Assembly (NCBI GenBank): GCA_903908245.1 | Contig: CAIVRE010000033.1 | Coordinates: 18,172 to 82,171 of the forward strand | Direction: 5' to 3' | Length of the DNA stretch: 64,000 nucleotides | Origin: Candidatus Omnitrophota bacterium | GTDB lineage: Bacteria > Omnitrophota > Gorgyraeia > Zapsychrales > Fredricksoniimonadaceae | Shown here: in pieces, positions 1 through 64,000 of the stretch | Position numbering within the stretch: position 1 is the first letter of the stretch | How the letters are laid out: the number at the start of each line of letters is the position of its first letter | Program-made: the position numbers and the translations under genes | Notes under the pieces: model-generated | Told to the model about the DNA's origin: nothing | Database searches by the model: none | What the model saw: the letters and a program-made list of their open reading frames with translations, nothing else

Positions 1-1786
1 CATCATGGCCGGTGTTCATGGCCTGCAGCATATCAATAACCTCGGGGCCGCGGCACTCGCCGATGATGATCCGGTCCGGGCGCATACGAAGCGTGTTCAC
101 AAAAAGGTCCCGGATGGTAATGGCCCCCTTGCCTTCCACATTCGAAGAACGCGACTCCAGGCGGGCCCAGTGGCTTTTATTGAGCTTCAGCTCGGCCGCA
201 TCCTCGATCGTGATAATGCGCTCCGTATCCGGGATATATTCGGAAATAATATTAAGCAGCGTTGTTTTTCCAGAACCCGTCCCGCCGGAGACAAGAATGT
301 TCTTGCGCGTCATGACCGCCGCCTGGACAAAATCCGCCATCGGCTGGGAAAGGCTGTGAAAACGGTGGATCAGGTCCTCCGCGGTATAGCGTTCCTGCGC
401 GAACTTCCGGATCGTGATCATGGGCCCGCGCAAGGACAACGGCGGAATGATCGCGTTGATACGCGAACCGTCCGGCAAGCGCGCATCGACCATCGGGACC
501 GATTCATCGATACGACGACCAAGCGGCGCAATAATGCGGTCAATGATCAGCCTTACCTGCTGGTCCGACATGAACTTCCGGTTGGTATGAACGATCTTGC
601 CGCTCTTCTCAACATAGATCTCGTCTTTATTATTGACCATGATATCCGTAACATCAGGGTCCGCCAAAAACTCTTCCAGGGGGCCAAGGCCAAGGGCTTC
701 ATTAACGATCTCCTGGACCAGCCTGGTCCGCTCCTGGTGCGACGAAAGGATCGTGCCGGACTCTTCCGCGATAATATCCGTGATAATGCGCTGTGCCTCT
801 CTCTTGATGATCGCGGCCTGCTCCGGGTCGGCCAGCTGTTCCGGCGTCGCCTTAAGGTTCATCCGGTCGATCAACTTGCCATGAACATGCCTCTTGAGCT
901 GATTGAGCTGATCCTCTTCTTTCTTCGACGCCATTTTCAGCTGATTCACGTTCCCGGCCTGGGTGATGCCGAACTTCTCCCAGAAATTGTCTCCCTTTTT
1001 CTCGTCGGTCGTAACGCGCACACGATAAACTTCGGAGGTCTGAACATAAAGGTTCTGTTGCTCAAGCTGCTCGGCCATTTCGATGAACGACTGAGAAACC
1101 TTGGCACGGGGGCTGTCCATCACGCACGGAATACCGCGATTGAGCGCCACGCCAACCACTTTGCCGTCAGACGGAATACGGGCCAGGATATCCAGGCCCA
1201 GCGCGGCCTTGACCTCCTGCCAGGCAACACCGCCATGGCTTTCCGAACGATTTAAAACAAGTTTCACCATTTTAAGAGGAAAATGCTGGCTTTGCAGGAC
1301 CTCGATCCCCCATTTGAGCTGATAAACCGCCAGGATGTCCGGCGTAGCCACCAGCAAAATAAGGTTGGAAACGTCCAGAACGGAAAGAAGCACATCGGAA
1401 AATGACTTGCCCACATCAACAATAATATAGTCATATTGCTGCGCGAGTTTTTTGAAGAAGATCTTTGTATTATCGGAAGTGACCTGGCCTGCCTGGCGAA
1501 CACTGACAACGGCGGGAATAAAATCAATACCGGAAGAATGCCGGGTCACAAAATTCTTGATAACAGCCGGGTCCTCCGCCTTTTCCAGCTCGGGAAGGGC
1601 GTCAATCACAGACTGCCGCGGGGCGATATTGAGCATCCTGGCCATATCCTGGCCTGACTGAAAGTCAAAATCCACCAGGAGGACCTTGTGGCCGGCCATC
1701 ACCAAAGCAGTGGCCGTATTCACACACGTAAATGTTTTGCCAACGCCGCCTTTATTGCTAAAAACTGTGATTATACGGGAATTCAT
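1..1786 (-). CDS. cpaF: Tad/Flp pilus assembly ATPase, apparent single-ORF fusion of a CpaE/TadZ-like ParA/MinD-fold domain (N-terminal) with a CpaF/TadA VirB11-family secretion ATPase. The 3' end runs off the window.
   Basis: I translated the reverse complement by hand. It starts MNSRIITVFSNKGGVGKT (deviant Walker A, ParA/MinD/CpaE type) and later reads ...NILVSGGTGSGKTTLLN...IEDAAEL...GECRGPEV...NTGHD (CpaF/TadA P-loop and His box). The frame is continuous from the ATG at 1786 to position 1; I checked it at several points. A putative RBS AAGAGAG lies upstream. Confidence 0.75.
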   Translation of the reverse strand, partial: MNSRIITVFSNKGGVGKTFTCVNTATALVMAGHKVLLVDFDFQSGQDMARMLNIAPRQSVIDALPELEKAEDPAVIKNFVTRHSSGIDFIPAVVSVRQAGQVTSDNTKIFFKKLAQQYDYIIVDVGKSFSDVLLSVLDVSNLILLVATPDILAVYQLKWGIEVLQSQHFPLKMVKLVLNRSESHGGVAWQEVKAALGLDILARIPSDGKVVGVALNRGIPCVMDSPRAKVSQSFIEMAEQLEQQNLYVQTSEVYRVRVTTDEKKGDNFWEKFGITQAGNVNQLKMASKKEEDQLNQLKRHVHGKLIDRMNLKATPEQLADPEQAAIIKREAQRIITDIIAEESGTILSSHQERTRLVQEIVNEALGLGPLEEFLADPDVTDIMVNNKDEIYVEKSGKIVHTNRKFMSDQQVRLIIDRIIAPLGRRIDESVPMVDARLPDGSRINAIIPPLSLRGPMITIRKFAQERYTAEDLIHRFHSLSQPMADFVQAAVMTRKNILVSGGTGSGKTTLLNIISEYIPDTERIITIEDAAELKLNKSHWARLESRSSNVEGKGAITIRDLFVNTLRMRPDRIIIGECRGPEVIDMLQAMNTGHD

Positions 1787-1805
1787 GCTCTCTTATCTAT
1801 CATAG

Positions 1806-3488
1806 TTACTTGCGTTTGGCAACATTTTTCAGGAACGCCTCCAGGCTGTAAACAATAGGAAGCGTTACGGTTATCTCATCTTTCTTGATACTGGCCGGAA
1901 AAGCGCTGTAGGGCGCGAGGGTCTGGGCTGTATTGACAGCATCCTGGTCAAACACATCATACCCCGAACTTTCTTTAACAAACACATCCCGCAGGCTTCC
2001 ATCCTTGCGGATGACCAGCGCAAGCCTCACTGTGCCCTGCCAGCGATTTTCCTGCGCTTCATAAGGATAAGCAATGGACGAAGAGACCTTCTGCTGCACC
2101 AGCTCGGCATACGGCTTAAGGTCCGGCGATATGGTCACCGGAACATTCGCCGCGTTCTTCACAATAACGGGCAGCCGCACATCGTTGCGGCCGGCCGCCA
2201 GCTGGATCTGTTCGTCCGTATTGACCCTGGTCCTGAAATTATTCCTGACAACCGGCGCCGGGACCGGGAGCGGAGCAGGCTCTTCCGCCTTCTTGACGCT
2301 CTTAAGGATCGTGGGCGTGATCGAAATGACCACTTCCGTTTCTCCATTCCCCGTCGGAAGCGATGTATTGCGGAACAAGGCGCCGATCAACGGGATCTTG
2401 CTTATGAACGGAACCCGTTTAACGACCACATCCGAACGTTTTTTGATCATCCCCGCGAGCACGATCGTCTGCTTGTCATTCAAATAAAGCTGGGTCTGTG
2501 CCGTACGCGTAATGAACGCCACGTCACCATTCGAAGAGTTGGCACCATCAATGTCGCTGATCTCGACGTTCAATAAAAGGTCCACTTTCCCGTCTTTAAT
2601 GGTCGGAGTGGCCCCCATGCTGACGCCGTAAGATTTGAATGTCGTCTGGCCCGTCGTACCCGTCGTTGTCGTTACCGTGGTCTTGATCGGGACCTCCCCG
2701 CCAACGAGGAACGTCGCTTCTTTGCCGCTTTTGACGACCAGGCGCGGCTTGGACAGGATCTGCCCCTTCCCTTCCTGGATCAGGGCGTTGACCTTCGCCA
2801 GCAATTCGGGAGACCGGTTGAAATCCCCGATCTTAAAAAGGTCTTTGGTTTTTCCCGTTTGCGGAGGCATGGTCTCCGTGAACGAGATCGTATCGTTCCA
2901 TGCAATGCCCAATTCTTTGCTTAAGGTCGTGGAGAGCTCAGTGATCTGCATATCCAGCTGGATCATATCCTGGATCTCTTCTTTTTTCACAAGATTCAGG
3001 ACACTGCCCTGGAACAGGTCCGCGACCGAATTCACCGCCGGCAATTTGTCTTCCGGAACGGTCCCGGACAGCATCACCTTGCCTTCCGGGTCATTCTGCT
3101 CAACAATGACCCCGGTCACATTGGAACTGGCCAGGATCGTCTGGACCCTGGATTTGATAAGCCCCAGATCTTCCGCCAGGACACGGACAATGAACGAACG
3201 CTTGCCGCTCTCATCCCAAAGAAAGACCACCGTCTGTCCGGGCTGCTGTCCAACAATAACAACCTGGCCCGGCTTGGCATCGGAGATATCCACAATATTC
3301 GGATCCGTGACCGAAACCCGCTGCAATTCTTTGGCCGGGATCGTATACACATCGCCCTTGAGCATCTGCACCTCTTCAAAGACCCCAGATTCCGCCGATG
3401 CGCGGGGAACGGGGACCATCATCAAACAGATGGCCAGCAACAGACAAAGGCTTTTCTTCATAGCTCTCACCATTCTGTTAATGTGCAT
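1806..3488 (-). CDS. cpaC: Tad pilus secretin (CpaC/RcpA-like) with an extra C-terminal TonB-C domain.
   Basis: 560-aa ORF. It has an N-terminal signal peptide and a BON/secretin-N-like region. A secretin core follows (GGEVPIKTT...VVKRVPFISKIPLIGALFRNTS...ETEVVISITPTIL), then a Pro-rich linker (EEPAPLPVPAPVV), then YPYEAQENRWQGTVRLALVIRKDGSLRDVFVKESSGYDVFDQDAVNTAQTLAPYSAFPA, which matches the TonB C-terminal domain consensus. Confidence 0.8.
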   Translation of the reverse strand: MHINRMVRAMKKSLCLLLAICLMMVPVPRASAESGVFEEVQMLKGDVYTIPAKELQRVSVTDPNIVDISDAKPGQVVIVGQQPGQTVVFLWDESGKRSFIVRVLAEDLGLIKSRVQTILASSNVTGVIVEQNDPEGKVMLSGTVPEDKLPAVNSVADLFQGSVLNLVKKEEIQDMIQLDMQITELSTTLSKELGIAWNDTISFTETMPPQTGKTKDLFKIGDFNRSPELLAKVNALIQEGKGQILSKPRLVVKSGKEATFLVGGEVPIKTTVTTTTGTTGQTTFKSYGVSMGATPTIKDGKVDLLLNVEISDIDGANSSNGDVAFITRTAQTQLYLNDKQTIVLAGMIKKRSDVVVKRVPFISKIPLIGALFRNTSLPTGNGETEVVISITPTILKSVKKAEEPAPLPVPAPVVRNNFRTRVNTDEQIQLAAGRNDVRLPVIVKNAANVPVTISPDLKPYAELVQQKVSSSIAYPYEAQENRWQGTVRLALVIRKDGSLRDVFVKESSGYDVFDQDAVNTAQTLAPYSAFPASIKKDEITVTLPIVYSLEAFLKNVAKRK

Positions 3489-3491
3489 CGA

Positions 3492-4358
3492 TCAAAGTTC
3501 CTTTCCCCCGCGGAAGATCTGGATATAAGGCTTTGTCTCCTGAACATTCTCGGTCTCGACCTTAAGCTCGGGTTTTTTACCACCCTCTTCCCCATTATCC
3601 GACAGCTTGATATCCGCGCCGCTGTTTTCCAGCACATATTCCCCCAGAGTCGACCAGTTCGCCGCAGGGATCATGGTGCGCCCTTTTTCCATCGGCGTAC
3701 GCAGCGCCAATTCAAGATTTCCATTCTGCTCGGCAAACGCCAGCAGCCCCGCTTCCTGAGGATCAACCGCAAAGGTCACCTTCAGGTCCTTTTCGCCTTG
3801 CTGCGCATCATACGCCCCGGGCTCATCAATGTTCGTATTGATCGCCAGGACCTGCAGATTCTGAAAGATCATGGCGGTCACTTTTTCCTTGGGATTCAGC
3901 TTCTTGCCTGTGGGCATATCCAGATGCGCGATCACATCCACAAAATCTCCGGGATTCAGCAATCCGCCGACCGCGCCCAGCGACTTAAGCTCCACCGTGA
4001 TCGCGCGCTTGCCTGACGGCGTCCGCAGTGCAAGCGACGGCTTTTTTTTCACCACCGCAGCTGCCGCCGCCCCGGTATCTCCCTTTTGAGCAACAGCCGC
4101 CCTGGCGGCGTCCTCCGCGGCTTTCGAGGCGCTCGCCTGGACCTCGGCGATCTTCTGGTTCAAAAGGGCAAGATCCTGCTCATACTGGACCTTGTTCGTT
4201 GCCTGGGCCTTTTCATACTGGATCGCCAGCTTGCCCGTTTCCTCGTTGACCTTCGAAGAAACATAACTTCCAACAAGGGCTGACGCAATGATCCCTGCCG
4301 CAACCGCAAAAACAATGACAATGATCTGTTTTTTATTTTCCAGATTCGGCAATGCCAT
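3492..4358 (-). CDS. cpaB: Flp pilus assembly protein CpaB/RcpC (SAF domain).
   Basis: 288 aa with an N-terminal TM helix and a coiled-coil. The SAF-like segment is RAITVELKSLGAVGGLLNPGDFVDVIA. It sits immediately upstream of the secretin in the canonical tad order. Confidence 0.7.
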   Translation of the reverse strand: MALPNLENKKQIIVIVFAVAAGIIASALVGSYVSSKVNEETGKLAIQYEKAQATNKVQYEQDLALLNQKIAEVQASASKAAEDAARAAVAQKGDTGAAAAAVVKKKPSLALRTPSGKRAITVELKSLGAVGGLLNPGDFVDVIAHLDMPTGKKLNPKEKVTAMIFQNLQVLAINTNIDEPGAYDAQQGEKDLKVTFAVDPQEAGLLAFAEQNGNLELALRTPMEKGRTMIPAANWSTLGEYVLENSGADIKLSDNGEEGGKKPELKVETENVQETKPYIQIFRGGKEL

Positions 4359-4360
4359 AA

Positions 4361-5341
4361 TTATTCTCCGGTTTTTGCATTCAACAGATCAACATTCACG
4401 TTGACCTTGACCTTCTTGGCCACTTCGGCCATTTTATCCAGCACCGCTTTCTGCTGTTTCTGGGAGGTCAACCCTTTGACAAGGTCCGCCTTGACCGTCT
4501 CAAACGCCACCTTGTCACCGCCACGGACATCATCCACTTTCACAATATAATATCCCTCCGGCCCCTGGAAAACAGCCGACACGTTCCCTTTGGTCAGGGC
4601 CTCGACCGCCTTGCCCTGCTGCTCAAAAACAGGCTTGGGCAGGAACCCGAGGTCTCCGCCACTGGCCGCCGTTTTACCCTTGGAGCGCTCCTTGGCCGTC
4701 TGCGCAAAATCCGCGTTCTGCAAGAGCAGCACAAGAATATCCTTCGCCTCTGTTTCCGTCGGAACAACGATCTCGCTGATCTTTTTTTCCACCGGATTGA
4801 TGAACACGTCCGGATTCTTGTCGAAATATTCCTTGGCCTCGGCTTCCGTCGCGGTAATATCCTTCGTCAGGCCCGCCACCAGTTCCTGGACCAGGATGTT
4901 GTTCTCAAAATCTTTCATGGCCACGCGGACTTCTTTGGATTCATCGAGCTTCTGCTCACGGGCCTCATAGACCATCAACTGCTGACGGATAAGTTCATCG
5001 ATCAGCATATTCCTTGATTCCGCCTTCTTTTCATCAAAATTCGGAACAACCTGCTTGATGTTCTTCACTCTCTCGTCAAATTCCGCGACCGTCAGGGTCC
5101 AGTCTCCGACCTTGGCCAGAATGTCCTTTGGCAGCTTTTCTTCCGCAACCGCCGCGGGCGTTACCGGAGCGACGGGCGCAACAGGCGCGGCAGGAGCCTC
5201 TTTTGCAACCACGACAGGAGCGCTGACAGGTTTAACGGCAACAGGTTTTTTAGCTTTAGGAAAAAGACTGTCGCATCCAACCAGGCATAAAACAGCAAAA
5301 ATTGTAAATAAGACAAACTCTTTTCTTGTGCGAACAACCAT
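4361..5341 (-). CDS. Parvulin-type peptidyl-prolyl cis-trans isomerase lipoprotein (SurA/PrsA-like).
   Basis: Signal peptide with lipobox LVGC and a Pro/Ala-rich linker. The SurA-N-like region is followed by a rotamase motif ASGGDLGFLPKPVFEQQGKAVEAL...YYIVKV. Confidence 0.7.
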   Translation of the reverse strand: MVVRTRKEFVLFTIFAVLCLVGCDSLFPKAKKPVAVKPVSAPVVVAKEAPAAPVAPVAPVTPAAVAEEKLPKDILAKVGDWTLTVAEFDERVKNIKQVVPNFDEKKAESRNMLIDELIRQQLMVYEAREQKLDESKEVRVAMKDFENNILVQELVAGLTKDITATEAEAKEYFDKNPDVFINPVEKKISEIVVPTETEAKDILVLLLQNADFAQTAKERSKGKTAASGGDLGFLPKPVFEQQGKAVEALTKGNVSAVFQGPEGYYIVKVDDVRGGDKVAFETVKADLVKGLTSQKQQKAVLDKMAEVAKKVKVNVNVDLLNAKTGE

Positions 5342-5443
5342 GGTGTCCCTCCGGGTTTAATGAAGCTTCAACTCTATAGACTTTATAAATTATACACGTT
5401 TTTTGTTAAAAAAGACTTTTTTACAAAAAAACTTAACAGGTCC

Positions 5444-6421
5444 TTAACTTTTAATAAGCCCTTTAACTTGCTCGCGCTCTTCGCTCAATTCCCGTAATGT
5501 AAGCGCGATCTTTTCTTTTGAAAAACTGTCCATCTTCAGGCCCTGGACCACCTGCCAGTCGCGACCGCTGGACCGCACCGGGAACCCGAACACCAGCCCC
5601 GCGGAAATATCGTAACTGCCGTCAGAGACCACTGCAACCGAAAAAAATTCTCCGTCGCGGGTTGGCGTGTTCAATGCCCGGACCGTCTCAATGACGGCAT
5701 TGGCCGCGGACGCCGCAGAGGATAATCCCCTCACTTTAATGATCTCGGCCCCGCGCTTTTGGACCGTTTCAATGAACCCGGTCTTAAGCCAAAGCCCGTC
5801 CGTGATAACCTCATTCGCCGGAAGGCCATTAATGCGCGCATTCAAAAAATCAGGGAACTGCGTCGCCGAATGATTGCCCCATATCCCCACACGGCTCACC
5901 GCGCTGTAATCCGTCCCCGCCTTCATCGCCAGCTGGGCTTTGGCCCGATTCTGGTCCAGCATGGTCATGGCAAAAAAATTGCGGGGATTTAAAGCCGGCG
6001 CGCACTCCTTGGCAATGAACGCGTTCGTATTGCAGGGATTGCCGACCACCAGCACCCGGCAGTCTTTTTTCGCAACCTTTGCAAGGGCGTTCCCTTGAGC
6101 CACAAAAACCCCGGCATTGACCTTCAAAAGGTCCGCACGCTCCATTCCCGCCTTGCGGGGAACACTGCCGATGAGCAGGGCCCAGTCGATATCCGTGAAC
6201 GCGTCCAGGGGATCCGTCGATGCCGATACTTTCCTTAACAAAGGGAACGCGCAGTCCTCCAGCTCCATCACGACCCCTCTGAGCGCTCCCATCGCAGGCT
6301 CCAGCTCCAGCAGGCTTAGCTCCACCGGCGTATCACGCCCGAACATCTCTCCCGACGCAATACGGAACAAAAGCGCATAACCGATCTGCCCTGCCGCGCC
6401 CGTCACAGCAACTTTTATCAT
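5444..6421 (-). CDS. mdh: Malate dehydrogenase (LDH-like MDH type).
   Basis: The protein reads [28 protein letters not shown]...[10 protein letters not shown]...IWGNHS. I chose the ATG at 6421 because it follows the RBS GGAAGG; the ORF caller's upstream extension (to 6601) overlaps the neighbouring gene. Confidence 0.85.
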
Positions 6422-6473
6422 AAAGGGATCCTTCCGGATATATTTTAATTCTTTCCAAATTGTTATTAAATAA

Positions 6474-7280
6474 CTAATTAAGCTTTTTATATCCGGGGAA
6501 CATCCGGCGAAAACGCGCAGGCGCTCGATGATCAAGCCCGGCATAAAGGATCTCTTCTTTGTCATTGGAGGCCTGCGCAAGAATGCGGCCCCATGGGTCA
6601 ACGATCAGGCTCTGCCCCCAGCTTTGCGTCCCGTCGGAATTAATGCCAGCCTGCGCCGGTGCCAGCACATAACTGAAGGTCTCGACCGCCCGGGCGCGCA
6701 CCAGAAGCTCCCAATGCGCCTTGCCGGTCGTATATGCAAAAGAGGCCGGAACGGTAAAAAGGTTCGCTCCGCGCCGGGCATAATGATCGTAAATCCCGGG
6801 GAAACGCACATCAAAACACAACGACATCCCCAGCGTAAAATCTTCAACAATGGCCATGGCCGTATGAATGCCGGGGTTAAAAATATCGGCCTCGCGTATT
6901 TCACCTGGCCCCAGGCGGATATGAAAAAGGTTGTTCTTCCGGTAAGTCGCCTTGACTTTTCCATCCGGCCCAAGCAGAACGGACGTGTTATACGCCCGGC
7001 CTTTGGTGCGGGTTTTCTCGTAGATCGATCCCAAAAGAATATGCGCTTTGGCTTTGCGGCCAAGCGCGGCAAACGCGCTTACCGTCGGACCATTCACCGG
7101 TTCAACGACCTGCTCCACGCTTGCTTTTGTCTTCAGTGGCCCTCGAAAATAAAAATACTCCGGCAAACAAACGAACCGGGCCTTGTTCTCCAAGGCTTTA
7201 CGTGTGAAATACAGGGCCTTGTTGATATTATTTTCTTTATCCGGCCCGCTGCTCATCTGAATAACAGCGACTTTCATCAT
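6474..7280 (-). CDS. Carbon-nitrogen hydrolase family protein (Nit/omega-amidase-like).
   Basis: 268 aa, MMKVAVIQM...CLPEYF...[10 protein letters not shown], with catalytic-triad-like E/K/C spacing typical of the nitrilase superfamily. Confidence 0.75.
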
Positions 7281-7307
7281 TTTCCCTCCCCTTCATTAAT
7301 TCTTCTT

Positions 7308-7342
7308 GACGGAGCGGTTCGAAAAAATATAATAGTGACACT
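7308..7342 (+). promoter_or_regulatory. Sigma70-like promoter for tRNA-Glu.
   Basis: TTGACG, 16-17 nt spacer, TATAAT, about 15 nt upstream of the tRNA 5' end. Confidence 0.5.
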
Positions 7343-7356
7343 TTAAAGCCAATTTC

Positions 7357-7430
7357 GACCTCATCGTCTAGTCTGGTCAGGACGCGAGCTTTTCAAGCTT
7401 GCAACGCGGGTTCAAATCCCGCTGAGGTCG
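7357..7430 (+). tRNA. tRNA-Glu (anticodon UUC).
   Basis: Cloverleaf folded by hand. Acceptor GACCTCA/TGAGGTC; D-arm TCTAGTCTGGTCAGGAC; anticodon stem CGAGC/GCTTG with loop TTTTCAA (U33, anticodon TTC, A37); T-arm GCGGG-TTCAAAT-CCCGC; discriminator G. No CCA is encoded. Confidence 0.85.
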
Positions 7431-7585
7431 CTATATTTTTCCCCAAACTAACCCGCAGATTTGAACCCGCGTAACTAAATGCACTAAGTGTTCTAATGGC
7501 TGCTTCCATAAGATTATTCCAGACAAGCAGCCATTCCACGAGACTGCTATCTTACATTGGGCGAGTGAAATCCCGCTGAGGTCGC
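7431..7585 (+). mobile_element. tRNA-Glu 3'-end-linked miniature element. The left end is a 14-nt inverted copy of the tRNA T-arm, the centre is an 8-bp-stem hairpin, and the right end is an 18-nt perfect direct repeat of the tRNA 3' end.
   Basis: AAATCCCGCTGAGGTCGC occurs at 7414-7431 (inside the tRNA) and again at 7568-7585. GATTTGAACCCGCG at 7458-7471 is the reverse complement of tRNA positions 7405-7418. The internal hairpin is GGCTGCTT (7499-7506) paired with AAGCAGCC (7525-7532). Confidence 0.55.
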
Positions 7586-7595
7586 CATATATAAA

Positions 7596-7626
7596 AAGAC
7601 CCGGAATATGCTCCGGGTTTTTTATT
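7596..7626. terminator. Bidirectional rho-independent terminator, serving the tRNA-Glu/element transcript on the plus strand and gyrA on the minus strand.
   Basis: AAAAAG-ACCCGGA-atatgc-TCCGGGT-TTTTTTATT. The stem is flanked by an A-run on one side and a T-run on the other. Confidence 0.7.
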
Positions 7627-7796
7627 ATAAAAAAATCTCCTCAATTAAACCGTCTGAAAGAATTACATAGTTCGCCCTCGTCCTCCTTGCAGCGAGAGCG
7701 AGCCTGACGCCCGAGCGAAGGTCGGCCACGGCGGTCCGACCGAGCGTTCGGCAAAGGAACAATGACAGTCTTTAATAAAAGAATAGCCCTGAAACT

Positions 7797-10268
7797 TTAG
7801 GCCTCTTCCCCGCCCTCGTCCTCATCCTTCGCGATAACATTCGCGATCGACGACACCGTATCGTTCGCTTCCAGCGAAACAAGCCTGACGCCCATAGCGC
7901 TGCGGCCCGTTAAACGCACATCCTTTGGCATACAGCGGATAATAGCGCCCTGCTTGGTGACGGTCATGATCTCGTCATCTTCATGAACGGTCAAAACCCC
8001 AATAACCACGCCGTTCTTGTCGGCGCACTTGAAGTTAATGATCCCTTTGCCACCGCGCGACTGAATACGGTAATCCTCAAAATTCGACCGCTTCGCAAAA
8101 CCAAGAGATGAACATGTCAACAGCGTGTTCCCGGTCTTGCCAACATCCGGCGGGAATACGATCATCCCGACCACAATGTCATTTTTGGCCAAATTGATCC
8201 CGCGCACACCCATGGCCGAACGGCCGGTATCACGGATCTGGTCATCCAGGAACCGCAGGGACTGTCCCAGTTTCGTCGCCAGAAGGACATTCTGCTTCCC
8301 CTCAATGAGCGACACTCCGATCAGGTCGTCCCCTTTTTCCAGTGTGATCCCGATGATCCCGCCCTTGCGCGGATTACTGTAAGCCGACAACCGGGTCTTT
8401 TTAATGGTCCCCTTGGCTGTCGCCATGATAAGCGACTGTTCATCATTGAACTCCTTGACCGCAACAACCGCCCGGATGCTCTCGTCATTCGCGAACGACA
8501 ACAGGTTCACAATGGCCTTGCCCTTGGCCTGCCGCGAGGCAACAGGGATCTCGTAGACTTTAAGCCAGCGGACCATCCCCTTGTTGGAAAAGATCAGCAA
8601 ATAATCTTTGGACGAAGCCACAAAGAGGCGCTCCACAAAATCCTCTTCCTTGGTGGTCATGCCCATCACTCCCTTGCCGCCGCGCTTCTGTTTGCGGTAA
8701 GCATGCACCGGCGTACGTTTGATATAGCCGGTATTGGTGATCGTGATGGCCATGTCCTCGTCGGCGATCAGATCTTCCATCTCGATGTCTTCGGCCTTGC
8801 CGGCGATCTCGGTACGGCGCTCATCGCCGAATTTCAACCTCAGGTCCGCCAGCTCTTTTTTAATGATCGTATCCACTCTTTTCGGATCAGCCAGGATAGC
8901 GCGGTATTCATCGATCGCCTTAAGAAGGCCTTCATACTCCTCCTCGATCTTGTCGCGCTCGAGGCCTGTAAGCTTCTGCAGCTGCATTTCAAGGATAGCC
9001 TGCGCCTGGATCTCTGTCAGGCCGAACTTCTTGATCAGCGCCGTCTTCGCCTCGGGGGTTGACGGCGACTTGCGGATGACCGCAATGATCTCTTCAATAT
9101 TCTTAAGCGCAATGCGCAGCCCTTCGAGGATATGCGCACGGCGAAGAGCTTTGTCCAGGTCGAACTGCGTGCGGCGCCGCACCACGATACGCCGATGCTC
9201 GATATAATGCGCCATCAGTTGCTTTAAATTCAATACGCGCGGATTATTATTCACCAGTGCAAGATTAATAATGCCGAACGTGGTTTCCAGCTGTGTGTGT
9301 TTGAACAGATAATTCAGGACGATCTGCGCCTCAACATCCCGGCGCAATTCAATAACAACGCGAATACCGTCCTTGTCGGACTCGTCACGAATATCCGTAA
9401 TGCCGTCCACGCTCTTGTTCTGTACCAGGTCCGCAATATTCGCGACCAGATTGGCTTTATTGACCTGATACGGAAGCTCGGTAATAATGATGAAATCTTT
9501 GCCGTTCTTCTGCTGCTCAATGGCCGCACGTGCACGCAGGATGATCTTGCCGCGGCCGGTCGTATACGCGTCCTTGATCCCTTCCCGCCCGCAGATAATG
9601 CCCGCCGTCGGAAAATCCGGCCCTTTAACGAATTTGGTCAATTCCTTGATCTCACAGTCCGGATTTTCGATCAAATGAACGATCCCGTCCACGATCTCGT
9701 TCAAATTGTGCGGCGCCATGTTCGTCGCCATCCCGACCGCGATGCCGCTCGACCCGTTCACCAGCAGATTGGGCAATATCGCCGGCAGGATCACCGGTTC
9801 TTCCAGGGTGGAATCAAAATTCGGGGAATACTCCACGGTCCCTTTATCAATATCCGCGAGCACCGCTTCCGAAACGGCCGCCATCCTCGCCTCGGTATAA
9901 CGCATCGCCGCGGCTGAATCGCCGTCAATAGAGCCGAAGTTGCCCTGTCCGTCGATCAAAGGATACCGCAGCGAGAACTCCTGGACCATGCGCACCATCG
10001 TGTCATACACGGCAGAATCGCCGTGGGGATGATATTTACCCAACACTTCACCGACGATACGCGCGCTTTTCTTGTATGGCTTGCTGTGCTCGAGATGAAG
10101 CTCTTTCATCGCATAAAGGATGCGGCGGTGAACGGGCTTGAGCCCGTCGCGCACATCCGGCAGCGCGCGCCCGACAATAACGCTCATCGAGTACGCAAGA
10201 TAGGAACGCTTCATTTCCTCTTCAATAGGGACCGGAACGATCCGTTCTTTTTTTGTAAAATCTTTCAT
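7797..10268 (-). CDS. gyrA: DNA gyrase subunit A.
   Basis: 823 aa with the N-terminal GyrA signature ...[21 protein letters not shown]...[16 protein letters not shown]... and the C-terminal beta-pinwheel repeats. Confidence 0.95.
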
Positions 10269-10357
10269 GTTAATTCTTCCTTATTATTATCGGCTCGGGA
10301 CACATAGAATTTTCACCAACGTTTACGCTGGAAAATTCAATATGTCCCGCGCACTGC

Positions 10358-13074
<2,717 letters not shown>

Positions 13075-13078
13075 GCGA

Positions 13079-14167
13079 TTATAATCTCATAGGTAAAGCC
13101 AAATATAAATAATTTTCTTTACGAATTACACAGGGCTTGTCCGTTCCCAAAAATTCAATGTCGATCGATTCGTCATTGGTATTTTTAAGCACCTCGATCA
13201 TATATTGCGGATTGAACCCGATCACCATTTCCGGCCCGCTATGAACGATCTTGATCTCTTCGCGCGATTCTCCCACATCCGGTGTTGTTTTGGAAACGAT
13301 CAGCTTGTCCTGAAAAACCTCGAATTTGATCGCCTGAAAATCCGGCGTGGCCAGTAAATTGGCCCGGCGGATAGCCGCCAGGAATTCCTGTGTATTCAAA
13401 TTGATCTTGGGGGCTGTCATTTTCGGGATGACCTGTAAATAATTCGGAAAATCTCCTTCAATGATCCTGGTAGCGATCATGACCCCGTTAATATCGAACA
13501 ATACCTGATTGGCGCCCCCCACAAAGATCACTTCCCCGTCATCTTTTAAATTCCGGTTGATCTCGTTCACCGCCTTGATCGGCAAAATGACGGAAACGTC
13601 TTTAGTGACCGCCTGGATCAGCGGTTTTTCGATCTTGGCCAAACGCCTGCCATCTGTTGCCACCAGCCGGAGAATATCTTTTTGTACTTCCATTAAAACT
13701 CCGTTTAATACATACCGGGATTCCTCATGGGATACGGCAAATGATGTTAAACGGAACATTTCCTTGAGATCCGCCTGTTTAACACGGATGATCTCTTTAT
13801 CCTTGAATTCAGGGAATTTGGGGAATTCTTCTTTAGGCAATCCTAATAATTTGATCCGGCAATTTTTTCCTTCGATCTCGATCTGATTATTTTTACGTGC
13901 ATGAATAATAATATCTCCGGAAGGTAATTCACGGATCACCTCCGAAAATCTTTTGGCAGGGATCGTGATCGCTCCATCCGTAATAATATTGACCGGGATC
14001 TCGCAGGAAATACCAATATCAAGGTCTGTAGTATACAAACGTAAAGTATCTTTTTTTGTTTCCAGCAGCATATTGGATAAAATAGGCAATGTTGCTTTTG
14101 GAGAAACAACATTTTGAACGATCTGGATACCGCTTAACAGGTCATCTTTGGAAAGTTTCACTTGCAT
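13079..14167 (-). CDS. dnaN: DNA polymerase III beta sliding clamp.
   Basis: 362 aa, MQVKLSKDDLLSGIQIVQNVVSPKATLPILSNMLLE..., three-domain clamp architecture immediately downstream of dnaA. Confidence 0.9.
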   Translation of the reverse strand: MQVKLSKDDLLSGIQIVQNVVSPKATLPILSNMLLETKKDTLRLYTTDLDIGISCEIPVNIITDGAITIPAKRFSEVIRELPSGDIIIHARKNNQIEIEGKNCRIKLLGLPKEEFPKFPEFKDKEIIRVKQADLKEMFRLTSFAVSHEESRYVLNGVLMEVQKDILRLVATDGRRLAKIEKPLIQAVTKDVSVILPIKAVNEINRNLKDDGEVIFVGGANQVLFDINGVMIATRIIEGDFPNYLQVIPKMTAPKINLNTQEFLAAIRRANLLATPDFQAIKFEVFQDKLIVSKTTPDVGESREEIKIVHSGPEMVIGFNPQYMIEVLKNTNDESIDIEFLGTDKPCVIRKENYLYLALPMRL

Positions 14168-14230
14168 ACGTTAACACTCCCGGTTTACTTCTATTTTTAT
14201 ATAAAAAATCAGTAATAGTAACAGTAGGCC

Positions 14231-14239
14231 TGTGGATAA
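14231..14239 (-). promoter_or_regulatory. DnaA box (TTATCCACA, here on the minus strand) in the dnaA-dnaN intergenic region.
   Basis: TGTGGATAA at 14231-14239 is the exact consensus 9-mer. Confidence 0.55.
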
Positions 14240-14319
14240 TTCTAATAAAAACAAAAACAATTGTAAATACTGTACTTAGGGACAATTGGCTTGTTACTGG
14301 AACAATAGTATCCCGTGTA

Positions 14320-15663
14320 TTACTGGTTTAATATCTGGAACAACTTTTCTATACTATATTTAATTTCAGCAGAATTGTTAATATCTTCTTCGATTTTTTT
14401 ATAAGAATGCATAACTGTTGTGTGGTCTTTTCCAAAAGCGTTGCCGATCTCCGGCAATGAATGACGGGTCAATTTCCGGATCAGATACATGGCGATCTGC
14501 CTTGGAAGCGCGATGTTTTGGGTCCGTTTCTTGGATTTCAGGTCATTGATCGTGATCTTGTAGTGTTCGGCAACAACTTGCTGGATCATTTCAACGCTGA
14601 CGATCTTGATACTGCCCTGGATCATGTCTTTTAGAACGGTTTTGGCCAGGTTCAGGGAAACCGGCTTTTCCTCTAATAAGGAGCTGGCGACCACGCGGAT
14701 CATTGCGCCTTCCAGTTCTCGGATGTTGGTTTTGATCTGTTCCGCGATAAAATAAATAATATCATCGGGGACTTTGACTTTTTCCAGTTCGGTTTTTTTA
14801 CGCAGGATCGCGACCCGTGTTTCCAGGTCCGGCGGTTGAATGTCTGTTGTCAGCCCCCAGCAGAAGCGCGTGACAAGGCGGTCTTCGATCCCTGAAAGTT
14901 CTTTGGGCGGACGGTCGGAAGAAATAATGATCTGTTTATGGTTGTTATGGAGGTCATTGAACGTATGAAAGAATTCTTCCTGCATGGTCGGGCTTTTGGA
15001 AATGAACTGGATATCATCGATCAGAAGAACGTCGATATGACGGAATTTTTTCCGGAAGGCGCCGGTGGATTTGTTCTGAATGGCGCCGATCAGCTCGTTG
15101 GCGAATTGTTCGGATGAAACATAGGCACAGGTTTTATCGTTGGTTTCAAGGATGTAGTTGGCGATGGACTGCATCAGGTGGGTTTTTCCCAGCCCGGATT
15201 GTCCGTAGATAAAAAGGGGATTATAGGCTTTGGCCGGGTCATTGGCGACCGCCCGGCTGGCCGCGTAGGCCATGCGGTTGGAATTCCCGACGACAAAATT
15301 ATTGAAGGTAAAGCGTGGCTGCAGGTTCAGCGTTCTGGTCTTTTTGGCGGCGGCGTATTCAGGGGTGCTGGCCGTTGTTACGGCGGAAGGCCTCTCCCCT
15401 GCCGCGCAGAGCAGGTCTTTTCTTATGTGGATATCAACAACAATATTCCTGCCGGTTTCTTCACGCAACGCGGCGCCAATGATATCCAGGTAATGTTCGA
15501 CCATCCAGTTCTTGAAAAATTCGTCGGGCGTGATGAGGACAAGATGGTCCTGGGCCTGTTCCGCGATATTCAGGTGAACGAACCATGTTGTATAGGCATG
15601 GTCACCTATTTTTGTTTTGATCGAAGATTGGGCATTTTGCCATGCCTGGAGCAAGCTCGTCAT
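14320..15663 (-). CDS. dnaA: Chromosomal replication initiator DnaA.
   Basis: 447 aa with an AAA+ domain (GQSGLGKTHLMQSIANY Walker A, LLIDDIQF Walker B) and the C-terminal DNA-binding domain ...IAMYLIRKLTRHSLPEIGNAFG.KDHTTVMHS. Confidence 0.95.
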   Translation of the reverse strand: MTSLLQAWQNAQSSIKTKIGDHAYTTWFVHLNIAEQAQDHLVLITPDEFFKNWMVEHYLDIIGAALREETGRNIVVDIHIRKDLLCAAGERPSAVTTASTPEYAAAKKTRTLNLQPRFTFNNFVVGNSNRMAYAASRAVANDPAKAYNPLFIYGQSGLGKTHLMQSIANYILETNDKTCAYVSSEQFANELIGAIQNKSTGAFRKKFRHIDVLLIDDIQFISKSPTMQEEFFHTFNDLHNNHKQIIISSDRPPKELSGIEDRLVTRFCWGLTTDIQPPDLETRVAILRKKTELEKVKVPDDIIYFIAEQIKTNIRELEGAMIRVVASSLLEEKPVSLNLAKTVLKDMIQGSIKIVSVEMIQQVVAEHYKITINDLKSKKRTQNIALPRQIAMYLIRKLTRHSLPEIGNAFGKDHTTVMHSYKKIEEDINNSAEIKYSIEKLFQILNQ

Positions 15664-16000
15664 AGGGTCCGTCTGGGTGTGGAATACTGTAGAGATACAA
15701 ACTGTTTAAAACAAACAACTTAGGTCTTAGAGCAATTCTTCTTAACAGGTTATCCACAGCCAAGAGTTCTTATTATCATGTCCATCTTGTGCTGTATGAG
15801 GAGAATATCCGGCCTCCCCGAGAATGGTGGTCATTATAACAAAGCACTCTTTGAATGCAACTTTAATTTTTTTGGCGCTTTTCTTTTGACGGGTGTCAAG
15901 GCGGACTGGGCCTGTTTCCGGCCGCTAGAAAGCTGTCCTGTTTTTTCAGGCAAGGCCTCGTCGATTTTTTAAAAACTTTTAAGGTTGCGAAGCTTGCTTG
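15664..16000. promoter_or_regulatory. Probable oriC: the dnaA upstream region with a consensus DnaA box and an AT-rich unwinding element, at the point where gene orientation switches from minus to plus.
   Basis: TTATCCACA at 15749-15757. The AT-rich tract is ...CAACTTTAATTTTTTTGGCGCTTTTCTTTTGAC... Every gene to the left is on the minus strand and every gene to the right is on the plus strand. Confidence 0.6.
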
Positions 16001-16030
16001 ACTTCCCAAAAACCTATGTTATAATTTCCA
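16000..16030 (+). promoter_or_regulatory. Promoter of the rpmH operon.
   Basis: CTTGACT, 17 nt spacer, TATAAT, ending about 5 nt upstream of the rpmH RBS region. Confidence 0.55.
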
Positions 16031-16034
16031 AATT

Positions 16035-16172
16035 ATGAAAAAGACCTTAAAGACTCCTACAAAGATCAAGGGTAAAAAGATACACGGGTTTCGCAAGCGG
16101 ATGTCGACCGCTGACGGGCGTAAAGTCCTTCAGAGCCGTCGCGCCAAGGGCCGTAAACGTTTGACGAAGTGA
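16035..16172 (+). CDS. rpmH: 50S ribosomal protein L34.
   Basis: Hand translation gives [45 protein letters not shown], 45 aa. It is too short for the supplied ORF track. Confidence 0.9.
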
Positions 16173-16269
16173 CCCTTTGTTCGATCGGCGTATTAACATT
16201 GTTTTTTCATGTTGATAATTCCGGTCGGGCTGTTTGGCATTCGTTTAAATTAACAGGCTTTATTGGTGT

Positions 16270-16479
16270 ATGATGTGGATACTGACGCGGCTTATCTTTG
16301 TTTATCAAGGCGTAAGCCGTTTTTTTCTGCCTAAAGCCTGCCGTTTTCATCCTTCTTGTTCCCAGTATGCTGTTGAGGCGCTTCAAAAGCATGGGGTTAT
16401 TAAGGGGTTGTGGATGTCTATATGCCGCATTTGCCGTTGTTCACCGTTAACTAAAGGCGGGTATGATCCCGTAAGGTAG
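16270..16479 (+). CDS. yidD: Membrane protein insertion efficiency factor YidD.
   Basis: 69 aa ...[19 protein letters not shown]...G.DPV. Confidence 0.85.
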
Positions 16480-16485
16480 TAATTT

Positions 16486-18075
16486 ATGGAAAAAAGACTT
16501 TTTTTAGCTGTTGGGCTTTCATTGTTGGTTGTTTTTGTTTTTCAGTCATTTTTTTCTCCAAAAAACGTCAGAGTTGCCACTGTTCAAACAACGGCTATTG
16601 GCAGTGAAGAAGGTCGTTTCCCCTCGATATCTTCGAAATTATCATCGGATGGCGCAGCTGAAAAGCTGGATTTTAAGCCGGAAACATTCTCTGTTAACGC
16701 GGGAAAGTTCAATTTTGAAGTGTCTAATAATGGTGGATCCATTACAAATATTTATTTAAATGATTATAAATATCATTTTCCTATTAAAGGTTTAGCTGAT
16801 ATTAAAGCTTTTCAGGGAATGCCGTTCTCTTATATAGATACTGGAAGCGCATCGTTTTCTTTAGTATCTAAGGATAAAAATCTGGATATTGAAAAAAGTG
16901 TTTCTGTAAAAAATTATAATATAGTCATTAAGTATAAGATCAACAATATTTCAAATGTTGTTCAAAACATTGAACTTACAGCGAAACCATTCGACATAGA
17001 TTTGTCCAGACTGGACATTAATGTTCTGAAATCAGATTGGACATTATTTGAATATTCTTTTAAAACTGACAAAAAAGTTGAAAGAAAAGAACATGTTAAT
17101 AATTTTAATGAAAAATGGAATAAAGAAGAATCAAAGATTTTTGATTGGATGGCCTTTAGAGATCGCTATTTTGTAACAATTGTAGAACCCAAAGAGTCCT
17201 TTAAAGGATATAGTTCAAAATATGTTGGAGATAAAGAGCTTTCTTTTTTAGCAACGCTGCCTTCATTAAGTATTCAGCCAGGAAAAGTAGAGGAGTATTC
17301 GTTTACGGTTTTTTGCGGACCGCAAAAGCTTGATATTTTAAAAGAAGCGAATCCTGGTTTTGAAAAAGTGATGGTTTTTAGCAGCTGGGGATGGCTGGAC
17401 ATGATCGCAAAGGGCATTTATTGGGTTTTGGGTGCAATTCATAAGATATTGCCAATTTGGGGGTTATGTATTATTTTTGTTAGTCTTCTTGTTTATGGCG
17501 CTATGTATCCGTTGACGTTAAAAAGTATGATGTCAATGAAAAAGATGCAAGCTCTTCAACCAAAAATGACACAACTTAAAGAAAAATATAAAGATAATGC
17601 TGAAAAGTTGAATAAGGAGATCGTGGAGCTTTATCGGGTTAACAATGTTAATCCGGTTAGCGGCTGTTTGCCAATGTTGCTTCAAATGCCAATATTTGTT
17701 GGTCTTTATCAAGTGTTGTGGCGCTCTATTTATTTTAGGGGAGAGCCTTTTTTGTGGATGAAAGATCTTTCTATGCCGGATCATTTGGTTAAATTTCCAA
17801 TAACTATCCCTTTTCTTGGGGAATATTTTAATTTATTACCACTTTTGATGATGGGCATTATGTTGTTGCAACAAATGATCACGATCAAGAATTCCGTCGG
17901 AGGAGATCCGGAGCAGCAGCAACAACAAAAAATGATGGCGATCTTTATGCCTATAATGCTTGGTGTTATGTTTTATAATTTCGCCAGCGGGCTTAATTTG
18001 TATTTTGTTGTTTTTTATTCCCTTTCAGCTTTGAGTCAGTGGAATATTACACGAGATATTAAAGCGACGGTTTAA
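16486..18075 (+). CDS. yidC: Membrane protein insertase YidC.
   Basis: 529 aa with an N-terminal TM helix, a periplasmic domain, and the conserved C-terminal 5-TM core (...NPVSGCLPMLLQMPIF.GLY...). Confidence 0.9.
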   Translation: MEKRLFLAVGLSLLVVFVFQSFFSPKNVRVATVQTTAIGSEEGRFPSISSKLSSDGAAEKLDFKPETFSVNAGKFNFEVSNNGGSITNIYLNDYKYHFPIKGLADIKAFQGMPFSYIDTGSASFSLVSKDKNLDIEKSVSVKNYNIVIKYKINNISNVVQNIELTAKPFDIDLSRLDINVLKSDWTLFEYSFKTDKKVERKEHVNNFNEKWNKEESKIFDWMAFRDRYFVTIVEPKESFKGYSSKYVGDKELSFLATLPSLSIQPGKVEEYSFTVFCGPQKLDILKEANPGFEKVMVFSSWGWLDMIAKGIYWVLGAIHKILPIWGLCIIFVSLLVYGAMYPLTLKSMMSMKKMQALQPKMTQLKEKYKDNAEKLNKEIVELYRVNNVNPVSGCLPMLLQMPIFVGLYQVLWRSIYFRGEPFLWMKDLSMPDHLVKFPITIPFLGEYFNLLPLLMMGIMLLQQMITIKNSVGGDPEQQQQQKMMAIFMPIMLGVMFYNFASGLNLYFVVFYSLSALSQWNITRDIKATV

Positions 18076-18076
18076 A

Positions 18077-18274
18077 ATGACATTACAGCAAAAGAGTCAG
18101 GAGTTCGAAGGAAGCACCGTCGATGAGGCTATAAAAAAAGCGATCAGTTCTATGGGTGTTTCACGTGAAAATTTGAATATTAAGATCGTTTGTGAAGAAA
18201 AAAAGGGTCTTTTCGGAATGCAGGGGGCAAGTCCGGCCAAGATCAAAGTGTCAAAAAAAGAAAAAAAGAGTTAA
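18077..18274 (+). CDS. Jag_N-domain-only protein: a truncated Jag/KhpB homolog lacking the KH and R3H domains.
   Basis: 65 aa, ...EGSTVDEAIKKAISSMGVSRENLNIKIV.EEKKGLFGMQGASPAKIKV... matches the Jag N-terminal domain. It is followed directly by intergenic sequence and parA. Confidence 0.55.
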   Translation: MTLQQKSQEFEGSTVDEAIKKAISSMGVSRENLNIKIVCEEKKGLFGMQGASPAKIKVSKKEKKS

Positions 18275-18302
18275 GTTCGTCATTATTGTGATATAGTGAT
18301 TT

Positions 18303-18318
18303 TGTTTCATGTGAAACG
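18303..18318. promoter_or_regulatory. parS-like centromere site.
   Basis: TGTTTCATGTGAAACG matches the consensus TGTTTCACGTGAAACA at 14 of 16 positions. It lies about 40 nt upstream of parA. Confidence 0.5.
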
Positions 18319-18356
18319 ATATCAAAGCGTCAGAGATCCTGGAAGAATAGATCTTA

Positions 18357-19121
18357 ATGCCTAAAACAATCGCAATATGTAATCAAAAAGGCGGAACAGG
18401 AAAGACCACAACGTCGGTCAATCTTTCCGCTGCTTTGGCTGATCTTGGAAAGAAAATCCTTCTTGTTGATATGGACCCGCAAGGCAACGCTACAAGCGGG
18501 GTAGGTATTAATAAGAACGAGATCAACAATTCCGCATATGAAGTTCTTCTTAATAAAATCAACGCCAGACAGGCAATAGTAAAAACAGCCATTGCAGGGC
18601 TTGATCTTATTCCGTGTAATATTCATTTGACCGGAGCAGAGATCGAGCTTGTAGGCGTACTTTCTCGCGAAAACAGATTGAAAAAGGCTTTGGCCGAGAT
18701 CAAGGCAGATTATGATTTTTTGATCATGGATTCTCCGCCGTCTCTTGGGCTTTTAACGCTCAATTCATTGGTTGCCGCAGATTCGATCTTAATTCCTATT
18801 CAATGTGAGTTCTATGCTCTTGAAGGCGTCTCCCAGTTATTGAACACAATAACATTGATCCGGGATGGATTAAATCCAGGGTTAGCGGTGGAGGGGGTTT
18901 TGATGACAATGGCGGATTTTAGAACAAATTTGACCGTTGAAGTTATTAATGAAATTAAAAATTATTTTAAAGAAAAAGTATATCAGACGATCATTCCGCG
19001 CAATATTCGGTTGAGTGAAGCGCCGAGCCATGGTAAGCCGATCAATCGTTATGATAGTGTATCGATCGGGTCTAAAAAATATGCGGAGCTGGCGATTGAA
19101 TTATTAAAAAATAATATCTAA
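18357..19121 (+). CDS. parA: Chromosome partitioning ATPase ParA/Soj.
   Basis: 254 aa, ...IAICNQKGGTGKTTTSVNLSAALA..., deviant Walker A. Confidence 0.9.
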   Translation: MPKTIAICNQKGGTGKTTTSVNLSAALADLGKKILLVDMDPQGNATSGVGINKNEINNSAYEVLLNKINARQAIVKTAIAGLDLIPCNIHLTGAEIELVGVLSRENRLKKALAEIKADYDFLIMDSPPSLGLLTLNSLVAADSILIPIQCEFYALEGVSQLLNTITLIRDGLNPGLAVEGVLMTMADFRTNLTVEVINEIKNYFKEKVYQTIIPRNIRLSEAPSHGKPINRYDSVSIGSKKYAELAIELLKNNI

Positions 19122-19226
19122 TTGTAATAGCTGGTTATAATGTGTAGTGGCTGGTTCTAAACCAGCCATTTAATAGCACAAAACAAACACAAGTCATTTA
19201 ATTTCAACAGTTTAAGGAAAAACAAT

Positions 19227-20102
19227 ATGGCGTTAGGCAAAGGGCTTTCAGCCCTGATCCCCGATAAAGTAAAGTCGATCGATTTGTCTGCTTCTGTTGC
19301 CCGGGTGTCTGTGGAGGGAGTATCTTTCGAACTTGAGGTCAAGAGCATTTCGGATAATCGTTTTCAGCCGCGTCAGGCGTATGATGAGTCCAGGCTTGAT
19401 GAATTAGCGGCATCGATCAAGGAAAAAGGCTTGATCCAGCCCATTGTGGTGCGCAAGGCTGCCAATGGCTATGAAGTGGTGGCGGGTGAACGTCGATTAC
19501 GGGCTGCGCGCAAGATCGGCCTTGAAAAGATCCCTGTTGTGGTGAGGGATGTGAGCGATAAAGAGGCAATGGTATTGGCGCTGGTTGAAAATATTCAGCG
19601 CGAGGAGCTTAATCCTGTGGAAAAGGCGGAAACATACCGCCGGTTGATCGACGAGTTCGGGTATAGCCAGGAAGAAGTGGCGCGCAGCGTCGGAAAAGAT
19701 CGTGTGACCATTGCGAACTTGTTGCGCCTGCTTAAGCTGCCTAAAGAAATACTGCAGGGTGTTTTTGAAGGAAAAATATCCGAAGGTCATGCCCGGGCCA
19801 TTTTGTCTGTCGAGAGCGATAATGCAAAAATGCTTTTATATCTGGAAACGGTCCAGAAAGGGTTTTCTGTCCGCGAGGTCGAGGAGCGGGCAAAAGCGGC
19901 GGTGTCACCGGGGAAGAAGGATGGGCGCAAATCAAAGCTCAAGGCCAGGGACCCGGAGGTGATGAAGCTGGAGGAAGAGCTTCGCCTTGCGTTGGGCACA
20001 AAAGTGGAAGTGATCAACAGCCGCAATAATAAAGGCCGGGTTGTTATTGAATATTATTCGCTCGATGACCTTGACCGTATTCTGGGAGTTATCAGAAAAT
20101 GA
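19227..20102 (+). CDS. parB: Chromosome partitioning protein ParB/Spo0J.
   Basis: 291 aa, ...GLIQPIVVRK...GYEVVAGERRLRAA... ParB box and HTH. Confidence 0.9.
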   Translation: MALGKGLSALIPDKVKSIDLSASVARVSVEGVSFELEVKSISDNRFQPRQAYDESRLDELAASIKEKGLIQPIVVRKAANGYEVVAGERRLRAARKIGLEKIPVVVRDVSDKEAMVLALVENIQREELNPVEKAETYRRLIDEFGYSQEEVARSVGKDRVTIANLLRLLKLPKEILQGVFEGKISEGHARAILSVESDNAKMLLYLETVQKGFSVREVEERAKAAVSPGKKDGRKSKLKARDPEVMKLEEELRLALGTKVEVINSRNNKGRVVIEYYSLDDLDRILGVIRK

Positions 20103-20593
20103 CCGAACATATCTTGGTGATCATTAAGCCCGACGGGATGCTCAAGGGGCACGCGGGGCATGTGCTGGCCCGGTTTGAGGAGACCGATCTTGTCCTGGTC
20201 GGGGGGCGTGTGGTTAAAGTGACCCGAACGCTTGCCGAGACCCATTACGCGCATTTGAAGGACAAGCCGTTCTTTGCGGAGCTGATCCGTTTTCTGATGG
20301 GGGAATTTCATGACAATCATGATATGGTTTTGGCCCTGGTCTTTAGCGGAGACGATGCGGTCAAACAAGGTCGCGCGATCGCCGGGGCCACGAATCCCGA
20401 GCTGGCGGAGCCGCACTCTATCCGCGGCAGCCTTGGGCGTGTGACGACCAAGGGCGTTTTCGAGAATGTGATCCACGTTTCGTCCGATCCTGTTGAGGGA
20501 GAACGGGAGATCAAGCTTTGGTTTGCGCCGGATGAGGTGGCCAGGGAGATCTTCCCGGTAAAAAACATTAATGGAAGGAAAGAGTGGTTATGA
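20099..20593 (+). CDS. ndk: Nucleoside diphosphate kinase.
   Basis: 164 aa, ...ILVIIKPDG...HY..LKDKPFF.EL..F...GATNP..A.P.SIRG... with the NDK active-site His region NVIHVSSD. Confidence 0.8.
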   Translation: MTEHILVIIKPDGMLKGHAGHVLARFEETDLVLVGGRVVKVTRTLAETHYAHLKDKPFFAELIRFLMGEFHDNHDMVLALVFSGDDAVKQGRAIAGATNPELAEPHSIRGSLGRVTTKGVFENVIHVSSDPVEGEREIKLWFAPDEVAREIFPVKNINGRKEWL

Positions 20594-21411
20594 TAACAGG
20601 AATGACCGGATTTGGCTCGGCGCAATTTAATGTCGGAAAATTAAAAGGGCTGATCGAGGTGAAAAGCGTGAACCATCGTTATCTGGATATCGCTTTTTAT
20701 TTACCGACGGGATTTGGGATGGTGGAGAACAAGGTGCGGGACATGCTGGCCAAGACCCTGACGCGCGGGCGGGTGACGGTCTCTGTCCGTATTACGGACA
20801 AGCCCACTCAGGAGGTTTCGTTCAACGAGGACATGATCAAGGAGTATCTGGGTCATGCCAAAAGTATCGAGAAGAAATACAGGCTGGTGAATAATCTGAC
20901 GCTGGCGGACCTGATCGGCATGCCGGGCGTTGTTGACGTAAAAGAAGTTTTTGTGGAAGCGGCGGACATGTGGCCGTCCATAGAAAAAGGAATGATCGCT
21001 TCGTTGAAAAGCCTGAAGGCGATGCGCCAGCGTGAGGGAAAAAGCCTGGCGGCGGATATTACCGACAAGCTCAGGAAAATGTCCGCGCGTTTAAGGGGGA
21101 TCGAGAAGCGCTCCAGGGAGCTTTTGAAGGCCAAGCAGAAGGCGGTTAAGCCCGAGGAATTCGCCTCGTTCCAGAAAAGCATCGATGTCAACGAGGAGAT
21201 CGCCCGGTTCGACCATTATATCGAAGAAATGGCCAATTTGCTCAAGCTGGAAGTTCCCGTCGGAAAGAAGCTGGATTTTATTGCCCAGGAAATGCAGCGT
21301 GAAACGAATACGCTCGGATCGAAGCTTCAGGACGACCTGGTGTCGAATTCCGTGATCGCGCTCAAGAGCAAGATCGAAAAGATCCGCGAGCAGGGCAACA
21401 ACATTGAATAG
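20584..21411 (+). CDS. yicC: YicC-family protein (stress-induced endoribonuclease YicC).
   Basis: 275 aa, MTGFGSAQF...VKSVNHRYLDIAFYLP..., conserved YicC N and C domains. It sits upstream of gmk as in many genomes. Confidence 0.75.
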   Translation: MVMITGMTGFGSAQFNVGKLKGLIEVKSVNHRYLDIAFYLPTGFGMVENKVRDMLAKTLTRGRVTVSVRITDKPTQEVSFNEDMIKEYLGHAKSIEKKYRLVNNLTLADLIGMPGVVDVKEVFVEAADMWPSIEKGMIASLKSLKAMRQREGKSLAADITDKLRKMSARLRGIEKRSRELLKAKQKAVKPEEFASFQKSIDVNEEIARFDHYIEEMANLLKLEVPVGKKLDFIAQEMQRETNTLGSKLQDDLVSNSVIALKSKIEKIREQGNNIE

Positions 21412-21425
21412 CTGACGCGTGCCGC

Positions 21426-22007
21426 ATGTTATCAGGCCACAAGAAACCCCGTATTATCATTCTTTCCGGCCCGTCGGGAGCAGGCAAGACCACGCTGCAT
21501 GACCGCTTGCTGGCTTCTTCCCGTTTTGCCGGGCGCGTGATCCGTTCGGTCTCGGCAACGACCCGAAAACCCCGCGGCACGGAACAGCAGGGCAGGGAGT
21601 ACCTGTTCCTTTCTGTCAGGATGTTCGAGTCAAGGATCCGGCGTGGTGCGTTCCTGGAGTGGGCCAGGGTTTTTGACAATTATTACGGCACGCCGATGAA
21701 AAATGTGCGGGAGAACCTGAAGAAGGGCCGCAGCGTGCTGCTGTGTATCGATGTCCAGGGCGGGCAACAGGTCAAGAAGAAGGTCCCCGAGGCGATATCT
21801 GTTTTTGTAAAGACCCCGACCATTTTGGAGCTTCGACGCAGGCTGGAGGCCAGGAAGACGGACTCAAAGGCAAGCATAGACCTGCGGCTTAAAACAGCCC
21901 GCAAGGAGTTGAAAGAGGCGCGGTTTTACGACCACGTTCTGGTCAACGATGATCTGTCGCGCGCCGGCCGGGAGCTTGAGGCCCTTGTGTCTTCGTATAT
22001 CGGCTGA
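21426..22007 (+). CDS. gmk: Guanylate kinase.
   Basis: 193 aa, ...IILSGPSGAGKTTL...SVSATTRKPR..E..G.EY.F.S...F. Confidence 0.9.
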   Translation: MLSGHKKPRIIILSGPSGAGKTTLHDRLLASSRFAGRVIRSVSATTRKPRGTEQQGREYLFLSVRMFESRIRRGAFLEWARVFDNYYGTPMKNVRENLKKGRSVLLCIDVQGGQQVKKKVPEAISVFVKTPTILELRRRLEARKTDSKASIDLRLKTARKELKEARFYDHVLVNDDLSRAGRELEALVSSYIG

Positions 22008-22157
22008 TCCCCTCCATTAAGAGCATTAATTGACAACTTGCCGGTGGTGTGTTATATAAAAGCACAAATTATGAGGGATTGTTTGTATTGAGCAGAAGAA
22101 AAAGAGCAGGCAGCCCGTCAAGGCTGTGATGGTTTTTATTAATAACAGGGGGAATAA

Positions 22158-22406
22158 ATGATCTATCAGCCTATAGAAAAGCTTTTACCCAGATCGGGAT
22201 TCAGTTCGTATAAGCTTATCGCGATGGCGTTCAAGCGTGCCCAGGAATTGTCCAATGGTTCTCCCAAGCTGATCGAAGCTCCAATGATCGAAAAAGCCAC
22301 GACAACGGCATTTCGCGAGATCATTGCCGGCAAGGTGATGCTCAAGGAAGTGGCGGATGCAGAGGAAGCGGCTCTGGCAGTGGAAAAGAAAGCTAAAAAG
22401 AAGTAA
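22158..22406 (+). CDS. rpoZ: DNA-directed RNA polymerase subunit omega.
   Basis: 82 aa, ...SSYKLIAMAFKRAQEL... Confidence 0.8.
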   Translation: MIYQPIEKLLPRSGFSSYKLIAMAFKRAQELSNGSPKLIEAPMIEKATTTAFREIIAGKVMLKEVADAEEAALAVEKKAKKK

Positions 22407-22945
22407 TGAAAAAGCGACAGGTCGTTTTAGGCGTTACCGGAAGTATTGCAGCCTATAAAGCGTGTGATATTGTGCGCCGCTTGCAGGACAAGGGCTGTGA
22501 TGTGACGGTGATCATGACCGATAGCGCGGAAAAATTTGTTACGCCGATGACGTTCGAGGCCTTGTCAGGGCACCCGGTGTATCGTGATATGTTCGCACGG
22601 GATGTTGAGTGGGACATGGCGCATATTTCCCTGGCGAAGAAGGCGGATGTTCTGCTGGTTGCCCCTGCCACGGCCAATACGATCGGCAAGATCGCGTGCG
22701 GCTTGGCAGATGACCTTCTTTCGTGCACCGTAATGACGACCAAAGCGCCGGTCATTATTGCGCCGGCGATGAATACCGATATGCTGGAAAACAGCATCGT
22801 TCAGGAAAATATTTCCCGGCTTAAAAAGCACGGCGTGGGATTTGTTGAGCCGAAAAAGGGCAAGCTTGCATGCGGGGATGTTGGCAAGGGCGCTTTGGCG
22901 GATGTCGAGGATATTGTTAAAGCGGTTTTAGTTCTTTTGAAATAA
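22406..22945 (+). CDS. coaC: Phosphopantothenoylcysteine decarboxylase flavoprotein (CoaC domain only; no CoaB half in this ORF).
   Basis: 179 aa, ...VLGVTGSIAAYKA.DIVRRL...PAMNT.M..... flavoprotein fold, following rpoZ. Confidence 0.75.
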   Translation: MKKRQVVLGVTGSIAAYKACDIVRRLQDKGCDVTVIMTDSAEKFVTPMTFEALSGHPVYRDMFARDVEWDMAHISLAKKADVLLVAPATANTIGKIACGLADDLLSCTVMTTKAPVIIAPAMNTDMLENSIVQENISRLKKHGVGFVEPKKGKLACGDVGKGALADVEDIVKAVLVLLK

Positions 22946-22950
22946 ATATT

Positions 22951-22983
22951 TGTAGGGGCGGCCCGATGGGTCGCCCGGCGATG
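22951..22983. repeat. Small GC-rich hairpin repeat, copy 1 of 3.
   Basis: TGTAGGGGCGGCCCGATGGGTCGCCCGGCGA: stem GGGCGGCCC/GGGTCGCCC with loop GAT. Near-identical copies are at 31853-31883 and 33934-33964. Confidence 0.6.
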
Positions 22984-23039
22984 TGACGAAACGACCCGAT
23001 GGCTTTGGGTTTTTTTGCTGTGTCCCTGGGAAACATTGT

Positions 23040-23113
23040 GGTGCGATAGCCAAGTGGTTAGGCCGAGGTCTGCAAAACCTCTCACACCGGTTCAATTCCG
23101 GTTCGCACCTCCA
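23040..23113 (+). tRNA. tRNA-Cys (anticodon GCA).
   Basis: Acceptor GGTGCGA/TCGCACC; anticodon stem GAGGT/ACCTC with loop CTGCAAA; T-arm ACCGG-TTCAATT-CCGGT; CCA is encoded. Confidence 0.85.
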
Positions 23114-23119
23114 TTTTAC

Positions 23120-23202
23120 GGGTGAGTGGTGGAATGGTATACACGAAGGACTTAAAATCCTTTGGTCGAAAGGCCTTGAGGGTTCGATTCCCTCCTTACC
23201 CA
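23120..23202 (+). tRNA. tRNA-Leu (anticodon UAA), with a long variable arm.
   Basis: Acceptor GGGTGAG/CTTACCC (one G-U pair); anticodon stem AAGGA/TCCTT with loop CTTAAAA; long variable arm; T-arm GAGGG-TTCGATT-CCCTC. Confidence 0.8.
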
Positions 23203-23334
23203 TTGCTTCCTGCCGTAGTCCGTAAAAATTTTTTACCCGAACGGGAAAAATTTTTGTGCTTGTTTGACCGTTGGGTGTAATGAAGATTTTTCTTGTTCGT
23301 TTGTTAGTCTAAAGATATACTTTGTGAAATTTAA

Positions 23335-23412
23335 GGACCCGTAGCTCAGTTTGGTTAGAGCGCTTCCTTGACATGGAAGAGGTCACAAGTTCGAGTCTTG
23401 TCGGGTCCACCA
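23335..23412 (+). tRNA. tRNA-Val (anticodon GAC).
   Basis: Acceptor GGACCCG/CGGGTCC; anticodon stem CTTCC/GGAAG with loop TTGACAT; T-arm ACAAG-TTCGAGT-CTTGT; CCA is encoded. Confidence 0.85.
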
Positions 23413-23418
23413 TTTATA

Positions 23419-23451
23419 AAAAAGCCTTCCGGTTTTCGGAAGGCTTTTTTA
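23419..23451 (+). terminator. Rho-independent terminator after tRNA-Val.
   Basis: AAGCCTTCCG-gtttt-CGGAAGGCTT followed by TTTTTTATT. Confidence 0.8.
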
Positions 23452-23455
23452 TTGG

Positions 23456-23581
23456 CAGACTCGACAAGACGAGAACGGAGCCCCGCTGGACGCGACGAAT
23501 AGGAGCGTCCTATAGGCGGGGCGGATGGCCGACCCGGAAGGAGCGAAGCGACTGGAGGGCACCGAGTCTTGTCGGGTCCAC
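23456..23581 (+). mobile_element. tRNA-Val 3'-end-linked miniature element. The left end is an imperfect inverted copy of the tRNA 3' end, the middle is a conserved structured core of about 90 nt, and the right end is a 19-nt perfect direct repeat of the tRNA 3' end.
   Basis: CGAGTCTTGTCGGGTCCAC occurs at 23392-23410 (inside the tRNA) and at 23563-23581. The reverse complement of the left end (23456-23476) matches the tRNA 3' region at 16 of 21 positions. The core (GGAGCCCCGC...GACGAATAGGA...CCTATAGGCGGGGCGGATGGCCGACCCG.AAGGAGC...GACTGGAGGGC.CCGA) is shared with the element after tRNA-Gln. Confidence 0.6.
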
Positions 23582-23662
23582 TGGCGCCATCTGCATGTCC
23601 CCTTGTTTTCTTTCTTTTTATAGTAAATACTTAATAGGTTATATGGTGGATACCAACAGGGG

Positions 23663-26600
23663 ATGGGTGTGTTTAAAAGGGTGTTGAGTTCGATACTGAC
23701 CGCTGCGTTGATCTTGACAGCAATTCCTGTCAGGGCAGGGGAACTGTTGCTGCCGCTTCCCGGGGCGATGGTATCCTTGAGCCCTGCCTTTGTGCCGCCG
23801 CTGCTCAAAGGCGTTAAAGTGTATCCTGACGATCCGCTCCGTCTTGATTTTATTCTTGATCAGGGCGACGGCGCAGATGCGGCCGACACGGCCCGTCTTA
23901 TCAAGTATTTTCTTGCCTCCGTTACCGTTCCCGAGAATGATCTTTGGGTCAATCTTTCTCCGTATGAAAAAGACCGCATCATTCCCGATTCCTTTGGCGT
24001 GACGGAAATGGGCCGCGATCTTTTGAACCAGGATTACATGCTTAAGCAGATCACGGCTTCCGTGATCTATCCGGAAGGAGAGACGGGCAAGGCGTTCTGG
24101 TCCAGGGTTTATGCCGAAGCGCAAAAGCGGTTTGGAACGACGGACATTCCGGTCGACACCTTTAACAAGGTTTGGATCGTCCCCCAGAAGGCCGTGGTCT
24201 ACGAGAGTAAAGATTCAGCCTATGTCGTTGAGAGCCGGCTGAAGGTCATGTTAGACGCGGATTATTTGGCGTCGTCGAACAATGCGCTGCCGGGTGATGG
24301 CAAAGATGATATTGCCAGGCAAGTCCTTCGTGAAGTTGTCATTCCCATTCTCGAGAAAGAAGTTAATGAAGGAAGGAATTTCGCCCAGCTCCGGCAGGTT
24401 TATCATTCCTTGATCCTTGCCGTCTGGTACAAGGACGCGATCAAAGAAAGCCTTTTTGGCAAAGCCTATGTTGACCGGAAGAAGACCGGCGGGGTGGATA
24501 TTGAGGACAAGGCCGCAAAGGACAAGATCTGGGCGCAGTATGTGGAGGCCTTCAAGAAGGGTGCATACAATTATATCAAGGAAGAGGTCGATCCTGCGAC
24601 CGAGCAGGCTGTTCCCCGGAAATATTTTTCCGGAGGATTGAGATTGAATGTGAGCGCTGTCAAAGAATCCGCGCCTCGATCCCGTGTGCCCGAAGGCTTG
24701 AACCATGCGCAGGTCGTTAAAGTGGAGCTTGATGCGACAGGAAAGAGTGTCCTTGCGCAACGGATACCGCTTCTTTCCGCCGGTCGCGTGACCTATGGCC
24801 AGGGGGAATACACGGTCAGGCATACGGACCGCACGCAGACATTTAAAAGCTGGATGAGCCTGGCCCGTTCGCTTCTTCATGCATATGACAGTGAATTCAC
24901 GAAACTTTTAAAGAGGGATATCGAACCGGAAAACGCCGCCGGTATCCGTCGGATCATTGAGCTTCTGCGTGACGGGCTTGGGCGGGATATTGCCAGTATC
25001 CTTGAGATGCGGACCGGAGACATTCAAAGGCGTATTGATGTGATGCGCACGGCCGTTCAGGAAAACAAGCCGGAAATCTTTATGGACAGCGCGAATGGAC
25101 TTAACCAGTTGTCATGGGCCAAAGAGCCGGAGCTTGAGGGGGTATATGCCCAGCTTCATGAGGCGCTGAGGATCGCACGGGATGAGGGGATGGTCAAATC
25201 CGCGAACAAGATCTTTGAGGCATTGAATGAGGCGAGCCGAAGGCTTAAGCTTCAGGACGACCTGACAGTTCTTTTTAACCGCTATCAGCGGGCTTATGTA
25301 ATGGAGAGGGGGAGGGGCGGCAATATTCCTGACGATAAAGCGCGCGCCCTGGCGTTCGCCCTGGCGCTTAAGGCGGGGCGGTTCTCCAGCAGTGCCGATC
25401 AGAGTCCAAGGCTGACGCTCCTTTTTTATCAACTGGCATATGTTTCTGCGCGCGAGCATCCGGATTTTTTTAAAGCGCTCAATACACGTATTCATCACCG
25501 CGGGCTTGTGGAGCAGAAGAATGTCATGCAGGAAAGTTTACCGGGGCTTTTTGATCCGATCAAGCCGGCCGGGGTTTCGGTCCCAGCCGTTGTCGCCGAG
25601 GCATGGTCGCGCCTTGACGCTGCCCGGTCTGGAGCCCGCCTGCCGCTGGCCGTGGATACGGCCGGGAAGGCTGATCGCGCGGAGGCGGCCGTTGATCCTC
25701 AAGAGATCAATGATCCGCAGGCGGTCTCTGATTATATTGATCGACTGATCGCGGATATTAACAAGCAGCCGGGAGAGAAAGTATTCCGGGTGACGGTCAT
25801 GGCCGATCCGGGGAAATATGAAGGATCTTTTTACAAACCTCTTTATGATCTTTTCTTTGCAAAGTTGCTGGTTGATTTTGACGGGGCCGGGGACTTTGTC
25901 AGCCGTGCGCGCGCGACCTTGTCCGCAGGCGGAGTTCAAGCGTTGCGGACGGAGCTGGATGATCCTTCTGGCCTTTTGTTTTCATCCTTCCTGGGCATTA
26001 AGCCAAACGGCCGAACGCAAGGCGTTCCGTTCGACCTTTACAGCATCTTGCTTTTTTCCCTGACGGTCAATCTGGAGGGTTATCTCGGGCATCTCTATGA
26101 TGAAATGATCATTACCAGGCCGGAGATCGCGATCGCAAGAGAGGGTGTTTCGTATCATACCCGCGCGGAAAGCACCATTTTCCCGCGTGATAAAAAGATC
26201 CTGCGCGGCAGGACGAGGTCGGTTGAAAGGTATCAGTCGATCTATCGCGGTTATATGAGATCATCCAGGCTGGAAGATCAGCGCAGCTCAGAGCATGCCC
26301 GCAAGATCGAGGAGGGGATCGCCCTATGGAAGAAGAAAGCACAGGAACCGGGATATGAGCATCTTAAGCGGCGCAGCACCCGTTTCATGGAAGATACGGT
26401 GGTGGTGGAGTACGATTCGGACCTGCCGCTGATCATTGCGGATACTGAACGCAATGTGGCACGGGTCCTTCAAGTGGAACGGCAGGCGCACGCGTTCGTT
26501 TTTTCGAGCGCCTTTCTTGACAGCGCTTCTCCCGAAGAGATCGCGATCTGGCTTAATTTTGGGCAGGAGTGGCTGGATATTTATGGCAATATCTCGAGTA

Positions 26601-27718
26601 AAGAAGAGATCCAGGAGATGTATGAAGTGCTGGAAGAAGAGCGGGCAAAACTGAATGTGCATTTTTTTAGTATTGAAGACAGTCATTTGATGTCAACCGG
26701 AACGTTCAAGAAGCGCATTGCGGAGCTGATGCGGGCGCATGTGCTCAAGCGATCCCAGCATTTGATGAAACTGATCGCTTTTAATGAAGAAAAAGCCGAG
26801 GACGTCCTGCGGCGCGTCGGGGAGAAGATGAACGTGGACCCGTCCCGGCAACGGGATATGGATTTCGGATATCTGGTCAGGGGCGAGTTTCTTGAGGCGC
26901 TTGGCCTTCTGAGGGACCTTCTTAATATGTATGAAGCTGTCGGGATGCATGCGCATGCCGCAAAGATCTTTTATGAGATCGTTTATACAACGGCCGGCGT
27001 CCAGTTTTATGATCCGGGCGGGATACTTCCTCATTCCCTGCAGAACGACCTTGTTTTTATGGCATTGCGCCTGGGGCTGTGGGGTGATTTTTTAAACGAG
27101 CTTGATATTCTTTTTACGGCAAAGACGGATGTTGTGTTTTATGAAGGGACCAAAAGGCCGGATCCGCTCAAAAGCATCAAAAAAGAATTCCGGGATGGAT
27201 CGCCAAGGAACGGGTATCCGAGGCCCATGTATGAGGAGAATATTGCTCCCATGAAAATGCTGACGGATTCCATTATGCTTCGAAGGAAATTGAGGACCGT
27301 GATGGCGGCCCAGTTGTCGGCGACACCCGTGGAAAAACGTGACGAGGTGAAGGGGTATGTGGAAATGGCGGACATCATGATCAAAACATTTTTGCGTACC
27401 CGGTTCCGCAATGTGAAAGCTGAGGCGTTCCCCGGGGATGACCCTGTGCCAGGATCGGTGGCGGGAAACGATGACCGCGCGGAGACGGGCGGTATCGATC
27501 TGACCCGCGGCCGGATGGATATTGAGACCGGCCGTGAGGGGCAAAACGTCGAATTCCATTTCGATCCGGCCAATGCGGCGCAACGGGAACAATTGCAGAA
27601 CGCCACGGGTTTCACACCGGTCATTATTGACATTGCGCCCATGACAACGACAGTGCCCATGTTCCTTGGAATTTCCGACGGGTTGACCGCTTTCTCCGGC
27701 GGGTCACTCTCCGGCTGA
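23663..27718 (+). CDS. Large secreted hypothetical protein (1351 aa) with no recognisable catalytic motif. The ORF beginning at 63537 is a paralog.
   Basis: Single uninterrupted ORF with RBS ACAGGGG and an N-terminal signal peptide (MGVFKRVLSSILTAALILTAIPVRA). Its N-terminal region (LIKYFLASVTVPENDLWVNLSPYEKDRIIPDSFGVTEMGRDLLNQDYMLKQ) is closely mirrored by the ORF starting at 63537. Confidence 0.6.
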   Translation: MGVFKRVLSSILTAALILTAIPVRAGELLLPLPGAMVSLSPAFVPPLLKGVKVYPDDPLRLDFILDQGDGADAADTARLIKYFLASVTVPENDLWVNLSPYEKDRIIPDSFGVTEMGRDLLNQDYMLKQITASVIYPEGETGKAFWSRVYAEAQKRFGTTDIPVDTFNKVWIVPQKAVVYESKDSAYVVESRLKVMLDADYLASSNNALPGDGKDDIARQVLREVVIPILEKEVNEGRNFAQLRQVYHSLILAVWYKDAIKESLFGKAYVDRKKTGGVDIEDKAAKDKIWAQYVEAFKKGAYNYIKEEVDPATEQAVPRKYFSGGLRLNVSAVKESAPRSRVPEGLNHAQVVKVELDATGKSVLAQRIPLLSAGRVTYGQGEYTVRHTDRTQTFKSWMSLARSLLHAYDSEFTKLLKRDIEPENAAGIRRIIELLRDGLGRDIASILEMRTGDIQRRIDVMRTAVQENKPEIFMDSANGLNQLSWAKEPELEGVYAQLHEALRIARDEGMVKSANKIFEALNEASRRLKLQDDLTVLFNRYQRAYVMERGRGGNIPDDKARALAFALALKAGRFSSSADQSPRLTLLFYQLAYVSAREHPDFFKALNTRIHHRGLVEQKNVMQESLPGLFDPIKPAGVSVPAVVAEAWSRLDAARSGARLPLAVDTAGKADRAEAAVDPQEINDPQAVSDYIDRLIADINKQPGEKVFRVTVMADPGKYEGSFYKPLYDLFFAKLLVDFDGAGDFVSRARATLSAGGVQALRTELDDPSGLLFSSFLGIKPNGRTQGVPFDLYSILLFSLTVNLEGYLGHLYDEMIITRPEIAIAREGVSYHTRAESTIFPRDKKILRGRTRSVERYQSIYRGYMRSSRLEDQRSSEHARKIEEGIALWKKKAQEPGYEHLKRRSTRFMEDTVVVEYDSDLPLIIADTERNVARVLQVERQAHAFVFSSAFLDSASPEEIAIWLNFGQEWLDIYGNISSKEEIQEMYEVLEEERAKLNVHFFSIEDSHLMSTGTFKKRIAELMRAHVLKRSQHLMKLIAFNEEKAEDVLRRVGEKMNVDPSRQRDMDFGYLVRGEFLEALGLLRDLLNMYEAVGMHAHAAKIFYEIVYTTAGVQFYDPGGILPHSLQNDLVFMALRLGLWGDFLNELDILFTAKTDVVFYEGTKRPDPLKSIKKEFRDGSPRNGYPRPMYEENIAPMKMLTDSIMLRRKLRTVMAAQLSATPVEKRDEVKGYVEMADIMIKTFLRTRFRNVKAEAFPGDDPVPGSVAGNDDRAETGGIDLTRGRMDIETGREGQNVEFHFDPANAAQREQLQNATGFTPVIIDIAPMTTTVPMFLGISDGLTAFSGGSLSG

Positions 27719-27784
27719 TCTTCCGGGATGATAATCGGGGTCATGAAAATTCTATTTGGTCTTCTGACGGGCGGGTGATATACT

Positions 27785-29527
27785 TTGCCGATTATGGACT
27801 ATACACGAGATATTGACAAGCTGCGTCACAGCTGTTCCCACGTTCTTGCGCAAGCAGTTAAAGAGCTTTGGCCCGAGGTGAAGGTTGCCATCGGCCCGGC
27901 CATTGATTCCGGCTTTTACTACGACTTCGACAAGAAAGAACCGTTCACGGATGCCGACCTGGCGGCTATTACCAAGGGCATGCAGAAGATCATCAACCGC
28001 AACCTTCCGCTGGTCCAGTCGTTTATGGACAGGAAAGAAGCCGCCGGGCTGTTCCGCAAACAGGGTGAAATATATAAGGCCGAGCTTGCCGAAGGGATCC
28101 CTGACGAGCAGGTCTCTATTTTTACGACGGGTTCCGGCGAATTCATGGACCTGTGCAAAGGGCCGCATATCGTCTCCACCCAGGAGATCAAGGCGTTCAA
28201 GCTTTTGTCCGTTGCCGGCGCGTATTGGCGCGGCAATGAAAAGAACGCCATGCTCCAGCGCATTTACGGCACGTGTTTTCCGTCGAAGGAAGAGCTTGTC
28301 GCGTATTTGAAGATGCTTGACGAGGCGGACAAGCGTGACCATCGCAAGATCGGGGCCGCGCTGGACCTTTTCCATATTTATCAGGAAGAGGCCGGGGCCG
28401 GACTGGTGTTCTATCATCCCAAGGGCGCCCTGATGCGCAAGATCCTAGAGGATTTCACCAAAGACCTGCATTTAAAGCGCGGATATGACCTGGTGATGAC
28501 GCCCAACTTTCTTCGCGGGAAGCTGTGGGAGATCTCCGGCCATGCCGAGCATTACCGCGCCAACATGTATTATTTCAAGCTCGACGGGGAAGAATATGCG
28601 GTCAAGCCCATGAATTGCCCCGGGCATATGTTGATCTATAAATCAAAACTGCATTCCTATCGTGAATTCCCCATCAAGTATTTTGAGCTTGGCACGGTGT
28701 ATCGTTATGAAAAAGCCGGCGTGTTGCACGGGCTCCTGCGCGTGCGCGGATTTACCCAGGATGACGGGCATATTTTTTGCCGCCGGGACCAGGTGCAGGA
28801 AGAGATCGAGAAAGTGCTTGATCTTGCGTTCGAGCTTCTTTCGGCTTTCGGGTTCAAGGATTATGTGATCGAGCTCAGTACTCAGCCGGCAAGCCATATT
28901 GGAAAACAGGAAGACTGGGACCTGGCAACGGTGGCGCTCAAGAACGCGCTGGACAATAAAAAGATCGCTTATCAGGTTAACGAAGGCGATGGCGCTTTTT
29001 ATGGGCCGAAGATCGATCTGAAGCTCAAGGACGCGCTGGGCCGTCAGTGGCAGTGCACGACCATTCAGTGCGATTTTGCCCTGCCGGAGCGGTTCGATCT
29101 TACATATATCAATGACCAGGGCAAGGAAGAGCGGCCGATCATGCTGCATCGGGCCCTGTTTGGAAGCGTGGAGCGGTTCTTCGGGACATTGATCGAGCAT
29201 TATGCCGGGAATTTCCCGTTGTGGCTTTCTCCGGTCCAGGTGAATATTATTCCCATTTCTCCCGAGCATGATGCTTTTGCCCGTGAGGCGGCGGATAAAA
29301 TGCGCGAGGGCGGCCTGCGCGTTGAGGTCGATGCGCGCAATGAATCGCTGGGCAAGCGCATCCGGGAGGGCCGTCTGGCGCGGATCCCTTATATGTTCGT
29401 CATAGGGGACAAGGAAGTGGAAGCCCGCAAGGTCGCGGTGCGAAAACGTCCGGAGACCGATCTTGGGCAAATGGCCCTGGAGGATTTTTTGGCCCGGGCG
29501 CAGAAAGAGATTGTTGACAAAAGCTAG
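27785..29527 (+). CDS. thrS: Threonine--tRNA ligase; a short form lacking the N-terminal TGS domain.
   Basis: 580 aa. The editing-domain HxxxH (HSCSHVLAQAV) is near the N-terminus, and class II motifs follow (...FRDEQSG...GTCFPSKEEL...HRALFGS.ERF...). Confidence 0.9.
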   Translation: MPIMDYTRDIDKLRHSCSHVLAQAVKELWPEVKVAIGPAIDSGFYYDFDKKEPFTDADLAAITKGMQKIINRNLPLVQSFMDRKEAAGLFRKQGEIYKAELAEGIPDEQVSIFTTGSGEFMDLCKGPHIVSTQEIKAFKLLSVAGAYWRGNEKNAMLQRIYGTCFPSKEELVAYLKMLDEADKRDHRKIGAALDLFHIYQEEAGAGLVFYHPKGALMRKILEDFTKDLHLKRGYDLVMTPNFLRGKLWEISGHAEHYRANMYYFKLDGEEYAVKPMNCPGHMLIYKSKLHSYREFPIKYFELGTVYRYEKAGVLHGLLRVRGFTQDDGHIFCRRDQVQEEIEKVLDLAFELLSAFGFKDYVIELSTQPASHIGKQEDWDLATVALKNALDNKKIAYQVNEGDGAFYGPKIDLKLKDALGRQWQCTTIQCDFALPERFDLTYINDQGKEERPIMLHRALFGSVERFFGTLIEHYAGNFPLWLSPVQVNIIPISPEHDAFAREAADKMREGGLRVEVDARNESLGKRIREGRLARIPYMFVIGDKEVEARKVAVRKRPETDLGQMALEDFLARAQKEIVDKS

Positions 29528-29582
29528 TTTTTAAAGATAATGAGAGCACTTTTAGCCCCGATTTATAGAGGGGTCAATCTGT

Positions 29583-30116
29583 ATTGAGGAGAGTTTTATC
29601 CAAAAACGTATTCGAATTAACGAACAGATCCGCGTACCTGAAGTCCGCGTGATCGGCCCTGAAGCGGAACAGCTGGGCGTAGTGACCATCGCACGTGCAC
29701 AGGAGCTTGCCGAACAGTTCGCGCTCGACCTGGTGGAAGTTGCCCCGACGGGAAAACCGCCGGTGTGCCGTATCATGGATTACACGAAATACAAGTACGA
29801 GCAGGAAAAAAAAGAACGTAAGGCGCGCCGGCATACGCATATTTCCCAGCTTAAACAGATCCGTATCAAGCCGCATATTGACGAGCACGACCTGGTCACG
29901 AAAATAAATCAGGGGCGTGCGTTTTTGGAGAAGAAGGACAGGGTCAGGGTCAACCTGTTCTTTTCGGGGCGTGAAATGGCATTCAAGGAGCAGGCCAGAG
30001 CGCTTTTAACGAAGTTTGTAACGGATACGGCCGATATCGCCCAGCTTGAGAAGGATGTCATTCTTGAGGGGCGTATCATGTCGATCATTATCGCGCCGAA
30101 AGCCGATACAAAATAA
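29583..30116 (+). CDS. infC: Translation initiation factor IF-3, probably using a non-canonical AUU start codon.
   Basis: ...IRINEQIRVPEVRVIGPEAEQLGVV...CRIMDYTKYKYEQEKK... The reading frame is open from 29556. ATT at 29583 lies 10 nt downstream of AGAGGGG. The ORF caller's GTG at 29649 would cut off the conserved N-terminus. Confidence 0.7.
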   Translation: MEESFIQKRIRINEQIRVPEVRVIGPEAEQLGVVTIARAQELAEQFALDLVEVAPTGKPPVCRIMDYTKYKYEQEKKERKARRHTHISQLKQIRIKPHIDEHDLVTKINQGRAFLEKKDRVRVNLFFSGREMAFKEQARALLTKFVTDTADIAQLEKDVILEGRIMSIIIAPKADTK

Positions 30117-30127
30117 AAAGGTGAATT

Positions 30128-30325
30128 ATGCCGAAATTAAAAACAAAAAAGGGCGTTGCCAAACGCTTTAAGATCACCAAGTCAGGTTTGGTCAAGAAGA
30201 AGAGCGGCAATCGCGGACACCTCCTGTCAAAGAGGTCGAGCAAACGCAAGCGCAGATTACGCAAGAGCGATTATCTGACGCCGGTGGAAGGCAAGAAGGT
30301 CAGGAGGATGATGCCGTATGGTTAG
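30128..30325 (+). CDS. rpmI: 50S ribosomal protein L35.
   Basis: 65 aa, MPKLKTKKGVAKRFKITKSG... Confidence 0.9.
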   Translation: MPKLKTKKGVAKRFKITKSGLVKKKSGNRGHLLSKRSSKRKRRLRKSDYLTPVEGKKVRRMMPYG

Positions 30326-30707
30326 AATCAAGAATTCCATTGCGCGCAAGAAGGGGCGTAAACGCGTCTTTCGCGCTACAAAAGGTTTTTACGGTCAGAA
30401 AAAGAACCGCTGGGGGCAGGCGATACGCGCGCTTATCAAGGCGCTGCGTTATCATACCAAGCACCGTAAGGCACGCGCGCGGGATTTTCGTCGTTTATGG
30501 ATCGCCCGTGTGAATGCAGCGAGTCAGATGGAAGGCCTTACGTACAGCCGCCTTATCCGCGGCCTTAAGGAAGCCAAGATCGAACTCAACCGCAAGATGC
30601 TCGCGGAGATCGCCATTAATGATCAGGCCACCTTCAACAAGATCGTCAGCGCTGCCAATAAAGCGTTGCCGGCGAATGTTACACGGAAGAAGGCCGACAA
30701 GAAGTGA
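30318..30707 (+). CDS. rplT: 50S ribosomal protein L20.
   Basis: 129 aa, MVRIKNSIARKKGRKRVFRATKGFYGQKKNRW... Confidence 0.9.
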   Translation: MVRIKNSIARKKGRKRVFRATKGFYGQKKNRWGQAIRALIKALRYHTKHRKARARDFRRLWIARVNAASQMEGLTYSRLIRGLKEAKIELNRKMLAEIAINDQATFNKIVSAANKALPANVTRKKADKK

Positions 30708-30731
30708 TCTTTGGGAAGAAGTTCCAGTAAA

Positions 30732-30762
30732 GGCCCTTGTGAAAACAAGGGCTTTTTCTTTG
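30732..30762 (+). terminator. Rho-independent terminator after rplT.
   Basis: AAAGGCCCTTG-tgaaaa-CAAGGGCTTTTTCTTT. Confidence 0.75.
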
Positions 30763-30784
30763 ACGTTATGATATAAGAGATGCT

Positions 30785-31798
30785 ATGCCTTGGGATATTG
30801 AGAAAATAAAAGCGGACGTTTCTTGGGATGTGCAGGCGGCGGGAACGCCGGATGCGCTGGAAGCGGTGCGCCTGAAATATCTTGGCAAGAAAGGCCTGGT
30901 GCCGGCAATGTACGCCGGGCTGGGGAGCGCCTCTTCCGATGAAAAGAAGGCTCTGGGTAAAGGGGCCAATGACATCAAGGTCCTGGCGGAAAATCTGATC
31001 ACGGAGCGCAAGGCGGCGTTATTGCTTTCGGCGAAGAAAGCCGATGCGCTGGATGTGACGATCCCGGGTGTACAGCGCGGGCTTGGCTCGCGGCATTTGC
31101 TGGACCAGACCGTGGAAGAGATCTGTGATGTTTTTAAGAACATGGGGTTTGTTATTCAGCGTGGCCCCGAGATCGAAAGCGAGTTCTATAATTTTTCCGC
31201 CTTGAATATTCCGCTCGACCATCCGTCGCGCGATTCCTTTGATACGTTTTATCTGGATGCCAAAGATCCGGCGGCTGCGGGCCGGTATTTGCTCCTGCGC
31301 AGCCACACATCGCCGGGGCAGGTGCGCGTGATGCAAAAGCATACGCCGCCGATGGCGGTGATCATTCCGGGCAAGGTTTACCGGCCGGATGCGGTCGACG
31401 CCAGCCATTCGTTCATGTTCCATCAGATCGAGGGTTTGCTGGTCGACAAGAATGTGACTTTCGCGGATCTCAAGGGTTTGCTGACGGCGTTTTGCAGAAA
31501 ATATTTCGGGGAGGATGTGAAGATGCGGTTCCGTCCGCATTTTTTCCCGTTCACGGAGCCATCGGCGGAGGTGGATATCCAGTCGAATATTTTTAAAGGC
31601 CGGGCGGGCAAGTGGCTTGAGATCCTGGGTTGCGGGATGGTGCATCCCAAGGTGTTCGAGGCCGCGGGTTATCCGGCGGGCGAGCATTCGGGTTTTGCGT
31701 TCGGGATGGGCGTGGAACGGATCGCCATGCTCAAGCATGGCATCGGGGATATCCGGACATTTGTTGAGAATGACGTGCGGTTCCTGAAACAATTTTAA
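30785..31798 (+). CDS. pheS: Phenylalanine--tRNA ligase alpha subunit.
   Basis: 337 aa with class II motifs ...FRPHFFPFTEPSAEVD... and GMGVERIAMLKHGI.DIR. Confidence 0.9.
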   Translation: MPWDIEKIKADVSWDVQAAGTPDALEAVRLKYLGKKGLVPAMYAGLGSASSDEKKALGKGANDIKVLAENLITERKAALLLSAKKADALDVTIPGVQRGLGSRHLLDQTVEEICDVFKNMGFVIQRGPEIESEFYNFSALNIPLDHPSRDSFDTFYLDAKDPAAAGRYLLLRSHTSPGQVRVMQKHTPPMAVIIPGKVYRPDAVDASHSFMFHQIEGLLVDKNVTFADLKGLLTAFCRKYFGEDVKMRFRPHFFPFTEPSAEVDIQSNIFKGRAGKWLEILGCGMVHPKVFEAAGYPAGEHSGFAFGMGVERIAMLKHGIGDIRTFVENDVRFLKQF

Positions 31799-31852
31799 TG
31801 TTGTTTTGGGCGAGGCGCCGCCTCGCCCCTACTCGCATGTACGAGTGTAGGG

Positions 31853-31883
31853 GCGACCCGATGGGTCGCCCGGTGATTAAACG
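31853..31883. repeat. Small GC-rich hairpin repeat, copy 2 of 3.
   Basis: TGTAGGGGCGACCCGATGGGTCGCCCGGTGA, a perfect 9-bp stem. It is preceded by two further hairpins (GGGCGAGGCG/CGCCTCGCCC and CCCCTACTCG...CGAGTGTAGGGG). Confidence 0.6.
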
Positions 31884-31894
31884 ATACGGATCTT

Positions 31895-33916
31895 ATGAAA
31901 TTAAGTTTAAATTGGCTCAATCAGTATATTGATCACGGCCTCACGGCTGATGAACTTTCTTTCCGCCTTACTATGGCGGGGCTGGAGGTCGAGCATGTCG
32001 AGAAGGCGGGCAATGATACGGTCTTTGAGATCGAGGTCACGCCCAACCGGCCCGATTGTTTAAGCATGCTCGGGCTCGCGCGCGAAGTGTCGGCGATCGT
32101 GGACAAGGAACTGAAGGTTCCGGTTGTCGGTGTATATGCCGATTCCGCGTCCGTTGATATTTCGATCGAGAATGCGGCGGACTGTGCTCGTTATATTGGA
32201 ACGCGCATTGACGGGATATCGGTCAGGCCGTTCGCGGCGGATAAAAGCCTTTTTCTGCAGGCGTTCGGCAATAAGCCGATATCGAATATTGTCGACATCA
32301 CGAATTTTGTCCTTTTTGAATTCGGCCAGCCGTTGCATGCGTTCGATCACGACAAGCTTGAGGGCGAAAAGATCATTGTGCGCCGGGCAAGGAAGGGCGA
32401 GAAGATCATAACGCTGGACGATGTGGAGCGTACGCTTGATGAAAGCATCCTGGTCATTGCCGACGCCCGAAAGCCGGTGGCCATTGCGGGGATCATGGGC
32501 GGACGCGATACCGGGGTCACGGCCTCAACGAAGCGGGTCCTGCTGGAATCGGCATCCTTTGATCTTGGGATCATTCGCCGGGCGTCGCGCAAACTGGGGT
32601 TAACGAGCGATTCCTGTTATCGTTTTGAGCGTGGCATTGCCTGGAGAACGGCGGAAGCGGCTTCCAACCGTGCGACGGACCTTATCCTGGAGCTGGCGGG
32701 CGGAACTGTTGTCGGCCGCCGGGATGTGGTGGCCAAAGAGCCTGCATCCCAACGGACGCCAGTGGTCGTTTCTGTTAATGATATTCAGAAATTGCTCGGA
32801 GCGCCGCTGGACCTTGTGCGCGCGGAAAAAATATTAAAACGCCTCGGCTGTGTTGTGGCGGCGGCAGAAAAGGCCATTACTGTTATTCCTCCGTATTTCC
32901 GTAATGATATCCAGATCAAGGAAGATGTTATAGAAGAGGTGGCGCGTATTGTCGGATATGACAATCTACCGATGACCCTTCCCCAGGTTCCCGCGGTGAA
33001 TATTGTGGTTGACCAGGAAAAAGAGACGTTTCATTCGCGGTTGACCGATTGTTTTGTCGGCCTGGGGTATAATCAGGTTGTGACGTATGCGTTGGTGGGC
33101 AGTGCCGCGCTGGCCAAAACAAATTATCAGGGCCCGGTGATCAAATTGCAGAATGCAATGTCGGCCGAGCAGGAGTTGATGCGCCCGACCGCTTTGCCGA
33201 ACATGCTTGTTGTTGCGGCGGCGAACATGAATCGCGGGCAGCGGGACCTCAAGTTGTTCGAGATCGGGAAAAAATATTTACCCGGCGGGGAGCGCTGGAT
33301 ATTGTCTGTTCTTGTCAGTGGCCGCAGGGACCCGGATTGGCGTGCGCCCAAACGCCAGGCGCTGGATCTTTTTGATATCAAGGGCGCGGTGGAAGAGTCG
33401 TTTGGCCGGTTGCGTGTTAAAAATTGTGTTTTTACCCAGGCGCAAGATGCGGCGTTCGATCTTGGCCAGTCAGCGGCCGTGATGATCGATGGTAAAGCTG
33501 CCGGCAAGGCCGGCAAGGTTGCCGATGATATCCTGGGGAAATTCGATATCAAGAAGGCCGCGGTGTATTTTGCGGAGATCGATATTGAGATCGCCTGTGA
33601 TGCGGTTGTTCCCCGGCCGAAGTTTGCCGCTATTGATGAGTTCCCGGCCATGGTGCGTGATATATCGTTGGCGGTCAAGGAGGGTTCTTTTGATGCGATC
33701 AAAACGCTTTGCCTGGAGAACGGGCAGGGGGTGCTTAAAAGAATTGACTTTGTTGAACTGTATTGTGGTGATAAGCTTGAAGCAGGTCATAAGGGGTACG
33801 TTCTTTCGATGTTGTATCAGTCTTCCGAACGGACCCTGACCGATGATGAGGTCAATGGCCTGCATGAAATTATCGTTGCGAAGCTGATCGAGAAGTTGGG
33901 AGTGAAGCGGCGCTAG
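31895..33916 (+). CDS. pheT: Phenylalanine--tRNA ligase beta subunit.
   Basis: 673 aa with N-terminal tRNA-binding, B3/B4, B5 and C-terminal FDX-ACB-like regions (...ITNFVLFEFGQPLHAFD...). Confidence 0.85.
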   Translation: MKLSLNWLNQYIDHGLTADELSFRLTMAGLEVEHVEKAGNDTVFEIEVTPNRPDCLSMLGLAREVSAIVDKELKVPVVGVYADSASVDISIENAADCARYIGTRIDGISVRPFAADKSLFLQAFGNKPISNIVDITNFVLFEFGQPLHAFDHDKLEGEKIIVRRARKGEKIITLDDVERTLDESILVIADARKPVAIAGIMGGRDTGVTASTKRVLLESASFDLGIIRRASRKLGLTSDSCYRFERGIAWRTAEAASNRATDLILELAGGTVVGRRDVVAKEPASQRTPVVVSVNDIQKLLGAPLDLVRAEKILKRLGCVVAAAEKAITVIPPYFRNDIQIKEDVIEEVARIVGYDNLPMTLPQVPAVNIVVDQEKETFHSRLTDCFVGLGYNQVVTYALVGSAALAKTNYQGPVIKLQNAMSAEQELMRPTALPNMLVVAAANMNRGQRDLKLFEIGKKYLPGGERWILSVLVSGRRDPDWRAPKRQALDLFDIKGAVEESFGRLRVKNCVFTQAQDAAFDLGQSAAVMIDGKAAGKAGKVADDILGKFDIKKAAVYFAEIDIEIACDAVVPRPKFAAIDEFPAMVRDISLAVKEGSFDAIKTLCLENGQGVLKRIDFVELYCGDKLEAGHKGYVLSMLYQSSERTLTDDEVNGLHEIIVAKLIEKLGVKRR

Positions 33917-33933
33917 GGTGCGGTTGATGGTTT

Positions 33934-33964
33934 TGTAGGGGCCGAGCTTGTCTCGGCCCGGCGA
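33934..33964. repeat. Small GC-rich hairpin repeat, copy 3 of 3 (variant stem).
   Basis: TGTAGGGGCCGAGCTTGTCTCGGCCCGGCGA has the same TGTAGGGGC and GCCCGG.GA flanks but a different internal stem (CCGAG/CTCGG). Confidence 0.5.
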
Positions 33965-34117
33965 ATAGACGATTTTTCTGCTGTGCTCGTCAGGGGGTTT
34001 GTAATATTGAACCAATACAATATTACAGGGGATCGTTGTCTATCTGGCTCGTGGGCCAATAGCTTTTCCCCACCTGTTAAGCAGGTTCGATACGCGGACT
34101 TCCAACGGCATAAGCGG

Positions 34118-34152
34118 AATTTGTTTAAACCCGTGTAGTTAATTCTACACGG
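34118..34152 (+). terminator. Rho-independent terminator about 200 nt downstream of pheT.
   Basis: AAACCCGTGTAG-ttaatt-CTACACGGGCTTTTT. Confidence 0.75.
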
Positions 34153-34180
34153 GCTTTTTAATTGTTGCGGAGTTTTCGGG

Positions 34181-35482
34181 ATGGAACTTTTTGACAAGAA
34201 TGATACAAGCCACAGTCCGTTGTCGGCGCGCATGCGCCCCAGGACGCTGGAAGAATATTGCGGCCAGGAGCATATTCTTGGAGAGGGCAAGTTGCTTACG
34301 CGGTCTATTGAGGCGGACCGTCTTAATTCGCTGATCTTTTATGGGCCGCCGGGGTCCGGCAAGACCACGTTGGCGCTTTGCATCAGCGCGCGCACGAAAG
34401 CCGCGTTTGATAGCATTAATGCTGTTATGTCGAATGTGGAAGAAATGCGCCGCCTGATCGCGGGCGCTAAAAACCGCCTGGCGTCATCGGGCCAGCGCAC
34501 TATTCTTTTTATTGACGAGATCCATCGGTTCAATAAAGCCCAGCAAGACGTGTTGATGCCGGATGTGGAGAGCGGCACCATTATTCTGATCGGCGCCACG
34601 ACCATGAATCCGTTCTTTTCGCTGGTGTCCCCGTTGTTGTCCCGCTCCCTGGTTTTTGAACTCAAGCCTTTAACAAAACAAAATTTGCTGACATTGCTTG
34701 AGCGCGCGCTGCTGGACAAGGAGCGCGGGCTTGGTAATGTGCCGGTGAAAGCCGATCCCAAGGCATTGGCTTTTCTTGCGGAAATTTCAGATGGCGATGC
34801 GCGCCGCGCGCTCAATGCGCTGGATGTGGCCGCGCTTACCACACCGAAAGCGAAAGACGGGTTCGTTCATATTACGCCCGAGGTCGCGGAAGAGTCCATT
34901 CAGAAAAAGATCGTGCAATATGATGCGGATGGCGATGCGCATTATGATACGGCGTCGGCTTTTATCAAGTCCATGCGCGGGTCTGATCCTGATGCGGCGC
35001 TTTATTGGATGGCCAAGATGATCTATGCCGGGGAAGACCCCCGGTTCATTGCGCGGCGTATTATTATTTGTGCGTCCGAAGATGTGGGCAATGCCGACCC
35101 CAACGCGCTGGTTGTCGCGGCGGCGGCTTTGCAGTCCGCGGAGTTTGTGGGTTTGCCGGAAGCGCGGATCCCCCTGGCGCAAGCCGCGGTGTATGTGGCC
35201 TGCGCGCCGAAATCCAACGCGGCATATCTGGGGATCGATAAAGCCCTGGAAGATGTCCGCACCAAAAAGGCGGGCAATGTTCCCAAGCATTTGAAGGATG
35301 CCTCGTATAGCGGTGCTGCCAAATTGGGCAATGGCGAAGGGTATAAATATGCCCATGATTATCCCAATCATTATGTTCCCCAGCAGTACATGCCTTTTGA
35401 AGCTTCGTATTACCAGCCGACCGAACAGGGTTACGAGAAAAAGATCAAAGAGCGTATGGAGCAGTTGAAAAAGCGAGTGTAA
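34181..35482 (+). CDS. rarA: Replication-associated recombination protein A (RarA/MgsA AAA+ ATPase).
   Basis: 433 aa, ...LIFYGPPGSGKTTLA...ILFIDEIHRFNK.QQD.LLP..E.G...LIGATTENP... Confidence 0.9.
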   Translation: MELFDKNDTSHSPLSARMRPRTLEEYCGQEHILGEGKLLTRSIEADRLNSLIFYGPPGSGKTTLALCISARTKAAFDSINAVMSNVEEMRRLIAGAKNRLASSGQRTILFIDEIHRFNKAQQDVLMPDVESGTIILIGATTMNPFFSLVSPLLSRSLVFELKPLTKQNLLTLLERALLDKERGLGNVPVKADPKALAFLAEISDGDARRALNALDVAALTTPKAKDGFVHITPEVAEESIQKKIVQYDADGDAHYDTASAFIKSMRGSDPDAALYWMAKMIYAGEDPRFIARRIIICASEDVGNADPNALVVAAAALQSAEFVGLPEARIPLAQAAVYVACAPKSNAAYLGIDKALEDVRTKKAGNVPKHLKDASYSGAAKLGNGEGYKYAHDYPNHYVPQQYMPFEASYYQPTEQGYEKKIKERMEQLKKRV

Positions 35483-35493
35483 GTACGCATAAG

Positions 35494-35600
35494 CGAGCGG
35501 GTGACACCGAAGGCGGGTACCCTATTTTCTAAAATGGATTAGGGTCCCATTTTAAAAATAGGGTGCCGCAGGTGGCATGACCCGCGAGCGAATAGCGTAC
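35494..35600. repeat. 107-nt nested imperfect palindrome directly after the rarA stop.
   Basis: The outer arms GTACGCATAAGCGAGCGGGT and ACCCGCGAGCGAATAGCGTAC are near reverse complements. The inner arms ACCCTATTTT and AAAATAGGGT, and AAAATGG and CCATTTT, enclose an asymmetric centre. Confidence 0.55.
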
Positions 35601-35721
35601 TTGAAGATCGGGCAACAAGGGACATTTCTATTTTTTCGGGACAGTTGCTGAATTTTCATTTGAGCAAATAAAGTAATAGTGCTATTATCTTTATGCTTTT
35701 AATGAGGTAAAATACACAGAA

Positions 35722-36285
35722 ATGGCCGTTCAAACAATTAAACAAGCGATCCGTCAGAAGATCCTTGATCTTATACATCATCAAACGGAGGAAGACGCCT
35801 GTCGTAAAAGTCAGGCAATTTTCACTAAGCTATTGGAATTAAAGGTTTTTCAAAAAGCTAACACCATTTTGTTCTATTGTTCGTTCAACGGGGAAGTCAA
35901 TACATTCCCCATGATGGAAAAGGCGATAGGGCTTAAGAAGCGAGTGGCAGTTCCGTTCATCAAAAAAGAAACCAAGCAGATCATTGTAATGCTTATTGAG
36001 TCGATTGAAGAATTAGTTCCAGGGTCTTACGGTATACCGGAGCCGCGCTATGATGCCGCGCGAGTGCTTCGTTCCGCAGACCTTGACCTGGCGCTGGTCC
36101 CCGGAGTGGCTTTTGATAAAGCCAACAACCGGCTTGGCCGCGGCGCGGGGTATTACGACCGGTTTCTTTCCGAACTGCCTTCCACTATCCCGACTGTCGG
36201 TCTGGTTTATGATTTTCAGCTGGTATCCGATATTCCGGGTCTTGAGCCGCATGATCGCCCCGTAACACAAGTTTTAACCAATTAA
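35722..36285 (+). CDS. 5-formyltetrahydrofolate cyclo-ligase.
   Basis: 187 aa, ...DLALVPGVAFDK.NNRLGRGAGYYDRFL... Confidence 0.75.
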   Translation: MAVQTIKQAIRQKILDLIHHQTEEDACRKSQAIFTKLLELKVFQKANTILFYCSFNGEVNTFPMMEKAIGLKKRVAVPFIKKETKQIIVMLIESIEELVPGSYGIPEPRYDAARVLRSADLDLALVPGVAFDKANNRLGRGAGYYDRFLSELPSTIPTVGLVYDFQLVSDIPGLEPHDRPVTQVLTN

Positions 36286-36318
36286 TCGTTAATCGCGCTG
36301 TTTACAAGGGGGATTTAA

Positions 36319-37881
36319 ATGTCAGCATTAGCCGTTTTTCTTATTTTTATCGCGGCCGGAGGATCGTTCGCGCTGGGGTATGTTGTTAATCGGGCTGTCA
36401 AGGGCAAGAAGAGCAAGGATATCGAAAAGGAAGCCGAAGCCATCCGTGAAATGGCGCGCCGTGAGGCCGAGACCATCAAGAAAGAGGCGGAGCTGCAGGC
36501 CAAGGACACTTTGCTCAAGCTGCGGCAGGATTTTGAACAGGATAACAAGACCCGCCGTGAAGAGCTGGCGGTATCCGAGAAGCGCATTTTGGTCAAGGAA
36601 GAGAATGTCGAGAAGCGCCTGAATCTTTTGGACAATAAAGAGAAGGATATTACCTCGCGCCAGGATGTGGTGAGGGCCAAGGAAGCGGAAGTGGCGGGTA
36701 AAGGCGAAGAGCTTGGCAAGATGATCGCGCAGGAAAAAGAAGTGCTTTATAAAGTGTCGAATTTGACCCGCGATGAGGCCAAGCACATGCTGCTGACCCG
36801 TGTTGAGACCGAGCTTGTCCATGAGAAAGCGACACGTATCCGCCAGATGGAAGAAGAGATCAAGGAATCGGCCGACAAGAAGAGCCGCGAGGTCCTTTCG
36901 ATCGCGATCCAGCGTTGTGCCTCCGATCACGCGGCCGAGACCACCATCAGCGTGGTGCATCTGCCGTCCGATGAAATGAAGGGGCGTATCATTGGGCGTG
37001 AAGGGCGCAATATTCGCGCGCTGGAACAGGCAACGGGCGTGGATATCATTATTGACGATACTCCGGAAGCCGTGACCATTTCCGGGTTTGATATGGTGCG
37101 CCGCGAGATCGCGCGCATGGCGCTCGAAAGCCTTATTTCAGACGGGCGTATCCATCCCGGGCGTATTGAGGAAGTGGTGGAGAAGGCCAAGAAAGACCTG
37201 GACATCAAGATCAAGGAAGCCGGCGAGACCGCGTGTTTTGAGCTGGGGATCCACAATATGCATCCCGAGCTTGTCAAGCTGGTGGGCCGTTTGAAATACC
37301 GCACTAGTTTCGGGCAGAACGCGCTTACCCACACGAAAGAAGTGGCGCGCGTGATGGGCATTATCGCGCATCAGCTTGGGTTGGACCCTGCGATCGCCAA
37401 GCGCGGCGGATTGCTGCACGATATCGGCAAGGTTGTTTCGGACGATATTGAAGAAGGCACGCATGCTGTGGTGGGGGGGCGTCTGGCGCGGAAATACGGG
37501 GAATCTGAAGTGGTGGCCAATGCGGTTGAGTCGCATCATAATGAGGTGCAGAACAATTCGATCTATGGCGTGCTGGTGTGTATTGCGGATACGGTGAGCG
37601 CTTCCCGTCCGGGTGCGCGCGCGGAATCGCTGGAAACATATATCAAGCGCCTGGAGGGCCTGGAGAAGATCGCAAATTCTTTCAAAGGGATCGACAAGGC
37701 GTATGCGCTGCAGGCCGGGCGTGAGATCCGGGTCATGGTCGATCCGTCCAAACTCAACGATGATGAGGCCGTGGTCCTTTCGCGCGATATCCGCAACAAG
37801 ATCGAGGCGGAAATGGAATATCCCGGCCAGATCAAGGTTCTGGTCGTCCGTGAAACCAGGGCCATTGAGTACGCAAAATAA
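36319..37881 (+). CDS. rny: Ribonuclease Y.
   Basis: 520 aa with an N-terminal TM helix, a coiled-coil, a KH domain (GRIIGREGRNIRALEQATGVDIIIDDTPE) and an HD domain (...HSLEVA...GLLHDIGK...). Confidence 0.9.
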   Translation: MSALAVFLIFIAAGGSFALGYVVNRAVKGKKSKDIEKEAEAIREMARREAETIKKEAELQAKDTLLKLRQDFEQDNKTRREELAVSEKRILVKEENVEKRLNLLDNKEKDITSRQDVVRAKEAEVAGKGEELGKMIAQEKEVLYKVSNLTRDEAKHMLLTRVETELVHEKATRIRQMEEEIKESADKKSREVLSIAIQRCASDHAAETTISVVHLPSDEMKGRIIGREGRNIRALEQATGVDIIIDDTPEAVTISGFDMVRREIARMALESLISDGRIHPGRIEEVVEKAKKDLDIKIKEAGETACFELGIHNMHPELVKLVGRLKYRTSFGQNALTHTKEVARVMGIIAHQLGLDPAIAKRGGLLHDIGKVVSDDIEEGTHAVVGGRLARKYGESEVVANAVESHHNEVQNNSIYGVLVCIADTVSASRPGARAESLETYIKRLEGLEKIANSFKGIDKAYALQAGREIRVMVDPSKLNDDEAVVLSRDIRNKIEAEMEYPGQIKVLVVRETRAIEYAK

Positions 37882-38663
37882 TGAAGATCCTGTTCGTGGG
37901 TGATATTGTTGGCGAACCCGGGCGAGTGGTCTTTGGCAAGGCCGCGGCATTGATGAAGGCCCGGGGGGAAGTGGATATGATCATTGCCAACGCCGAGAAT
38001 GTGGCCGGGGGCAGCGGGATCACGGACAAGATCGCGCGCGAGATCTTTGCCGCGGGCTGTGATGTCATTACGCTGGGCGATCATGTTTGGGACAAGCGCG
38101 ATGTTTTTCCGTATCTTAACAGTGAAGCGCGGGTGATCCGCCCGGCGAATTTTCCGGCGGAAGCGCCCGGGCATGGTTCGTGTGTTATTACAACGCCTTC
38201 AGGGGTCAGAGTGGGCGTGATCGTTCTTTTGGGGCGCACGTTCATGAAATATTTGACCGACTGCCCTTTTCATGCGCTGGACCGCGAGGTGCAGAAAATG
38301 AAAGCCGACGGGGTCAAGACGGTCCTGGTGGACATGCATGCCGAGGCGACCAGCGAGAAGGTGGCGATGGGGGTTTATGCGGATGGCCGTGTGAGCGCGG
38401 TCCTGGGGACGCATACGCATATCCAGACGGCGGATGAACAGATCCTTTCCGGCGGCACCGCGTATATTACCGATACCGGAATGACGGGCCCGTATGATTC
38501 CGTGATCGGCACGCAAAAGGAATTGATCGTTGCGCGTTATCTGACAGGATTGCCGAATAAATTCGAGGTTGCCAAAGGCCCCGGTACATTGTGCGGGGTC
38601 ATTGTTGATATTGATGACGCCACCGGGAGGGCGTGCGCCATTACGCGTGTTCAAAAGAACTGA
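37881..38663 (+). CDS. ymdB: YmdB-family metallophosphoesterase (TIGR00282; 2',3'-cyclic-nucleotide phosphodiesterase).
   Basis: 260 aa, MKILFVGDIVGEPGR...IANAENVAGG.GIT...GDHVWDK... with the conserved rny-ymdB pairing. Confidence 0.8.
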   Translation: MKILFVGDIVGEPGRVVFGKAAALMKARGEVDMIIANAENVAGGSGITDKIAREIFAAGCDVITLGDHVWDKRDVFPYLNSEARVIRPANFPAEAPGHGSCVITTPSGVRVGVIVLLGRTFMKYLTDCPFHALDREVQKMKADGVKTVLVDMHAEATSEKVAMGVYADGRVSAVLGTHTHIQTADEQILSGGTAYITDTGMTGPYDSVIGTQKELIVARYLTGLPNKFEVAKGPGTLCGVIVDIDDATGRACAITRVQKN

Positions 38664-38673
38664 GGGAGGTCTT

Positions 38674-39057
38674 ATGTCCTGGGAAGGTTTGAATCGTAGG
38701 CGGTTCCCGAGAGCGAAGTTCCCGTGCCTTGTCAAGATCATGATCAATGGCTCGGCGGTGGATGCGATCCTGGCGCATACGGAAAACATCAGTACCGGCG
38801 GTGTTTGTGTGATCCTCAAGAAGGGCCTGGAGCGTTTTTCTGCCGTGGATATTGAGATCGACCTGCTGGATGCCGAGGACCATATTGCCTGCCGCGGGAA
38901 AGTGGTCTGGAGCGTGCGCCGCAAGGCCACGGATCCTTTGAAGCCTTCTTGTTATGATACCGGGATCGAGTATGTGGATATTAAGAACGAGGTCCGTCAG
39001 CGGATCGAGCGTGTCGTGGAGTATATTGTGAAAAACGAAAACAAGGCAAAATTATGA
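38674..39057 (+). CDS. Stand-alone PilZ-domain protein (c-di-GMP receptor candidate).
   Basis: Starts MSWEGLNRRRFPRAKFPCLV... (RxxxR motif) and contains ...ENISTGGVCV (D/NxSxGG). RBS GAGGGAGG precedes the ATG at 38674. The ORF caller's upstream extension (to 38569) overlaps ymdB. Confidence 0.65.
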   Translation: MSWEGLNRRRFPRAKFPCLVKIMINGSAVDAILAHTENISTGGVCVILKKGLERFSAVDIEIDLLDAEDHIACRGKVVWSVRRKATDPLKPSCYDTGIEYVDIKNEVRQRIERVVEYIVKNENKAKL

Positions 39058-40358
39058 GTACGCCAGAGGCTCCGGTTTCGGCTGTCAAGGTAAGGTTTGC
39101 GCCAAGTCCGACGGGATTCCTACATATTGGCGGCGCCCGCACGGCTCTTTTTAACTGGATGTATGCCCGTGCGCAGGGCGGAAAATTCGTGTTGCGCGTG
39201 GAGGATACGGACCTGGAGCGTTCCAGGCCCGAGTTTGAAAAAGAGATCATGGACAGCATGGCGTGGCTTGGCCTGACGTGGGACGAGCTTTACAAGCAGA
39301 GCGACCGGTTTGGTTTGTACCGTGATCATGCCGAAAAACTGGTTGCCGGTGGCAAGGCGTTCAGGGACGGTACCGCCGTGATCCTTAAGGTTGACAAGGC
39401 CCGGGATATTAAATTTGATGACCTGATCCGCGGTTTGATCGTTTTTAACACCGACGAGATCAAGGACCAGGTGCTGATGAAGTCGGACGGTTCGCCGGCG
39501 TACAGCTTCAGTTGTGTGGTGGACGATGCGCTCATGGGCATCACGCATGTTATTCGCGGCGAGGATCATATTTCCAACACGCCCAAGCAGATATTGATGT
39601 ACGAAGCCATGGGATTTAAAGTACCGAAGTTCGGTCATTTGCCTCTTATTATGGGAACGGACGGCGCCCGGTTGTCCAAGCGTTTCGGGGCGGTGGCGGT
39701 GAGCGATTACCGCAAGGAAGGGTTTATTCCCGAGGGTTTGGTGAATTATTTGATGCTTCTGGGCTGGTCGCCGGGCGGGGACCAGGAGATCATTGCCATG
39801 AAGAATGCGGTGGCAAAGTTCTCTATCAAGAAGATCAACAAGACTGCCGCGCAGTTCAATATGGAGAAGCTCAAGTGGGTGAATGCGCAGTATATCAAGG
39901 CTCTGACGGCCAAACAGCTTGCGGTGCTTGCGGTGCCGGTACTCAAAGAGGAAGGCTTGCTGGCCGACGGGTTTGATCCGGCGTGGCTGGAGCGTGTGCT
40001 GGAGCTTTACAAGAGCCGGATGTCGACGCTGCGGGAGCTTGTTGAACGGGCGGGTTTTCTGTTCACGGATGATTTTAAGGTTTCGGATGAGGTGCGCGCC
40101 GCGCAGTTGACCAGGGTGATGCCGAAGGAGTTTGCGCTCCTGGCGGATCATTTGGAGAAAGCCGAGCCGTTTGATGTTGTGACGACCGAGAAGATATTCA
40201 GGGGTGTGGTCGCCGGGCTCGGGATCCCGATGGGGGAGATGGTCCATCCGGTGCGTGTGGCTTTGACCGGGGATCATGTTGGCCCGGGGCTTTTTGATAC
40301 GATGAGCGTATTGGGCAAGGCCCGGACGCTGGCGCGCCTGCGGGCGGCATTCGTTTAG
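39054..40358 (+). CDS. gltX: Glutamate--tRNA ligase.
   Basis: 434 aa, ...VRFAPSPTGFLHIGGARTALFNW... (HIGH) and ...LSKRFGAV... (KMSKS-like). Confidence 0.9.
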   Translation: MSTPEAPVSAVKVRFAPSPTGFLHIGGARTALFNWMYARAQGGKFVLRVEDTDLERSRPEFEKEIMDSMAWLGLTWDELYKQSDRFGLYRDHAEKLVAGGKAFRDGTAVILKVDKARDIKFDDLIRGLIVFNTDEIKDQVLMKSDGSPAYSFSCVVDDALMGITHVIRGEDHISNTPKQILMYEAMGFKVPKFGHLPLIMGTDGARLSKRFGAVAVSDYRKEGFIPEGLVNYLMLLGWSPGGDQEIIAMKNAVAKFSIKKINKTAAQFNMEKLKWVNAQYIKALTAKQLAVLAVPVLKEEGLLADGFDPAWLERVLELYKSRMSTLRELVERAGFLFTDDFKVSDEVRAAQLTRVMPKEFALLADHLEKAEPFDVVTTEKIFRGVVAGLGIPMGEMVHPVRVALTGDHVGPGLFDTMSVLGKARTLARLRAAFV

Positions 40359-40413
40359 TTCTTGCAAAAACTGGCTTGTTTGTGTATAAATAGTGCCTTC
40401 CAAGTTGATATAT

Positions 40414-40484
40414 TGCCCTGTGGTGTAACGGTAGCACAATAGACTCTGGATCTGTTTGTCTAGGTTCGAATCCTAGCGGGGCAG
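40414..40484 (+). tRNA. tRNA-Gln (anticodon CUG).
   Basis: Acceptor TGCCCTG/CGGGGCA (U1-A72 as in bacterial tRNA-Gln, one G-U pair); anticodon stem ATAGA/TCTGT with loop CTCTGGA; T-arm CTAGG-TTCGAAT-CCTAG. A TTGCAA...TATAAAT promoter lies upstream. Confidence 0.8.
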
Positions 40485-40495
40485 GTAATTTGATG

Positions 40496-40525
40496 AAAAG
40501 CCCGACCTTATGGTCGGGCTTTTTC
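40496..40525 (+). terminator. Rho-independent terminator after tRNA-Gln.
   Basis: AAAAGCCCGACC-ttat-GGTCGGGCTTTTTCTTT. Confidence 0.8.
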
Positions 40526-40532
40526 TTTGGTA

Positions 40533-40660
40533 CCTGCCCCGCTAGGATTCGAAGGAGCCCCGCCGGGTCCGACGAATAGGAGGACCCTATAGGCGGGGCG
40601 GATGGCCGACCCGAAAGGAGCCCCGAAGGGCGACTGGAGGGCGCCGAACGCCTAGCGGGG
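40533..40660 (+). mobile_element. tRNA-Gln 3'-end-linked miniature element. The left end is a perfect 21-nt inverted copy of the tRNA 3' end, the middle is the conserved structured core, and the right end is a 10-nt direct copy of the tRNA 3' end followed by a T-run.
   Basis: CCTGCCCCGCTAGGATTCGAA (40533-40553) is the exact reverse complement of tRNA 40465-40485. The core (40554-40640) aligns with the tRNA-Val-linked core. CCTAGCGGGG at 40651-40660 equals tRNA 40472-40481, and the T-run is at 40664-40671. Confidence 0.6.
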
Positions 40661-40781
40661 GATGTTTTTTTTGTGGTAGATGGCTATTGTAGAAAATCAT
40701 GGTAGAATATACTAGTATTTCGACATTCTCTATAAAAATGATACGTAGGTTTTTGAAACGTGTTTGGGGCAGGGAGGCTGT

Positions 40782-41564
40782 ATGATCAAGCATATTCTTG
40801 TGGCGGATGATGAGCGGGGTACGGCGCTTTTGTTGTCACGGCGTCTGGAGAAATGCGGTTATCGGGTGACGGTTGTTGGCGATGGAGTTGAGGCCATTGA
40901 GTTCCTTAACACCAACAAGGTTGACCTGCTTATTACCGATGTCGTCATGCCCCGTATGGATGGCGTGGACCTTTATATGGAGCTGAAGGACCGCCCGGAT
41001 ACCATGGACATGCCTGTTATTATCATGACTGACAAGGAGGTGTTCCAGGAGTCTTTTGCGGCCCTTGGCGTGGAACTTTTCTCGCCCAAACCGAGCAATT
41101 TCGATTCGCTTTTGGAAAAGATCAAAAAGGTCGAACAGAAAGTAACGGAAAATCGCCGGTATAATAAGGTTGTTGTTATTGGACAAAAAGTCGATGTCCT
41201 TGAGGAAATGCGCCAGCAACTGCTTACGTGCGACTGTATCGTGGCGACGGTTTCAAGCATTATCGAGATCGGCCTGCGTTGTTTTCTGGTTAATCCGCGG
41301 ATAGTCTTTTTGGACGTCTTCACTCATGATTACGCGACAACCCAGGAGATCGTTAAATCGCTGCGCGCGTACGCGTTCTTCAAGAATACGGTCATTCTGC
41401 TTTATTCGACCGAGGCATCTGAAGAGGCAGGAAAAGGGCCTCAGATGTCTGCCATGGACGTCGCGATCAAGGATTGTCTGGACGCAGGTGCGACCCGATA
41501 TATCGGTCGTTTTTATTCTGCTAATTTTTTGGCACAACTCAAGGATTTCGGGGTTTCAAAATAA
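40782..41564 (+). CDS. Response regulator receiver protein (CheY-like REC domain plus a degenerate REC-like C-terminal half).
   Basis: MIKHILVADDERGTALLLSRRLEKCGYRVTVVGDGVEAIEFL...DLLITDVVMPRMDGVDLY. RBS AGGGAGG precedes the ATG at 40782. Confidence 0.7.
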   Translation: MIKHILVADDERGTALLLSRRLEKCGYRVTVVGDGVEAIEFLNTNKVDLLITDVVMPRMDGVDLYMELKDRPDTMDMPVIIMTDKEVFQESFAALGVELFSPKPSNFDSLLEKIKKVEQKVTENRRYNKVVVIGQKVDVLEEMRQQLLTCDCIVATVSSIIEIGLRCFLVNPRIVFLDVFTHDYATTQEIVKSLRAYAFFKNTVILLYSTEASEEAGKGPQMSAMDVAIKDCLDAGATRYIGRFYSANFLAQLKDFGVSK

Positions 41565-41658
41565 TATTCGGTGCATTCAACGATATCCCCTCCGTGTTGG
41601 TTCCTGCCCAATGGAAGTATTTTTTTGAACGGGTTAACTGTTCCTTCAGAATGAAAAA

Positions 41659-41678
41659 ATAGTTGACAAGTCAACTAT
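41659..41678. promoter_or_regulatory. Perfect 18-bp palindrome overlapping a TTGACA -35 hexamer; candidate MarR operator.
   Basis: ATAGTTGACAAGTCAACTAT, about 40 nt upstream of the marR-family gene. Confidence 0.55.
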
Positions 41679-41715
41679 ATGGTGGTATCCTTCAAGAAGA
41701 AAAGAGGGAGGGACT

Positions 41716-42186
41716 ATGGATGATCTGCAGGCGTTCGGAATAGAGGCGGGCAAGGGGCGGTATGATGAAGAAGGTTTTTACGGGTTGGTCCTTGTTTATA
41801 CCGTTCTCTTTAATAAAGTGGCCAAAACCCTGGATGCGTTCGGCCTGACGCCTGCCAAAATGAATGTTTTAATGATCATCAAGCATCAGGGCGGTGAGGC
41901 GGGGTTGAGCCAGCGCGAGATCGGCCGGTGCCTGATGGTTACGGCGTCGAACATGACGCGCCTTTTGGACAAGCTTGAGATCGAAAAGTTGATCGAACGC
42001 TCCGGCAGGGAGGGGGACAGGCGGGTCAAGGTGGTCCGGGTTTCCAGGCGGGGGTCGCAATTGCTTGATGATGCGTGGCCGGGATATATGAAGACAATGA
42101 AAAGCGCTATGGGAAAACTTTCGCAGGCAGAGCAGAAAATGCTGGCAGGGCTTATGTTCCGGTGGTTTCGTGATCTGAAGGGGTGA
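41716..42186 (+). CDS. MarR-family transcriptional regulator.
   Basis: 156 aa with a winged HTH, ...LTPAKMNVLMIIKHQGGEAGLSQREIGRCLMVTASNMTRLLDKLE... Confidence 0.75.
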   Translation: MDDLQAFGIEAGKGRYDEEGFYGLVLVYTVLFNKVAKTLDAFGLTPAKMNVLMIIKHQGGEAGLSQREIGRCLMVTASNMTRLLDKLEIEKLIERSGREGDRRVKVVRVSRRGSQLLDDAWPGYMKTMKSAMGKLSQAEQKMLAGLMFRWFRDLKG

Positions 42187-42201
42187 GATGTTTTTTAGGC
42201 A

Positions 42202-42221
42202 TATAGTTGATATGTTAACTA
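42202..42221. promoter_or_regulatory. Second MarR-type imperfect palindrome, upstream of the small membrane protein and lplT-aas operon.
   Basis: ATAGTTGA-TATG-TTAACTAT. The half-sites match the upstream palindrome at 7 of 8 positions. Confidence 0.45.
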
Positions 42222-42246
42222 TTTATACAGAAAAAGGAGGTGCACG

Positions 42247-42399
42247 ATGAAAGAATTTTGGAGTAATGCCGGGGTGGTTCTTTTTGTGGTTGCGGCTCTT
42301 TTTCTTGGGTGGGGGAGCATTATCCGGATGTTGAATGGGGCAGCTTTTTCTGGATATTATCAACCGCAGGGTTATTATATGATAATGGCGCGCATGTAA
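42247..42399 (+). CDS. Small hydrophobic protein (50 aa, one TM helix).
   Basis: Strong RBS AAAAAGGAGG 7 nt upstream. Translation: MKEFWSNAGVVLFVVAALFLGWGSIIRMLNGAAFSGYYQPQGYYMIMARM. Confidence 0.35.
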   Translation: MKEFWSNAGVVLFVVAALFLGWGSIIRMLNGAAFSGYYQPQGYYMIMARM

Positions 42400-42424
42400 T
42401 TACGGGATAAAGTCATTTAAGGTC

Positions 42425-45400
42425 ATGGAGGGTTTTATGGACAAGACGTGCCGGTCAGGCGCATTTAAAGCGTTATTGACAGCGCAATTTATGGGCGCGG
42501 TGACAGACAGCTTGCTTAAGGTGGTCGTTTCACTTTATGCCATTCAGATATTATTGTCTTCGGAAGATGCGACGCGCGCGGTAAGTATTGTTGGCGTTCT
42601 CTATATTCTGCCGTATGTGTTCTTTGCTCCTTTTGCCGGTTATTTGGCGGACCGTTTTTATAAACGCAGCGTTATTATCATTATGGGCCTGGTCAAGATC
42701 GTGTTCGCGTTATTGGCCGCCTGGGCTTTATGGACCGGGGATTTGTGGTTCCTGTGCGGGACATTGTTCCTGTTCATGGTGGACAGTGCGCTTTTCAGCC
42801 CGGCGAAACTCGGGATCCTTCCGGAGATGTTAAAAGAGGAAGAACTTTCCAAAGGCAACGGATATGTTCAGCTGGTTTCATTTGTCGGGATCATTTTAGG
42901 GACAGCGACGGGCGGCGTATTGTTCAAGATGATCAATGCGCATTTGTATTATATCGGGCTTTTAATGGGGGTGCTGTCCTTGATCAGTTTCGCGGTCAGT
43001 TTTGCCATTCGTTCCGAGCGGCCGCAACAGATCGCGCAACAGGGTTTTCTTTCTGGGACATGGAGCGCTCTCACCGGGGTCCGCAAAGACACCGGTTTGT
43101 TCCTGACCATGATGGCGCTGGCATTCTTTAATTTTCTCGGCGCGGTATTCCAGATGAATATTTTGATCTATGGCGCTCATGTTCTTTTGGTCGACCAGGT
43201 CCATATCAGTATTTTATTGGTCGCTGTTTCTCTGGGGATCGCGGCCGGGAGTGTGCTGGCAGGCGGGGCTTCGGAAGGCAAGGTGGAGCTCGGGCTTGTG
43301 CCGCTGGGCGCGATGGGGATCACGGGGATGTCCTTTCTGCTCGGGTTTGGCGGGAATTTCTATGCGGCACTGGGGATGCTTTTTGTCCTGGGCGTGTGCG
43401 CGGGGTTCTATACTGTTCCGCTCAATGCGTTCTTTCAACAGTACAGCCCAAAGGCAGAGCGCGGGCAGTATTTGTCGGTTCTTAATATGGTTTCGTCGTG
43501 CGGGTCTCTTCTGGCCGGAGGGTTTTTATGGTATTGCGGAGGGCAGCTGGCGATCAGTTCCGACAAGATCTTTTGGATCGTGGGCGGGTTGTCGCTTATT
43601 GCAACGGTTTATATCCTGTTGACACTTCCGATCGCTTTGGTGCGGCTGGTGAACTGGGTGATCGCGCATGCTGTTTACAAGTTGCGTGTGCTTAATAGCC
43701 AGCAGGTCCCGGAAGAGGGCGGGGCGCTGCTTATTGCCAATCATATTTCCTATGTGGACGCGATCCTGATATTGGCGGCGTTGAAGCGCCCGGTCCGTTT
43801 TATCATGTATCGCAGGATATATGAATTGCCGTTCGTCAGTTTTTTTGGCCGTGTGCTCAAGGCCATTCCGATCGATCGTGACGGGGGGCCCAAAGCGATC
43901 GCGCGCGCGTTGGCGGAGGCCCGTGAGGCGATCGCGAACGGGGAGCTTGTATGTATCTTCCCCGAGGGAGTGCTGACGCGCACGGGCAATATGCTCCCCT
44001 TTAATAAGGGGTTCGAGCACATTATGAAAGGCTTAAGCGCACCTATCATTCCGCTGTATCTTGATAATATTTGGGGAAGTATTTATTCTTTCGCCAATGG
44101 AAAATATTTCTGGAAGATCCCGCGTTTTACGCAGTATCCGGTATCCATTGTTTTCGGCAAGCCCATGGCCGGCGCGTCTAAAGTGCATGAGGTGCGGCAG
44201 GTAGTCCAGGAACTGGGCGCGGAGGCGAGTATTTTGCGCGGCGCATGGCGCAAGAAGTTGCACCTGGCATTTATCGACGAGGTCAAGCGTCATCCGTTCA
44301 AGTTTTGCATGGCGGATTCCATGGGCGCGCGGTTCACTTATCCCAAAGTTTTTTCCGCGGCTGTTGCCTTGTCGAAGGTCCTGCTGCCGGCTAACCGCAT
44401 GCCTATGGAAACCAATGAAATGGTGGGCGTCCTTTTGCCGTCGTCGTCGATGGCGGCCATTGCCAATATTGCGGTTTCCTTTGCCGGAAAGGTCCCGGTC
44501 AACCTGAATTTTACCTTGTCTGCAGAAGCATTTGATTCCTGCATCAAGCAGTGCCGGATGCGGATGATCATCACCTCCCGGGCATTCCTGGAGAAGACAG
44601 GGATCGTGGCGCGGCCGGAGATGGTTTTTCTGGAAGAGATCAAACAGAAAATAAGCCCGCTTAAGGCAGGGGTATATTTCCTGGCGGCGCTGCTTTTTCC
44701 GAAATGGTTATTGACCGGCATGTTCGTCCGCGGGGACAAGATGAACGTGGATGATGTTGCGACCGTCATATTTTCCAGCGGATCGACCGGTGAGCCCAAG
44801 GGGGTCCTGTTGACCCACGCGAATATTTTTTCAAATATCGAGGGCCTGTATCAGATCTTTAATATCCGTCAGAACGATGTGGTGGTGTCGGCCCTGCCTT
44901 TGTTCCATTCATTGGGGTTTACGGCCACCTTGTGTTTCCCCGTCGGGACTGCCCTGGGGGTTGTTTACCATACCAATCCCCTGGATGCCGGGACCATCGG
45001 GAAGCTTGTGGAGAAATATAAAGGGACCATTTTAATGGGGACCCCGACCTTTATGTCCGCGTATGTGAAGAAATGTTCGAAAGAGCAATTTGCGTCAGTA
45101 CGTCTGGCGGTTGTTGGCGCCGAGAAGTTAAAAGAGCCGCTGGCGAAGGCGTTTGAGGAGAAGTTCGGCGTGATGCCGTTCGAAGGCTATGGCGCAACCG
45201 AATTGTCGCCGATCGTGACGGTCGGGTTCCCTGATTATATGACGGATGAATCGCTGGAACATCAGGTTGGCAACAAGTTCGGTAAGGTCGGCCATCCGAT
45301 CCCCGGCGTTGCGGTCAAGGTGGTTGATCCGGACACGTTCGCGACCAAGGGGCCTAATGAGGACGGCTTGCTTCTGGTCAAGGGTGCGAATGTGATGAGG

Positions 45401-45847
45401 GGGTATCTGAACAATCCCGCGAAGACCATGGAGGTCATGAGGGACGGCTGGTATATTACAGGCGACATCGCAACCATTGACGAGGACGGATTCATCAAGA
45501 TCACGGACCGGTTAAGCCGGTTCAGCAAGATCGGCGGCGAGATGGTCCCTCATATCAAGGTGGAAGAAAACATTATGGAAGTGCTGGGCGCGACCGATCC
45601 GGTGATCGCGGTGGCGTCGGTCGCGGATGAGAAAAAAGGCGAGCGGCTGGTCGTGCTTCATACTGTGGATATGGATGTTGATGCGGTTTGTGAGGCTCTT
45701 GGCAGAAAAGGCATTCCCAATTTATGGATACCGAAGAAGGACAGTTTTTATCGTGTTGAGGCGATCCCGGCCCTTGGGACGGGCAAGACGGATATCAAAG
45801 GCGTCAAGTCGCTGGCGCAGAAATTGACGGAGGGGCCGCATGCGTAA
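42425..45847 (+). CDS. aas: Tri-domain fusion: MFS lysophospholipid transporter (LplT-like), 1-acyl-glycerol-3-phosphate acyltransferase domain (PlsC), and acyl-ACP synthetase/AMP-dependent ligase (Aas).
   Basis: 1140 aa with 12 TM helices N-terminal. The acyltransferase motifs NHISYVDAIL (HX4D) and ...CIFPEGVLTR (FPEG) come next. The AMP-binding motifs SSGSTGEPKGV and ...YGATE... are C-terminal. Confidence 0.8.
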   Translation: MEGFMDKTCRSGAFKALLTAQFMGAVTDSLLKVVVSLYAIQILLSSEDATRAVSIVGVLYILPYVFFAPFAGYLADRFYKRSVIIIMGLVKIVFALLAAWALWTGDLWFLCGTLFLFMVDSALFSPAKLGILPEMLKEEELSKGNGYVQLVSFVGIILGTATGGVLFKMINAHLYYIGLLMGVLSLISFAVSFAIRSERPQQIAQQGFLSGTWSALTGVRKDTGLFLTMMALAFFNFLGAVFQMNILIYGAHVLLVDQVHISILLVAVSLGIAAGSVLAGGASEGKVELGLVPLGAMGITGMSFLLGFGGNFYAALGMLFVLGVCAGFYTVPLNAFFQQYSPKAERGQYLSVLNMVSSCGSLLAGGFLWYCGGQLAISSDKIFWIVGGLSLIATVYILLTLPIALVRLVNWVIAHAVYKLRVLNSQQVPEEGGALLIANHISYVDAILILAALKRPVRFIMYRRIYELPFVSFFGRVLKAIPIDRDGGPKAIARALAEAREAIANGELVCIFPEGVLTRTGNMLPFNKGFEHIMKGLSAPIIPLYLDNIWGSIYSFANGKYFWKIPRFTQYPVSIVFGKPMAGASKVHEVRQVVQELGAEASILRGAWRKKLHLAFIDEVKRHPFKFCMADSMGARFTYPKVFSAAVALSKVLLPANRMPMETNEMVGVLLPSSSMAAIANIAVSFAGKVPVNLNFTLSAEAFDSCIKQCRMRMIITSRAFLEKTGIVARPEMVFLEEIKQKISPLKAGVYFLAALLFPKWLLTGMFVRGDKMNVDDVATVIFSSGSTGEPKGVLLTHANIFSNIEGLYQIFNIRQNDVVVSALPLFHSLGFTATLCFPVGTALGVVYHTNPLDAGTIGKLVEKYKGTILMGTPTFMSAYVKKCSKEQFASVRLAVVGAEKLKEPLAKAFEEKFGVMPFEGYGATELSPIVTVGFPDYMTDESLEHQVGNKFGKVGHPIPGVAVKVVDPDTFATKGPNEDGLLLVKGANVMRGYLNNPAKTMEVMRDGWYITGDIATIDEDGFIKITDRLSRFSKIGGEMVPHIKVEENIMEVLGATDPVIAVASVADEKKGERLVVLHTVDMDVDAVCEALGRKGIPNLWIPKKDSFYRVEAIPALGTGKTDIKGVKSLAQKLTEGPHA

Positions 45848-46571
45848 TGTCACGCTGAGGACAAATGACGATCATCGTATCGAGGCGGTGCATCATGAGG
45901 GCGGGTTCCGGAAGGCCGTGATCCTGGCGCACGGGTTCTTTAATGCCAAGGACGCGTATCTTTTCCGTGAGATCGCGAAGTCGCTCGCTGTTCATTATGA
46001 TGTGGTGGCATTTGATTTTCGCGGCCACGGGAAGAGCTCCGGGCTTTTCACGTGGACGACCAAAGAGTGCGCCGACCTGCAGGCCGTGATCGGATATGTA
46101 AAAAGCTGCGGCTATGACGCGATCGGGTTGATAGGGTTTTCTTTGGGCGCCGCGATCAGCCTGATCGAGGCGGCACAGAATCCTGACATCAAGACCGTGA
46201 TCGCGGTCAGCGCTCCGTATGATTTCTGGAAGATCGACTATCAGTTCTGGAAGCCCGCGATGCTCGACGACCTGAAGTTGAATTTGGGTTATAAAGCCAA
46301 GGGTAAAGGCGTGCGCCCAAGCCACCCGTGGGGGCCGAAGGTTGCGCCGATCGATATTGTTGACCGTATAGCGCCCCGGCCTGTTTTGTTCCTTCATGGG
46401 GCAGAAGACTGGCTTATCAATGTTCGTCACAGCCGGGAGTTGTATAAGAAAGCCAAAGAGCCGAAAAAGCTCGTGATCCTTGAAAAGGCCGGCCATGCCG
46501 AGACGATGTACGATCAGCAGTCGGAACAATTCATGAAGCCTTGTTTGGAATGGCTGGAAGCCACATTGTGA
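45840..46571 (+). CDS. Alpha/beta-hydrolase-fold protein.
   Basis: 243 aa, ...VILAHGFFN...FDFRGHG.S.G...GLIGFSLGAA (GxSxG)...LFLHGAEDWL... Confidence 0.75.
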   Translation: MRNVTLRTNDDHRIEAVHHEGGFRKAVILAHGFFNAKDAYLFREIAKSLAVHYDVVAFDFRGHGKSSGLFTWTTKECADLQAVIGYVKSCGYDAIGLIGFSLGAAISLIEAAQNPDIKTVIAVSAPYDFWKIDYQFWKPAMLDDLKLNLGYKAKGKGVRPSHPWGPKVAPIDIVDRIAPRPVLFLHGAEDWLINVRHSRELYKKAKEPKKLVILEKAGHAETMYDQQSEQFMKPCLEWLEATL

Positions 46572-46578
46572 ACGAAAA

Positions 46579-46764
46579 CACGGAAAGGTTTATCTGTGAG
46601 CAATCAGATGATTTTCGGCAAAAGCCTCCGAAGATTTACGGCAAAATGTAGGCATCATCGACTCGCCTTTGTAAGACTTGAAGCGAGGGCGATGTGCGCT
46701 TTACATTTTGACGTAAACTGAAGGAGGCGGCGAAAATCATCGCGAACAGATAAACCTTTCCGTG
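46579..46764. repeat. 186-bp element bounded by perfect 19-bp inverted repeats with a nested inner inverted repeat (long hairpin; MITE or structured-RNA candidate).
   Basis: CACGGAAAGGTTTATCTGT at 46579-46597 pairs with ACAGATAAACCTTTCCGTG at 46746-46764. Inner pair: GATGATTTTCG (46607-46617) with CGAAAATCATC (46731-46741). Additional complementary segments: GCCTCC with GGAGGC. Confidence 0.6.
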
Positions 46765-46795
46765 GGAGTTCATACATACAATGAAAGGACGATTT

Positions 46796-47521
46796 ATGAA
46801 ATGGTTTTTGACATCGCTTGTTCAGTTGCTGTTCGCGCTATTCATGTATCTGATGGGGTCGGTATTTTTCGGCGCGGCGCTGGTCCCCGGGCTGGCACTG
46901 ATATTTAAAGTGTGGGGCGCTACGGCCGCGATGATGCCGCTGTTGCGGTTATTTTGTGTGGGCACGGCCGTGGCGCTGGGGTTCTTTATTTTCGGCCTGA
47001 CGCTTATTTTGCTGGTCGGGCTCTTTCGTACGGCGCTTCAGTTGAAATTGAAAGAAGGCACACACCATTTGTTTTCCGGTGAAGCCATGAAATGGGCTTT
47101 TCTCAGTTCGCTGTTCCTGATGATCCATTACACGTTCATTGATTTTATCCTGCTGACGCCTTTCGCGAATATCCTGTTCCGCCTGCTGGGCGCGAATCTG
47201 GGGAAGAATGTGCAGTTCAATTCTAAATATGTTTTTGACGCAACTTTGCTTGAGATCGGCGATAACACGGTTGTCGGCGGCGGGGCGATCATCAATTGCC
47301 ATATTGTCGAGAGGGCCTCGTTAAAACTGAAGAAAGTAAAGATCGGCAGTAATGTCCTGCTCGGGTCTCATTGTACGGTCATGCCCGGTTGTGTGATCGG
47401 GGACCGGGCCATCATTGCGGCCGGGACCATTGTTCCCAAGAACACGGTCGTTCCTCCGCGGACGGTCTATGCGGGGCGGGAACACGAGATCAAGAAGGAT
47501 GTCGAGAAAGGAGTTCTATGA
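46796..47521 (+). CDS. Membrane-anchored left-handed beta-helix (hexapeptide-repeat acyltransferase-like) protein.
   Basis: N-terminal TM helices, then ...IGDNTVVGGGAIINCHIV...IGSNVLLGSHCTVMPGCVIGDRAIIAAGTIV hexapeptide repeats. RBS AAAGGA precedes the ATG at 46796. Confidence 0.5.
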   Translation: MKWFLTSLVQLLFALFMYLMGSVFFGAALVPGLALIFKVWGATAAMMPLLRLFCVGTAVALGFFIFGLTLILLVGLFRTALQLKLKEGTHHLFSGEAMKWAFLSSLFLMIHYTFIDFILLTPFANILFRLLGANLGKNVQFNSKYVFDATLLEIGDNTVVGGGAIINCHIVERASLKLKKVKIGSNVLLGSHCTVMPGCVIGDRAIIAAGTIVPKNTVVPPRTVYAGREHEIKKDVEKGVL

Positions 47522-48828
47522 ATATTAAAGCGGTGCAATGGCTTTATCAGGAGCTGCCGGGCCTGGTCAGCAAGGGAGTCCTCGCGCAATCGGCGGCGGA
47601 CAAGCTGCATGAGCATTACGGGGAGATCCGGGGTGCGGACAGGAAATGGTTCATTATTATTTTGTGCAGTGTTTTGGGAGCGATCCTGATCGGGCTTGGC
47701 ATTATCCTGTTGTTTGCGCACAACTGGGAAGAGCTGTCCCGTCCTGCGCGCGCGGTGCTTTCCCTGTTGCCATTGATCGTCGGGCAGGCGCTGGCGGTGT
47801 GGGTCATTGTTAAAAGGCCGGAGTCCCAGGCATTGAAAGAGGGGGTTGCGACATTTTTAAGCCTGATGGTCGGCGCTTCGCTGGCGCTGATCGCCCAGAC
47901 TTATAACATCCCCAATGATACGCCGGCCTTTATATTGACGTGGATGCTGCTCATTGTTCCTTTGGTGTATTTCATGGAGGCAACGATCCCCGCCGTGATC
48001 TATGTTATCGGTATTGCATCGTGGGCCGGGTATTTCTGGTATGAGCCGCTGAAAGGTTTCTGTTTCTGGCCGCTTTTGGCGGTTGTTATCCCTCATTTTA
48101 TCTGGTCGCTGAAGCAGGAGAAATATACCATTCGGGTGGCGATCCTGGCTTTGGTCATGGCGGTGGGTGTTTGTGTCGGGGCCGGATTTACTTTAGGCAG
48201 GACCTGGGGAGGGTCCTGGATCGTGATCCATTCGAGCCTGATCACGCTGTTTTATCTTCTGGGCGCGTGGGAGTTTAAAGATTGTTCGACGAATTGGCAA
48301 AGGCCTTTTCAGGTTTTGGGGGGTCTGGGTATTTTTATCCTGATGTTTTTCCTGACATTCCGGTTCCCGTGGGAATCGATCACGGGAAGATATTCGTATG
48401 GCGTGAATGAAATATCAACATGGTCTGCGGTCCCGGACCATCTGCTGACATTTTTGCTGGTGGGTGGCGCGTTGTTAATGTTTTTTCAATACGCCAAGAG
48501 GGAGGACTGGATGAGGACGTGCTTTGGCGCATTGCCTTTGCTCGCCCTGATCGGGTACGCCTTTTGCGGAACATCCGCGGTTTTCCCCATGTTGTTGTTC
48601 AACGGATACCTGCTTTTCGTCAGTGTTTTTCGCCTGATGACGGGAATACGGACCAATAATCTGGGTGTGGTCAATACAGGCATGCTTATGTTGTCGTTTT
48701 TGGTTTTGGCAAGATTTTTCGACAGTGATATCAATTTTATAGTTAAAGGACTGGTTTTTATTGTTATTGGCATCGGTTTTCTGGTGACCAATGTTGTGAT
48801 CTTGCGTCGTAAAGGAGGTACGGCATGA
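47518..48828 (+). CDS. Polytopic membrane protein (DUF2157-like).
   Basis: About 436 aa with many predicted TM helices. The start overlaps the upstream stop (ATGA). Family assignment is by recollection of the DUF2157/GDYXXLXY pairing. Confidence 0.4.
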   Translation: MNIKAVQWLYQELPGLVSKGVLAQSAADKLHEHYGEIRGADRKWFIIILCSVLGAILIGLGIILLFAHNWEELSRPARAVLSLLPLIVGQALAVWVIVKRPESQALKEGVATFLSLMVGASLALIAQTYNIPNDTPAFILTWMLLIVPLVYFMEATIPAVIYVIGIASWAGYFWYEPLKGFCFWPLLAVVIPHFIWSLKQEKYTIRVAILALVMAVGVCVGAGFTLGRTWGGSWIVIHSSLITLFYLLGAWEFKDCSTNWQRPFQVLGGLGIFILMFFLTFRFPWESITGRYSYGVNEISTWSAVPDHLLTFLLVGGALLMFFQYAKREDWMRTCFGALPLLALIGYAFCGTSAVFPMLLFNGYLLFVSVFRLMTGIRTNNLGVVNTGMLMLSFLVLARFFDSDINFIVKGLVFIVIGIGFLVTNVVILRRKGGTA

Positions 48829-49379
48829 AAAAATACTGGACCCTTGGTCTTTTGGCTGGTTTGATGCTGGTGCAGGTTGCGCTTCCGGTATCGATGATCG
48901 CCAAAAGAGAAACAACGCTGAAGTATGGGATGGCTTTCCGGTTTAAAACAGCGCCGGTCGATCCTTATGATGCTTTTCGCGGCCGTTATGTGGCTTTAAG
49001 GGTGGAAGTCAACAAGGTGAACAAGCCCGAGGGCCTGGAGCTGAAGTACGGGCAGAAGGTTTACGCACAGCTGTCTGTTGATGAGAACGGGTTTGCAATG
49101 ATCGCGCAGGTTGCGGTGCAGAAGCCGGGCAGGGGTGCCTATTTGGAGGCCAGGGCCGGGTATTCGCAGAGAGATGAGGTTCAGCTGGATTTGCCGATCG
49201 ACCGTTATTATATGGAAGAGAAGTCGGCTCCCCGTGCGGAGAAGGTTTACCGGGAGCACAGTGTGCGCGGCAAGCAGGATGCGTATGTGGTCGTCAGGGT
49301 CATGGATGGTTTTGCGGTCATCGAAGGGCTTTATATTGACGGCCGAAAAATAGAAGATCTGTTAAGGGCGAAGTCATGA
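48825..49379 (+). CDS. GDYXXLXY-domain-like secreted protein.
   Basis: 184 aa with a signal peptide and a C-terminal ...MDGFAVIEGLYIDG... resembling the GDYxxLxY motif. It is translationally coupled to the upstream membrane protein. Confidence 0.4.
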   Translation: MKKYWTLGLLAGLMLVQVALPVSMIAKRETTLKYGMAFRFKTAPVDPYDAFRGRYVALRVEVNKVNKPEGLELKYGQKVYAQLSVDENGFAMIAQVAVQKPGRGAYLEARAGYSQRDEVQLDLPIDRYYMEEKSAPRAEKVYREHSVRGKQDAYVVVRVMDGFAVIEGLYIDGRKIEDLLRAKS

Positions 49380-50365
49380 ATATCGGGTTTTTAAAATATT
49401 TCATCAGGCTTTTACTGGCGGCAGGCGTGAGTGTCTTCTTCGTCGTTGTGACAAGCTTCGGATGGAATTTTTTTTTGCGGCCGCGTCAGGCCATGGCGGA
49501 TGCCGGTTCAACGGCGCAGGGCCTTAAGGAGACAGTTCAATATTTAAGCGGAGAGGTCGGGGTAAGGAACAGGGCGCATTTTGATGCTTTGGAAAAAGCG
49601 GCTCAATATATCGAGCGATCGTTCCGGGAAGCGGGTTTGCCGGCAGAATCCTGGGATTACGAGGTTCAGGGGCAAAGATTCAGTAATATTGTGGCCAAAT
49701 ACAGGACTAATGATTCGCAGGACTATATTCTTGTCGGCGCTCATTATGATTCCTGTTTTAATCCGGGGGCGGATGACAATGCGTCGGGTGTAGCGGGGGT
49801 ATTGTCGCTGGCAAGGTCGTTGAAGAGGGAGCGTCTGGGGTCAAATGTTCTTTTTGTGGCGTTCACCAATGAAGAACCGCCATTCTTTCAGACGTCCGAT
49901 ATGGGAAGCCGGGTTTTTGTTCTGGCGGCGAAGGAAAGGAAGATCACGGTCAGGAGCGCTGTCATCCTGGAAATGATCGGGTTTTATTCTGACCGGTTGT
50001 TCTCTCAGAAGTATCTGCCGCTGATGGGGCCTTTTTATTCGAACCGGGGTGATTTTATTGCGGTTGTCGGCGATTTTAAGTCAAGAGGCCTGGTGGATGT
50101 TGTTGCCAGGGCGTTGCAAAAGCGCAATATGACCGGGACGGCGGCTATTGTGGCTCCAGGAGGAATGCCGGGGATCAGTTTTTCAGACCATGCTTCATTC
50201 TGGGCGGCAGGAATTCCTGCGGTCATGGTCACGGATACGGCTTATTTGCGAAATCCTTACTATCATCGGCAGACGGATACGGCGGATAAACTTGATTTCC
50301 TCAGGATGGCCGATGTTGTTGAAGGCCTTAAAGGGGCGATCGTCCGTTTAAGCGGGAAGCCTTAA
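49376..50365 (+). CDS. M28-family peptidase (aminopeptidase-like).
   Basis: ...ILVGAHYDSCFN.PGADDNASGVAGVLSLARSL... Zn-ligand motifs of the M28 family. Confidence 0.75.
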   Translation: MNIGFLKYFIRLLLAAGVSVFFVVVTSFGWNFFLRPRQAMADAGSTAQGLKETVQYLSGEVGVRNRAHFDALEKAAQYIERSFREAGLPAESWDYEVQGQRFSNIVAKYRTNDSQDYILVGAHYDSCFNPGADDNASGVAGVLSLARSLKRERLGSNVLFVAFTNEEPPFFQTSDMGSRVFVLAAKERKITVRSAVILEMIGFYSDRLFSQKYLPLMGPFYSNRGDFIAVVGDFKSRGLVDVVARALQKRNMTGTAAIVAPGGMPGISFSDHASFWAAGIPAVMVTDTAYLRNPYYHRQTDTADKLDFLRMADVVEGLKGAIVRLSGKP

Positions 50366-50375
50366 TCAAAGCGAG

Positions 50376-52658
50376 GTGTTTATGTGGACAGCGTGGATCT
50401 GGATCATATCGATCATTGCCACCATGTATATCGCGGACCAGAAAAAGATCGGGATGGCGGGGTTCGTTTGCCTGTCGGTCTTTACAGGGCCGTTGGCGGT
50501 GATCATCGCGTTGCTTGTTCCGGCGAGGAACGGGGATCCGGGGGTGTGCGGTATCAATGGCCTTGAGGGGGCGAAACAGCAATTGCATGAGGTCCGGAAT
50601 TCCTTGCGTTCTCTTGAGGCCAAAGCGAACAGGATCGAAGAGTTGATCGTAAAGCTGTCTTCGTGCGTTGACATCCCTGCGGTTGACGGGAAGGACCTTG
50701 TGCCGCCGGCGGTGGATATGCCGCTGTCAGAGCCTGGGAGCATTCAGCCGCCTGTCGGTCCGGTCAAGCGGCGGGACATGGAGCTGGATTTCGGACGCAA
50801 CTGGCTGAGCAAGATCGGGATCGCTGTCCTGGCATTGGGGGTCGCGTTCCTTATCAGCTATTCGTTCAAATATTTCGGGCCGTTCCTGAAGATCGCGTTT
50901 GGTTATGTGGTCGGCGGCGCGCTTTTTGTCACCGGGCTCAGGCTGGAGGGGAAGGAACGGCTCAGGAATTTCGGCCGGGCTCTTCTGGGCGGCGCGTGGG
51001 CCATTATTTATTTTACGACGTATGCGATGTATCATTTCGAGGCCTCACGGATCGTCACAAGCCAGGGGGCGGATGTATGCCTGTTGGCCCTGGTGGTGGC
51101 GGGGATGATGGCGCATGTCTGGAAATACCAGTCGGAACGGATGATGTCGGTGGTGCTTTTTGTGGCGTATTTAACGTCAACTATCGGACAGATCTCCATG
51201 TTCACCCTTGTGAGTTTATTGTTCCTGGCCGTTCTGGTATTGTTCCTGGTCTATCGGTTCCAATGGGTCAAGACGCTTTCGATCGGGATCATTTTGACTT
51301 ATGGGATCCACGTGGTCTGGGTTGTCCCCAATCTTCTTTCTTCGGCAAGGGGAGGCATGCCTTTTGGGCTGGCGGCATCCGATTATTACGTGTTCATGAA
51401 TTTTATTTTCCTCTCGTGTTACTGGGCCGTTTTTTTCGCCGGGGTCCATGTTGTGAAAGCTGTCAAGGACCCGGCCCTTGAACGGTCGCTGGCGGTGACG
51501 AATTTTGCCAATATTGCGGCCTACAGCATTTTGGCGTATCCTTTGATCCTGAAATTGTTTGATGTCCAGCGTTCGGTGGTTGTTTTTGTCGCCGGGCTGC
51601 TTTACCTGGCGTGTGCTGGCTGGATGAAGAAATGCGAACGGCCAAAAATGTTCGTGAGTGATATTGTTGCCGCCGTCTTTGCCATGACCTTTGCGGTCGC
51701 GCTGAAGTTCCTGCCGGCCACGACATTGCTTGTATGGATGATCGAGGTCCCGTTCCTTCTGTTTATCGGCGTGAATTTCAAGGAAAAGATCTTCCGTTAT
51801 TGCAGTTATGCCCTGGCGGGGATCGTTGCGTTGAGGCTTGTGTTCCTGGGATCCCGGTTTATGCCGGAGGTGTATTTCCTGGGGGTCGCCTGGGCCTGGT
51901 ACGGGTTCATGTGTTTTTGGGCCAGCATATCGATGGCGGTATGTTTTTATTTGACCAGGACAATGAAGGCGGATCCGCAAACCAATGAGTGGGACGTTGC
52001 GTTCGATCATTTGTTTTCGTTCGCCGCCGCGTTTTACTTTTCATTCTGGGTCTGGTCGTGGGTGAGCCAGCCCTGGACCGCTTTTTCGGTATTGATGCAG
52101 GGTATTGTGCTGACGGGGATCGGAGTTATTCTGGGGTTGAGGCGGTTTCGGGTGTATGCTTATCTGGCGATGCTGGCCGGCGCGGTGATCTTCCTTCTGG
52201 AGGCAGTTATGCCGGCGAGCGATATGTTGAAATGGCTGATCGTCAGCGGCAATGTGCTGACGATGTTCGGGTTTTACGGCGCGGTTAAACGCATAAAACA
52301 GAAGAGGCCGGCGGAATTGTTCTTTGAAGGGGAAGCCGGGCTGGCGCTTGTGGCCGGGCTTATTGTTCTGGTGGCGGCTGTTTACCAGTATGTTCCGTCG
52401 CAATGGGATTCGCTGTGCCTTGGGTTTGCCAGCGTTGCCGTGATATTGACAGGATTTTTTGACGGGAACAAGACGGAGCGGATGGGGGGAATGGCCTTGC
52501 TGGCGCTGACCCTTGGGCAGGTGGTCCTTGTTGACCTGTCGGGCCTGGATATTGTTTTCAAGATCATTACGCTCATCGTCCTGGGCGTTCTGTTTTTAGG
52601 GGTTTCTTATATTTATAACCGGTTTAGCGAGGAGCGTCATGACGATCCTGGGGCTTAA
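50376..52658 (+). CDS. Large polytopic membrane protein (DUF2339-like), with an N-terminal coiled-coil.
   Basis: 760 aa. A short N-terminal TM pair is followed by a coiled-coil (about 65-110) and then more than 20 predicted TM helices. Confidence 0.4.
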   Translation: MFMWTAWIWIISIIATMYIADQKKIGMAGFVCLSVFTGPLAVIIALLVPARNGDPGVCGINGLEGAKQQLHEVRNSLRSLEAKANRIEELIVKLSSCVDIPAVDGKDLVPPAVDMPLSEPGSIQPPVGPVKRRDMELDFGRNWLSKIGIAVLALGVAFLISYSFKYFGPFLKIAFGYVVGGALFVTGLRLEGKERLRNFGRALLGGAWAIIYFTTYAMYHFEASRIVTSQGADVCLLALVVAGMMAHVWKYQSERMMSVVLFVAYLTSTIGQISMFTLVSLLFLAVLVLFLVYRFQWVKTLSIGIILTYGIHVVWVVPNLLSSARGGMPFGLAASDYYVFMNFIFLSCYWAVFFAGVHVVKAVKDPALERSLAVTNFANIAAYSILAYPLILKLFDVQRSVVVFVAGLLYLACAGWMKKCERPKMFVSDIVAAVFAMTFAVALKFLPATTLLVWMIEVPFLLFIGVNFKEKIFRYCSYALAGIVALRLVFLGSRFMPEVYFLGVAWAWYGFMCFWASISMAVCFYLTRTMKADPQTNEWDVAFDHLFSFAAAFYFSFWVWSWVSQPWTAFSVLMQGIVLTGIGVILGLRRFRVYAYLAMLAGAVIFLLEAVMPASDMLKWLIVSGNVLTMFGFYGAVKRIKQKRPAELFFEGEAGLALVAGLIVLVAAVYQYVPSQWDSLCLGFASVAVILTGFFDGNKTERMGGMALLALTLGQVVLVDLSGLDIVFKIITLIVLGVLFLGVSYIYNRFSEERHDDPGA

Positions 52659-52875
52659 GAATGGCGAAGCGTTCATTGTCAGGCGGGTAACGATCTCAAG
52701 AGAGATCGGCAAGCGGCTGGCGGATATGGGATTTGTCCGCGGGGCAAAAGGGCGCATTGTCCGAAGCGCAATGCTGGGGGACCCTATCCAGGTCAAGATA
52801 TGCGAGTATGATGTTTCGATCCGCCGGTCCGAAGCGGATGGCATTGAGGTTGAGATGGTAGAGGAGAAAAAATGA
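52639..52875 (+). CDS. feoA: Ferrous iron transport protein A.
   Basis: 78 aa SH3-like FeoA, ...GEAFIVRRV....IGKRLADMG...G..I.V... Confidence 0.7.
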   Translation: MTILGLKNGEAFIVRRVTISREIGKRLADMGFVRGAKGRIVRSAMLGDPIQVKICEYDVSIRRSEADGIEVEMVEEKK

Positions 52876-54914
52876 ACAGGGTGATCACGATCGCGTTGGC
52901 CGGGAATCCCAATACCGGCAAGACCACGATCTTTAATTCCATGACCGGCAGCCACCAGAAGGTCGGGAATTACGCCGGGGTTACGGTGGAGAAAAGGGAA
53001 GGCCGGCGGAAATACAAGGGGTATGATTTTCATATCCATGACCTTCCCGGTGTTTACAGCCTGACCGCCTATTCGATGGATGAAGTGGTGGCCAGGGATT
53101 TCATTATTAATGAAAAGCCGGACGTGGTGATCGATGTTCTTGATTCAACCAATATTGAACGGAATTTATACCTTTGCCTTCAGTTCCAGGAGCTGAATGT
53201 CCCGATCGTTGCGGCGTTGAACTTGAATGATGAAGCCGTCAGCCGCGGCATTCAGATCGACGAGAAAAGGCTGTCCGAGATCCTGCGGATGCCGGTGATC
53301 AAAACGATCGGTAAGAACGGGGCCGGTGTTGAGGCTCTCCTGGATAAAGCTGTCGAAGTTTTTGAGCGGAAAGAAAAGCCGGATTATGAGGTCAGTTACG
53401 GGCATGAGCTGGAGGGGGATATTCAGGTCGTGATCGCGTCCCTGGAAAAGGATGGAGCCTTCTGCGCACGTTATCCGGTGCGCTGGTGTGCGGTCAAGTT
53501 GATCGAAAAAGACGCACGCGCGGAAGAGCTCCTTGAGTCGCATGCTTTTGCCGATGGCGTTAAGGCGGCCCTGAAAGAACGGGTGCGGCGTATTGAGGAG
53601 CATTTTGGGCGTGACGCATCGACCGTGGTTTCCGAGCAGCGTTACGGATATATTCATGGGGCCACGGCAGAGGCGGTGACACGGAGGCCGGTTGACAAGC
53701 AAACGGTCACTGAAAAGATCGACCGGGTCCTTATGGACCGGGTCCTGGGGTTCCCTCTTTTTCTTTTGATCCTCTGGCTGGTCTTTCAGACAACGTTTAC
53801 GCTGGGCGCTTATCCGATGGGCTGGATCGAAATGTTTTTTGGCGGATTAAGTTCCGTGGCGACGGCGTTTATTCCGGAGGGTATCCTGCGTTCGCTGGTG
53901 GTCGACGGGGTTATTGCCGGCGTGGGGGGCGTGTCGTCCTTTATCCCTCTTATTGTCCTGTTGTTCATGTTCATTTCCATTCTTGAGGATTCCGGCTATA
54001 TGTCACGCGCGGCGTTCATTATGGACAAGTTCCTGCATATTTTTGGATTGCACGGCCAGTCATTCCTGCCGATGATCGTGGGAGTCGGCTGTTCTGTCCC
54101 GGCCGTGATGGCGGCGAGGACCCTTAAGAACGCGCGCGACCGGATCATTACCGTTATGGTGACGCCATTTATGAGCTGTGGCGCCAAGCTGCCGGTGTAT
54201 GTGTTATTGGCGGGGGCGTTCTTTCCCAGGTATGCGGGTACTGTCGTTCTGTCCATGTATGTCGTGGGCACTTTACTGGCGCTTTTTTCATCACTGCTTT
54301 TTCGGAAGACTGTTTTGCGCGGAGAATCAACGCCGTTCGTGATGGAGTTGCCGCCTTATCGTTTGCCGACGGTCAAGGGTATCCTGTGGCATGTTCGCGA
54401 GAAAACGTTCGGCTATCTGAAAAAAGCCGGGCTGGTCCTTCTTCCGGCATCCATGCTGATCTGGGCGGTGACATCTTTTCCGAAGCCTGCATTGGACGTG
54501 CCGAAAGATGTGCAGATGGCTCAAAGTTACGCCGGGAAGATCGGCAAAGAAATGGCTCCGGTCCTTGCTCCGATCGGATTTGACTGGAAGATCGGCATTG
54601 CGGCCATTACCGGTTTTGCGGCCAAGGAGATGGTGGTGTCAACGATGGGCGTGCTTTATCGGGTAGAAGCCGGGCCTGATCGGAAATCCGACAGCTTGCG
54701 TGAAGCCTTGCGGCGGGACCCTGCGTTTAGTCCGCTGGTGGCTTATGTCCTTATGTTATTTATGTTGATCGTTGTTCCGTGCTTTGCCTCGCTGTCTGTT
54801 ATTTACGCGGAGATCGGCTGGCGCTGGCTTCTGTTCGCCGTCACTTACTGGACAGCGTTGGCATGGTTATTATGTTTCATTGTTTTTCAAACAGGGCGCC
54901 TACTGGGGTTCTAG
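52872..54914 (+). CDS. feoB: Ferrous iron transport protein B.
   Basis: 680 aa with an N-terminal G-domain (ALAGNPNTGKTTIFN) and C-terminal gate/permease TM regions. Confidence 0.9.
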   Translation: MNRVITIALAGNPNTGKTTIFNSMTGSHQKVGNYAGVTVEKREGRRKYKGYDFHIHDLPGVYSLTAYSMDEVVARDFIINEKPDVVIDVLDSTNIERNLYLCLQFQELNVPIVAALNLNDEAVSRGIQIDEKRLSEILRMPVIKTIGKNGAGVEALLDKAVEVFERKEKPDYEVSYGHELEGDIQVVIASLEKDGAFCARYPVRWCAVKLIEKDARAEELLESHAFADGVKAALKERVRRIEEHFGRDASTVVSEQRYGYIHGATAEAVTRRPVDKQTVTEKIDRVLMDRVLGFPLFLLILWLVFQTTFTLGAYPMGWIEMFFGGLSSVATAFIPEGILRSLVVDGVIAGVGGVSSFIPLIVLLFMFISILEDSGYMSRAAFIMDKFLHIFGLHGQSFLPMIVGVGCSVPAVMAARTLKNARDRIITVMVTPFMSCGAKLPVYVLLAGAFFPRYAGTVVLSMYVVGTLLALFSSLLFRKTVLRGESTPFVMELPPYRLPTVKGILWHVREKTFGYLKKAGLVLLPASMLIWAVTSFPKPALDVPKDVQMAQSYAGKIGKEMAPVLAPIGFDWKIGIAAITGFAAKEMVVSTMGVLYRVEAGPDRKSDSLREALRRDPAFSPLVAYVLMLFMLIVVPCFASLSVIYAEIGWRWLLFAVTYWTALAWLLCFIVFQTGRLLGF

Positions 54915-54916
54915 CG

Positions 54917-55078
54917 ATGGCATGGGCTGTTATTGAAAAGATCATTGTTGCGGTCCTGCTGATGGCGTCGGCATCCTATTTGGGATGGCGGGCGTACAGG
55001 TCCGTGTTCAAGAAGAACTCCGATGGTTGTATTTGTGACGGGTGCCCCTCCTCTGCTTCCTGCAGCAAGAAGAAGTAA
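54917..55078 (+). CDS. FeoB-associated Cys-rich small membrane protein.
   Basis: Hand-translated 53 aa: MAWAVIEKIIVAVLLMASASYLGWRAYRSVFKKNSDGCICDGCPSSASCSKKK, one TM helix plus a C-terminal CxCxxC...C cluster. It starts 3 nt after the feoB stop. Confidence 0.45.
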   Translation: MAWAVIEKIIVAVLLMASASYLGWRAYRSVFKKNSDGCICDGCPSSASCSKKK

Positions 55079-55166
55079 TGCCTTTGGCAGATTTTAATCA
55101 ATTGACAGGGAAATCTTTCAGAGTAAGATTGTTATGCACCATAGTGCATAACTTCAGGGAGGCCTT

Positions 55167-55505
55167 GTGAGACCGAAGAAGACCAGATGGGTTAAGTGTT
55201 TGCCGGGCGAACGGTGTTTTCGTCCCAAGTGCAAGAAACCGGGGGAGTTGGACGGTGTTGTATTGACCATGGATGAGTTTGAAGCGATCCGTCTGGCTGA
55301 TCTTGAGGAGCTTACGCATGCGCAGGCGGCTGAATTGATGAAAGTCTCCCGTTCAACATTTACAAGGATACTCGCCAGGGCACATATGAAGGTGGCGGAT
55401 GGTTTGGTTAATATTAAGGCCATTAAGATCGAAGGCGGGTGTTGCAAGGTTTCAGGAGGGGCTAGAAATGAGCAAGTCTTCAACAAAAGAATTATCGTTC
55501 CTTGA
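55167..55505 (+). CDS. DUF134/UPF0251-like predicted DNA-binding protein; possible regulator of the downstream ars genes.
   Basis: 112 aa, ...[40 protein letters not shown]... (sigma-70 region-4-like HTH). Its 3' end overlaps the ACR3 start by about 38 nt. Confidence 0.4.
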
Positions 55506-56529
55506 TCGTTACCTGACGCTGTGGATACTTCTGGCCATGGGGATCGGCGTGGGCGTTGGCTTCTTCACACCGGGGATCGCGGGATTTTGGGATCAGTTTC
55601 AGTCAGGATCGACCAATATCCCTATTGCCATTGGACTTATTCTGATGATGTATCCGCCGCTGGCCAAGGTGAAGTATGAAGAGCTGGGGGATGTGTTCAA
55701 GGATTATAAGATGCTGATTCTTTCGCTTGTGCAGAATTGGGTGATCGGGCCGATCTTGATGTTCATTCTGGCGATCGTATGCTTGCGTGGCTATCCGGAA
55801 TATATGGTTGGATTGATCCTGATCGGGCTTGCGCGGTGTATTGCAATGGTCATTGTGTGGAATGATCTGGCTGACGGAGATACAGAGTATTGTGCGGGGC
55901 TGGTGGCATTTAATGCTGTTTTTCAGGTTTTGTTTTTTTCAGTGTATGCGTGGGTCTTTATTACGATCCTGCCTGGCTGGTTCGGCCTTAAGGGCGCTGT
56001 TGTGAATATTACGATCCTCCAGATCGCGAAGAGTGTTTTTATTTATCTGGGGATCCCTTTTCTGGCAGGAATGATCTCAAGGGTTGTTTTGCTCAGGTTA
56101 AAAGGCAGGGCATGGTATGAGCAGGTGTTCATTCCGTGCATTAGTCCGATGACTTTGATCGCGCTCCTTTTTACGATCTTCGTGATGTTCTCAATCAAGG
56201 GAGAGTATATCGTGAAGATCCCGATGGATGTGCTGCGTATTGCGTGGCCATTGCTGATCTATTTTGTGGTGATGTTCTTCTTTTCATTCTGGATGAGCCG
56301 GAAAGCCGGGGCGGATCACGGTAAGTCCGTGACCTTGTCTTTTACTGCTGCCAGCAATAACTTTGAGTTGGCTATCGCCGTGGCTATTGCGGTATTTGGT
56401 ATAAATTCAGGAGTGGCTTTTGCTGCGGTCATTGGGCCTCTGATCGAAGTTCCGGTGATGTTGCTCCTGGTTAACGTGGCAAGGGCCTTTCAAAAGAAGG
56501 CGGAGTTTGTCCAATCGTGTTGTTCGTAA
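55468..56529 (+). CDS. arsB: ACR3-family arsenite efflux transporter.
   Basis: [33 protein letters not shown]... 10-TM ACR3 fold. RBS AGGAGGGG precedes the ATG at 55468. Confidence 0.8.
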
Positions 56530-56540
56530 AGAGGTGACCT

Positions 56541-56963
56541 ATGGCAAAGGAAAAGGTTCTGTTCGTTTGTATCCATAATTCGGCCAGAAGTCAGATGGCC
56601 GAGGAGTTGTTGCGTAAGTTGGGCGGGGACAAGTTTGATGTCGAGAGCGCCGGCATTGAACCGGGGAAGCTGAATCCGGTCGTCATTGAAGTACTAAAGG
56701 AGATCGGCATCGATATTACCGGCAAGAAGACCCAGTCCGTCATGGATCTTCTCAAGCAAGGCAGGCTTTACAGTTATGTGATCACGGTTTGCGACGAAAC
56801 CAGCGCCGAGCGTTGCCCGGTATTTCCCGGCTCTGCCAAGAGGCTGCACTGGGGATTCATTGATCCGTCAAAGTTCGATGGGGCTCCGGAAGAGAAACTG
56901 GAAAGGACAAGGGTTGTTCGTGACCAGATCAGGCAAAAGATCGTTGACTGGCTTAAGTCATGA
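56541..56963 (+). CDS. arsC: Arsenate reductase, LMW-PTPase family (thioredoxin-coupled ArsC).
   Basis: 140 aa with the CX5R P-loop VLFVCIHNSARSQMAE and downstream Cys residues (CDE...C). Confidence 0.8.
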   Translation: MAKEKVLFVCIHNSARSQMAEELLRKLGGDKFDVESAGIEPGKLNPVVIEVLKEIGIDITGKKTQSVMDLLKQGRLYSYVITVCDETSAERCPVFPGSAKRLHWGFIDPSKFDGAPEEKLERTRVVRDQIRQKIVDWLKS

Positions 56964-57062
56964 TCGGGGGGCAATTCGTGCGGGCGTATGTTAAGATTGC
57001 CGAGGCGTTAATATAAGGAAAAATGTTGAAGGTTAATTGTCCGAGATTGAAGGAGAAATTCA

Positions 57063-57410
57063 ATGTCAGTTGAGAAAGCTAAGGCGCATTATATAGGGAA
57101 ACCGGGGTATAATAAACTCAATTGTGCCCAGACGATCGTGCACGCGTTTAAAGACGAATTTGCATTGTCTCCAAGCGTAGTGGAGCAGTGCGCCACCTGT
57201 AGCGGTGGTCGTGCGCCGGATGGAGAATGCGGCGCGTTGTATGCTGCAAGAATTCTTCTTGAAAAGCGTGACCCTGTGCAGATCCGTCATTGCGAGAGCG
57301 TGTTGTTGTCTGCTGCCGGGTCGACGAAGTGCCGCGAGATCCGGGCCGCAAAGAAATTGTCATGCGTTGGGTGTGTGGAAACGATCGCGCAGTGCATTGA
57401 AAAGGCTTAA
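57063..57410 (+). CDS. Small Cys-rich protein (possibly C_GCAxxG_C_C-family-like).
   Basis: 115 aa with Cys at conserved spacing (NCAQTIV...CATCSGG...ECGALYAARIL...CVGCVETIAQC). Confidence 0.35.
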   Translation: MSVEKAKAHYIGKPGYNKLNCAQTIVHAFKDEFALSPSVVEQCATCSGGRAPDGECGALYAARILLEKRDPVQIRHCESVLLSAAGSTKCREIRAAKKLSCVGCVETIAQCIEKA

Positions 57411-57554
57411 GGATGTCGCTTGAGGAGGCAGTGGTCGATGCGGGCGCGTCTAGGTCATTTCTGTTTTTGTTCTTTACCGGAACGCTGTTTTTGCTATATA
57501 CTTCTACATGTAGTCGGTAAAATTTCTCGGTGAAAAATTTTAAAGGGGAGAGAT

Positions 57555-58931
57555 ATGCGAAAAACAGGCAAGTGTTTCTTGGCAATTCTCATGTCTGCTG
57601 TTTTTTCTTTCGGATACGCGATGCCCGCGGGGGCCCAGGTCACGCTTGAGGACCTGCTCAAGCGCGTCGAAGCGCTGGAGGCGGAAAACACCTCATTAAA
57701 AGCGGAAGTCGGCGCGCTTAAGGGCGCCCAGGCGTCACAGGCCGCGGACGTGGCTGAAGTGAAGGCTAAGGCCGTGTCCGTGGCGGCCGCACCGGCGGCA
57801 TCAGCCGCGCCATCGGGTAACTTTCTTAAGACCGGGCTGGATATTTCGCTTTTTGGTTTCCTGAAAGCGGATGCGATTGTTTCAAGCCGTGAGATGGGGA
57901 CCGGCAATTTAACGGTCACTCAGACGAATGCTCAGCGTCCGACGGCGGCTTACGGGGATGATCCGCAAACGCGCATTATCGGGTCGGATACCCGCCTGGG
58001 GCTCAATATCAAGGCGCCTGATATGGATAACGGCGGAAAATTGACCGGCAAGTTCGAGATGGATTTCGGCAGTTCCAACACCACGCAGGGGAATTACACG
58101 CCTCGACTTCGCCTGGCTTATGCCCAGCTGGATTTTGACAAGTGGGGTGTGAACGGCGGTCAGAATTGGGATATTTTTGCGCCGATCAATCCCAACACGA
58201 TCTCTCCTGGCATTCTTTATCGGGCGGGGAACCTTGGCACCCGTCATCCGCAGGCGCACCTTATTAACAAGTGGGGCGATGTCCTTGGCGGTAAAGTGAC
58301 GTCCAAGGTGGGTATTATTGATTCCGAGGATACGACCCAGGAAGATTCCGGGATACCGGTTGCGGCCGCGTATGTGGGGTACGAGAAGGATATCCTTGGG
58401 GTAAAATCCACTTTTGGTGTCGGCGGAATGTATGGGAAGCTGAATCTGGGAGGTTCCGGTACGGATAATGAGGACATTTATGCCACAACGGTCGGAATGA
58501 CGCTTAAGTTCACGGATTGGCTGGCGTTCAAGACCGAAGGGTTCGGCGGTGCAGGGCTTAACAAGTTTTATGGCGGACCGACGCAGACAACGGCAGCCAG
58601 CGACCCAACCACTCCGTTGACGCTGGCGAACAGTCCCGGCAAAGCCATCCCTGTCAGAGGCGGGTTTGCGGAATTGACATTTAATCCGATCAAGAAGGTG
58701 GAGACCAATTTTGGTATCGGCCTGGATGATGTCAGCAAGGCTCTGGCGTATACTGCGGCTGACAAGGCGGCTGTCTGGGATTATAACAAAACTTATTATA
58801 CCAACCTGAAATACAGTTTAAGCAAGGACCTGATCGTCGGTATAGAATATCAGAGGTTCAATACGAAATGGATGGATGGCGTGAAGGCGGGCGATAATCG
58901 TATCGATTCAACGGTCATCCTGAAATTTTAA
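57555..58931 (+). CDS. Outer-membrane beta-barrel protein with an N-terminal coiled-coil (DcaP-like porin).
   Basis: Signal peptide, then the coiled-coil LEDLLKRVEALEAENTSLKAEVGALKG, then alternating amphipathic beta-strands ending in a C-terminal Phe (...STVILKF). Confidence 0.5.
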   Translation: MRKTGKCFLAILMSAVFSFGYAMPAGAQVTLEDLLKRVEALEAENTSLKAEVGALKGAQASQAADVAEVKAKAVSVAAAPAASAAPSGNFLKTGLDISLFGFLKADAIVSSREMGTGNLTVTQTNAQRPTAAYGDDPQTRIIGSDTRLGLNIKAPDMDNGGKLTGKFEMDFGSSNTTQGNYTPRLRLAYAQLDFDKWGVNGGQNWDIFAPINPNTISPGILYRAGNLGTRHPQAHLINKWGDVLGGKVTSKVGIIDSEDTTQEDSGIPVAAAYVGYEKDILGVKSTFGVGGMYGKLNLGGSGTDNEDIYATTVGMTLKFTDWLAFKTEGFGGAGLNKFYGGPTQTTAASDPTTPLTLANSPGKAIPVRGGFAELTFNPIKKVETNFGIGLDDVSKALAYTAADKAAVWDYNKTYYTNLKYSLSKDLIVGIEYQRFNTKWMDGVKAGDNRIDSTVILKF

Positions 58932-59002
58932 CCATCCCTGTACCGGGGATAGCGGCAGGCGTTTGAGCGGGACCGGTCACGGGAAATAACGAGGCGCCTG
59001 GA

Positions 59003-60052
59003 ATGGGCTCGGATATAAAACAAAGAATGCCGTCGGATTTCAAGCAGGGCAGCCGGTTTACTTTTGACGGCCGCACATGGGTTGTTACGGAATATACGGT
59101 TTCTCCCGGCCAGGGCGGTTATGACGAACGGCAATGGACCATTCAGGACGAGCAAAACCAGGCGGTGGCGTATCTGCTGGCCTGTGAGTCGGATGACAAC
59201 GGTTTTAACAGCGAACGGTGGGAATTCACCCGGCAGCTTGTCATGTCCGAGGTGAGCAATACCGAAGATAACGGACGGCCGTTCGCGGAACAAATGATGC
59301 CTCGTATCCCTCCGAAGGAAGTGTCTTGCCGCGGGCAGTTGTTCACGCTCAAGGAATCTTATACGACGAAGGCGGAAGATGATGAAGGCAATACAGTGCC
59401 CAAAGAGACGTGGGATTATTTCGACAGCACCGGGGTCAGGAACCTGGCCTTCGAGATCTGGAAAGAGCCGGACAGGGATTATCCCGAGGTTTATTTGGGT
59501 AACATGATCGATCCGGCAGGGCTTGTTTATGCCGGTTCAAAAACTGCTGTGGCTTTGAAGGGCGGGAATGGCCTGTGGGGCGGTTTAATGGTCGTGGGGG
59601 TCCTGTTCATCAGCGGAGTTCCGGGCGACCTGCTTTTGTCCTTTGCTTTGCCGGCCATGGCCCTTGCCGTGGCGTTTTCCCTTTCTCTTGTTTGTTCGCT
59701 GGTGGTGCTCGCGGGCGCCGCGATCAACAGCCTTTTTCTTTTGACGTTCTTTTTTAATATGCCGGGGTTGTTCATCGGAGTGATCACTGTCGGGCTTGTA
59801 ACGGGCAGCGTGGTCCTCGCCGCGTCAATGAACAATGATATCGCACCGCATATCCTGTGGATCTCGGGATTGGCCGCCTTCATTTCGACCATCATTTACA
59901 GTTTTATTGTTTATTTCAGGTTTGCACCGGCTCCGCATAATGTGGCCCAGCTGGGTGCGGTCGTTCTTCTGCCGGTGGTTATTGCCGGGACAACGGCGCT
60001 GGTCAACGGGGGGCTTCGTTATTTATGGCCAAGTATCGAGTCGAACGCATAG
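59003..60052 (+). CDS. DUF4178-like N-terminal domain fused to a C-terminal multi-TM region.
   Basis: 349 aa. The N-terminal soluble domain is about 190 aa (...FTFDGRTWVVTEYTV...), followed by 5-6 hydrophobic helices. Confidence 0.4.
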   Translation: MGSDIKQRMPSDFKQGSRFTFDGRTWVVTEYTVSPGQGGYDERQWTIQDEQNQAVAYLLACESDDNGFNSERWEFTRQLVMSEVSNTEDNGRPFAEQMMPRIPPKEVSCRGQLFTLKESYTTKAEDDEGNTVPKETWDYFDSTGVRNLAFEIWKEPDRDYPEVYLGNMIDPAGLVYAGSKTAVALKGGNGLWGGLMVVGVLFISGVPGDLLLSFALPAMALAVAFSLSLVCSLVVLAGAAINSLFLLTFFFNMPGLFIGVITVGLVTGSVVLAASMNNDIAPHILWISGLAAFISTIIYSFIVYFRFAPAPHNVAQLGAVVLLPVVIAGTTALVNGGLRYLWPSIESNA

Positions 60053-62049
60053 CCGATACCGGGGATATTGCGTTCTATATAGACAATTCATTGCAGCTCG
60101 ATACCCGCGATGAATTTGTATATCATGAGAGCCTTTTTTTACCGCCGGCCGCGCTGGCATCGGCCAGGAACAGCGCGGATATCGACGGATTGATCCTCGG
60201 CGGAGGGGACGGGTTCGGGCTGCGCGAAGGATTGAAATCCCCCCGGCTGCACCGGATCGACCTGGTCGATCACGATCCCGAGGTCATTCGTTTCGCGAAA
60301 GACGGATTGCGTTCTTTTAACAGGTCGTCGTTATATGACCCTCGTGCCTGCGTCCATGTGGAGGAGGCCTCCCGCTTTCTTAATGCGCGTCCGGCGCTCT
60401 ACGATTATATTGTCGCGGACTTCACTTTTCCCGAAGACCTTTCCGGCTGTTCTCTTTTTACCCTGGGTTTTCTTCATGATCTTTCAAGGCGCCTGAAGCC
60501 GAACGGCATTGTGGCGCTCAACACTTTCTCGCCGGAGCGTTCGCCGGAGGCCTACTGGTCTGTTTATCGTACGCTTACCCGGCTTAAACTGCATCCTAAA
60601 CCCTATCAGGTCCGTATCCCTTCGTTTTCAGCGCATGGGTACGGCAAATGGGGGTTCTTTCTGGCATCAACCGCGCCGATCCTGCACAGGGAGGTCCAGG
60701 ATGTCCTTTTTCCTGAGGACCGGCGCTTTATGGCCGGGGATGTTCTTTTAAAAGCAATGTTGTTTGAAAGCAGCCCGGTTTTTCATGGCCTGAATTTCAG
60801 CCGGATCCTCCGCCAGCCGGAAGATCTGCGGGCATTGCTTAATATGTCGGGGATCTTTGCCTCGCTTGGCGGGGCGGATATCGATTTTTCCGGCGACATT
60901 CTGCCGGCCGGGCTCTGGAAGTATTTTTCCGGCCATCCGGAATATATTTTCTTTTCCATGTCGGCGTACTGGAAAGAGCGGGTCTTTAACATCCTTGACG
61001 GACTGGATTGGAACAGGTTCATGGCGGAGGCCGAGAAGTCCCTGGCCAATTATTCCAGGGAGACCGCCGGGCAGGTTCGCGCGATGCTGCGAAGGGTCTC
61101 CCGTCAGTGGAAGGACGGCGATTTCGGGGCTGAATCTTTTCAGCGGGCGTTCCTTGCGCTGATCGCCGTGATCATTGTGATGAACATGCTTTGTCCGGAC
61201 AATGCTTTTGCCAAAGGCTATTACGGCGGGTCCCATGGCGGGTCTTCCGGCGGAGAGGGTACGGAAATAAGCCTTTTGGCCCCGGCCGCGGCGACGGCTT
61301 TTTACAACAGTTACTGGCTCAGCAGCCGTTATGTGCCGGACATGGCCGGCAAGCCGCACAATAAAATGTCTTTTCCGGCCGCGGCCTCTTTCGAGGCGGA
61401 TCAAAAACCGGAACAGGCGTTCTTTGCGTTGAATGACACGACCTACCTTACGAAAGAAGGGGATGTTTTTCAGCTTATTGCACAGACACATTTCTTTTAT
61501 AGAGTGGAAACAGACCGGCTTGTCCTGTATCGGTCCGGGCAGCCGGCGCCGGTCATTGAGCTGGCATTGGACAATGGATCGGCCGTGGCCCTTGGAAAAG
61601 ATATTGAAGTCAACCGCAAGGCGCTGGTGGCGAGCATCCGGCAGTTCGAGCAGTGGCTGGGCTGGTCCGGGCCTGCGGGGGCCATGGTGAAGGAGATCGC
61701 CGAGGAAAAGAAAGAATTGGACGAGTTAATGGCGCTGCAAAAGGTCCTGGACCGGCTTCATCAGAACAATTATTCGGGGTCTTCCGCCTGGTCATCGGAT
61801 GTGCCGGCGAAGAGCATGGCGCCGTCCATTTTTCTGGCAACGGATGGAAGCCTGGTCGTTAAAACCGCCGATGGTGCCTGGAAAAGTTATGTGTTTCGGT
61901 CGTTCACGAATGTGGCCGGGCGGGAAGTGATCCCTTCTGACAGCGCGCTGGATGCCTTTTTTGAAGAACTGTTGTCCGCGGGCGTTAAAACATTAAAGGC
62001 CCAGGACCCGATGCGGGCGTTCATTATGGAAAAAATGGACTGGCGGTAG
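60025..62049 (+). CDS. Spermidine-synthase-like (polyamine aminopropyltransferase fold) protein with a long C-terminal extension.
   Basis: ...IDGLILGGGDGFGLRE... is the GGGDG signature, and ...DYIVADFTFPED... matches the SAM-MTase-fold spacing. It has about 400 extra C-terminal residues including a TM helix. Confidence 0.55.
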   Translation: MAKYRVERIADTGDIAFYIDNSLQLDTRDEFVYHESLFLPPAALASARNSADIDGLILGGGDGFGLREGLKSPRLHRIDLVDHDPEVIRFAKDGLRSFNRSSLYDPRACVHVEEASRFLNARPALYDYIVADFTFPEDLSGCSLFTLGFLHDLSRRLKPNGIVALNTFSPERSPEAYWSVYRTLTRLKLHPKPYQVRIPSFSAHGYGKWGFFLASTAPILHREVQDVLFPEDRRFMAGDVLLKAMLFESSPVFHGLNFSRILRQPEDLRALLNMSGIFASLGGADIDFSGDILPAGLWKYFSGHPEYIFFSMSAYWKERVFNILDGLDWNRFMAEAEKSLANYSRETAGQVRAMLRRVSRQWKDGDFGAESFQRAFLALIAVIIVMNMLCPDNAFAKGYYGGSHGGSSGGEGTEISLLAPAAATAFYNSYWLSSRYVPDMAGKPHNKMSFPAAASFEADQKPEQAFFALNDTTYLTKEGDVFQLIAQTHFFYRVETDRLVLYRSGQPAPVIELALDNGSAVALGKDIEVNRKALVASIRQFEQWLGWSGPAGAMVKEIAEEKKELDELMALQKVLDRLHQNNYSGSSAWSSDVPAKSMAPSIFLATDGSLVVKTADGAWKSYVFRSFTNVAGREVIPSDSALDAFFEELLSAGVKTLKAQDPMRAFIMEKMDWR

Positions 62050-62054
62050 GCTCA

Positions 62055-63077
62055 ATGGAACTGCGGTATCTTAATGCCAAAGACAAGAGCGCGTGGAACA
62101 GCCTTGTGAGCGCGTCTGTGCACAGCGGGTTCATGCAGTCGTGGGAATGGAGCGAGTTCAAGGAAAGTTCCGGGCAAAAGGTTTTTCGGCTGGGGCTTGT
62201 TCACCAGCATGAGCTTGTTGGCGGAGCGATCGTGTATGGCGTTGCGTCCTCGCTGGGGACATCTCCGCTGATCGTGCCCCAGGGGCCGGTGTTGCCGTGG
62301 GGTGATCCGGTGGTCACCCGGGAAGCCCTTGGGATCCTGTTCCAGGAGTTTCGCGGGATCGCGCGGGAGTTCGGGTTCCCGGTCCTGCGCGTCGAACCGG
62401 CATTGCCTGTCGATGTTATGAGGGATTTTTTCCCTGAAGCGCAGCGGGCCCCCATTGATCTTGTCCCAACGCCGAGCCTTGTCGTTGATATCGGCCGCCC
62501 GGATCAGGATATCCTGGCCGGCATGAAACCGAAGGGCCGTTACAATATCAGGCTGGCGGCGAAACAGGGCGTTGAAACGGTCTGGGGAGTGTCGCCGGAC
62601 CTTTTGGAAGAGTTTTACGGCCTTTTTGAATTGACCTGTATCCGGCATCGGTTCATCGGCGAGAGCCTGGAATTCTTTCAGGGCCTTGTCCGTCATCTTG
62701 CGCCCGGGCGGATGGTGCGGATCTATTTAAGCCGTTACCGGGGGGTGGCGACATCCGCGGCGGTCATGGTCTTTTACGGGCGGACGGCAACCTATCTTTA
62801 CGGAGGGTCGCTGCCGTTCTTTCGGCACGCGATGTCGAGTTACGGGCTGCATTGGGCGGCCATGCGGGATGCCCGTGAACAGGGATGCCGGGATTATGAT
62901 CTTTACGGGATAGCGCCGGATGATAATCCTTTTCATCCGTATGCCCGGTTCACGGCTTTTAAAAAAAGGTTCGGAGGGCGTTCTACGGTAAGCGCCGGCG
63001 CGCAGGACACGTTCTTTTATGAACAATTGTCAGACCTTTGGCTTCAACAAATGGATGCTGTTTTATTAAAGAAATAA
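62055..63077 (+). CDS. FemAB-family (GNAT-fold aminoacyl-tRNA-dependent peptidyltransferase-like) protein.
   Basis: 340 aa, ...YLYGGS...GLHWAAMRDAREQGCRDYDLYGI... is typical of the FemABX/acyltransferase fold. Confidence 0.5.
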   Translation: MELRYLNAKDKSAWNSLVSASVHSGFMQSWEWSEFKESSGQKVFRLGLVHQHELVGGAIVYGVASSLGTSPLIVPQGPVLPWGDPVVTREALGILFQEFRGIAREFGFPVLRVEPALPVDVMRDFFPEAQRAPIDLVPTPSLVVDIGRPDQDILAGMKPKGRYNIRLAAKQGVETVWGVSPDLLEEFYGLFELTCIRHRFIGESLEFFQGLVRHLAPGRMVRIYLSRYRGVATSAAVMVFYGRTATYLYGGSLPFFRHAMSSYGLHWAAMRDAREQGCRDYDLYGIAPDDNPFHPYARFTAFKKRFGGRSTVSAGAQDTFFYEQLSDLWLQQMDAVLLKK

Positions 63078-63091
63078 AAAAGGAGATGCGT

Positions 63092-63319
63092 ATGCCGTCT
63101 ATGTTGGGAGAGCTCAGGATGGAACAGGTCATCGGCACGATATTTTACGGTTTGTTGGGTATCGGGCTTTTTCTGGTCGCTTATGTTGTGATCGAGAAGA
63201 TCTGCCCTTTTTCAGTGAAGAAGGAGATCAGCGAGGACCAGAATATCTCGCTCGGGATCATTATCGGTTCTGTCATGATCGGCCTTTCGATCATTATTGC
63301 TGCGGCGATCAAGGGGTAG
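63092..63319 (+). CDS. DUF350-like small membrane protein.
   Basis: 75 aa with two TM helices (...IFYGLLGIGLFLVAYVVIEK...LGIIIGSVMIGLSIIIAAAIKG). RBS AGGAG lies upstream. Confidence 0.45.
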   Translation: MPSMLGELRMEQVIGTIFYGLLGIGLFLVAYVVIEKICPFSVKKEISEDQNISLGIIIGSVMIGLSIIIAAAIKG

Positions 63320-63536
63320 TTGATGGTGGGAGGTCCGGCCGTTCCGGGGGCAGGGCTATCGGGAGCCCTGCCTGATAATTATATTAACTTTTTGTAGTTA
63401 AAATTAATTTAAAGTCGTTCTATTTAAACAACTTATAAAGAATTATAGTAACGTTTTCTTTAAGGCCCGCCTTTAAGCCCCCTCTATAAAAAATATGGTT
63501 TATACTTACTGCGGTGGATCAAAACGGGGACGGGTC

Positions 63537-64000
63537 ATGAAAAGAGCGGTGTCAAAGAATCTCTTGGTGCGGGCATTCCGGCTTGTGATGGCGTGTCTGT
63601 TCTTATTGTTGAACATTTGTCCGTCCCCTGTGTCGGCCCAGGTTATAGTGCAGATGCCTGTTCCAGGAACGCTGGTGTCGTTAAGCCGCCATTTTGAACC
63701 GGCGCTGGCACGCGGGGTACAGATCGATCCCTCCGATCCTTTTCATTTCAATTTTATTATTACGCCTGGCCAGGAGCTTCCTGCCGGGAAGAAACAGGAT
63801 GAATATACCAAACTGATCAAATATTTCCTTGTTTCCCTGACCATCCCGAACAATGACATGTGGGTGAACCTCTCGCCGCTTGAGCATGACCGGATGATCC
63901 CGGAGAATTTCGCGCGCACCGAAATGGGGCGGGACCTGTTGAGCCAGGATTATCTTCTCAAGCAGTTGATGTCCTCCCTCCTTTATCCGGAGCGGGGCGT
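63537..64000 (+). CDS. Paralog of the 1351-aa secreted protein; the 5' part only, as the ORF continues beyond the window.
   Basis: MKRAVSKNLLVRAFRLVMACLFLLLNICPSPVSA (signal peptide), then ...YTKLIKYFLVSLTIPNNDMWVNLSPLEHDRMIPENFARTEMGRDLLSQDYLLKQ, which aligns residue-for-residue with the N-terminal region of the 23663 ORF. Confidence 0.6.
   Translation, partial: MKRAVSKNLLVRAFRLVMACLFLLLNICPSPVSAQVIVQMPVPGTLVSLSRHFEPALARGVQIDPSDPFHFNFIITPGQELPAGKKQDEYTKLIKYFLVSLTIPNNDMWVNLSPLEHDRMIPENFARTEMGRDLLSQDYLLKQLMSSLLYPERG

Follow-up and report, generated by a model that had tools for sequence, protein, structure and literature searches.

A conserved, gene-less insert that ends in a copy of the tRNA 3' end lies beside tRNA-Glu in an Omnitrophota bacterium

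The cis-mobilisable elements (CIMEs) of streptococci are flanked by att sites, carry no integrase and are moved by a recombinase acting in trans; they are kilobase-sized, derived from ICEs and found adjacent to ICEs. In tRNA genes, the T-loop is a usual place of crossover by integrases (PMC4383910, PMC1762012). T-loop/T-stem attP sites are recorded for 1836 of the 3919 Islander islands (PMC4383910), and mycobacteriophage Ms6 exchanges strands in the 7-nt T-loop of tRNA-Ala, with a core of 26 bp (PMC1762012). CTX phage and other elements that exploit Xer (IMEX) have no recombinase of their own, and in CTX the two sites pair as the stem of a forked hairpin (PMC3089051). In the folded attP of the CTX type, the two target-like sites are in opposite orientation, lie ~90 bp apart and remain after integration (PMC3089051).

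The stretch of DNA analyzed here (64,000 nucleotides; the window) is the chromosomal origin region of an Omnitrophota bacterium, with dnaA, dnaN, gyrB, gyrA, yidC and parAB and a turn of the GC skew at ~14-16 kb. The tRNA-Glu gene is located ~8 kb from this turn and is transcribed head-on to replication. It is flanked by a CN-hydrolase gene (6474-7280) and by gyrA/gyrB (7797-12904), all on the minus strand. Homologues come from MAGs annotated as Candidatus Omnitrophota. Both ARAGORN and Rfam (63 bits) place tRNA-Glu(UUC) at 7357-7431. The sequence AAATCCCGCTGAGGTCGC is present twice, at 7414-7431 (R1, within the tRNA) and at 7568-7585 (R2), with a start-to-start spacing of 154 nt and 136 bp between the copies. 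The intact tRNA and its cognate 3' fragment have the same orientation and match at 18 of 18 nt, and the match can be followed to 23 nt if a single mismatch (C versus T), directly past the 18-nt block, is allowed. When 7300-7700 was shuffled 200 times, no direct repeat was longer than 10 nt, which bears out the perfect 18-nt duplicate described in the initial annotation. The inverted copy of the T-arm region reported there is also present, and extends one nucleotide further: it is 15 nt long (7458-7472), not 14 nt (7458-7471), and pairs off ACGCGGGTTCAAATC at 7404-7418 with GATTTGAACCCGCGT. Likewise, the hairpin that had been drawn at 7499-7532 exists, with perfect 11-nt arms at 7495-7505 and 7525-7535. 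A terminator does follow the insert, as a G+C-rich hairpin and T run at 7599-7624. The tRNA's own end reads G-C-T-A, so that CCA is not encoded there; the downstream copy reads G-C-C-A, and in the window R2, not R1, is the copy followed by the terminator. The identical tRNA-Glu/insert region is found in three further assemblies of the same species (L001-L003), so the insert is not an assembly artefact. The features of the locus are the following.

7306-7333, plus strand: sigma-70-type promoter of tRNA-Glu (TTGACG, 16-nt spacer, TATAAT), score 11/12, conserved at all orthologous loci
7357-7431, plus strand: tRNA-Glu(UUC), ending in G-C-T-A, with acceptor pair 5-68 as U-A (C-G in every relative)
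7414-7431, plus strand: R1, the 3' end of the tRNA itself, which starts at T-loop position 57 and reaches one base beyond the discriminator
7432-7457, plus strand: AT-rich spacer 'a', containing AACCCGC (repeated at 7464-7470) and weakly similar to other trailers
7458-7472, plus strand: copy, in antisense, of the variable loop, T-stem 5' strand and T-loop (tRNA positions 46-60)
7462-7541, plus strand: conserved core block E, composed of TGAACCCGCGTAACTAAATGC, hp1, TTCT, hp2 and CCACGA, ~84% identical to the sister species
7481-7491, plus strand: hp1, a small hairpin with stem GCACU/AGUGU and a compensatory change relative to L004
7495-7535, plus strand: hp2, with perfect 11-nt arms (7495-7505 and 7525-7535) and a 19-nt loop
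7542-7567, plus strand: 3' third of the core, which varies (~50% identity between species) up to a conserved GTG at its end
7568-7585, plus strand: R2, the second tRNA 3' end, carrying the tRNA's A allele and followed by CA, so that CCA is encoded at 7585-7587
7599-7624, both strands: intrinsic terminator, stem ACCCGGA/TCCGGGT and T run, facing the convergent gyrA

Spacer 'a' may be the 5' half of a lost terminator.

The locus resembles islands inserted by tyrosine integrases in several respects. A same-orientation repeat of the tRNA 3' end lies downstream of an intact tRNA and is accompanied by CCA and a terminator, and both empty and occupied sites occur among relatives. Unlike such islands, the insert measures 154-184 bp rather than kilobases, has neither integrase nor cargo, carries an antisense T-arm segment and has a core that is conserved above neutral. 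The block of identity starts in the T-loop region, at position 57, and is 18 nt long, without the T-stem 5' strand that is present in the 26-bp core of Ms6. Like CIMEs, the insert has att-type repeats and no integrase, but it is ~150 bp long and has no known parent element. The likeness to CTX/IMEX lies in the opposite orientation of two target-like sites, the inverted copy at 7458-7472 and the direct copy at 7568-7585, which are 95 nt apart with no recombinase encoded. In contrast to CTX/IMEX, these sites are not complementary (~5 bp at most) and the target is a tRNA T-loop, not dif. The predicted Glu folds pair the inverted copy with the tRNA itself, not with the direct copy. We file the Glu insert as a tRNA-gene integration footprint, but one that is miniature, gene-less and conserved. 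The earlier interpretation as an attL/attR footprint of integration is partly supported: the empty and occupied sites and a repeat that begins inside the T-loop agree with it, and the absent integrase and the conserved core do not.

Orthologous loci were fetched via the two flanking proteins, and the order CN-hydrolase, tRNA-Glu, gyrA is conserved. The initial annotation had pointed to related genomes as the place to tell empty from occupied alleles, and both were found. The site is occupied in one sister species, MAG ELA581 (GCA_037131245.1; loci L004, L005 and L011), whose CN-hydrolase and GyrA are 74% and 96% identical to those of the window. In L004, tRNA-Glu with an encoded CCA is followed by a terminator, a 16-nt spacer, TGAACCCGCGT (the last 11 nt of the inverted copy), a core homologous to that of the window, AAATCCCGCTGGGGTCGC and a second terminator. 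The spacing of the repeats is 184 nt, compared to 154 nt in the window. The L004 intergenic region also holds a PIN/MazE toxin-antitoxin pair and a pilin-like gene, outside both repeats. A GC-rich element beside gyrA is common to both occupied species and is present in no empty-site relative.

Empty sites were found in six lineages (L006/L007, L009, L010, L016, L017 and L018-20/L008). These have a single copy of the tRNA end and lack the core; in L018-20 there is no downstream copy. The L008 contig ends 12-13 nt past the tRNA and was completed with the overlapping gyrA-side contigs L018-20, which makes it an empty site. The L012 contig stops 12 nt past the tRNA and lies outside the occupied/empty count. 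Based on CN-hydrolase, L012 (76%) and L008 (69%) are the closest further relatives. In the GyrA tree, the window groups tightly with L004 and with the empty L018/L008, at 96-96.5% identity. Thus, the insert was gained once after the split of L008, or gained once and then lost, or gained twice. Given six empty lineages and one occupied sister species, we conclude that the locus has an insertion polymorphism and that the insert is a lineage-specific insertion, not an ordinary trailer. The reading as a conserved part of a longer pre-tRNA trailer, which the initial annotation had named as the opposing outcome, is contradicted by the empty sites.

An alignment of the two cores spans ~105 nt at 75% identity; its first 80 columns are ~84% identical and its last 30 ~50%. 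As a neutral calibration in the same two genomes we used third positions of identical four-fold-degenerate codons, for which identity is 43% in the CN-hydrolase gene and 55% in gyrA. The ~84% identity of the 5' 80 nt of the core against 43-55% at synonymous sites argues that it is not a decaying scar. Conservation above neutral implies that the 5' two-thirds of the core are constrained, or were acquired recently. The 9-11-bp stem of hp2 is identical in both species and its 19-23-nt loop is ~50% identical. In hp1, the third stem pair is A-U in the window and C-G in L004 (GCCCU/AGGGU), one pair changed on both sides. The conservation of both stems, seen in two sequences only, is suggestive. There is no open reading frame conserved between the species inside the insert and no frame that is open across both cores, so the insert has no coding capacity.

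The second tRNA end is perfect in both species and matches the acceptor-stem allele of its own tRNA. Acceptor pair 5-68 is U-A in the window alone, where R2 has the matching A, and L004 has G in both copies. The 25 nt directly upstream of R2 are neutral-looking. Since R2 tracks the tRNA allele next to neutral sequence, either gene conversion or selection keeps the copies identical, or the copies are of recent origin. A passive footprint does not agree with a core conserved above neutral and an R2 that follows the change in the acceptor stem.

The two species differ in the arrangement of their trailers. The CCA-bearing copy with a strong terminator is distal in the window and proximal in L004, and a single C/T change accounts for the difference in CCA between copies. 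Of the trailers, those bearing CCA in the window and in L004 match each other best, with a score of 48 (z 10.6), compared to 31 for the positionally equivalent pair. The distal trailer of the window scores 41 against the native trailer of the empty-site L009, and the two trailers of L004 resemble one another with a score of 39; comparisons with the L018 trailer were not significant. The terminator at 7599-7624 is homologous to the terminator directly after the tRNA in L004 and in L009. The trailers are AT-rich, terminator-like and mutually similar. When we tried to assign the native trailer from the empty-site relatives, only the link between window R2, L004 R1 and the L009 trailer was strong. 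These comparisons are suggestive of a circular unit (core, tRNA end, CCA, terminator) that may have integrated at different points in the two lineages. The argument from circular permutation is weak, as all four terminators resemble one another.

The core is single-copy: it occurs once in the 64-kb window and once in the whole sister MAG, which does not fit a multi-copy repeat or MITE. The database searches used exact patterns or BLAST, which diverged relatives of the core could escape. Among 185,579 GTDB species genomes (one genome per species), CTAATGGCTGC N15-45 GCAGCCATTCCAC, an exact pattern common to the cores of both species, had one match, the sister MAG. The same pattern had no match in IMG/VR or in the JGI metagenomes, and neither did the conserved 20-mer GAACCCGCGTAACTAAATGC in IMG/VR. 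A blastn search with the core returned nothing from 50,697 phage and 72,556 plasmid records, and in the window and all fetched loci blastn-short with the insert as query revealed no local source of the core. Further copies of the core, which had seemed worth seeking at the outset, were thus absent from the window, GTDB (save the sister species), JGI metagenomes, IMG/VR, phages and plasmids. The pattern TGAACCCGCG N75-105 AAATCCCGCTG had two matches in IMG/VR, both in coding DNA without tRNAs, and these were dismissed as chance.

Searches for known RNAs and proteins gave a similar picture. With Rfam 15 at the gathering score, the whole window contained only tRNAs and a 6S RNA; at E<=10, the segments 7300-7700, 23400-23650 and 7620-7810 gave nothing beyond tRNAs and 6S RNA, and the region of the Glu insert gave the tRNA only at either threshold. 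A Pfam scan found no integrase, transposase, reverse transcriptase or TnpB-like protein among 20 window proteins, and the 136 bp between tRNA-Glu and its fragment hold no integrase gene.

Elements of another type follow tRNA-Val and tRNA-Gln in the window (23477-23563 and 40554-40645) and share a ~90-nt core with 88% identity over 68 nt. A scan of metagenomes recovered three more copies, giving five in all. One is located after tRNA-Ser(UGA) (L014), one ~90 nt after tRNA-Gln(UUG) and bearing the 3' end of a different tRNA (L013), and one after a 3' fragment of tRNA-Asp, itself adjoining the C-terminal end of a tyrosine-integrase-like ORF (L015). The five copies thus lie beside four or five different tRNAs. 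Their cores are ~73-95% identical and fold as two domains in which both sides of five pairs have changed. The covariance model derived from these copies scores all five at 97-116 bits and has no hit in 7300-7700, the region of the Glu insert, even at E<=10. The Glu core is therefore a different family, as the initial annotation had recognized.

The layout that had been described as common to the Glu insert and the Val/Gln elements is so at the surface. Both types lie just after a tRNA, contain an inverted tRNA piece and a structured core of ~90-105 nt, match nothing in Rfam and vary in presence between sister species. In the Val/Gln type, the inverted copy complements the T-loop, the T-stem 3' strand and the acceptor, ends at the complement of T54 and pairs with the direct copy, and the closing stem reproduces the T-stem/acceptor duplex of the tRNA gene. 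In the Glu insert, in contrast, the two copies cannot pair: they correspond to tRNA positions 46-60 (inverted, antisense) and 57-74 (direct) and have only 4-5 nt in common. Annealing of the kind that CTX requires is thus available to the Val/Gln type and not to the Glu insert. What both families do have in common is the boundary of the repeat at the T-loop: the direct copy starts immediately behind GTT(C), at tRNA position 56/57, beside tRNA-Val, Ser, Asp and Gln as beside tRNA-Glu. The Val/Gln core is absent from the orthologous tRNA-Gln (L021) and tRNA-Val (L024) loci of the sister genome, which indicates that small tRNA-flanking elements turn over between sister species. The sister genome has long terminator-centred palindromes whose outer arms mirror the last bases of each tRNA, and the tRNA-Gln of the window has a perfect 23-bp outer mirror round a non-complementary 8-nt bubble.

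Our preferred reading, held tentatively and at somewhat less than an even chance, is that site-specific recombination at the T-loop gave rise to the Glu unit, which would be a miniature, non-autonomous insertion that has since been retained. A small DNA element without a recombinase gene would have recombined with tRNA-Glu in or at the T-loop. This would have duplicated the 18-nt attachment core, as with tRNA-targeting islands (PMC4383910; PMC1762012), and supplied or displaced the trailer with CCA and terminator, and the element would thereafter have been retained in a small clade. A trans-acting recombinase would have made the insertion, the antisense segment and the conserved hairpins would be recognition features or have been co-opted, and the identity of the two tRNA-end copies would be kept by gene conversion or selection. 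This reading is based on the exact repeat beyond chance, the empty sites and the homologous insert in the sister species. The shared start at T-loop position 56/57 in unrelated families fits a fixed crossover point, and the duplicated unit comes with CCA and a terminator, as in an element that restores a split tRNA gene. It is further supported by the CCA-bearing trailers, which match best though they are on opposite sides of the core (48 versus 31), and by the coming and going of the Val/Gln-type elements in the clade. Against it, no integrase, transposase or reverse transcriptase was found in the insert or among the 20 window proteins scanned, there is a single copy in the window and in the sister genome, a double-stranded circle of 154-184 bp is physically awkward, the identity block is without the T-stem 5' strand of classical T-loop att cores, and integrase chemistry leaves the antisense T-arm segment unexplained. 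The ~84% core identity and the tracking by R2 point to a present function or to homogenisation, neither of which is predicted by a miniature insertion. The feature is real and is more than a scar.

In E. coli, 3'ETS-leuZ is a spacer-derived sRNA released from the trailer of a tRNA precursor. We consider it unlikely that the Glu insert is a functional RNA made from the tRNA-Glu trailer, a role that could coexist with an insertional origin. Such an RNA would be ~190 nt long after 3' cleavage of the tRNA, with a 15-nt T-arm antisense segment, two hairpins and a tRNA-like CCA end. In cis, it could be an alternative fold by which maturation of the tRNA is delayed; in trans, it could work like 3'ETS-leuZ. 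The putative Glu RNA would resemble 3'ETS-leuZ in being released from a trailer and in ending where the operon terminates, and 3'ETS-leuZ has nothing that corresponds to the tRNA-end duplication or to the antisense T-arm segment. As there is no terminator between tRNA and insert in the window, one transcript would extend from the tRNA promoter to 7599-7624. The conservation of the 5' 80 nt of the core far above neutral, the hp2 stem kept while its loop varies, the one compensatory change in hp1 and the terminator after R2 in both species are consistent with an RNA, although covariation in two sequences is anecdotal and the terminators may merely serve the convergent genes. R2 follows the acceptor-stem change, so the 5' strand of the tRNA can pair with R1 or R2, and the minimum-energy folds of both species use the acceptor/R2 and T-arm/antisense helices (z -7.8 and -8.7), but low folding energies follow automatically from the repeats. 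In addition, the insert has no Rfam match, and L004 has a good terminator between tRNA and insert and no promoter-like site before the insert. The encoded CCA and terminator at R2, not R1, in the window would also suit an intervening sequence, in which R2 serves as the 3' end of the true tRNA and 7414-7567 is excised from the T-loop. We give this almost no credence, because the upstream copy is already a complete, high-scoring tRNA, ARAGORN predicts only the plain tRNA when introns of 0-300 nt are permitted, Rfam has no match to a group I intron or other ribozyme, and the sister species has CCA and terminator after R1.

The pattern of a sequence, its inverted copy and the sequence again could also result from a template switch during replication or repair at the tRNA terminator, which we regard as improbable. 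The nascent strand would copy the tRNA inverted, add filler, return to the T-loop and copy the 3' end once more. In the sister genome, tRNA 3' ends are mirrored across terminators (Cys, Leu, Val, Gln), once together with a direct copy, so inverted and direct re-copying is common in the clade, and the position of tRNA-Glu ~8 kb from the GC-skew turn and head-on to replication is in line with such events. Nevertheless, a source of the ~90-nt filler was found neither in the 64-kb window nor in the fetched loci, and the filler, unlike junk, is conserved between species. The spacer between terminator and core in L004 was considered as a degenerate mirror of the 3' part of the tRNA and rejected, since this extension of the mirror is not significant (p ~0.5), and the 8-nt bubble within the 23-bp mirror of tRNA-Gln is not something that a single fold-back copy leaves. 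A remnant of an island or prophage of the common ancestor, eroded by deletion of its middle to attL, ~135 bp and attR, would account for the regenerated tRNA and displaced 3' fragment, the classic signature of integration (PMC4383910). Accessory genes in the L004 intergenic region (the PIN/MazE pair and the pilin-like gene) and the GC-rich element found beside gyrA only in the occupied species could be taken the same way, although the L004 genes lie outside both repeats. A functionless core is expected to show 43-55% identity and a decayed R2; instead the core is ~84% identical and R2 is perfect and tracks the tRNA. No related full-length element was found by exact pattern or BLAST in GTDB, the JGI metagenomes, IMG/VR, phages or plasmids. 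We therefore view a remnant as a doubtful explanation, and most likely the Glu unit is not an eroded prophage scar.

A miniature insertion of this kind would mean that tRNA attachment sites are usable by gene-less elements two orders of magnitude below known islands, and would bear on tRNA genes as hot spots of integration and on the lower size of mobile DNA. If the core is instead a trailer RNA antisense to its own tRNA, it would represent a new kind of control of tRNA maturation. More speculatively, and with little probability in our estimate, the clade hosts ultra-small (~150-190 nt), gene-less DNA elements that insert at tRNA T-loops and have at least two unrelated cores. Within such a class, the arms of the Val/Gln type may fold, single-stranded, into a duplex mimic of the T-stem/acceptor, by analogy with the way in which CTX phage mimics dif, and integration may be carried out by a host-encoded recombinase. 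The Glu insert may be a second, retained member, its hairpins and antisense segment serving as recognition features. No smaller site-specific integrative elements would be known, and the tRNA sequence that they copy would allow their targeting to be re-programmed. The broader pattern, in which unrelated structured cores are flanked by tRNA 3' copies with the same T-loop anchor, may be of greater interest than the Glu insert itself.

Duplications of tRNA ends are present at three of the four tRNA loci of the 64-kb window, and different ones are present in the sister genome. This points to a clade-wide and so far undescribed remodelling of tRNA 3' flanks in the Omnitrophota, a phylum known nearly only from metagenomes. 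Beside its palindromes, the sister genome contains further hairpins with a recurrent GCTCCG apex.

The structured core that follows tRNA-Val and tRNA-Gln in the window, here called the Val/Gln-type element, belongs to a family distinct from the tRNA-Glu insert (the 154-nt unit after tRNA-Glu that ends in a second copy of the tRNA 3' end). Copies are found in the window and at three loci from a metagenome scan; the last entry gives what lies beside the copy in L015:

Window 23455-23585: Val/Gln-type element
Window 40528-40665: Val/Gln-type element
L013 632-745, minus strand: Val/Gln-type element
L014 2842-2968, minus strand: Val/Gln-type element
L015 1876-1982, minus strand: Val/Gln-type element
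L015 1985-2270, minus strand: end of a tyrosine-recombinase-like ORF and 3' fragment of tRNA-Asp

The core is ~87-92 nt long, has two structured domains with five compensatory pairs and gives no match in Rfam. Its neighbours are tRNA-Val, tRNA-Gln(CUG), tRNA-Ser(UGA), tRNA-Gln(UUG) and one tRNA-Asp fragment. The T-stem and acceptor of the adjacent tRNA are repeated in the arms, as inverted and as direct copies; paired with each other, the arms can form a stem imitating the duplex of the tRNA gene. At the tRNA-Asp locus, L015, the C-terminal end of the recombinase-like ORF (...RYAHLS..., identified by eye only) is followed by the tRNA-Asp fragment, which runs from the anticodon stem to the CCA, then by a terminator and by the Val/Gln-type element. 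This arrangement resembles one end of an island that inserted at the anticodon loop and adjoins a native tRNA-flanking element.

In the sister genome (MAG ELA581) the core is missing from both the orthologous tRNA-Val (L024) and tRNA-Gln (L021) loci. There, tRNA palindromes centred on terminators were found:

L024 3030-4050: terminator-centred tRNA palindromes
L021 2900-3100: terminator-centred tRNA palindromes

All four tRNAs, Cys, Leu, Val and Gln, have such a palindrome of 30-40 bp whose outer end is the tRNA 3' end, the last tRNA bases and the native trailer being mirrored in the right arm. Two of the apexes share ATCCCGTAWGGGA, and hairpins with a GCTCCG apex are also recurrent. The distance from tRNA-Cys to tRNA-Leu is 130 nt in this genome, whereas it is 6 nt in the window.

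On the gyrA side of the tRNA-Glu locus, a second element lies directly 3' of the gyrA stop codon:

Window 7668-7770, minus strand: GC-rich element, ~100 nt

It occurs once in the window, and its conservation is limited to the sister species; it is missing from every relative with an empty tRNA-Glu site, its presence thus going with that of the tRNA-Glu insert. Its fold, derived from two sequences, has three compensatory pairs, and neither Rfam nor IMG/VR gives a match.

The same intergenic region holds other features in relatives:

L004 (tRNA-Glu locus, sister species) 2385-3627: PIN/MazE toxin-antitoxin pair and pilin-like (N_methyl) gene
L004 3844-3872, minus strand: promoter-like site, score 10/12
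L018 (empty-site locus) 3740-3900, minus strand: hairpin with arms ATCTTCAAGGTCCA and TGGACCCTGAAGAT, ~14 bp

The toxin-antitoxin pair and pilin-like gene are inserted in the stretch that separates gyrA from the tRNA-Glu insert, and lie outside both tRNA-end repeats. The promoter-like site combines the T-loop of tRNA-Glu (TTCAAA) with the trailer CCATATAAT; it is directed into the terminator and is probably fortuitous. In L018, from the closest empty-site relative by GyrA, a different hairpin is present where the insert would be.

Because the sign of the GC skew switches beside dnaA/dnaN (~14000-16500), we place the replication origin inside the window. The tRNA-Glu gene (plus strand, 7.3 kb) is transcribed head-on to replication, which holds for none of its neighbours; the genes for tRNA-Val and tRNA-Gln are co-directional with replication. 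The window also contains:

22951-22993 and 31846-31888: 43-nt direct repeat, 86% identity (TGTAGGGGCGGCCCGATGGGTCGCCCGG...)
46579-46604 and 46739-46764: intergenic 26-nt inverted repeat, 88% complementary, arms 134 nt apart
33972-34124: 6S RNA gene (Rfam RF00013, 64 bits)

The two copies of the direct repeat lie directly upstream of tRNA-Cys and of pheT, respectively.

Follow-up and report, generated by a model that had tools for sequence, protein, structure and literature searches.

Downstream of tRNA-Val, the 64-kb window (the whole stretch of Candidatus Omnitrophota DNA that was analyzed, 64,000 nt) carries a small element whose ends are copies of the tRNA 3' end and whose interior is a conserved folded core, here called core1. 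We read the Val insert, with moderate confidence, as a non-autonomous cassette with prophage-like att geometry. To the wider proposal, that a family of gene-less integrative cassettes of ~150–170 bp occupies an att site running from the T-loop to the 3' end of Omnitrophota tRNA genes, we give an even chance. The layout at tRNA-Val and its recurrence at tRNA-Gln, on which the preliminary description of a small tRNA-linked element was based, are both present in the sequence.

Copies at tRNA-Val and tRNA-Gln

The order at the Val locus is tRNA-Val, terminator, inverted copy of the tRNA 3' end, 87-nt core, and 19-nt direct copy. The individual features are the following.

23335–23412, + strand: tRNA-Val (GAC), CCA encoded (ARAGORN; Rfam tRNA model, 70.8 bits)
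23392–23410, + strand: left direct repeat A1, inside the functional tRNA-Val, from T-loop C56 to the first C of CCA
23418–23450, + strand: intrinsic terminator between tRNA-Val and the inverted arm (read directly from the sequence)
23453–23475, + strand: inverted arm A', imperfect reverse complement of the tRNA 3' end
23477–23563, + strand: core1, Val copy, conserved three-way-junction module (covariance model match, 108 bits; alifold; pair counts)
23480–23487 with 23515–23522, + strand: P1a of core1
23488–23493 with 23505–23510, + strand: P1b of core1
23494–23504, + strand: invariant 11-nt loop GACGAATAGGA of core1
23511–23514, + strand: 4-nt bulge TATA of core1
23527–23563, + strand: P2 of core1 (base helix GG-CG/CG-CC, then CCC/GGG)
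23563–23581, + strand: right direct repeat A2, perfect 19-nt copy of the tRNA-Val 3' end

The 19-mer CGAGTCTTGTCGGGTCCAC occurs exactly twice, within tRNA-Val (23392–23410) and at 23563–23581, and a direct copy as good as this was found in 0 of 200 shuffles; the right end is indeed the perfect copy first reported. The left end had been described as an imperfect inverted tRNA 3' end, and A' (TGGCAGACTCGACAAGACGAG, 23453–23473) agrees with the reverse complement of the last 21 nt of tRNA-Val at 16 of 21 positions, with its TGG facing the CCA. A' and the right repeat pair to form the closing helix P0. The terminator consists of an A-run, GCCTTCCG-GTTTT-CGGAAGGC, and a T-run (8-bp GC stem, GTTTT loop) and makes up the tip of a long palindrome, A1-terminator-A'. 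It was missed by a consensus terminator scan, which probably counted the T-run as stem. P2 also contains purine-rich internal loops and a GCGAAGC mini-hairpin.

The second copy in the window follows tRNA-Gln (40413–40485).

40465–40487, + strand: A1, from T54 of tRNA-Gln to 3 nt past the discriminator
40496–40524, + strand: terminator between tRNA-Gln and the inverted arm (read from the sequence)
40531–40553, + strand: A', perfect 23-nt inverted copy of A1 including trailer GTA (0 of 200 shuffles)
40554–40645, + strand: core1 (covariance model match, 103 bits)
40645–40660, + strand: A2, decayed direct copy of the tRNA-Gln 3' end (CGAACGCCTAGCGGGG)

A2 of the Gln copy is followed by GATG (4 nt) and then by a run of eight T; in the direct-repeat comparison the decayed repeat scored 10 nt, a value reached in 4 of 200 shuffles. 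The Gln copy is more striking than had been stated, since its left arm is a perfect inverted tRNA 3' end plus 3 nt of trailer. The two cores have an exact 26-mer in common, for which the chance expectation is none, in agreement with the report of a core common to both elements. Their differences are compensatory, as claimed: GGACGC/GCGTCC at Val corresponds to GGGTCC/GGACCC at Gln, and GC-GAA-GC to GCCC-CGAA-GGGC, while the 11-nt loop and the helix CCCCGC/GCGGGG can be read unchanged in both copies. The spacers and terminators of the Val and Gln units are wholly different within this one genome, which is unexpected for recently mobile copies.

Fold, distribution and neighbors of core1

Core1 forms a three-way junction in which 11 of 25 pairs have changed on both sides and 98.3% of cells are paired; covariation as strong was seen in 0 of 500 shuffles. 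The loops are invariant across hosts, and the tRNA-sense strand is 2.8–4.8 kcal/mol more stable than the antisense strand in all six of six copies. In every complete core1 copy, helix P0 forms between A' and the tRNA-end copy, which are ~90 nt apart. Covariation of this kind demonstrates folding of the tRNA-sense strand, be it as RNA or as single-stranded DNA. Selection on RNA structure, as initially proposed, was right in so far as a single-strand fold is conserved and too specific in naming RNA, because the covariation does not distinguish it from single-stranded DNA.

No Rfam 15 family matched core1, including the self-cleaving ribozymes and riboswitches. At the Rfam gathering score the window matches were tRNAs and one 6S RNA only, and searches of three element regions at E up to 10 gave terminator-driven noise only. 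Blastn against phage and plasmid collections gave no meaningful match, and the patterns of core1 and of core2 (the core of a sister element at tRNA-Glu, see below) had zero matches in a viral contig collection. No description of the element was found in the papers searched on Omnitrophota tRNA-linked RNAs, on the loop sequence, or on folded attP at tRNA genes. The earlier statement that no named element corresponds to this one is supported by these results.

Nine more distinct core1 copies (one of them seen twice) were found besides Val and Gln, which makes 11 distinct copies in total (other loci are given here by L numbers). All are in tRNA sense and all come from Candidatus Omnitrophota, and core1 is shown to be restricted to this group among the collections searched. 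The core was found at Val-GAC, Gln, Ser-GGA, Ser-TGA, Tyr, Val-TAC, and Asp tRNAs, with arms that match locally. The expectation that each copy abuts a tRNA with a matching repeat was borne out in part: the arms match the upstream cognate tRNA, or its 3' fragment, wherever one is there, and two copies (L001, L013) lack a cognate tRNA in their vicinity. A scan of ~300 kb of Omnitrophota DNA with a covariance model, as suggested previously, added no further core1 copy, degenerate ones included.

Some of the copies are incomplete or occur in more complex surroundings. L008 and L009 are truncated copies without P2 and the right repeat, and a P1 hairpin fragment lies 250 nt downstream in L005. L011 has two tandem units with the same tRNA end, bordered on one side by a primase/resolvase island and on the other by a decayed tyrosine integrase. 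Upstream of the L017 unit there are a tRNA-Asp fragment and an integrase; the latter carries a frameshift, and none of the other loci encodes a relative of it. The tandem array and these surroundings, which are those of an integration hot spot, speak for the cassette reading.

At the orthologous gltX-tRNA-Gln loci L019–L022, tRNA-Gln is not followed by core1, nor is tRNA-Val at the orthologous coaC-Cys-Leu-Val loci L023 and L025. The element thus shows presence/absence polymorphism between relatives. There was no attR remnant upstream of the response-regulator gene in L019. Two of four relatives' contigs at the coaC-tRNA cluster (L024, L026) end at or just before the cluster.

The 64-kb window contains no integrase, transposase, recombinase, reverse transcriptase, TnpB, or HUH gene, and the cognate integrase envisaged in the preliminary description was accordingly not found there. 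No recombinase gene is linked to any copy, and no protein is common to the loci; the cross-locus protein matches near the elements were spurious ORFs over the element itself, and the others were unrelated host genes. The unit is too small for a gene and, if it is an integrative element at a tRNA gene, it is non-autonomous.

Integration geometry and rival explanations

The geometry of insertion is clearest at tRNA-Glu (7357–7431), which carries a sister element.

7414–7567, + strand: sister element in tRNA-Glu, 154-bp insert (empty site in L028)
7414–7436, + strand: replacement 3' end of the Glu element, CTA instead of CCA; a spacer follows
7458–7472, + strand: inverted T-arm copy (15/15 vs 7404–7418)
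7473–7567, + strand: core2, unrelated to core1
7568–7629, + strand: displaced native tRNA-Glu 3' end (7568–7590, with CCA), native trailer and terminator

L028 (GyrA 88% identical) is an empty site in which tRNA-Glu runs straight into CCATATATAAAAA... and then the terminator. The Glu right repeat with its flank is identical to the uninterrupted L028 tRNA end and terminator in 60 of 81 columns, compared with only 49 of 83 columns for the left repeat with its flank, and the left flank is unrelated. Because the empty site matches the sequence after the right repeat, the comparison shows that the Glu insert lies inside the T-loop, supplies a new tRNA 3' end, and pushes the native end and terminator to the right. 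Core2 is absent in L027–L029, and both core2 and coreX of L011 are singletons in the data compared. The tRNA end of the core2 element is not present in inverted form; what is inverted there is the 5' half of the host T-arm, and therefore one folded-attP scheme does not fit both families.

Across the loci, direct repeats of the tRNA 3' end occur downstream solely of element-bearing tRNAs, and none was found at tRNAs without an element. The repeats begin at T55–A57 and reach the discriminator or a few nucleotides past it; those of Val (19/19), Glu (22/23), L005 (20/20), and L002 (21/23) were each equaled in 0 of 200 shuffles. A' fits the left (tRNA) copy with its trailer better than the right copy (23/23 including GTA at Gln, 11/11 at L002). 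The direct repeat, in other words, has the properties of a duplicated integration site. Neither an excised form nor a full-length autonomous relative bearing core1 was found. At Val, the flank comparison does not single out the right repeat as the native end: the left flank has CCATTTA and the terminator layout in common with relatives, and the right repeat ends within CCA; at Gln, the relatives are too diverged at that locus to inform the comparison.

By analogy with the tRNA-Glu element, we infer the same integration geometry for core1. Under this integration model, A1 at tRNA-Val is the copy supplied by the element, and A2 would be the displaced native tRNA end and thus attR-like. The insertion, which had been placed precisely after the tRNA, is then probably inside the T-loop, as the empty site shows for Glu and as inferred for Val. 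The unit would then be ~170 bp long instead of 126 bp and would include the replacement 3' end, terminator, inverted arm, and core.

In the proposed mechanism, a unit would consist of a replacement copy of the tRNA 3' end from about C56, a short trailer that often holds a terminator, A' as the inverted copy of the same tRNA segment, and the conserved 90-nt three-way-junction module. Site-specific recombination would join the cassette's tRNA-end copy to the tRNA gene, which would stay intact via the 3' end brought by the cassette, and the native 3' end, shifted to the right of the core, would be seen as the 19-nt direct repeat. Repeated integrations would give tandem arrays in which older units are moved away from the tRNA. 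The recombinase would have to act in trans, and the cassette may pass through a single-stranded DNA intermediate. Since A' and the tRNA-end copy pair across a compact core, the att site may act as a folded single strand, which would rebuild a duplex target copy as in phage CTX or integron attC. T-loop integration predicts a circle junction in which the core end is joined to CGAGTCTTG...CCACCATTTAT, i.e. ...GGAGGGCAC to CGAGTCTTGTCGGGTCCACCATTTAT, and a Val empty site that reads tRNA-Val...GGGTCCAC and then 23582 onward.

A more speculative extension, which we regard as doubtful, is that core1 and its arms make up a self-contained, re-targetable attachment module. It would carry sense and antisense copies of the target tRNA 3' end and act as a folded single strand (DNA, or a guide RNA), with a junction recognized by a trans recombinase and with swappable arms. 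Such a module, if real, would be a tRNA-directed analogue of the CTX and attC folded sites with target programmability, found in a phylum without genetics.

Invariant loops and covarying helices, present even between two copies in one genome, would also fit a resident small-RNA gene family transcribed as a tRNA trailer, a possible but rather unlikely origin. The transcript would be a three-way-junction RNA closed by a T-arm/acceptor stem, a minihelix mimic whose 3' tail ends at the discriminator and which may recruit RNase P, RNase Z, or the CCA-adding enzyme; alternatively, it might mask the extra 3' end against mispairing with the tRNA body. The arms would then co-evolve with the tRNA through function, not insertion. 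In keeping with this, G-U pairs work on the tRNA-sense strand only, the RNA fold z-scores are −4.5 and −5.1, the right arm stops at the discriminator, often with a U-run behind it, like a tRNA gene, and two Val elements from different hosts agree in their non-Watson-Crick GACGAGAA arm. In L002, L005, and the Glu unit no terminator precedes the core, which is therefore co-transcribed with the tRNA. In four copies (Val, Gln, Tyr, Asp), on the other hand, a strong terminator lies directly upstream of the core, and promoter scans of the two window copies (Val, Gln) gave no promoter; this arrangement argues against efficient transcription of the core. A resident gene also fits poorly with close relatives that lack the core at orthologous tRNAs, with the two copies that have no cognate tRNA nearby, with tandem units that have one tRNA end, and with the unrelated core that has the same flanks in a layout that is demonstrably an insertion.

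The arms could instead be by-products of replication template switching at hairpins, those of a tRNA terminator and of a structured module of any function beside it, although we consider this quite improbable. Fold-back copying would lengthen stems, so that the terminator gains an inverted tRNA end and the closing stem of the core gains the complement of that inverted copy; template switching is known to create perfect stems (PMC8794818). Core-less relatives do have long palindromes made up of tRNA end and trailer, terminator, and inverted trailer and tRNA end (Gln in L019; Cys, Leu, and Val in L023; Leu and Val in L025; 0 of 200 shuffles each), and L023 has a small hairpin repeat flanked by ATGGTG and CACCAT. 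The right repeat is, however, longer and more exact than the inverted arm (20 nt vs 12 nt in L005), and the terminator palindrome does not run on into the inverted arm in L008 and L002. Template switching does not account for the constant T-loop boundary, for the native trailer and terminator found behind the right repeat of the Glu element, or for the tandem units. Equally low is the probability that we assign to deletion remnants of integrase-bearing genomic islands, in which core1 would be no more than the conserved island end that stayed beside attR, no longer mobile or functional. Integrase or recombinase and other island genes near L011, L017, L019, and L020 are in line with such an origin, as are the truncated copies and the P1 fragment in L005. 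Against it, the core boundaries are identical and the layout is complete in at least eight copies at different tRNAs, which independent deletions would not bring about; purifying selection on the loops and compensatory changes in the helices point to a maintained function; and repeats of 19/19, 23/23, 22/23, and 15/15 argue for recent events. An integrative, gene-less cassette is the reading that we prefer to these three.

Several other candidates were rejected. Against a retroviral-type primer-binding site, it is the genomic trailer and not CCA that is copied in the Gln inverted arm, and most arms stop short of the tRNA 3' end. For a core inserted in the T-arm hairpin, the left arm should be the 5' side of the tRNA itself, but it proved to be the reverse complement of the 3' side, as judged from L008 (GGCATGG) and L017 (ACTTGAA). 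Known small ribozymes, group II domain V, and SRP-like motifs gave no model match, and a CsrA sponge (there are four GGAG motifs) does not explain the arms. A retron non-coding RNA would agree with the inverted arms, but the neighbors are housekeeping genes, with no shared protein and no reverse transcriptase. For an IS110 bridge RNA or a TnpB/IscB omega RNA there is no corresponding recombinase or nuclease gene nearby, and the target-matching segments cover the same positions and pair together.

Significance and relation to known systems

If the cassette reading holds, these are to our knowledge the smallest known tRNA-integrating elements, made up of nothing but a replacement tRNA end, a copy of the target in inverted orientation, and a folded module of 90 nt. 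They would show the minimal needs of an attachment site, and the presence of one core at at least seven tRNA species raises the question of how such a site changes its target. They would also hint that Omnitrophota, which are uncultured, have a recombinase that may act on folded single strands. CCA ends encoded by the host are replaced (CCA to CTA in tRNA-Glu) and pseudo tRNA 3' ends are created, which is relevant to the annotation of tRNAs and genomic islands in metagenome-assembled genomes. If the core is instead a tRNA-trailer RNA, it represents a new structured RNA class with 11 covarying pairs. Small RNAs from tRNA trailers (3' external transcribed spacers) exist, e.g. 3'ETS-leuZ. Like them, the element follows a tRNA directly, in the same orientation, and is co-transcribed in some copies; unlike them, it has a covarying fold, tRNA-derived arms, and variable presence, and a terminator separates several copies from the tRNA.

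Like MITEs and REP, Correia, and RPE sequences, the element is small and hairpin-forming, lacks genes, occurs more than once in a genome, and is non-autonomous. A MITE was rejected because the arms vary by copy and equal the local tRNA, i.e. the terminal inverted repeats are copied from it, and because the duplication is 16–23 nt vs 2–10 bp in MITEs. The middle is conserved and the ends are variable, which is the reverse of the MITE pattern. The likeness to integron attC is that a folded strand would define the site, that the stems covary, and that the recombinase would be encoded elsewhere. The loops are invariant here, whereas the primary sequence of attC is poorly conserved; attC sites flank cassettes near intI, not tRNA genes, and carry no copy of a target gene.

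In phage CTX, two inverted target-like sites ~90 bp apart fold into attP, and integration leaves one functional and two non-functional copies (PMC3089051). The core1 element resembles it in having an inverted target-like pair ~90 nt apart whose hairpin stem mimics the duplex target, in having one functional target copy and, at one end, one inverted and one direct non-functional copy after integration, and in encoding no recombinase. Elements of the CTX type, which exploit Xer, are integrated at dif from a single-stranded circle by a host tyrosine recombinase. The core1 element differs in that the target is the tRNA T-loop and 3' end instead of dif, that the intervening 90 nt are a conserved three-way junction, that the stem has no consistent central bubble, and that core2 does not fit the scheme.

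The arrangement is most readily compared with tRNA-integrating islands, prophages, and their derivatives that have lost the integrase (cis-mobilizable elements, CIMEs), in which direct repeats of a tRNA 3' segment likewise bound the insert and the crossover lies in the T-loop. As in those islands, the upstream repeat completes a functional tRNA and the native end, pushed aside, forms the downstream one (demonstrated at tRNA-Glu), and units accrete in tandem at one tRNA; as in CIMEs, there is no recombinase of their own. Unlike all of these, the element is ~150–170 bp long and gene-less, with an inverted target copy and a 90-nt covarying folded module. Classical integrases are tied to one tRNA, whereas core1 is found at at least seven tRNA species.

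The core1 copies of the window and their fold

The layout that the preliminary description assigned to the tRNA-Val element was recovered in full, with an inverted arm, a core (core1, the folded module of ~90 nt), and an exact right-hand copy of the tRNA end, and the differences between the Val and Gln cores proved to be the compensatory changes it had reported.

Features of the Val and Gln copies (window positions)
23335–23412: tRNA-Val
23418–23450: terminator (A-run, GC-stem, T-run), 3' of tRNA-Val
3' of the terminator: left arm of the Val copy, TGGCAGACTCGACAAGACGAG, matching the reverse complement of the final 21 nt of tRNA-Val at 16 of 21 positions
23477–23563: core1 of the Val copy, 87 nt, GC-rich
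23563–23581: right repeat of the Val copy, CGAGTCTTGTCGGGTCCAC, identical to 23392–23410 within tRNA-Val
40554–40645: core1 of the Gln copy, 3' of tRNA-Gln, sharing an exact 26-mer with the Val core

The inverted arm of the Gln copy is perfect across 23 nt, including 3 nt of genomic trailer, which means that the template was DNA or a precursor and not the mature CCA-ended tRNA. The spacers of the Val and Gln units are wholly different. Downstream of the Val element, positions 23663–27718 encode a 1351-aa protein with no Pfam domain, and a 58%-identical relative of it is encoded beside the array of another core1 locus (L011, 8491–10506), on the opposite strand there. A 6S RNA gene (33972–34124; Rfam RF00013, 64.1 bits) was found between pheT and a rarA-like gene.

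RNAalifold and a hand-checked structure showed that core1 is a three-way junction, in which the two arms pair as P0. In P1, GCCCCGC/GCGGGGC encloses a variable 6-bp helix with the invariant loop GACGAAUAGGA, and UAUA bulges out on the 3' side. P2 starts from a base helix and continues through CCC/GGG and internal loops rich in purines to a small hairpin with GAA or GAAA. When ten copies were aligned to the covariance model, the value for paired cells was 98.3% vs 42–49% with the partners slid, both sides had changed in 11 of 25 pairs, and the observed values were reached by none of 500 shuffles; fitting the alignment to the model biases it toward structure, but the margin is large nonetheless. 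In each of the six copies examined, wobble pairs stabilised the tRNA-sense strand by 2.8–4.8 kcal/mol relative to its complement.

Copies in other genomes and their tRNAs

Scanning one genome per prokaryotic species with the exact pattern gave nine loci, of which five were true copies, all in Candidatus Omnitrophota MAGs; the other four were chance matches within coding DNA. In metagenomes, six true matches represented five new copies (one of them divergent and short) and one identical to L005, a core1 locus. The core thus recurs beyond the two copies originally described, and the family is so far restricted to a single phylum; the top matches of GltX, CoaC, and GyrA of the window were likewise all from Omnitrophota. 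Phage, plasmid, and viral collections contained no match to core1. In keeping with the novelty claimed earlier, Rfam held no family matching the element or its core, and a literature search found no description of the feature.

All copies lie in the tRNA sense. Six are located 15–50 nt 3' of an intact tRNA (Val-GAC, Gln-CTG, Ser-GGA, Ser-TGA, Tyr, and Val-TAC), and one (L017) follows a 3' fragment of tRNA-Asp adjoining an integrase remnant. In these seven copies the left arm is the reverse complement of the copy's own tRNA, running from G53/T54 outward for 8–23 nt. The right arm repeats the tRNA in direct orientation from T55–A57 to the discriminator or a little past it in the complete-core copies beside a tRNA or fragment, a comparison that leaves out the truncated Tyr copy and the Val-TAC copy, which is cut by a contig end. 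In three copies, L001, L011, and L013, tRNA-like arms are present with no cognate tRNA adjoining.

An isolated fragment resembling the P1 hairpin (AGATGCGACGAATAGAAGTCCT; L005, 6094–6118), 250 nt downstream of a complete copy, is probably a decayed second unit. The divergent short version (L016, 445–511; 19.5 bits by the model) has the same hairpin loop, in AACTCC-GACGAATAGGA-GGAGTT followed by TATAGGCC; it has no tRNA beside it and is preceded by a large palindromic terminator.

Orthologous loci of relatives and the tRNA-Glu insert

Core1 was absent from the orthologous gltX-tRNA-Gln loci of four relatives (L019, where GltX is 89% identical, and L020–L022), and from two coaC-tRNA-Cys-Leu-Val clusters (L023 and L025), after an identical tRNA-Val, showing that both window copies are lineage-specific. 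The coreless relatives L019, L023, and L025 carry long palindromes after tRNAs, composed of tRNA 3' end and trailer, terminator, and inverted trailer and tRNA end.

Coreless palindromes and upstream repeats in relatives
L019, 7623–7700: palindrome (tRNA-Gln)
L023, 10608–10720, 10821–10935, and 11258–11380: palindromes (tRNA-Cys, -Leu, and -Val)
L025, 10940–11040 and 11626–11740: palindromes (tRNA-Leu and -Val)
L025, 10560–10760 and 11330–11545, and L023, 11030–11175: repeats upstream of tRNA-Cys/Val, each terminating in a palindromic AAAATTT...AAATTTT box

The inverted-copy screen found no palindrome after tRNA-Cys of L025. Since terminators without the core already lie inside tRNA-end palindromes, the inverted arm may stem in part from template switching (PMC8794818). 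Small hairpin repeats, whose loops include ATGCTCCGTCAT and CGTCC, come after most coreless palindromes, and the upstream repeats (~85–105 nt, two to three copies, e.g. ...GTCCCGAAGGCTCCGGCAAGCCGTAGGCTTGCCAGGTA...) lie directly 5' of tRNA-Cys and tRNA-Val. Two further, independent coaC assemblies stop at this cluster or short of it, L024 at 10700, ~50 nt past tRNA-Cys, and L026 at 10657, ~110 nt past coaC and ahead of the first tRNA, and L025 has a run of N at the same place, suggesting that repeats in this region disrupt assembly. In the window, a response-regulator gene comes straight after the Gln element; in L019 this gene is ~9 kb away from tRNA-Gln (7868–16474), and among the products encoded in between are a PQQ beta-propeller protein, a Bro-N protein, and one of 1917 aa. 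The tRNA-Gln of L020 has a large serine recombinase beside it (11802–13469).

The screen for inverted tRNA-end copies also flagged tRNA-Glu.

Features of the tRNA-Glu element (window positions)
7357–7431: tRNA-Glu
7404–7629: third mini-element
7414–7436 and 7568–7590: direct repeat of 23 nt, 22/23 identical
7458–7472: inverted copy of the T-loop with the 5' strand of the T-stem, perfect over 15 nt
within the element: core2, 95 nt, more AT-rich, without similarity to core1 and without an inverted copy of its own tRNA end

In three relatives, tRNA-Glu is uninterrupted and only ~65–70 nt from gyrA. The empty site of one of them (L028) continues after tRNA-Glu with CCATATATAAAAAAACCCAGG...CCTGGGTTTTTTATT, the sequence that follows the right repeat in the window, and its alignment gave 60/81 identical columns on the right-repeat side vs 49/83 for the left repeat and flank. 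The 154-bp insert therefore separates C56 from A57 within the T-loop. It provides the present tRNA 3' end (CTA vs CCA of the native gene), and the native end has been shifted to its right together with the trailer and terminator. Such an arrangement is the attL/attR geometry of integrase-mediated tRNA insertion, though the insert is too small for any gene.

Insertion geometry and proposed mechanism

Transferred to core1, the tRNA-Glu geometry would account for all loci. The right repeat of core1 copies always starts in the T-loop, a T-run or terminator of native-tRNA type often comes next (L001, L002), and the inverted arm follows the left copy and trailer, not the right copy (Gln, L002). At tRNA-Val the flanks point both ways: the left flank has CCATTTA and the terminator layout in common with relatives, and the right flank has a native-like TTTTCTTTC only 24 nt past the repeat. 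Copies without a nearby tRNA are expected, as later insertions move older units off the tRNA, and L011 offers a direct view of this, with two tandem units that share a tRNA end but not a core. Its surroundings (3608–8346) are an integration hot spot.

Features flanking the L011 units
left: primase-helicase-like protein (775 aa) and small serine recombinase (198 aa)
right: frameshifted tyrosine integrase and two-gene toxin-antitoxin-like pair

In L017, the integrase remnant and the 48-nt tRNA-Asp fragment precede a terminator and then the unit, as expected if an island had later inserted into the same tRNA. The two cores share the ending GGGCG immediately before the right repeat (core1 has GGGCGC and core2 GGGCGAGTG), a weak hint that suggests a common recombinase half-site. 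No recombinase was linked to any copy, and none was found within the 64-kb window.

The feature is genuine, and it is best classed with tRNA-integrating elements. The proposal of selection on RNA structure held in that covariation, shuffles, and strand stability place the sense-strand fold under selection, but they do not tell RNA from DNA. GCGAAGC, the P2 hairpin of four copies, is an unusually stable mini-hairpin as DNA, a lead rather than a test for core1. The main rival reading, which we hold to be rather improbable, is that of a small RNA in the tRNA trailer, with a tRNA-like closing stem that would serve in processing or mask the displaced 3' end. The reading that we favour, at about even odds, is an integrative cassette that is non-autonomous and would be mobilised in trans.

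The cassette layout, i.e. an inverted target copy, a compact fold of ~90 nt, and a direct target copy, resembles the attachment site of the CTX phage. In CTX, the active single-stranded attP forms by the folding of two inverted dif-like sites that lie ~90 bp from each other, and of the three copies present after integration, one is functional and two are not (PMC3089051). This parallel suggests that the cassette may likewise recombine as a folded single strand.

Follow-up and report, generated by a model that had tools for sequence, protein, structure and literature searches.

A folded core and an inverted copy of a tRNA end behind tRNA-Gln in an Omnitrophota bacterium: a candidate tRNA-specific mini-islet

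The window, by which the whole analysed stretch of 64 000 nucleotides is meant, was taken from contig CAIVRE010000033.1 of a Candidatus Omnitrophota bacterium (assembly GCA_903908245.1). An insert of ∼190 bases lies directly 3′ of a tRNA-Gln gene and has the order tRNA, terminator, inverted arm, core, direct copy (Table 1). The left copy of the direct repeat (X_L, attL side) is formed by the 3′ part of the tRNA, beginning at the T-loop, and ends 10 nt beyond the gene. The terminator-like hairpin that follows was present in every fold computed and was not listed by a simple terminator scan; its outline, AAAAGCC...GGCTTTT, is common to the spacers of this copy and of two related ones, the Val-linked copy and L002, which are described below. 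The core (∼92 nt) has a G+C content of 73% in a window of 52%.

Table 1. Features of the tRNA-Gln-linked insert and of the related copy in the same window.
Feature	Position	Strand	Basis or remarks
Val-linked copy	23456..23581	+	Inverted arm 23456-23476, core 23477-23563, direct repeat 23563-23581; model R1, 106.3 bits
tRNA-Gln(ctg)	40413..40485	+	ARAGORN; Rfam RF00005, 61 bits
X_L, left repeat copy CGAATCCTAGCGGGGCAGGTAATTTGATG	40467..40495	+	Alignment of X_L/X_R and flanks; exact 10-mer repeat
Intrinsic-terminator-like hairpin, AAAA GCCCGACC TTAT GGTCGGGC TTTTT	40496..40528	+	Read from the sequence
Inverted arm, 5′ strand of P1	40532..40553	+	Perfect reverse complement of 40465-40486
Conserved core	40554..40645	+	Model R1, 104.8 bits, E = 6e-20; consensus structure
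Tip of P3, CCGAAGG, GNA-triloop 'mini-hairpin DNA' motif	40623..40629	+	Alignment; motif properties from PMC13037366
X_R, right repeat copy CGAACGCCTAGCGGGG then GATG; 3′ strand of P1, attR side	40645..40664	+	
T8 run directly after the closing helix	40665..40672	+	Read from the sequence

The segment TTCGAATCCTAGCGGGGCAGGT (40465-40486), which covers the T-loop to the end of tRNA-Gln plus 1-2 trailer bases, is the reverse complement of the inverted arm over 22 nt with 0 mismatches; no such match (0) was obtained in shuffles. An initial reading made from the sequence alone had rightly described this inverted copy as exact, its length having been put at 21 nt. The arm-to-arm duplex was calculated at -26.6 kcal/mol, compared with -13.6 kcal/mol in shuffles. 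The right end was also found to repeat the 3′ sequence of the tRNA, as had been claimed: CCTAGCGGGG occurs three times (at 40472, at 40537 on the minus strand and at 40651) against 0.15 expected. By eye and by alignment the direct copy extends as CGAA[T>CG]CCTAGCGGGG and then, with 10 nt of the tRNA flank skipped, GATG. X_R thus differs from X_L in the T-loop part, by one substituted, inserted or deleted nucleotide, and further lacks 10 nt (CAGGTAATTT); the gapped similarity of the two repeats amounts to ∼29 nt overall with a 10-nt exact stretch within it. A primer-binding site of retroviral type was considered for the arm and rejected, because the complement of the arm is the gene with 1-2 bases of trailer (...GGGGCAGGT) and not ...GCAGCCA, so that a CCA complement is missing.

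The insert is an independent second copy of the element linked to tRNA-Val in the same window, as the sequence-only reading had held: the 26-nt core segment CTATAGGCGGGGCGGATGGCCGACCC is found exactly twice in the window (23510 and 40587), with 0 expected. Upstream of the Val-linked copy lie tRNA-Val(gac) (23335-23412) and a terminator hairpin; the direct repeat of this copy is identical at 19/19 positions (23392-23410 and 23563-23581) and its inverted arm is imperfect. The two copies belong to different sub-lineages, distinguished by a short or a long P3 tip, and their inner P2 stems are GGGTCC/GGACCC (Gln) and GGACGC/GCGTCC (Val). In both the + strand is the lagging-strand template.

The core recurs in six further loci of Candidatus Omnitrophota, from genomes and metagenomes, which bears out the proposal that these ∼90 nt are the conserved part. 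All arms with an identifiable partner match a tRNA or tRNA fragment; their derivation from the local tRNA, first proposed for the two window copies, holds likewise for tRNA-Ser(tga), tRNA-Ser(cga) and tRNA-Val(tac). The core follows tRNA-Ser(tga) in L007 (repeat 20/20) and tRNA-Val(tac) in L008. In L039/L040 it closes an islet of 1.47 kb that consists of tRNA-Ser(cga), dinD, the arm, the core, a 23-nt repeat (23/23) and the native terminator, the arm of L039 having apparently lost 7 nt as read from the sequence. In L004 it lies amid a small serine recombinase, a PrimPol-D5 helicase, an integrase fragment and YhaV, with tandem arrays, and in L002 it adjoins a tyrosine-integrase fragment. A tRNA-Sec assigned upstream of the L002/L005 copy received no ARAGORN or Rfam support and was reclassified as a tRNA 3′ fragment. 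The L006 copy has an arm of the Ser(cga) type and is located after tRNA-Gln(ttg). A minimal unit of nearly the same extent was found in five of the eight copies. Model R1 gave no further copies over ∼290 kb of related loci; homologues of dinD are spread across many phyla and led to no additional copies. At a tRNA-Glu locus an unrelated and poorly folded core was seen with a similar arm geometry; that core was examined as a decayed tRNA copy, which it is not beyond the repeat itself.

The core folds as a three-way junction. In the Gln copy it is made up of J1/2 (GGA), P2 (40557-40599, which bears a TATA bulge and the conserved 11-nt loop GACGAATAGGA), J2/3 (GGAT) and P3 (40604-40645). The folds of both window elements are far more stable than those of shuffles (z = -4.5). 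In the consensus structure of seven copies 97.6% of the cells are paired, and two-sided changes occur at five pairs compared with 1.2 in shuffles (0/500), while slid controls collapse; the compensatory substitutions that had been noticed between the two window copies, including the paired changes in P2, hold on seven copies. P1 is significant in the Gln, Val, L004 and L007 copies, weaker in L039 and absent in two degraded copies (L002 and L006). The + strand was more stable than the - strand in 7/7 copies, and four G.U/G.T positions are compatible with the + strand only. The core is thus conserved in structure and biased towards the + strand. Its G+C content ranges from 70 to 73%. The 11-nt loop and the junctions are invariant across the aligned copies, and five GGA/AGGAGC motifs are all unpaired; there are only eight distinct copies, and in those parts of P2 and P3 that two search patterns fixed, conservation is in part ascertainment. 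A conserved small ORF was ruled out by frame-breaking indels of 1, 5, 8 and 20 nt between copies. Since every helix is kept through compensatory change in divergent sub-lineages, selection on the structure, and not recency, is indicated.

The expectation that the core would have no Rfam assignment was confirmed: no match was obtained with Rfam 15 at the gathering score, and with E values up to 10 only MicX (22.8 versus a gathering score of 75 bits) and cow-rumen-2 (13.2 versus 66 bits) appeared. Searches of the three window loci and of three other loci at gathering and permissive thresholds returned tRNAs and 6S RNA only. No plasmid or phage match to the element was obtained with blastn, and scans of IMG/VR gave nothing or chance matches in coding DNA only. 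A match in Lawsonibacter (L003) was discarded as a chance match inside a gene.

Empty sites, which had been proposed as a check, were found in relatives. L014, the GltX of which is 89% identical, has an identical tRNA-Gln with neither core nor repeat, and L028 and L030 have an identical or near-identical tRNA-Val without either; these are comparisons between species only. Among 21 tRNA loci the downstream repeat is present only where there is such an insert. At six loci the repeats have their start at T-loop positions 55-57; they match perfectly as far as the tRNA goes, and the next 5-25 nt show similarity only. Because they are perfect across the tRNA and decayed beyond it, they fit att homology and not a target-site duplication; of the two origins that had been offered for the ends, recombination between att sites agrees with the data and duplication was rejected. 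A MITE with constant inverted ends and a uniform duplication was likewise rejected, as the arms differ with the tRNA and the repeats decay abruptly past its end. As judged from the aligned repeats, the decay fits what would be expected of an element that carries its own diverged tRNA 3′ flank. The element probably extends leftwards, the current 3′ end of the tRNA and the spacer belonging to it. The earlier conclusion that the ends are generated afresh at each insertion has lost its force, since a lineage with its own tRNA segment, in which the inverted copy is kept for pairing, explains them equally well.

We consider it probable that the insert is a miniature integrative element. The full statement, namely that it is a non-autonomous tRNA-specific mini-islet, the smallest of an Omnitrophota family, with a folded module across its att site, is given slightly less than an even chance. 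The free element would be a circle consisting of the inverted arm, the ∼90-nt core, a tRNA 3′ segment that would begin in the T-loop, stop a few bases beyond the tRNA and provide the att homology, and a short spacer, which in some lineages would include the terminator. A site-specific recombinase supplied in trans would cross the tRNA segment of the element with its counterpart in the chromosomal tRNA gene. After integration the tRNA would end in the element-derived X_L followed by the spacer, and the inverted arm and core would then abut the displaced chromosomal 3′ end (X_R). Such an integration would give the observed order of tRNA, spacer, inverted arm, core and direct repeat. The stretch between spacer and arm would serve as a cargo slot, which holds dinD in L039 and nothing in the window copies. 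The folded module may act in cis on the + strand, where pairing of the arm with the tRNA segment in P1 would rebuild a duplex att site with the core in its loop.

Closely similar cores are found at at least five different tRNAs, and a lineage carrying its own segment must replace the inverted arm at each change of tRNA. The need for such a replacement counts against the proposed element, as do the absence of an Xer/dif or integron R-box signature and the mismatch between arm and tRNA in L006. As to the source of a recombinase, no intact one attributable to any copy was found, and no recombinase, transposase or Rep was present among the window ORFs (≥110 amino acids) that were Pfam-scanned or placed by synteny, which speaks for a non-autonomous element; Pfam scanning covered every such ORF in two intervals, 5 to 10268 (eight ORFs) and 46949 to 63077 (13 ORFs). 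Equivalent loci elsewhere do have serine and tyrosine recombinases. Neither an excised form, nor a circular junction, nor within-species polymorphism was seen, and contigs from other samples break inside tRNA clusters.

The closest parallels are integrative islands at tRNA genes and the cis-mobilizable elements (CIMEs) derived from them by loss of the integrase, which likewise insert at the tRNA 3′ end, have a direct repeat that starts in the T-loop with homology fading beyond the tRNA, are absent from relatives and have no recombinase of their own. They measure kilobases, whereas the elements described here measure about 130-190 bp and have a sequence-conserved and covarying three-way-junction module and an inverted att copy placed against attR; no description of a folded module or inverted att copy in such islands was found in the literature searched. 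In the ssrA islands of Dehalococcoides insertion takes place in mid-T-loop, with a direct repeat of the 3′ end that spans 20 bp, serine recombinases and a conserved 15-bp unstructured motif directly upstream of the repeat (PMC3146451). Those islands also have a serine recombinase module beside attL on the reverse strand, and tandem arrays (PMC3146451); the former is found likewise in the tRNA-Gln prophages of relatives and the latter in L004. In contrast to the present elements, in which there are a 90-nt fold and an inverted arm and the window copies are gene-free, the ssrA islands carry recombinases.

RNA and DNA folds, arm duplexes and strand bias all show the inverted-arm geometry of a folded attP or attC site. 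In the attP(+) of CTX phage and the attC of integrons, inverted copies of the target pair on one strand and rebuild a duplex site. The likeness extends to arms ∼90 nt apart that both lie at one integrated end beside the distal half of the target, to the folding of one strand only and to cassette-like units with or without an ORF before the folded site. Unlike those systems, the present elements have no dif-like 28-bp site and no GTTRRRY R boxes: neither the R box (RYYYAAC...GTTRRRY) nor the dif consensus was found in the arms (...GATTCGAA / CGAATC...), and no IntI or Xer gene was detected near the element among the Pfam-scanned ORFs. Sequence conservation between the arms, as seen here, is not a feature of CTX/attC, and recombination through a single strand is hypothetical for the present elements.

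A strand-specific multi-hairpin fold of about 90-140 nt with a mini-hairpin DNA tip recalls single-strand initiation signals. A mini-hairpin DNA motif forms the tip of P3 in six copies (GCGAAGC, GCGAAAGC, CCGAAGG or CCGCAGG), or in all seven if the tip of L004 is counted, and on the + strand only; outside the Gln copy the tips are GCGAAGC, GCGAAAGC, CCGCAGG or, in L004, CTGAAAG. The tip hairpin is followed, at a distance of 2 nt on its 3′ side, by CTG in five of the seven copies. Such motifs melt at about 76 °C as DNA and at 39 °C as RNA and occur at the primase (complementary-strand) origin of phage G4 and at RSF1010 ssiA, GCGAAAGC being shared by G4 and L039 and CCGAAGG by RSF1010 ssiA and the Gln copy (PMC13037366). 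The likeness is one of motif and architecture only, with no sequence homology.

The compensatory changes had been taken to argue for a functional RNA, which goes further than the data: the + strand is clear and the molecule is not. Our lean is towards single-stranded DNA, that is, an att site folded in the manner of CTX phage or attC and joined to a single-strand initiation signal, on account of the loop motifs, the lack of a promoter and the CTX-phage-like geometry; that the module acts as folded DNA is a tentative proposition, which we would sooner doubt than affirm. The gap between terminator and arm leaves no room for a promoter in the window copies. A promoter scan of this stretch gave nothing and is uninformative, since the same scan overlooked the evident terminator hairpin. 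The lagging-strand-template placement of the + strand in both window copies also counts in favour of DNA. The G.U tolerance, the high G+C content, the invariant loops, a terminator after the tRNA segment in circular permutation and the T-runs after X_R would suit an RNA gene equally well.

A small RNA gene lying across the att site of the element and serving either the element or the host, for example as a regulator, an antitoxin or a protein sponge, and not recombination, is accordingly a serious contender, if a rather unlikely one. In the circle its order would be inverted arm, core, tRNA segment and terminator, and the gene would keep its 3′ strand after integration because the chromosomal tRNA end is identical. 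The compensatory pairs on a biased + strand, the G+C content of 70-73% within a 52% window, the invariant 11-nt loop and junctions with their five unpaired GGA/AGGAGC motifs, and the indels that exclude a conserved ORF all speak for it, as do the terminator hairpin by which X_L is immediately followed in three copies (Gln, Val and L002) and the T-runs after X_R. Against these points, no promoter-like site lies between terminator and arm in the window copies, and the C-G-closed GAA/GCA triloops at the tip of P3 are classic DNA mini-hairpins and not stable RNA loops. In a co-transcript the tRNA would be disrupted by the antisense arm of 22 nt, a further point towards DNA: pairing of the arm with the tRNA in a read-through precursor, which had been suggested as an in silico check, was calculated at -148 versus -123 kcal/mol, so that the arm would out-compete the tRNA fold. 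The tRNA-Glu core also shares the arm geometry, unrelated and poorly folded as it is.

Going beyond the mini-islet reading, the elements might be a counterpart of MITEs in site-specific recombination, 130-190 nt long and moving as a folded single strand, with the core providing an initiation or origin function marked by its mini-hairpin DNA tip; we regard this as unlikely. Arm and tRNA segment would then pair to mimic the duplex tRNA att site in the way of CTX phage or integron attC, the recombinase and the replication or transfer functions would be borrowed from larger elements, and insertion would take place behind many tRNA genes, the element moving by itself or with a single gene, such as dinD, as cargo.

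In relatives, and also in a different strain whose GltX protein is identical, the tRNA-Gln beside gltX is occupied by large serine recombinase prophages, which counts in favour of the mini-islet reading. This hot spot, the position of the core at the attR end of the cargo-bearing islet and the uneven decay of the arms (a 10-nt loss in X_R of the Gln copy, the apparent 7-nt loss in L039 and no P1 in L002 and L006) would also suit inert scars of larger prophages or islands that were almost wholly deleted, the core then being the attR-proximal arm of attP conserved through recency. We consider such an origin improbable. Independent deletions would not yield nearly the same minimal unit in 5/8 copies, the window copies belong to different sub-lineages and keep all their helices by compensatory change, and no core was found within 10 kb of the large serine recombinase prophage loci examined.

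It is very improbable that the element is a non-mobile companion of the tRNA kept by the host, either as a minihelix mimic, the closing helix of which would copy the acceptor/T-stem stack of the neighbouring tRNA so that processing enzymes release or mature the RNA, or as an antisense arm that regulates the pre-tRNA. P1 does correspond to the T-stem and acceptor 3′ strand paired to its perfect complement, the element is always co-oriented with the tRNA, and the arm covers 1-2 bases past the tRNA 3′ end in the manner of a precursor; it is nevertheless absent at identical tRNAs of close relatives, is separated from the tRNA by a cargo gene in L039 and adjoins a non-cognate tRNA in L006, and its outer P1 decays freely, while a generic minihelix would need no match to the neighbouring tRNA.

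A guide RNA for a recombinase or nuclease encoded elsewhere, with the core as scaffold and the tRNA-matching stretch and its complement as guide, is hardly to be expected: a constant scaffold followed directly by ∼20 nt identical to the target, with arms that vary with the tRNA, recalls the structured scaffold and flank-matching segment of TnpB omega RNA and IS110 bridge RNA, but no Rfam scaffold family matches, no TnpB, IscB, DEDD or other transposase was found in the Pfam-scanned window ORFs or in the neighbours of the copies, the two arms cover one target segment and pair with each other instead of covering adjacent half-sites, and the direct repeats with their decaying homology are an att signature.

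If the mini-islet reading is true, the insert would represent integration at a tRNA site in a minimal, gene-free form, the sole content of which is a folded cis module, and would define what is needed in cis. A phylum with hardly any cultured members would also yield a new structured nucleic-acid motif, and short repeats of tRNA ends, which are usually dismissed as scars by annotators, could be explained. Should the fold be one of single-stranded DNA, the folded-strand principle of CTX phage and integrons would extend to tRNA genes and be tied to a priming signal; should it be RNA, the elements would constitute a new and easily modelled class of RNA borne by mobile islets.

The copy of the element behind tRNA-Gln(ctg) (the Gln copy) proved to be as the sequence-only reading had described it, with an inverted arm (the reverse complement of the tRNA 3′ end), a core, a direct repeat and a second core at 23510 (the Val copy, behind tRNA-Val). 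The inverted tRNA copy is perfect, as had been claimed, and its length was corrected from 21 to 22 nt; it covers the T-loop, the 3′ strands of both T stem and acceptor, the discriminator and one or two trailer bases, and 0 such matches at tRNA-Gln are expected by chance. A T8 run closes the Gln copy after the direct repeat. The central 26 nt of the core occur exactly twice in the window, in the Gln copy and at 23510; the inverted arm of the Val copy is imperfect. Both copies fold far better than shuffled sequence (z of about −4.5), and their comparison bore out the paired substitutions noted earlier, three in one stem, with another stem differing in length.

Features of the Gln copy and of the tRNA-Glu(ttc) insert in the window, and the known copies of the core (L numbers denote the genome and metagenome loci compared)
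Feature	Position	Remarks
tRNA-Gln(ctg)	40413–40485	
Hairpin with T-run, after tRNA-Gln	40496–40528	
Inverted arm, 22 nt	40532–40553	Exact reverse complement of 40465–40486
Core of Gln copy, 92 nt, G+C-rich	40554–40645	
Direct copy of tRNA-Gln 3′ end, CCTAGCGGGG	40651–40660	
tRNA-Glu insert, inverted T-arm copy	7454–7471	After a spacer
tRNA-Glu insert, core, ~95 nt, one 11-bp hairpin	7472–7566	
tRNA-Glu insert, direct repeat of tRNA end, 18/18	7568–7585	Similar to 7590; then terminator hairpin
Gln copy	Window, after tRNA-Gln(ctg)	Repeat 10 nt exact, about 29 nt gapped
Val copy	Window, after tRNA-Val(gac)	Repeat of tRNA-Val 3′ end, 19/19
L007 copy	After tRNA-Ser(tga)	Repeat 20/20
L008 copy	After tRNA-Val(tac)	Truncated by contig end
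L039/L040 (= L001) copy	End of 1.47-kb stretch	Repeat 23/23
L004 copy	After tRNA 3′ fragment	Repeat of that fragment
L002/L005 copy	After tRNA-like 3′ fragment	Right arm decayed
L006 copy	120 nt after tRNA-Gln(ttg)	Right arm of Ser(cga) type, without a cognate tRNA nearby

Eight distinct copies of the core are known, the two of the window included. A scan of a genome collection for the core returned two Candidatus Omnitrophota assemblies and one chance match, and a metagenome scan returned five further loci; one Omnitrophota assembly encodes a protein 100% identical to the GltX adjoining tRNA-Gln, and the GltX homologues form a graded series inside Omnitrophota. The order at L039/L040 is tRNA-Ser(cga), dinD (a Bro-N protein), a 48-codon ORF, inverted arm, core and tRNA-end repeat, past which the sequence resembles the native tRNA terminator. 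The L004 copy neighbours a small serine recombinase, a PrimPol-D5 helicase, an integrase fragment and a YhaV toxin. The fragment upstream of the L002 copy (L002:480–640, = L005), accepted as a tRNA by neither ARAGORN nor Rfam, has a 6-bp hairpin with the loop CUUCAGA, in which UCA stands in the place of an anticodon, a T arm containing TTCGACT, and CCA; a C-terminal tyrosine-integrase fragment at 144–536 lies just upstream of it.

A known Rfam assignment of the core would have counted against the sequence-only reading; no family was found over it at gathering score, and at E up to 10 only MicX and cow-rumen-2 overlap the core, both far below threshold. Searches of plasmid and phage collections with blastn gave no match to the element, and three scans of IMG/VR gave nothing or chance matches only. 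A conserved ORF in the core was rejected because of indels of 1, 5, 8 and 20 nt between copies. The element is absent from every catalogue searched, and the finding is real.

The consensus fold is predicted to be a three-way junction of helices P1–P3. In P1 the inverted arm pairs with the right repeat copy (that following the core); P2 has GCCCCGC/GCGGGGC as its outer stem, with a TATA bulge, an inner stem of 6 bp and GACGAATAGGA as its invariant 11-nt loop; P3, GGCC-GA-CCC...GGG-C-GCC, combines an internal loop with a tip that varies. Over seven copies 97.6% of cells pair, and five pairs have changed on both sides, against 1.2 in column shuffles (0/500 reach five); this covariation signal is lost when partner columns are slid by 1–3. 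For five copies the P2 loop and its 3′ outer strand had been set by the search patterns, as had part of P3 for two, but these patterns left free the 5′ strands and the inner stem, where the covariation is located. Four G·U (G·T) positions fit the + strand only, which is 5–13 kcal/mol more stable than the − strand in 7/7 copies. In the Gln, Val, L004 and L007 copies P1 far exceeds the strength that it has with a shuffled arm; it is weaker in L039, and L002 and L006, both of which lie in degraded surroundings, lack it; the differing decay of outer P1 from copy to copy suggests that P1 was complete at insertion and was not maintained afterwards.

An empty tRNA-Gln site, proposed earlier as something to seek in relatives, was found in L014 (GltX 89% identical), where the tRNA-Gln gene is sequence-identical and neither core nor repeat is present. 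Similarly, L028 and L030 (flavoprotein 84% and 76% identical, respectively) have an identical or near-identical tRNA-Val with neither. A covariance model (R1) built from seven copies recovered known copies only in about 290 kb of related loci, and among 21 tRNA genes compared a downstream 3′-end repeat was confined to those with such an insert. The element is therefore gained or lost on the scale of species, the comparison being made between species, as contigs from other samples break inside tRNA clusters.

Very long hairpins follow tRNA-Gln, tRNA-Cys and tRNA-Leu in these core-less relatives (L014 about 7615–7702; L028 about 10600–10716 and 10815–10905), with outer stems that start in the last 4–6 bases of the tRNA, trailer included (e.g. 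GGGCAGCTTTTC ... GAAAAGCTGCCC); inverted tRNA-end copies therefore also exist without the core. In the window, a like layout with an unrelated, A+T-rich core follows tRNA-Glu(ttc) (7357–7431) at 7432–7625. This insert folds no better than shuffles (z = −0.9) and has no Rfam match; derivation of its core from a decayed tRNA copy was tested and rejected. Inserts of this layout are carried by 3/5 window tRNAs.

Repeats made by target-site duplication are uniform at birth and decay evenly. At six loci both repeat copies start at T-loop positions 55–57 and are identical to the tRNA end, past which they are merely similar for 5–25 nt more. At L039 identity falls to about two-thirds past the 23/23 stretch; the right repeat of the Val copy shows CCAT once more beyond a 6-nt gap, and in the Gln copy the right repeat equals the left (that in the tRNA) minus 10 nt (CAGGTAATTT), followed by a shared GATG. 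Since the copies are identical in the tRNA part and only similar beyond it, the repeats are read as att-type, and the pattern is exactly that which an element bringing its own slightly diverged tRNA 3′ flank would leave. Target-site duplication and att recombination had both been offered for these ends; only the latter survives, identity ending at the tRNA end.

The window copies are non-autonomous, because the window ORFs covered by Pfam scans or by synteny include no recombinase, transposase or Rep. Large serine recombinase genes lie directly behind tRNA-Gln by gltX in relatives of the window organism (L016:4428–6203, L018:1612–3306, L019:11802–13469) and in another strain with an identical GltX protein (that of ERZ1426827). 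This position is as in the Dehalococcoides ssrA islands, which are inserted in mid-T-loop and have a 20-bp repeat with a conserved motif immediately before it, their serine recombinases adjoining attL on the reverse strand (PMC3146451). The recombinase loci also carry HTH and Bro-N or phage genes; L015 and L017 are sister contigs with the same GltX and no recombinase, and comparison of L017 with L018 puts the junction at the extreme 3′ terminus of the tRNA. The end of L012, the only window-species contig showing a junction, diverges earlier (between ...CCTAG and ATCCC), at a point that would cut off the tRNA acceptor strand.

The surroundings are origin-proximal core genome, GC skew and dnaA placing the replication origin near 16 kb. 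The skew changes sign at about 14000–16500, with its cumulative minimum near 16 kb between dnaA (14320–15663, minus strand) and the yidC–parAB side, and the window thus spans the origin. A 6S RNA gene (33972–34124; Rfam RF00013, 64 bits) lies between pheT and an MgsA-like gene. A 1351-residue ORF without a Pfam match (23663–27718) starts about 80 nt past the Val copy and is not at this place in L028 or L030, in both of which synteny ends directly behind tRNA-Val. The motif GATATACT / AATATACT recurs at 23314–23321 and 40706–40713, and upstream of tRNA-Val in L028 and L030; it lies 10–15 nt upstream of tRNA-Val and also precedes the response-regulator gene. Possibly it represents the lineage's −10 element; the sigma-70 consensus scan misses it.

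It is rather unlikely that the module is an RNA gene lying across attP, even with its tolerated wobble pairs, G+C content of 70–73% in a 52% window, invariant loops, several exposed GGA/AGGAGC motifs, T-runs after the right repeat and, when the element is read as a circle, a terminator after the tRNA segment. In the window copies the sequence between tRNA terminator and arm leaves no room for a promoter (as read directly, a promoter scan being uninformative), and in a tRNA–element co-transcript the arm would pair with the tRNA 3′ half, wrecking the tRNA. This pairing in a read-through precursor, raised as a question by the sequence-only reading, is predicted to be favoured over that with the right repeat (Gln, −148 versus −123 kcal/mol; Val, −128 versus −117 kcal/mol).

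The evidence, short of proof, leans towards single-stranded DNA as the active form of the module, and the lack of space for a promoter and the harm to the tRNA in a co-transcript were both counted for it. The folded attP of CTX phage has two inverted target copies, both at one end of the integrated element; here, likewise, inverted target copies about 90 nt apart are both at one element end. The small size of a duplex circle, about 190 bp, would be awkward, which was also counted for single-stranded DNA. Given an origin near 16 kb, it is the lagging-strand template that folds in both window copies. The P3 tip is GCGAAGC in Val, L007 and L006, GCGAAAGC in L039, CCGAAGG in Gln, CCGCAGG in L002 and CTGAAAG in L004 (a GAA loop closed by T–A). 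Judged by sequence, all but the last are ‘mini-hairpin DNA’ motifs, which melt near 76 °C as DNA and at 39 °C as RNA; they have been described in RSF1010 ssiA and where primase starts at the complementary-strand origin of phage G4 (PMC13037366); the tip was likewise counted for single-stranded DNA.

The reading adopted is that of a miniature integrative element, non-autonomous and tRNA-specific. When free it would consist of inverted arm, core, tRNA 3′ segment and spacer, and site-specific recombination inside the tRNA segment would insert it, at times together with a cargo gene; the conserved fold would be its cis-acting module, with P1 rebuilding the att duplex and the core possibly acting as a single-strand initiation signal. 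Very similar cores are found at at least five different tRNAs with the arm still matching the tRNA, a match possibly kept by lineage-borne segments and selection for P1 or by template-switch correction of quasi-palindromes, or possibly made by copying at insertion. An inert deletion scar is improbable, given that the same minimal unit recurs and that sub-lineages covary. Still more doubtful is a tRNA companion or minihelix mimic kept by the host, as the element is missing from relatives and cargo separates it from the tRNA, and a guide RNA for an unseen RNA-guided enzyme is very improbable. As a tRNA-site integrative element it is of a known kind, unusual in being gene-free and about 190 bp long and, unlike the usual members, in having a conserved folded module and an inverted att arm; a single-strand mechanism, if confirmed, would raise the interest of the finding.
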